A stretch of 18,628 nt of DNA from a virus (IMGVR_UViG_2731957842_000007:1-18628); one strand, 5' to 3'; counted from the stretch's first letter, positions 1 through 18,628 are shown. Notes: generated by a model not told the origin, from the sequence alone. Numbers and translations are program-made.

Positions 1-933
1 ATGGACAACGACAAAATTGATCAACACAGCGACGAAATTGAAGTTGAGAGCGAAGAAAAAGAGCGCGGCAAAAAAATAGAAATAGATGAAGACCGACTCC
101 CCTCCCGGGCGATGGCAATTCATGAGCATATCCGCCAGGATGGTGAAAAAGAGCTGGAACGCGACGCAATGGCGCTACTGTGGTCAGCCATTGCGGCGGG
201 TCTGTCGATGGGCGCTTCGTTACTGGCAAAAGGGATATTTCAAGTCGAACTGGAAGGTGTGCCGGGCAGCTTCTTGCTGGAGAATCTCGGTTATACCTTT
301 GGTTTTATTATCGTCATTATGGCCCGCCAGCAATTATTTACCGAAAATACCGTGACTGCGGTACTACCCGTCATGCAAAAACCGACAATGAGCAACGTCG
401 GCTTACTTATACGGTTATGGGGCGTCGTGCTGCTGGGTAATATTCTCGGGACAGGTATTGCGGCGTGGGCATTTGAATATATGCCTATCTTCAATGAAGA
501 AACTCGCGATGCATTTGTCAAAATCGGCATGGATGTGATGAAGAACACCCCCAGCGAGATGTTTGCCAACGCGATCATTTCCGGCTGGCTGATCGCCACT
601 ATGGTTTGGATGTTTCCTGCAGCGGGTGCGGCAAAGATTGTGGTGATTATATTGATGACCTGGCTTATTGCCCTGGGTGACACCACCCATATCGTGGTCG
701 GTTCTGTTGAAATCCTCTATCTGGTGTTTAACGGTACGCTGCACTGGAGCGATTTCATCTGGCCCTTCGCACTACCTACTTTAGCGGGGAACATCTGCGG
801 CGGCACCTTTATCTTCGCGTTAATGAGTCATGCACAGATTCGTAACGACATGAGCAATAAGCGTAAAGCAGAAGCACGCCAAAAAGCAGAACGTGCGGAA
901 AACATTAAGAAAAATTATAAAAACCCGGCATAA
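1..933 (+). CDS. yfdC: Formate/nitrite transporter (FNT) family inner membrane protein, chromosomal flank
   Basis: Complete 310 aa ORF starting at base 1; hydrophobic multi-pass protein recognised as the FNT-family protein that lies upstream of argW in E. coli. Stop TAA at 931-933. Confidence 0.8.
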   Translation: MDNDKIDQHSDEIEVESEEKERGKKIEIDEDRLPSRAMAIHEHIRQDGEKELERDAMALLWSAIAAGLSMGASLLAKGIFQVELEGVPGSFLLENLGYTFGFIIVIMARQQLFTENTVTAVLPVMQKPTMSNVGLLIRLWGVVLLGNILGTGIAAWAFEYMPIFNEETRDAFVKIGMDVMKNTPSEMFANAIISGWLIATMVWMFPAAGAAKIVVIILMTWLIALGDTTHIVVGSVEILYLVFNGTLHWSDFIWPFALPTLAGNICGGTFIFALMSHAQIRNDMSNKRKAEARQKAERAENIKKNYKNPA

Positions 934-968
934 ATGGCGAGGGTTTAAGCAATCGAGCGGCAGCGTAC

Positions 969-997
969 TTACCCCGCACTCCATTAGCGGGTATACT
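969..997 (+). promoter_or_regulatory. Candidate argW promoter: TATACT -10 hexamer at 992-997 followed by a GC-rich discriminator (GCCGC), weak -35-like TTACCC at 969-974
   Basis: -10-like hexamer lies about 11 nt upstream of the mature tRNA 5' end; the GC-rich discriminator is typical of stable-RNA promoters. Read by eye only. Confidence 0.3.
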
Positions 998-1008
998 CAT
1001 GCCGCATT

Positions 1009-1083
1009 GTCCTCTTAGTTAAATGGATATAACGAGCCCCTCCTAAGGGCTAATTGCAGGTTCGATTCCTGCAGGGGACACCA
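1009..1083 (+). tRNA. argW: tRNA-Arg (anticodon CCU), 75 nt with encoded CCA end
   Basis: Cloverleaf readable in sequence: acceptor stem GTCCTCT/AGGGGAC, anticodon loop CTCCTAA (anticodon CCT), T-arm GCAGG-TTCGATT-CCTGC, 3' CCA. An integrase gene follows 160 bp downstream. Confidence 0.9.
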
Positions 1084-1178
1084 TTTATCAGTTCGCTCTA
1101 ATCCGTATCAGTCCGCAAAATCCCCTGAATATCAAGCCTTCCGTAGATTCACAGTTCGTCATGGTTCGCGTCAGATCG

Positions 1179-1208
1179 TTGACAGCCGCACTCCATGACG
1201 GGTAAAAA
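1179..1208 (+). promoter_or_regulatory. Candidate integrase promoter: TTGACA (1179-1184), 18 bp spacer, TAAAAA (1203-1208)
   Basis: Perfect -35 consensus hexamer with an A/T-rich -10-like hexamer at suitable spacing, 37 bp upstream of the int ATG and within the expected attL arm. Confidence 0.3.
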
Positions 1209-1221
1209 GTGGATAAAATAA

Positions 1222-1245
1222 TTTTACCCACCGGATTTTTACCCA
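1222..1245 (+). repeat. Two direct copies of TTTTACCCA (1222-1230 and 1237-1245), 15 bp apart; the second overlaps the integrase ATG
   Basis: Exact 9 bp direct repeat read in sequence; position between the promoter-like element and the int start suggests recombinase or excisionase binding sites. Confidence 0.4.
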
Positions 1246-2402
1246 TGCTCACCGTTAAGCAGATTGAAGCAGCAAAGCCGAAAGAAAAACCATACCGCCT
1301 TCTCGATGGTAATGGCCTGTACCTTTATGTCCCTGTGTCAGGGAAAAAGGTATGGCAGCTTCGCTACAAGATTGACGGTAAGGAGAAAATCCTGACCGTC
1401 GGAAAATATCCGCTTATGACTTTGCAGGAGGCAAGGGATAAAGCATGGACCGCGAGGAAAGACATCTCGGTTGGCATCGATCCGGTAAAAGCGAAAAAGG
1501 CTTCGTCTAACAACAATTCCTTTAGCGCCATTTACAAGGAATGGTACGAGCACAAGAAGCAAGTCTGGTCAGTAGGCTATGCAACTGAACTTGCCAAAAT
1601 GTTTGATGACGACATTTTACCTATCATCGGCGGCCTTGAAATTCAGGATATTGAGCCTATGCAACTGCTGGAAGTAATCCGCAGGTTTGAAGATCGCGGT
1701 GCAATGGAGCGAGCCAACAAAGCACGCAGAAGATGCGGCGAGGTTTTCCGTTACGCTATTGTCACTGGTAGGGCTAAATATAACCCGGCACCTGACCTTG
1801 CTGACGCCATGAAAGGATACCGCAAGAAGAACTTCCCGTTTCTTCCTGCAGACCAGATCCCTGCATTCAACAAAGCACTGGCAACATTTTCAGGAAGCAT
1901 CGTATCGCTCATTGCGACTAAAGTTTTGCGCTACACAGCACTAAGAACGAAAGAGCTTCGCTCTATGCTATGGAAGAACGTCGATTTTGAAAACAGGATT
2001 ATCACTATCGACGCCAGTGTGATGAAGGGACGCAAAATTCATGTGGTTCCTATGTCAGACCAGGTGGTTGAACTTCTCACTACGCTAAACTCAATCACCA
2101 AACCAGTATCAGAGTTTGTTTTTGCCGGGCGCAACGATAAGAAGAAGCCAATTTGCGAGAACGCTGTACTGCTTGTGATCAAACAAATCGGCTATGAAGG
2201 TCTGGAAAGCGGTCACGGATTCAGGCATGAATTCAGCACGATTATGAACGAGCACGAATGGCCTGCTGATGCTATTGAAGTGCAACTGGCACATGCCAAC
2301 GGCGGATCTGTGCGCGGGATTTACAACCATGCTCAGTATCTCGATAAGCGCAGAGAAGTGATGCAGTGGTGGGCGGATTGGATTGATGAAAAGGTGGAGT
2401 GA
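1245..2402 (+). CDS. intS: Tyrosine site-specific integrase (phage integrase family), 385 aa
   Basis: Starts MLTVKQIEAAKPKEKPYRLLDGNGLYLYVP; C-terminal catalytic region contains R...HGFRHEF...Y motifs. The ORF-track GTG at 1209 is rejected in favour of the ATG at 1245, which gives the expected 385 aa length for the argW-associated integrase. Confidence 0.9.
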   Translation: MLTVKQIEAAKPKEKPYRLLDGNGLYLYVPVSGKKVWQLRYKIDGKEKILTVGKYPLMTLQEARDKAWTARKDISVGIDPVKAKKASSNNNSFSAIYKEWYEHKKQVWSVGYATELAKMFDDDILPIIGGLEIQDIEPMQLLEVIRRFEDRGAMERANKARRRCGEVFRYAIVTGRAKYNPAPDLADAMKGYRKKNFPFLPADQIPAFNKALATFSGSIVSLIATKVLRYTALRTKELRSMLWKNVDFENRIITIDASVMKGRKIHVVPMSDQVVELLTTLNSITKPVSEFVFAGRNDKKKPICENAVLLVIKQIGYEGLESGHGFRHEFSTIMNEHEWPADAIEVQLAHANGGSVRGIYNHAQYLDKRREVMQWWADWIDEKVE

Positions 2403-2417
2403 TCCACCTTTTCTGTT
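2393..2417. terminator. Bidirectional rho-independent terminator between the convergent int and tailspike genes
   Basis: Stem GGTGGA (2393-2398), loop GTGA, stem TCCACC (2403-2408), followed by TTTTCTGTT on the plus strand and preceded by AAAA (a T-run on the minus strand); overlaps the int stop codon. Confidence 0.5.
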
Positions 2418-2419
2418 AA

Positions 2420-4414
2420 TTATTCAGCCTTAGCAAAAGTGGTCATAGTTGTTCCACTGAAAGTGAATGACCTGTCTGTAAGAGTAACATCCTGAATAGC
2501 AAAGTAATCGCCAACACCAGCGCCATTTACATAAAACTCGAATATCTCAGATGTATTTTCCGGAATAATATTATTAGCAATATAACACGTAGATAAAGAA
2601 CCATTTGTTGATGGTAAAGTTCCAAATAGCGTTGCATCCGATGCAGCATATATCGAACTGCTTAAATAAATATTTATATCAACATTACTCTCATAAGTAA
2701 CAATTAAGTACACCCGGTCGTTAACCTTCCACCCTCTGTCTTTTATCTTAGTATTAAGTGATAGCTTGTTAGAACTAGGGGTCGTTACGGTATTAATGGT
2801 TATTTTTGCTCCTATTGAGTTGTATCTGCTTCTGGTTACTGTATTACCAGTATTGTTCATTGTATAAAGGATTGCTCTGCTTTCTGCAAACGTCCTCATA
2901 TTAATCTTGCCTAAACAATCTCCTTCCATAACTTGTGGGCCAGACACAGTTGCACCAATATAACAATTAGTAAATACAGCATGAGCCCTGTTGTCAGTGC
3001 TTGATGCAAGTAATGAAAGTTTAAAGTTGCCCTGATCTGCAATCCAGCAACTATCAACCTTAACTACAGCATCATTGTCAAGAACAACAAACCTTCCTCC
3101 CTCATTGTAATATCCTACAAAAGCATTTACACCGCTTATTTTTACTACTCCATCTGGAACCGTAAAGATATCGCCTTGTATCGCTTCGCCATAGTACCCG
3201 CCAACAATATTGGTCACTCTGGTATTTAAGTACATGCCATGCCCAATGCCGAACTCAAGGTCACATCCAATTAAGCTTAAACCTTCAATAGGGGAAGTAC
3301 CAGAAGCATAAAAGGCATATTCACCGACCTTATTTGATGCAAATCCACAGTTATTGAACGTTACGCGGTTGTTAGCCCCAGCAAGGTGAACTCCGCGATT
3401 TGGCGCAGGAACAAAAGAACAGCAATCATAGGTATTAAGCCAGTCGTTTATAGTATAGAAGTTCGCCACCACGCCATTGATGAAACGACAATTATGGGTT
3501 CTTCCTAGGTGAACATATTGAATTCGGCAAGCATAGTTGGCGATGTTGTTCCCATCAACTGTAACGTGAGAGATAGATGTGCTACGTCTTATAGAGTCAG
3601 TTTCGTAGTACATGTTGACAACTGTCTCTCCAGTGAACCCACTCCCCGCAATAATGAATGACTTCTCAACGCCATCCCCGAATAGGTCAACAGTGCCTAT
3701 TGTTAAATCAACTGGTGACTTAACATAGTAAGTTCCTGCAGGGACAAACAGCCTCTTTCCTGCCGATAAAGCAACTGCTGCAGCAGCATTAAAGCTAGCT
3801 GAGTTATCTGCCGCTGGATCACCAGTAATGGGGAAAAATTGAGCAACAGAAATATAATCTGCTACCGTCACTTCGTACCATGGCAAAGCAGGAGATGACG
3901 GAAGAGTGCCACTACCACCGGTGTAGATTTTATTATTATACCACCACCAGTTATCAACATTAGATAACACCCCCTCCTGCCACACCCCCCCTAACGAGAA
4001 ATCAAGACCGTAAGAAGTAGCTATCTGACTTAATGATAATGTTGCTCCTCTGTCAGAAGCTAATTCTTGCCTTAATTGGTCAGGGTCATACTTCAGCACA
4101 TTAGGAAAATAGAACTGCTGTGCACCATACGCATCATAAACAGCCATAGAATGGCCTTGCACAGTTACGAACTTGGCAATCTGTCCGTTATATACCGGAT
4201 ATCCAGCAGCGTTAATGATGATTGGTTGCGAAACAGGAACGTGAGAGCCGTCTTCGTTCTCCACATAAACCTGAATCTGGTTTTCAGGATTTACAGGGTC
4301 AGTGTCAATTTTACCGATATAAATTTTGCCATTGGCTACGGCTTTAAAAGAACGAGCCATAGTGAAGAGTTGCGAAGGCATGCTTACCACAACATTTGCG
4401 GTGATATCTGACAT
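2420..4414 (-). CDS. Tailspike protein: P22-like N-terminal head-binding domain fused to a divergent C-terminal receptor-binding domain (probable glycan depolymerase)
   Basis: N-terminus [60 protein letters not shown] matches the conserved head-binding domain of P22 gp9-type tailspikes; the remainder has no P22 gp9 similarity I can see. Start placed at ATG 4414 (GGAG 9 nt upstream) rather than the ORF-track start at 4462. Confidence 0.85.
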
Positions 4415-4439
4415 TTCATTGCTCCAGACGAATGATATG

Positions 4440-4462
4440 ATGCAACCATGATGTGGTTGCAT
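4440..4462. promoter_or_regulatory. Palindromic operator-like site ATGCAACCA-TGATG-TGGTTGCAT in the tailspike/mnt divergent intergenic region
   Basis: 9 bp inverted-repeat arms around a 5 bp spacer; overlaps a TTGCAT -35-like hexamer (4457-4462) oriented towards mnt. Fits a ribbon-helix-helix repressor operator. Confidence 0.45.
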
Positions 4463-4535
4463 ACCGAAATGGTACTATTGAGTATTTATCCAGTAGGTTA
4501 CGATGCCATTCCACCCAACTGGTGAGGCATCAAGG

Positions 4536-4802
4536 ATGTACAGCAAATACGACGAGGCGCAGTTTCACTTGAGACTTCCGCATGAACTCCACGCGAAAAT
4601 TAAACAGCGCGCGAAGATGAATAACAGGTCGCTGAACTCAGAGATAATTGCAGCGATTGAAGAATCATTGGCTAAACAAAGCTCTGCATCCGTTTACATT
4701 GACGATGCAGAGCGTATGGCAGAACAACAATCTGATATGGTTAAGAAAATGGTTTTTGAAACGCTTAAGACCATGTATAGCAATAATAAAAAGGAAACAT
4801 AG
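4536..4802 (+). CDS. mnt: Mnt-like ribbon-helix-helix (Arc/MetJ family) repressor, 88 aa
   Basis: FHLRLPHELHAKIKQRAKMNNRSLNSEIIAAIEESL is a ribbon-helix-helix N-terminal fold; C-terminal DAERMAEQQSDMVKKMVFETLK resembles the P22 Mnt C-terminus as I recall it. ATG at 4536 with GGTGAGG 8 nt upstream; ORF-track start 4503 rejected. Confidence 0.7.
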   Translation: MYSKYDEAQFHLRLPHELHAKIKQRAKMNNRSLNSEIIAAIEESLAKQSSASVYIDDAERMAEQQSDMVKKMVFETLKTMYSNNKKET

Positions 4803-4872
4803 AAATCTAGTTTCCGGCTAAAATGGCATTGCCTTCATGATATCCTGTGAAAAACTAAGGAGAGTTAACCAT

Positions 4873-5358
4873 ATGAAAAAATCACTGTTAATTATCCCGC
4901 TTCTGCTGGTTGGATGCGCAAAAGTAAGTGACTATCAAGCAAGTTGCGAACAACGCTATCAAAAGCTTAGCGATATGGCTAATTGCCTTGATGCCAGAGT
5001 GAAGAACGACTCACGCATGGCATCAGCACCAACACCTAAGCTATATGTCCTTGCTGCAAAGATGCTCGGGCAAGGTGTCGATGAAGGCAAGATAAGTGAC
5101 GCACAGGCAAGACTTGAGCTTCAGAATCTTTATGTTCAATTACAAAGCCAAGAACAAGCCCAACAAATAGCACAAAGCCAAGCATTCCAGCAGGCTTTAT
5201 TGAATTATCAGGCTGTAAACACAATGCAAGCGATCGAGCAAAAAGCGAGACAGCCTGTTATAACTCAACCCTATCCAACACGAGTTGACACTTACACAAA
5301 CTGCAATTCAGGATTTGGAAACACCGTCACATGCAACAGTAGCAGCAACATTAGATAA
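4873..5358 (+). CDS. Predicted lipoprotein with Gln-rich C-terminal region, 161 aa; candidate superinfection-exclusion or moron protein
   Basis: MKKSLLIIPLLLVGC has a signal peptide and lipobox (LVGC); strong RBS AAGGAG 10 nt upstream of ATG 4873; occupies the position where P22-like phages carry sieA/immI genes. Confidence 0.7.
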   Translation: MKKSLLIIPLLLVGCAKVSDYQASCEQRYQKLSDMANCLDARVKNDSRMASAPTPKLYVLAAKMLGQGVDEGKISDAQARLELQNLYVQLQSQEQAQQIAQSQAFQQALLNYQAVNTMQAIEQKARQPVITQPYPTRVDTYTNCNSGFGNTVTCNSSSNIR

Positions 5359-5360
5359 AG

Positions 5361-7475
5361 CTATTCATATTCATTCATACCGCTTAACGAGGCGACAATA
5401 CCAGCTCTCGACAAGCGATTGAATTCATCGCTACCAATAGCATCGCGTATTGCTTTTACGGCGGCTTTATTTGCCATAAATCGGCGTTCCGCCGCCGCTA
5501 ATGCTTCTTTACTTCCGCCAGCTCTTACTGCTTTCGTGGCTTCCTGAACTGCTTTCTCTATCGCATATCGGCCGCTACGAGTGGTGGCAATTTTAGATAC
5601 AGCACCTTTTAACCCGGCGCCAACTAAAGCACCTGCGGCAGCGCCTGCAATGCCACCTCCTGCTCCACCAACAATGGCACCTGATGTTGAGTTGGCAATT
5701 GCATTTAACACTGTTGATGTGATGTTGGATAAACCGGCATCCAGATCGCGTAGTACATTGGCAGTTCTCCCTGTTCTTTCAATATACTGCTGAGGTTTCA
5801 CTGCTGCTCTTGCAAGAGTGCCATATACATCAGCAATTCTTCCGAGTTCTGAGGAATATCTGCTAATGGCTTTTACATTTTGTGGGGTAAGTATCCCTGC
5901 GATATGGTTAATTCCTGCTGCATCAGCTTTGCCACCACGTACACCATGCGAGATAGCATCTTGCAACATTGATGATATAGCAGGAACACGCTCTGATTCT
6001 GGCAGCGCGCGGATCATAGAATGGAATCCAGCAGGACCATTAAGACCTTTAGCTGACGATGCTTGAAGAGATTTTACTCCATTCGTAATCAGTGCATCTG
6101 TTGCCAAATCACGCCCAAAAACAGACTCTGCACTCTCTTGTGCGGACAGCCTCGCTTTAGACAGATCATTAGCTTTTTGCCAGTCATCAAAAAATCCGCC
6201 GTTTTCCGCCATTGTGCGCATATCATCAGTAATTGCCCGACGTATTTCCCCTGCTCTCCTTGCCGCATTTGCCTCTCCGCTACGCTTATATTTTTGCTCC
6301 GCATCAGCAAATTTCGCTCTCCATGCTTTCATGCCATCAAATGTTACTCCACCTTGATTGTTTGCCTGAACAAACTGTTTCATTTCAGGAGTAAGCGGTA
6401 TGCCAGCAGATCGCTCTGCCTGAATAACGGCATTACCATTTAGCATTCTTGCTTTTTGATTTGGCATTGTTGACCGCACGTCATCCCATGCCGCGCGCTC
6501 GGCATCCTTCATCTGATCAAGATTTTGAAGAATCCTTTGTTTTATAGCCGCACTTTTTTCTGATGCCGTTCCAGATGCGGCCCCAAATTCATCAAGGTTT
6601 CGACTTAACTTTGATGATATTTCGTTAAATGCTGCCTGATGGGCGTCCTGAACAATTCCTGGTGTTGATGCCAATGCGCCTTCGGCTTGTGCAATTCCAC
6701 GACTTCCAGATCGCATTCCTGGTGTTAATGCGTTTATATCAATTCCAGCAGACTCAGCCGCTTTTGCTACATCTTCGGACACATTAGCGGCCTGACTGGC
6801 AATTGACTGACGCCCAGCACCTGACTTTGCCATCCTGGAAACATCATTAGCAGAATTCAGTGCTGCACCACCAAGAGCCTGTGAAACCCTTGGCGCAATA
6901 ACGCGCCCGACACCTGAAAGAACGCCTTGAGCACCAATATTGATACCACCGTTAATGGCAGCATTTTGTGCAAAATCACCCTCCTGATTTGCAGCATCAG
7001 CAAGAGAACCTGCAATCATGTTTCCTGCGGAACCGATATCTCCAGCGAGCTTTGCTGGCGCTCCAGCAGCTTTTGCCGCTGTGCCAATTGGCAGGAGATA
7101 CCCACCAATTGTTTCACCGGCTTGCGCATAAGGGTCTGTCGGTCGATCGACTGGACGATAGACATCATCCAAAACCTTGGGGCCACCAAGCCCCTGGCTG
7201 ATTGCATTAATCAGACTTGCGCCACCCTGCAATACGTCAAATGGTATGTTTACCAGACCACGGCCAGCCTGTTCTGCAATTTGCCCTGCGCTTTGACCAC
7301 CAGTGAGCCAGTCAGTGGCTTTTCCTACCAGAGATTGTTCTTCTGGCTGCGATTGGTTTTGAGTGGATTGATCACCAGAAGACAGCATCTGAGCAATGCG
7401 ACGTGCTCCCTCAGTATCGCCGGCAGCATCAGCATTCCTTAACGCCGTCATCAACTGTTCGCGACTATAGGCCAT
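5361..7475 (-). CDS. DNA ejection/transfer protein, P22 gp16-like, 704 aa
   Basis: Third gene of a 7-20-16-like ejection operon on the minus strand; Gly/Ala-rich; start overlaps the stop of the upstream gene. Confidence 0.65.
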
Positions 7476-8749
7476 TACTGCCCTCCGAGATATTTATTAA
7501 TCAGGTCATCATCAGAAAGCTGCTGTTGAGACGGTTGTATGTCCTTCCCGTATTTCTGTTGCATACGTTTCTGAGCCATCTCAGTGGTTTTTATGATTGT
7601 TTTGATGGCTGCTCTGGCTGATTTTTCAGACTGATTTGGGGACAAACTACCAATAGCATCCATTACCTTTTGCCCCTCGGCATTACTTAAAGCCCCCATC
7701 CCTTTCATCTGCTGAATGCCAGATAAGAATCCCTGAGATTTCAGTGTGTCAACCAGAGTTTCTGTATCAGCAGCCTCTGTTCCTGGAATGAATCTACTCG
7801 ATAGTGGGTTTAGGTTTGTTCCGAAATATCCAGTGAATCCCGGGCTATTAAGAACTTTTGTAGCCGTCTCTATCGTTCTGGAAAGATTATCCATTCCAGA
7901 GTTGTACGCATCAGCCTTATCTCGCTTTGCCTGCTCCATAGCTTGCTGATTCTGCAATCTCTTGTCCTGCAATTCAGCAAGTTTTAAGGCATTAGTTTCA
8001 TTTGCGATGAGTCTGTCGTATTTCTTGTCCTCTAATTCCATCCGACGAAGATTGACATTTTGTTGCGCAATATTGTTGCTTGCCCACCCTCTGGCATTTG
8101 TCATGTCATTATTACGGATTGTTTCGTTAATTTTTTGCTGATCCTGCTGGCGACCAACCATCTTATCCTGAACAGCAAACGCCTTTTCTGGTCCAAGCGC
8201 ACCGAGAGACATAGTAGTCAGCATGTGTGATAGCTGCTCTGGATTCTGGATACCTGTCTGAATCATCCAGTCAGCATTAGCACCAACGCGATTTAACCTG
8301 TCCTTGTTGTCAGTAATGAATTTGCTGTAGGCTTCCGGTCCCTGAGAAAGAGCGACGTTAGCCCTCATGGCTAAATCGCCCATATCGTTGCGTTGCTGAT
8401 CATTAAGACCGGAAAACGCCTGTTGTGCCTGTGCAACAAACGCTGGATTTTCCTGGGCAAACTTAAATAGTCCCGATGGATCACCAGAAGCCCATGCATC
8501 AGCATGAACCTTATTGAACGCATTAATCGCTTCCTGTTGCTGTTCCTGCTTATAAATATCAGCAACTCCAGCCAGACCACGTAACGCGGTCAGACCAACG
8601 TTATTTGCACCTGAGCGAGCCAGTTCATTGTTTTCGCGGATCAGACCAAGCGTTGCGTTAATGTCGCTTGCCTTTGGCGCATTCTCATTTTGCGTACCGA
8701 TGCCAGCCAGAAAACCACCAGAATTAATACCCTGTTGCCACGTAGCCAT
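7475..8749 (-). CDS. DNA ejection/transfer protein, P22 gp20-like, 424 aa
   Basis: Position between gp7-like and gp16-like genes; Gln-rich low-complexity segments typical of ejection proteins; GGGG RBS upstream of ATG at 8749. Confidence 0.65.
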
Positions 8750-8759
8750 TGATTACCCC

Positions 8760-9452
8760 TTAAAACAACGAGCCAAGCAGACCAAGACCGCCTCCGATCG
8801 CAGCCCCCCACGGAGTTGATGAACCAATTAATTTCGCAAGTCCGGCCCCAGCAATAGCACCAGACGCACCTCCGCCAATAGCAGATTGCATTGCTGATGG
8901 TCTGTTGGCATTTGCCGCTGCAAGAGCCGCACTTTGCTGCGAAATCTGACTCATGTTGTTGGCATATGTCTGCCCGGCGTTTGCCTGACCTTGCAGTGCG
9001 CCAAGACCAATGTTTGCCAGATTCTGGTAGTTGTTCATCTGACCAGACAGCCACTGCTGACCAAGCGTTGGTGCGATTGTTGCTAACTGATTACCGGTTG
9101 CAGTGGAACCCAATCCACCTGTTGCTTCCGCTGCCGCCAGACTCTGATAGCGAGCCTGACCAGCAAGATCTTTGTACTGCTGAGAGTTGTAATACTGGTT
9201 TAGCGCCTGACCTTGCCCATCCAGAGACGATAAGTTCTCGAGGCTGCCGACATACTTCTCAGCCAGAGGAGTAAACGGTTTCAGGTTGTTCATGATGGTG
9301 TTGAACTGCTGATTTTGCAGGTCTGCGGCATACTTCTGAGCTTCTGCTGCATACTTTGCGCTTTTATCAGAACTGCCACCTTTCCCGCCTTTTTCAGGGC
9401 AATAAGGTTCCTCGCCGCGCAGTTTTCTGCCCAGCTTAAATGCATATAACAT
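8760..9452 (-). CDS. DNA ejection protein, P22 gp7-like, 230 aa
   Basis: MLYAFKLGRKLRGEEPYCPEKGGKGGSSDKSAKYAAEAQKYAADLQNQQFNTIMNNLKPF closely matches the P22 gp7 N-terminus as I recall it; length matches gp7 (229 aa). Confidence 0.8.
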   Translation of the reverse strand: MLYAFKLGRKLRGEEPYCPEKGGKGGSSDKSAKYAAEAQKYAADLQNQQFNTIMNNLKPFTPLAEKYVGSLENLSSLDGQGQALNQYYNSQQYKDLAGQARYQSLAAAEATGGLGSTATGNQLATIAPTLGQQWLSGQMNNYQNLANIGLGALQGQANAGQTYANNMSQISQQSAALAAANANRPSAMQSAIGGGASGAIAGAGLAKLIGSSTPWGAAIGGGLGLLGSLF

Positions 9453-9454
9453 GG

Positions 9455-9913
9455 CTATCTCCCGTGATTCAGGAAGTCGATTAGTTCTTCGCGTGTGGCG
9501 CTGTAAAAAGTCACGTCATCCACGCCTTTAAAGTATTTCTTGATGGTTCCTACACGATTAAGGCCAATCATTGCGCAGTAAATCTGCCCGTGGCGGAATT
9601 TGCGTGCGGCGAACGATGTGACGCACTGAACGGTGGTGTTAGTCAGAATGTATCGCCAGAACGCCAGCCCGATTTCCTTGCTGAAGCCACGAACCTCTGG
9701 CAGGTACATGGCGTGGCAATCGAATGTCAGCGGCTGAATCTCCTGATAGTAAACAATGCCGCCAAACTGACCGTACACGTTAACCTCAAAGTAACGGCAT
9801 TCAGGCTTGTAGTCGTATCCATCACCGTTGTTGCTTCCGGCAATAATGTCAGGGTGATTTCCGACTGCTTCGATCAGGTCGATGTTTCGCGTTGGTTTGA
9901 ACTGAATCATCAC
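9455..9913 (-). CDS. P22 gp14-like protein, 152 aa
   Basis: [35 protein letters not shown] matches gp14 of P22-like phages; sits between the needle and gp7 genes as in P22. Confidence 0.7.
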
Positions 9914-10758
9914 TGCTCCGCGATTATCTTGATGGTTGTGGCAGTAAACGCCGCACCATTCGACTGAATGGTTAACGTGCTGCCATTTGTGGCAAGAAAG
10001 CCGTCTTTATCCACGCTGAAGAACGTAGCTAACAAGATGTTATCGGTTGTTGTCGCCGAGTTGCGACTGCTTACCAGTGTGTCAGGAACAGAGCCGGAAA
10101 AGGTTAGCTGCATTGACCTGTTTGCGGTTCCGCTGGGCCACGTCCCGACAATCGACAGCTTGAAGAACAGGGTTTTGTTCTCGTTGAACACAACCATCTT
10201 GTTGTTAACGGTGTCGAAGAATGGTGCCAACGAGCCGGATGACGGCGTGAGCGTTTTCAGCAGGCTAACAAGGTTGGTCGGCGCTGTCGGGATGGTTACT
10301 GATACGCCAGAGTAAACAACCTCTGACTTCTTGCGTGTGGTTGCATACTCCAGAGCATCAATGCGCGTTTCATGGTCTGAAACCTGCGACTCCAGCGACT
10401 GAAGTCTGGTATCAAGCGACGCAATATCGCTTTCATTCTGAGTGATTCGTGTTTCATGTTCCTGAAGAGTTGATTCTGCCTGACTGATTCGCTCCTCATG
10501 ATTAACAAGCGTTGCTTCCGCAGCAGAAATTCGCTGCTCATGGTCAGCGAGAATCACATCCTGCTCATCGTTCCTGACTTGTGCGTCATAAGCGCCCTGT
10601 CCGGCCTCGTTGGCCTTGTTAGCCACGTTACCAACATCAGTGCCCTGTGCGATAACGTAAAGCAGATACGACTGCGAGAAGATATTGCGTGGAAGGACTG
10701 ATGTGTCGAGCCGTGTAGCCTGAATGATTACCGGCACATTGAGATTCGAATCCGCCAT
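9910..10758 (-). CDS. Tail needle protein, P22 gp26-like, with a divergent C-terminal knob domain, 282 aa
   Basis: N-terminus [43 protein letters not shown] matches the conserved gp26 N-terminal domain; central heptad-like repeats ([43 protein letters not shown]) fit the trimeric coiled-coil needle; C-terminal 120 aa differ from P22. Confidence 0.8.
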
Positions 10759-11552
10759 TACTCAATCCTTATCTGAGCGCCAGACAGAGTGACAGGTGAC
10801 TTCGTGATAACGCGCAATTTGAAACCAATGTTTTTCCTGATGCGCCCTACTTTCTTCCACAAAACGCGTTTGTCGTAAACGAACGGTTCATTCTGCTCAA
10901 TCATCTGCTCACGCCCGTAATTGATGCCGTCAGTGGTTGCAGAGAGGAACAGGCGGTCGGCGTACTGAGCTACGCCAGTGGATGATTCCACCTCCAGATC
11001 GAAGCATCTGGCGTTATCCGCTTTGAACAGTGGAGTAAACAGCAGGTGTTCCTGTTGCTTGTCGTACTGGCTGCTGATATCGAACTGCAATTTCCCGGTC
11101 ACGGACTCCAGCTTATCGCCGCACGTTATCTGATTGCCTTCATAAATGAAGTCGATAGCGCGGTACACATCGTCATACAGGCCTGTTTTCAACACACACC
11201 ATTGCGGACCATTGGCGCTTGAAGATGCGTCGTACACGAGGACGTGGCGCGGAAGGTGGATAATCAGCAGTTCATGCGCATCAAATCGCAGCGATTCCAT
11301 CACACCATCAGCCAGTTCATCAGCAGTGTAGGAGCGAAGAATTTTCTCAATGCTCGCGCTGGCGATTGGTGATACCTGACCTGATCCGATGATGTATACA
11401 GACGGCGCACCCGTTGCCGGATTGCTGATAAACGCATACGAATCAGCGAATGGCGTTTTGCAGTAAGTTCCGGCAATGCCTTTCTGCACCATCAGCGATG
11501 GTTGTGCGACATACAAAGCGGCACCATCGGAGGTCAACATGACAGTAGTCAT
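10758..11552 (-). pseudogene. 5'-truncated gp10-like tail accessory gene (C-terminal 264 codons only), at the deletion junction
   Basis: Occupies the gp10 position upstream of gp26; P22 gp10 is about 470 aa but this ORF is 264 aa. The codon immediately upstream of its ATG (11553-11555 on the minus strand) is TAA, and its first codons are antisense to the start of the N-like gene. Confidence 0.6.
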
Positions 11553-11838
11553 TACATATCTGGCTGACGATAACGCCAGAAATCGCCGCAGAGCACGCAG
11601 ACAGGCTCAACGTGAACAGGCAATGCAAGAGCAGCGACTGGCGCGAAAAATTGCGCTAAAGCTCTCTGGTTGCGTCAGAGCAGATAAAGCAGCATCACTC
11701 GGAAGCCTTCGCTGCAAGAAGGCAGAAGAAGTCGAGCGTAAACAGAATCGTATTTACTACCGCAAGCCACGCAGTGAAATGGGTGTGACTTGCTCAGGCC
11801 GCCAGAAAATGAAATTAGGCAGCAAACCACTTATTTGA
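11539..11838 (+). CDS. N-like transcription antiterminator with an arginine-rich motif, 99 aa
   Basis: MTVVITYLADDNARNRRRARRQAQREQ resembles the N-terminal arginine-rich RNA-binding motifs of lambda N and P22 gp24 (which begins MTVITY). GGAGG 5 nt upstream of ATG 11539; first gene of the rightward operon. ORF-track start 11476 rejected. Confidence 0.55.
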   Translation: MTVVITYLADDNARNRRRARRQAQREQAMQEQRLARKIALKLSGCVRADKAASLGSLRCKKAEEVERKQNRIYYRKPRSEMGVTCSGRQKMKLGSKPLI

Positions 11839-11846
11839 GGTGAGAT

Positions 11847-12317
11847 ATGACAAAATCATGGAGCGTACCTTTTCCTGAATCAGAAACTGAACATGATGGA
11901 ATGCCTGTTTTCTGGAGATTCCAGGCGACAGTTGAAGAAGATGGGATAAAAATATTCGCACTTCAATATATAGCTTTTCATCAGACAGAGCATTATGCAT
12001 GGTTGGTTCCTGCGCATTGGATTGTTAATTTTAAACCAGCACCAAATCAGTGGTTACAGGAATGGAAACAAAGGAGAAATAGATATGCAATTAAGAAAGT
12101 AGCAAAAAATGCAGAAAGATCTTTTGCATTCCCAACGAAGAAACTTGCCATTGAGAGTTTATTGCGCCGGAAGAAATACCATTTAATGAGAATCAAACAA
12201 GATTTGGCTGTTGTATCAACTCTTGTTGATGGGATGAAGAATATTGATACATCAACACCAGATATTGAATATAACTTTGGACACAACCAAGAAACAGAAA
12301 ATTGGGTATTCTACTAG
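11847..12317 (+). CDS. Hypothetical protein, 156 aa, in a visibly A+T-rich segment; moron candidate
   Basis: RBS GAGGTGAG before ATG 11847; Trp- and Lys-rich soluble protein with no family I recognise; followed immediately by a terminator. Confidence 0.6.
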   Translation: MTKSWSVPFPESETEHDGMPVFWRFQATVEEDGIKIFALQYIAFHQTEHYAWLVPAHWIVNFKPAPNQWLQEWKQRRNRYAIKKVAKNAERSFAFPTKKLAIESLLRRKKYHLMRIKQDLAVVSTLVDGMKNIDTSTPDIEYNFGHNQETENWVFY

Positions 12318-12341
12318 GCCGCATAGTCGGCCTTTATTTTT
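12317..12341 (+). terminator. Rho-independent terminator after the 156 aa ORF
   Basis: Stem GGCCG (12317-12321), loop CATAGT, stem CGGCC (12328-12332), followed by TTTATTTTT. Confidence 0.6.
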
Positions 12342-12363
12342 GGCATAAACAACAGAGGCTAAC

Positions 12364-12660
12364 ATGGAATTTAAAGGTACTGAAGGTAAGTGGGAAATAA
12401 TGATGGATGGCGATGAGATTAAAATCATCCAGGCAGACTCACTTGAAAATGGCGCAGGCTGGCGTTCGTATATTGCAATCTGTGAGGAAGTTCAATGTAT
12501 TGAAGATGCCAATCTAATAGCGGCAGCACCTGACCTTCTCGAAGCACTTCAGTTATTACTTAAGCAATCCAAAAATAGAACAACGACAACATATCCAGAA
12601 TGGTATGGAGCTGTTAATAAAGGTCTTGCAGCAATCAGCAAGGCTCTGGGAGGTGAATGA
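12364..12660 (+). CDS. Hypothetical protein, 98 aa
   Basis: ORF with an AGAGG RBS-like element upstream; its stop overlaps the start of the next ORF (ATGA), indicating translational coupling. Confidence 0.5.
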   Translation: MEFKGTEGKWEIMMDGDEIKIIQADSLENGAGWRSYIAICEEVQCIEDANLIAAAPDLLEALQLLLKQSKNRTTTTYPEWYGAVNKGLAAISKALGGE

Positions 12661-12869
12661 TGTGCGAGTTTTATGAAGCAGATATCAAACGCCCAGAAAT
12701 GGCAAGTGATGCGACATTACGTGATTACTTCGCTGCTAAGGCTATGGCAGCAATAGTGCGCAGATGGGACGGACATTCCTTTGGCGGTGGACAGAATTCA
12801 CCACAGTACAAAGAATTAGCAGATGATGCCTACTTTATTGCTGATGCCATGCTCAAAGCTCGCGAATAA
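12657..12869 (+). CDS. Hypothetical protein, 70 aa, translationally coupled to the upstream 98 aa ORF
   Basis: ATGA start/stop overlap at 12657-12660; no recognisable family. Confidence 0.45.
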   Translation: MMCEFYEADIKRPEMASDATLRDYFAAKAMAAIVRRWDGHSFGGGQNSPQYKELADDAYFIADAMLKARE

Positions 12870-12964
12870 GCACTGTGTATTCATTCCAACGAGTGAATAC
12901 ACGGAGCAATGTCGCTCGTAACTAAACAGGAGCCGACTTGTTCTGATTATTGGAAATCTTCTTT

Positions 12965-12992
12965 GCCCTCCAGTGTGAGGGCAATTTTTTTT
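12965..12992 (+). terminator. Rho-independent terminator upstream of the coiled-coil gene
   Basis: Stem GCCCTC (12965-12970), loop CAGTGT, stem GAGGGC (12977-12982), followed by AATTTTTTTTT. Confidence 0.55.
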
Positions 12993-13004
12993 GATGGAGG
13001 ATAT

Positions 13005-13973
13005 ATGAGTGAAGTAACAGATTTAGTTGTTATTGAAAAAGCAAATGCAATGACTGTATTTCAGTCTGCCGACCAGATTGAAGAAATCCTTCAAAAGGTA
13101 GAACGTGAAGTTATGTCCTTTGTGCCTGATATCACAACGGCAAAGGGCAGAAAGGAGGTCGCTTCTCTGGCGTATAAAGTTGCGCAGACGAAAACATATC
13201 TCGATGGTCTTGGCAAAGACCTTGTTGCTGAACTGAAGGAAATTCCAAAGCTAATTGATGCCAACCGCAAGACAGTGCGCGATCGCCTTGATGAACTGAA
13301 AGCCAAGGCACGCCAGCCTCTTACTGATTATGAAGAGGAACAGGCGCGGATTAAAGCTGAAGAAGAAGCTAAGGCAGCAGCTGAAGCTCTCGCAAAGCAA
13401 ATTGAGTCTGACCATGAAATAGCGATTTTGATGGATCGCGAATTTGACCGCCAAAGAGAAGAGGCAAGACTCAAAGCGGAGCAGGAAAAGCGAGAGCATG
13501 AAGAACGCTTAAAAAGAGAAGCTGAAGAGAAAGCCAGAGCTGAAGCCGAAGCAAAGGCAAAAGCCGAAATTGAAGCAGCAGCAAGGCGAGAAGCAGAAGC
13601 TAAGGCCGCAGCGGAACGTGCAGAGCGTGAACGCATTGAAGCCGAGCAACGAGCACAGCGCGAAGCAAAAGAGGCAGCAGAACGAGCTGAAAGAGAAAAG
13701 CAGGCAGCAATTGAAGCAGAACGCAGAAAAGCACAGGAGGAGGCTGAACGAATCCGTCGCGAGGTTGAAGCAAAAGAGCAAGCCAGAATAGCAGAAGAAA
13801 AAAGAATCAAGGAAGAAGAAGAGCGTAGAGCAAAGGATAAAGCTCACCGGAAAGAAGTAAATAACAAAATACTTGCTGACCTTATCAAGGTTGGTGCATC
13901 AGAAGATGTTGCTAAAAATATCATAACAGCCATCGTAAAAGGCGAAGTATTCGCAACAAAAATAACCTACTAA
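13005..13973 (+). CDS. Hypothetical coiled-coil protein with a long Glu/Ala/Lys/Arg-rich repetitive central region, 322 aa
   Basis: ATG 13005 preceded by GGAGG; the ORF-track start 12909 lies upstream of the terminator and is rejected. Central 200 aa are AEAKA/EAERR-type repeats; globular N- and C-terminal segments. Confidence 0.6.
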   Translation: MSEVTDLVVIEKANAMTVFQSADQIEEILQKVEREVMSFVPDITTAKGRKEVASLAYKVAQTKTYLDGLGKDLVAELKEIPKLIDANRKTVRDRLDELKAKARQPLTDYEEEQARIKAEEEAKAAAEALAKQIESDHEIAILMDREFDRQREEARLKAEQEKREHEERLKREAEEKARAEAEAKAKAEIEAAARREAEAKAAAERAERERIEAEQRAQREAKEAAERAEREKQAAIEAERRKAQEEAERIRREVEAKEQARIAEEKRIKEEEERRAKDKAHRKEVNNKILADLIKVGASEDVAKNIITAIVKGEVFATKITY

Positions 13974-13997
13974 TAAAACCAACATAAGGAACCACCC

Positions 13998-14129
13998 ATG
14001 ATTTACGCAATCGCGGGAGGAGCTCGCATGGGTGCCTTCCAACTAAATGAATCTTTACTTGAACGAATCACCCGTAAATTACGTGACGGATGGAAAAGAG
14101 TTGAGGTCTTATTATGCGCAATGAAATAG
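13998..14129 (+). CDS. cIII-like small protein (FtsH protease inhibitor family), 43 aa
   Basis: MIYAIAGG...ESLLERITRKLRDGWKR matches the conserved core of lambda CIII as I recall it; AAGGA RBS upstream; located upstream of erf as in lambdoid PL operons. Confidence 0.5.
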   Translation: MIYAIAGGARMGAFQLNESLLERITRKLRDGWKRVEVLLCAMK

Positions 14130-14266
14130 CCATCAATCACCAGATGCTTCGTGCTGCACAGAACAAAGCAGTAATAGCCAGATTTATTGGTGATTCAAAA
14201 ATGTGGCTTGAAGCAAATAAAGCGATGAAATCAGCTATCAACCTTCCGTGGTATCGCAGGAAATGA
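14114..14266 (+). CDS. Kil-like small protein (putative), 50 aa
   Basis: IARFIGDSKMWLEANKAMK resembles the lambda Kil family from memory; start overlaps the cIII-like ORF, and its stop overlaps the next start. Confidence 0.35.
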   Translation: MRNEIAINHQMLRAAQNKAVIARFIGDSKMWLEANKAMKSAINLPWYRRK

Positions 14267-14421
14267 GTTTCACAGATAACTGGTCAGACGAAGAATTCAT
14301 TCGTCAGATGAAAGAATTAATCGGTAACGAAGGAGATATTCATGTCACTTGCAACCACAGTGAAGGAGAGCAAGTTACAGAGACGCATGTACACGCAGAA
14401 AGCTCTCTGGTATCGCCATAA
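14263..14421 (+). CDS. Hypothetical small protein, 52 aa
   Basis: Chained by ATGA overlap to the upstream small ORF and lying directly upstream of erf; no family recognised. Confidence 0.3.
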   Translation: MSFTDNWSDEEFIRQMKELIGNEGDIHVTCNHSEGEQVTETHVHAESSLVSP

Positions 14422-14522
14422 TGGTGACCGCGAAGGAATGCGGGTATGCCTTAATTTGTCCCGAGTCGAAGTATTAAATCAGCGTTATTTCCTTGGGCCG
14501 TGTCCATTCTGAGAACAATCAT

Positions 14523-15128
14523 ATGAGCAAAGAATTTTACGCAAGACTGGCAGCTATTCAGGAGAATCTGAACGCGCCAAAGAATCAGTACAACTCATTC
14601 GGCAAATATAAATACAGAAGCTGCGAAGATATTCTTGAAGGCGTTAAGCCGTTACTGAATGGTCTGTTTTTATCAATCAGCGATGAAGTTGTGTTGATTG
14701 GTGATCGGTATTACGTGAAAGCCACGGCAACTATTACCGATGGCGAAAACAGTCATACGGCAACTGCTCTTGCACGAGAGGAAGAAAGCAAGAAAGGAAT
14801 GGATTCTGCACAAGTTACTGGAGCTACAAGCTCTTATGCGCGCAAGTATTGCCTCAATGGTTTGTTCGGCATTGATGATGCGAAAGATGCAGATACCGAC
14901 GAACATAAACATCAGCAGAACGCAGCAGCAAAGCAATCAAAACCATCACCTACACCTGAACAGGTTCTAAAAGCATTCACTGACGCAGCAATGCAAAAAA
15001 ACACCGTGGAAGAGCTTAAACAGGCGTTCGCCAAAGCGTGGAAGATGCTCGAAGGAACACCGGAGCAGCACAAAGCGCAGGACGTTTACAACATCAGACG
15101 AGACGAATTAGAAGGAGCTGCTGCTTAA
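14523..15128 (+). CDS. erf: Erf-family single-strand annealing recombinase, 201 aa
   Basis: MSKEFYARLAAIQENLNAPKNQYNSFGKYKYRSCEDILEGVKPLLNGLFLSISDEVVLIGDRYYVKATATITDGENSHTA matches P22 Erf as I recall it. ORF-track TTG start at 14493 rejected in favour of ATG 14523. Confidence 0.85.
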   Translation: MSKEFYARLAAIQENLNAPKNQYNSFGKYKYRSCEDILEGVKPLLNGLFLSISDEVVLIGDRYYVKATATITDGENSHTATALAREEESKKGMDSAQVTGATSSYARKYCLNGLFGIDDAKDADTDEHKHQQNAAAKQSKPSPTPEQVLKAFTDAAMQKNTVEELKQAFAKAWKMLEGTPEQHKAQDVYNIRRDELEGAAA

Positions 15129-15511
15129 TGGCACATTCGATTACTGTAAGACTAAACAAGCCCGCAAGAGAGTTTCAGGCCGGGGAAAATATCGGATTCA
15201 ACATCCGTGCTGGCGTTCAGTATTACGATCGCCAGACAAAAAAGAAAGAATGGACAAACTACAGCGCCGTTGTATTTGCCAAGCCGGGAGCGCAAGCGGA
15301 TTACTACCGTAGTGTTCTTGTTGAAGGTGGCATTGTGGAAATTACCGGAGAAAACATCAGGGTTGATGTTTATCAGGGGCAAAATGGTCAATCAATCACT
15401 CTTGAATTACTGAATGCAAAGATTGGATTTGCAACTTCAGGAAACAGCCAACAGCAGCAAAGTAGCAATCATCAAAATCATCCTGAATACGACGATTCAA
15501 TCCCCTTCTAG
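15128..15511 (+). CDS. SSB-like single-stranded DNA-binding protein with an acidic C-terminal ...DDSIPF tail, 127 aa
   Basis: ATG overlaps the erf stop (TAATG); the C-terminus EYDDSIPF matches the conserved SSB tail motif (DDDIPF); the N-terminal region is compatible with an OB fold. ORF-track start 15038 rejected. Confidence 0.6.
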   Translation: MAHSITVRLNKPAREFQAGENIGFNIRAGVQYYDRQTKKKEWTNYSAVVFAKPGAQADYYRSVLVEGGIVEITGENIRVDVYQGQNGQSITLELLNAKIGFATSGNSQQQQSSNHQNHPEYDDSIPF

Positions 15512-15534
15512 ATTAGCAAAATAAGGATTCCATT

Positions 15535-15828
15535 ATGCCAGCGCCTCTGTATGGTGCGGATGACCCGCGCCGCTGTTCCGGCAATTCCGTATCGGAGGTG
15601 CTGGATAAATTCAGGAAAAACTACGACCTGATAATGTCTCTACCGCAGGAAACGAAAGAGGAAAAGGAATTTCGCCATTGTATATGGCTTGCAGAGAAAG
15701 AAGAACGCGAGCGAATTTACCAGACATCAATCCGCCCATTCCGCAAAGCCACATATACCCACTTCCCTGAAATTGACCCGCGCCTGCGTAATTACCGCTC
15801 ACGCTATGGCGCTATCAGTAATGACTGA
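15535..15828 (+). CDS. Hypothetical protein, 97 aa
   Basis: ORF with an AAGGA RBS-like element upstream of ATG 15535; no family recognised. Confidence 0.45.
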
Positions 15829-15838
15829 GGAATTTACC

Positions 15839-16003
15839 ATGAGAGGACTTGCATACAATCCCGGCATTCTTCCGGCAGAAATGATTATTCGCCAACGCGT
15901 AAAGCCAATGCCATCGAGAGAGGAATTGCTTAAGAGAAATTCTTTTCCATCAGTGAATCAAAACAAATATCTGAATGCGATGTTGCGGAGTGGGAAGAAA
16001 TGA
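15839..16003 (+). CDS. Hypothetical small protein, 54 aa (alternative start at 15821)
   Basis: GAGG 8 nt upstream of ATG 15839; its stop overlaps the next start (ATGA at 16000-16003). The 5' part of the ORF-track ORF 15689..16003 overlaps the upstream gene and is rejected. Confidence 0.3.
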
Positions 16004-16476
16004 AACAAATGTCACTAATTGAGATGGATGGATTCCTGAAAGGTAAATGCATCCCCCGAGATTTAAAGGTTAACGAAACAAACGCTGAATATCTGGTGCG
16101 TAAATTTGCTGAAGCGGAGGCCAAGTGCGCGGAGATGGCAGCGGAAAATGCGGGGCTGAAGTCTGGCGCTATGGACGAAATCAAGGTTATCAACCGTGGA
16201 GGGCAGGCATATTGCGTAAAAGATGGAGTGCAAGTTAATCCCATATATGCAAGAGGGTGGAATGATTATCGCGCAAAGTCTATGCAATCAGACACCCCAG
16301 CCACCGATGCTTTCCTGGCTGAAGTCAGGGCTAAGGCGTTTGATGACCTTTGCGCGGCGTTCGTTAAGCACGCGTCGGTGTCCGGGCTGGACGATGGCGA
16401 CTGCGTTACGGTGAAAGAGGCGACTGACGCCCTGCTGCATTGTGCGGAACAGCTTCACAAGGGAGTGCATTCATGA
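16000..16476 (+). CDS. Hypothetical protein, 158 aa
   Basis: Translationally coupled on both sides (ATGA overlaps at 16000 and 16473); no family recognised. Confidence 0.5.
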
Positions 16477-16706
16477 GCAACCTACTACCATGTCCATTCT
16501 GTGGCGGTGCAGCGCACGTTGCCAGCGAAGCAGATCACCCTGAATATGGCTCTGGCGGTCGATTCTATTTCGTTCGATGCGGTACGTGTCGCGCTCAATC
16601 TGGTAGCAAATATGCAGCGCCTGGAAATGACTGCGCGATTTTTTATTCAGAGGTTAGAGCAGAGTGGAATCAACGAGCAAAGGAGGCGAACAGTGAGCAA
16701 GATTGA
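16473..16706 (+). CDS. Lar-family restriction alleviation-like protein, 77 aa
   Basis: [12 protein letters not shown]...CGTC contains the CPFCG-type Cys motif characteristic of Lar-family small proteins; ATG overlaps the upstream stop. ORF-track start 16440 rejected. Confidence 0.5.
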   Translation: MSNLLPCPFCGGAAHVASEADHPEYGSGGRFYFVRCGTCRAQSGSKYAAPGNDCAIFYSEVRAEWNQRAKEANSEQD

Positions 16707-17268
16707 CTATCAGGCACTGCGTGAGGCGGCGCAGAACGCGAAAGATTTAGGTGGGATTAAGAATTACAAGCGAGGCGAGCAAGCTGTTGCCGAATTTGAG
16801 TCCCTGATAACGCCACACATTGTGCTGGCACTGCTGGATGAACGGGAAAGAAACCAGCAATACATCAAACGCCGCGACCAGGAGAACGAGGATATTGCGC
16901 TAACGGTGGGGAAACTGCGTGTTGAGCTGGAAGCCGCAGAGAAGCGCAACGCAAAATTACAAAGCGAGAATGCATACATCCGCAACCGGTACAAAGAACT
17001 GGACCTGTTAATCGGGAAAAACATTCTGGTCATGCAGGCTGCGATTATCGAATGGCAGGCAACTGGCGACGCTAAGAGCGGACTGGCATGGATTTATAAC
17101 ACACTGTTTGGCCCTGGCGAATTGCCGGACGAATCTGAGAAAGATGCTCAGGCCTACTTTAATCGCAAATATGCACCGATTGACGAAAAGCTTATGGAGC
17201 TTCACAAGTGGTTTTGGGAACAAAGTGAAGCCGAGCGCGCCGCCGGCATTCGCATCAAAGGAGAGTGA
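16693..17268 (+). CDS. Hypothetical coiled-coil protein (possibly Ead/Ea22-like), 191 aa, GTG start
   Basis: AGGAGG 6 nt upstream of GTG 16693; the ORF-track start at 16501 would overlap the Lar-like gene for 200 bp and is rejected. Confidence 0.5.
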   Translation: MSKIDYQALREAAQNAKDLGGIKNYKRGEQAVAEFESLITPHIVLALLDERERNQQYIKRRDQENEDIALTVGKLRVELEAAEKRNAKLQSENAYIRNRYKELDLLIGKNILVMQAAIIEWQATGDAKSGLAWIYNTLFGPGELPDESEKDAQAYFNRKYAPIDEKLMELHKWFWEQSEAERAAGIRIKGE

Positions 17269-17269
17269 T

Positions 17270-17920
17270 ATGAGCACTATCACTAAAGAACGTATCGAAT
17301 TGTTCATTAAATCCCCGCTTGAAAACGGACTTACTCGTGGCGAACAAATGGAACTGGCACGAATTGCACTGGCATCACTGGAACGCGAACTGATTCGCCA
17401 CGAGCATGCCAAATGGTCTGACTCCACATTTGGCTGCGTTGGCCCTATTGGTCCGCTGAAACATCTCTCAAAAGAGGCACTGGAAGCCGCAGCCGAACCA
17501 GACGATCTTAGCGAGTGGGCTGATATGCAGTTTCTGTTGTGGGATGCACAGCGCCGTGCTGGCATCAGCGATGCTGAAATTACCGCTGCTATGGAAGATA
17601 AATTGAAGATCAACATGGAGCGCCAGTGGCCTGAGCCAAAAGATGGTGAGCCTCGCTTGCACATTAAAGAACCCGGCAACTATCCGGTAACTCCGGATGG
17701 TTGGATAAGCTGTAGTGAGCGAATGCCTGAAAAGAATCGGAACGTGCTTATTTCGGTGAATTTCGATAGCTCTCTGGTTGAACCGCTAATATGCTCCGCA
17801 CGCTATACCGGAAGCACCTTTCGGCGCGGAGATGCAACGATTAAGCCGGGTAATGGTATTGAGCAAGCAACTCACTGGATGCCGCTACCGGAACCGCCGC
17901 AGGAGGTAAACCGTGGCTAA
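17270..17920 (+). CDS. DUF551-like phage protein, 216 aa
   Basis: AAAGGAGAG RBS, ATG 2 nt after the upstream stop; C-terminus ...PDGWISCSERMPE...THWMPLPEPP resembles the DUF551 signature. ORF-track start 17108 rejected. Confidence 0.55.
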   Translation: MSTITKERIELFIKSPLENGLTRGEQMELARIALASLERELIRHEHAKWSDSTFGCVGPIGPLKHLSKEALEAAAEPDDLSEWADMQFLLWDAQRRAGISDAEITAAMEDKLKINMERQWPEPKDGEPRLHIKEPGNYPVTPDGWISCSERMPEKNRNVLISVNFDSSLVEPLICSARYTGSTFRRGDATIKPGNGIEQATHWMPLPEPPQEVNRG

Positions 17921-17982
17921 CCTGCAACTTGCCGTCAAAGGTGAATAACAATCCTCGCACTCGCGGGGATTTCTTTTATCTG

Positions 17983-18007
17983 AACTCGCTACGGCGAGTT
18001 TTGTTTT
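17983..18007 (+). terminator. Rho-independent terminator
   Basis: Stem AACTCGC (17983-17989), loop TACG, stem GCGAGTT (17994-18000), followed by TTGTTTT. Confidence 0.55.
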
Positions 18008-18019
18008 ATGGAGATGATT

Positions 18020-18319
18020 ATGGCCTGTTCAACATTCAACCCTCTAACGTTACAGAAATACCAGACAGACCCTGAAGATTTATGCTCACTGTGTGGCGGA
18101 AATCATGGCAAAGCCGCCATGATCGAATGTAAGGACAAAATCCACATATGCCTTAATTGCGTTGATGTCCTCGTTGATATCAAAAATGAAAGAGAAGATA
18201 AAAAGCGTAGCGAGGCTATTCGCGCCTTAGATTCATGGATGCGAGATGGGTATAGTGCTGCGCAAATTTATGACTTCGCAATATCAAAAGGCGAAATACC
18301 AGGAGTGCGCATCGAATAA
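18020..18319 (+). CDS. Hypothetical Cys-rich (CxxC...CxxC, putative zinc-binding) small protein, 99 aa
   Basis: GGAG 6 nt upstream of ATG 18020 (alternative in-frame ATGs at 18008 and 18014); motifs CSLCGG and CLNC. Confidence 0.45.
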   Translation: MACSTFNPLTLQKYQTDPEDLCSLCGGNHGKAAMIECKDKIHICLNCVDVLVDIKNEREDKKRSEAIRALDSWMRDGYSAAQIYDFAISKGEIPGVRIE

Positions 18320-18361
18320 GACGTAACCAATATTCGAATTGAAGAACTGAAAGAACACCAA

Positions 18362-18383
18362 GCCGCCTGATGGCGGTTTTTTA
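18362..18383 (+). terminator. Rho-independent terminator upstream of the excisionase gene
   Basis: Stem GCCGCC (18362-18367), loop TGAT, stem GGCGGT (18372-18377), followed by TTTTTTATT. Confidence 0.6.
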
Positions 18384-18392
18384 TTGCCTGAT

Positions 18393-18408
18393 TTGCAGGT
18401 TCGATTCC
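18393..18408 (+). repeat. 16 bp exact copy of the argW T-arm segment (TTGCAGGTTCGATTCC; identical to 1054-1069)
   Basis: Exact 16/16 direct repeat of tRNA positions 1054-1069; the flanks diverge and the T-stem cannot form, so it is a fragment, not a tRNA. Confidence 0.5.
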
Positions 18409-18427
18409 CTATTCGGAGATAGCACTC

Positions 18428-18628
18428 ATGCAACACGAACTACAGCCTGATTCACTGGTTGATTTGAAATTCATCATGGCCGATACTGGCTTCGGTAAAA
18501 CCTTCATCTATGACCGGATTAAGTCCGGCGACCTGCCAAAAGCCAAAGTTATCCACGGGCGAGCAAGATGGTTATATCGTGACCATTGTGAATTCAAAAA
18601 TAAGCTCTTAAGCCGCGCCAATGGGTAA
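18428..18628 (+). CDS. torI: Excisionase / TorI-like recombination directionality factor, 66 aa
   Basis: 66 aa ORF MQHELQPDSLVDLKFIMADTGFGKTFIYDRIKSGDLPKAKVIHGRARW..., recognised as the KplE1 TorI/Xis family; last gene of the rightward operon, at the prophage end opposite int. Confidence 0.75.
   Translation: MQHELQPDSLVDLKFIMADTGFGKTFIYDRIKSGDLPKAKVIHGRARWLYRDHCEFKNKLLSRANG

Follow-up and report, generated by a model that had tools for sequence, protein, structure and literature searches.

The copy of a 16-bp tRNA segment that precedes the torI excisionase gene in the window (the whole analysed stretch of 18,628 nucleotides, IMGVR_UViG_2731957842_000007) is a conserved element carried by phages and not a prophage end. 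Sequence comparison shows it to be the form that a conserved cis element takes in E. coli; this element lies in the 5′ leader of xis and belongs to argW-integrating modules with the order xis, attP, int. Judged by its phylogenetic footprint, the element is functional and under purifying selection, and it probably helps to control excisionase production. The reading put forward here, to which a probability of roughly 0.5 is given, is that an orphan half-site of attB has been kept as a candidate operator for IntS and/or TorI, restraining expression of the RDF gene torI. Use as an excision-control site, which the original prediction had named among several alternatives, is now the favoured direction.

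The repeat and its setting in the window

The sequence TTGCAGGTTCGATTCC is present exactly twice in the whole window, on the same strand, once within argW and once ahead of torI (Table 1), and the identity of the two copies that had been noticed at first sight was thus borne out. No third match was found in the window even when up to two mismatches were allowed, and dinucleotide shuffles expect 0.01. A chance origin of the exact copy is ruled out by these shuffles and by the conservation across genera described below. The only tRNA gene called by ARAGORN in the window is argW, in which the first copy corresponds to the left (B) arm of attB and attL and abuts the crossover region.

The 16-mer as such is a common T-arm sequence. 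The first 120 IMG/VR stretches contained it 121 times: 69 of these occurrences lay in tRNAs of many specificities called by ARAGORN, 33 in torI leaders and 19 elsewhere; all but four of these 19 continued with TGC or TGT as in a T-stem, and two were argW copies cut at the end of a locus. From these classes of occurrence it follows that the torI leader is the only recurrent context of the 16-mer outside of tRNAs.

The second copy had been placed immediately after a terminator and 20 bp before the torI start codon. The terminator is indeed found there, whereas the gap to the ATG is 19 nt (18409–18427). The 66-amino-acid open reading frame that follows is 100% identical to TorI, HkaC and Sf6 gp18. 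The terminator represents a mosaic boundary common to phages with unrelated int/xis modules, and the sequence of phage 933W diverges right past the T-run. A segment of about 78 nt (18319–18396), made up of the end of the gene-19-like open reading frame, the terminator and TTATTGC, was seen with 92–98% identity in many E. coli genomes and also in the Stx phages 933W and H19J, the int/xis modules of which are unrelated, and is a mosaic boundary module.

What remains of the prophage is about 17.6 kb long, defective and P22-like (Lederbergvirus-type; window positions 2420–18628). Its minus strand carries tailspike and ejection-protein genes and ends in an N-terminally truncated head-closure gene (10758–11552), which matches only profile positions 214–470 of 486; at a junction near 11552–11850 this part is joined to early-left genes of the plus strand, among them Erf-like and Ea22-like ones. 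Head, lysis, replication and immunity/cII genes were not seen in the prophage part of the window, and the immunity/cII region appears to be missing altogether. Upstream of argW, an open reading frame of 310 amino acids runs from the first base of the window (1–933), which is presumably yfdC according to the K-12 map.

Table 1. Positions of the features of the attachment region and the torI leader in the window
Feature	Position	Strand	Basis or remark
argW, tRNA-Arg(CCT), bacterial attachment target	1009–1083	+	ARAGORN; sequence
First 16-mer copy: 5′ T-stem, T-loop and first two 3′ T-stem bases of argW	1054–1069	+	
attL core CTGCAGGGGACACCAT, true att identity block	1069–1084	+	Sequence; published KplE1 core; HK620/Sf6 features
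Likely overlap TGCAGGG, 7 bp	1070–1076	+	Inferred from the attP inverted repeat GATGTC/GACACC
attL P′ arm with five TorI sites	1085–1184	+	Sequence compared with published description (PMC2951348)
TorI sites: GTTCG, GTCCG, GTTCG, GTTCG, GATCG	1091–1095, 1111–1115, 1154–1158, 1164–1168, 1174–1178	+	
intS -35 box TTGACA	1179–1184	+	Follows the five TorI sites
intS integrase, 385 amino acids	1245–2402	+	Transcribed away from attL
Intrinsic terminator, hairpin and T-run (stem 18360–18379)	18360–18385	+	Closes upstream gene-19-like unit
TTGC-N5-TTGC, predicted cII site of PI promoter	18384–18396	+	HK620/Sf6 GenBank features
Second 16-mer copy	18393–18408	+	Sequence
13-mer AGGTTCGATTCCC	18397–18409	+	Includes the core GTTCGATTCC
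Core GTTCGATTCC of xis-leader element	18399–18408	+	Nine-sequence alignment; 62-leader survey
torI Shine-Dalgarno GGAGA	18415–18419	+	Sequence; GGAG conserved in alignments
torI (xis/RDF), 66 amino acids	18428–18628	+	Window ends at stop codon

Attachment core and empty site

The attachment core of KplE1 has been published as CTGCAGGGGACACCAT (PMC2951348), and the same 16-mer is marked 'attP core' in the GenBank records of HK620 and Sf6, where it lies between xis and int. In the window it forms the attL core, which overlaps the argW copy of TTGCAGGTTCGATTCC by one base. The right-hand counterpart was found in strain FT130, which is 99.6% identical to the window over 18100–18628: a second CTGCAGGGGACACCAT begins 75 nt past the torI stop codon and is followed by dsdC. 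The original prediction, that 18393–18408 is not the true attR and that the latter lies beyond the window, therefore held, and the look past position 18628 that it had called for located this second core copy.

To rebuild the empty site, the argW flank in the window was joined to the dsdC flank in FT130. E. coli genomes such as ATCC 8739 contain the rebuilt argW/dsdC junction uninterrupted and with 100% identity, and 937 E. coli genomes cover no less than 80% of it in a single piece. From this empty-site comparison, which had likewise been proposed as a check, the chromosome resumes past the core downstream of torI and not past 18408, with torI lying in between. The layout of the window is thus the known one, attL-intS at one end and torI-attR at the other, and the P arm and the attR core lie beyond the window end.

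Conservation of the element in phages and prophages

The same 16-mer is present in the free phage genomes of HK620, Sf6, Kapi1, IME10 and others, about 294 bp upstream of the attP core in HK620 and Sf6, and ahead of torI in the KplE1 prophage of K-12/MC4100. Because the copy occurs in free phage genomes, it cannot have been left behind in this strain by a tandem or earlier integration, and the suggestion of such a fossil was not supported, as phages themselves, K-12 KplE1 and diverged relatives in many genera carry the copy.

For a survey of leaders, 165 xis loci were pooled and gave 62 distinct leaders, the lineages of which are related by descent, so that the following counts do not stand for independent events. 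The core GTTCGATTCC, with no or one mismatch, started 28–29 nt, usually 29 nt, before the ATG in 44 of the 62 leaders and further upstream in two; these 46 leaders include some whose xis proteins are only 39–67% identical to TorI. The other 16, in which it was missing, either overlap the upstream gene or have a deletion, for example in Dryocola. The diversity of leaders came from a genome scan and a motif-anchored scan; a scan of IMG/VR with a TorI alignment returned only 100%-identical E. coli copies.

Lineages with the core were found in E. coli, Salmonella, Citrobacter, Serratia, Pantoea, Erwinia and Edwardsiella, with diverging flanks, and prophages in Enterobacter, Citrobacter, Serratia, Pantoea and Edwardsiella as well as in one unplaced MAG carry the element. 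An alignment of nine sequences from nine genera showed GGTTCGATT-C to be invariant and the most conserved block amid scrambled non-coding DNA, conserved more strongly than the coding region. All ten bases of the core are invariant across lineages in which the xis proteins are 39–88% identical, whereas the non-coding bases next to it are scrambled. Core mutants within E. coli were seen only as singletons, while the flanks show common polymorphisms.

Individual phages illustrate this pattern. In Erwinia phage Midgardsormr38, the Xis of which is 88% identical, the element is present as two tandem copies 16 bp apart; Erwinia phage phiEt88 (Xis 39% identical) has one. In Salmonella phages Emek and g341c (Xis about 50% identical), AAGTTCGATTCCC stands ahead of the real ATG. 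The duplication in Midgardsormr38 reads AGGTTCGATTCC CGTC AGGTTCGATTCC, has a period of 16 bp and immediately precedes the xis Shine-Dalgarno sequence (locus L127, 1957–1984). For xis of Emek and g341c, the annotated start is a GTG that lies 60 nt ahead of the ATG aligned with that of TorI (loci L130 and L131, 1935–2198); with this start, which has probably been mis-called, the annotated frame swallows the leader element and the Shine-Dalgarno sequence. A part of the yfdT-torI intergenic region of K-12 (MC4100), CTCACACTCGATGAGGCCTGT...TTTCTnAAnATATCC, is shared with the region upstream of Emek xis (L368, 330–370; L130, 1910–1955). Compared with Emek, K-12 has about 47 extra bases, including a T-run and the TTAC box, inserted just ahead of the conserved element.

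Every xis homologue found belongs to a module that targets an argW-type tRNA-Arg(CCT). More distant relatives of the integrase (Pseudomonas phi297, BR228a and VW-6S, Yersinia YeP6 and Acinetobacter 5W) have other layouts or no xis leader. No extra copy of the element or complementary partner beyond chance expectation was found in the modules and in the whole Sf6 genome.

Correspondence to the B arm of attB

TGCAGGG is flanked in attP by an imperfect inverted repeat, GATGTC ... GACACC, for which reason it is the likely 7-bp overlap. The sequence GGTTCGATTCC at 18398–18408 equals 1059–1069, which adjoins TGCAGGG. The conserved leader block is therefore exactly the 10–11 bp to the left of the overlap in attB, that is, the B arm on the side of the argW T-loop. 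In nearly all lineages the match of the leader to the tRNA stops at ...CC, the boundary between B arm and overlap, and the 'overlap' bases past the leader element are not conserved. The left flank retains partial tRNA matches, CAG or TTxCAG, and TTGCAG in E. coli.

In most relatives, the left core arm of attP reads TTCGATGTA followed by TGCAGGG, compared with TTCGATTCC followed by TGCAGGG in attB. As both left arms share TTCGAT, these bases are plausibly part of what Int recognises in a half-site. Tyrosine recombinases normally require paired inverted half-sites. Across a 7-bp overlap from the leader element, GAGATA matches the right arm GACACC at only three of six positions, and since a paired inverted half-site is thus missing, the element is an orphan. 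Moreover, the B arm GATTCC matches the apparent core consensus GRTGTC less well than the C arm of the phage does. Binding by the integrase would account for the length of the block and for both of its boundaries, but the site would be an orphan and a weaker, attB-type arm. Where the tRNA match ends, the expected cleavage position is reached, and as to the origin of the element it may be speculated that an ancient Int-made junction, or extended attP homology that was later split, would have left it there.

At no fewer than 15 loci (L127–L153), belonging to many genera, the xis ATG stands at a distance of exactly 275 nt from the TGCAGGG overlap; the value is 298 nt in the Emek type and 295 nt in phiEt88. 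This constancy implies a rigid geometry of the P arm that includes the xis coding sequence. In the commonest type, the end of the leader half-site lies 294 bp from the C arm, or about 28 helical turns.

Proposed role in the control of torI

IntS and TorI have been reported to repress PintS through att sites (PMC2951348), and this repression at attL is a precedent that supports reading the leader element as an operator. The core-binding/catalytic domain of IntS, which must recognise the same sequence in attB, would bind the leader half-site, and TorI, with or instead of IntS, would bind through the GTTCG pentamer. Such binding would limit torI expression and tie the excision switch to the levels of Int and RDF. 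In E. coli phages, the element is flanked by a putative cII box on one side and, on the other, by the -10 region of the PI promoter predicted there; occupancy would also shut this promoter. An accessory, negative role fits with the fact that leaders devoid of the element keep an intact xis, as in Dryocola, where the element was lost by deletion. Points that speak against an operator are the orphan state of the half-site, the single pentamer and the absence of the element from about a quarter of the leaders.

The contribution of TorI can be judged against its known sites. Those of attL were defined experimentally by GTTCG, GATCG and GTCCG, and the arm sites of IntS by TAAA; TorI sites are organised in cooperative arrays with gaps of 2 or 12 nt, that is, with a phasing of about 10 or 20 bp (PMC2951348). 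The leader contains a GTTCG pentamer at 18399–18403, inside the core GTTCGATTCC, but it is single and not part of a cooperative array, a weak look-alike (ATTCG) starting 11 nt further downstream. The two copies in Midgardsormr38 lie 16 bp apart and not at a spacing of 10 or 20 bp as in TorI arrays. TorI sites tolerate variation, which the leader element does not, and its conserved ATTCC part has no counterpart in sites I1–I5. In phiEt88, the P′-arm repeats are of the GTWAC type and were taken as its RDF sites, yet AGGTTCGATTCCC is kept. TorI binding alone is insufficient as an explanation, since it accounts neither for the invariance of ATTCC nor for the missing array nor for the perfect copy of the element that phiEt88 has. 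The argument from phiEt88 is weakened, however, because its leader and first codons look chimeric.

This chimeric appearance concerns the phiEt88 leader and about the first seven codons of xis (MQNDNHP), which are TorI-like (L132, 1970–2025, compared with L360–L365), whereas the closer relatives of this xis (57–72% identical) start with MELRD... and are devoid of the leader element. The P′-arm repeats of phiEt88, GATGTAACC and GCGTTACCC, as well as its arm-type repeats GCGGGCATA, differ from those of KplE1. With regard to argW itself, the GTTCG of the T-loop (1060–1064) is 31 bp from TorI site I1, which is 20 bp from I2. These spacings are close to whole helical turns, and the T-loop in attL or attB could be an unrecognised TorI contact.

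A related idea is rather doubtful: the element might act as a decoy of the attB half-site, a mimic of the T-loop, by which the integrase, or a host factor that binds T-loops and acts on the mRNA, would sense and throttle RDF production.

Alternative explanations

An unlikely explanation, although one with a basis in existing annotation, is that the 16-mer in the torI leader is part of a PI promoter of the lambda type activated by cII, its identity with the tRNA being incidental. In this scheme, TTGC-N5-TTGC would serve as the activator site and TATTCG as the -10, with the T-arm-like bases forming the spacer; transcription would begin past the torI Shine-Dalgarno sequence and give Int without Xis during lysogenisation. 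The second TTGC of the cII-like box is also the first four nucleotides of the 16-mer. The record of HK620 has a 'promoter - phage integration' with a 'cII protein' site TTGCCTGATTTGC at the torI leader, and that of Sf6 describes the same leader as 'pI; possible integrase expression promoter', annotations that speak in favour of a promoter. So does the finding that in H19J and in an E. coli prophage next to torS, which have a lambda-type xis, the same terminator is followed at the same position by TTGCGTGTAATTGC (TTGC-N6-TTGC), which we take to be the lambda PI sequence. The box has the location of a lambda-type PI, just upstream of or overlapping the xis start and downstream of the early-left terminator, its second TTGC lies 13 nt from the -10-like hexamer as in HK620 pRE, and no constitutive sigma-70-like promoter was detected in the torI leader, as expected if the promoter depends on an activator.

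The details of the box fit less well. Its spacing is N5, compared with N6 in HK620 pRE, in the TTGC-N6-TTGC/T direct repeat that flanks the -35 region in promoters of the lambda type and in the lambda/P22 cII consensus (PMC2629481), and in K-12 and many other loci the first TTGC is TTAC. Leaders from Erwinia, Salmonella, Edwardsiella and Pantoea have no TTGC repeat and still keep GTTCGATTCC perfectly. Since other genera keep the core without the box, a cII box cannot explain what is conserved; one would not expect the strongest conservation to fall on a spacer, and an exact match of 16 nt to the phage's own target tRNA is very unlikely to arise by chance.

Quite improbable is an action at the level of the mRNA, in which the T-loop look-alike GUUCGAUUCC, located 7 nt upstream of the Shine-Dalgarno sequence, would modulate torI translation, either by pairing with the Shine-Dalgarno region (UUCG or UUCC with CGGAG) or by binding of a host factor that recognises T-loops. 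The nearly fixed distance to the Shine-Dalgarno sequence and the ATG across lineages would suit such a role, as would the strict keeping of the tRNA version of the sequence, which fits T-loop mimicry. The one recurrent substitution, C to T at the equivalent of tRNA position 61, preserves a possible G53-Y61 pair, and in the predicted fold of the window leader UUCGA pairs weakly with UCGGA, overlapping the Shine-Dalgarno sequence. However, RNAalifold predicted no consensus pairs among 10 leaders, the 3′ half of the T-stem is missing and any of G, A and T can stand at the position equivalent to G52. Possible helices have 4–5 bp with wobble pairs and show no compensatory changes, and the z-score of the window fold is -1.8, a value that includes the terminator. 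A tRNA gene or tRNA-like RNA at 18393 is ruled out: ARAGORN finds only argW, no Rfam tRNA match was obtained at 18200–18628 with E ≤ 10, and neither tRNA nor any other Rfam family matched above threshold. Hits to STnc420 and isrK (plus strand) and to STnc130 (minus strand, 18351–18478) were all below threshold.

An inert fossil, be it the left arm of an ancient Int-mediated junction or a decayed, formerly longer identity block of attP and tRNA, is very improbable. Such an origin would explain why the tRNA match ends exactly at the expected position of top-strand cleavage and why different lineages show different extra matches in the flanks (E. coli has TTGCA on the left, Serratia and Pantoea have TG on the right), and some leaders did lose the element while xis was kept. 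Against inertness stand the ten invariant bases, as neutral decay would have erased the element like the neighbouring 'overlap' bases, and the restriction of E. coli core mutants to singletons.

A working attachment site, whether as the real attR or as a secondary core used by Int for recombination, is the reading that the 16 nt shared with the target tRNA and the closeness to the prophage end would first suggest, but it can be dismissed: past 18408 the sequence continues as CTATTCGGAG and not as TGCAGGGG, so that CTGCAGGGGACACCAT and the TGCAGGG overlap are missing and the flanks continue neither as tRNA nor as chromosome, and it is ruled out by the location of the true core, by the empty site, in which the chromosome resumes downstream of torI, and by the copies in unintegrated phage genomes.

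Significance

The transcription of int is uncoupled from that of xis in KplE1, HK620 and Sf6-type phages, and the excision switch has been concluded to depend on torI expression; PtorI has been called 'non-characterized', RDF expression has been named the key control point, and work on the control of the RDF gene has been called for (PMC2951348). The leader element is the most conserved non-coding feature of the torI control region and thereby offers a concrete lead on how excision is gated. It is present in the laboratory model, KplE1 of K-12/MC4100, and the module's own proteins are expected to recognise its sequence. The element was not found mentioned in the searchable literature, and a full-text search with GGTTCGATTCC gave nothing on phages among the matches listed.

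If the doubtful reading of a decoy of the attB half-site is true, a look-alike of attB would be part of the switch between lysogeny and excision. Should this principle hold generally, the half-site of the respective target would be expected before xis in modules that are directed at other tRNAs. In addition, a possible annotation trap is corrected, in which a tRNA-like repeat near a prophage end is mistaken for an att site.

Comparison with known systems

The B-O-B′ site of lambda Int is the paradigm for the core-type arms of heterobivalent tyrosine integrases. In the KplE1 IntS/argW system, the leader element is identical to the 10–11 bp that abut the crossover region on the tRNA side of attB and ends exactly at this boundary, and it shares TTCGAT with the left arm of attP in relatives. 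It differs in that it is isolated, with neither an overlap nor a convincing inverted partner, no recombination takes place there, and its place is the leader of the RDF gene, at a distance of about 294 bp from the real core.

With the TorI sites I1–I5 of KplE1 (Panis et al. 2010, PMC2951348), the leader has in common the GTTCG pentamer and the location in a control region of a recombination gene in the same module. In contrast to these sites, it is single, extended by ATTCC, far less variable and also kept in phiEt88.

The resemblance to lambda PI consists in the same position of the box relative to the upstream terminator and xis and in a predicted start past the xis Shine-Dalgarno sequence, which would give Int without Xis. 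The leader departs from it in the N5 spacing, in a first box that is often TTAC, in the lack of a box in other genera and in the conservation of what would be the spacer.

Finally, displaced 3′ fragments of tRNAs and tRNA-derived repeats at the ends of elements integrated into tRNA genes were reportedly described by Reiter et al. in 1989 and Williams in 2002. Such fragments run from the crossover to the tRNA's 3′ end and mark junctions. The leader element is likewise a piece of the target tRNA gene within an integrated element, but it represents the opposite (5′-side) arm, does not contain the 3′ end, is present in the free phage and is under selection.
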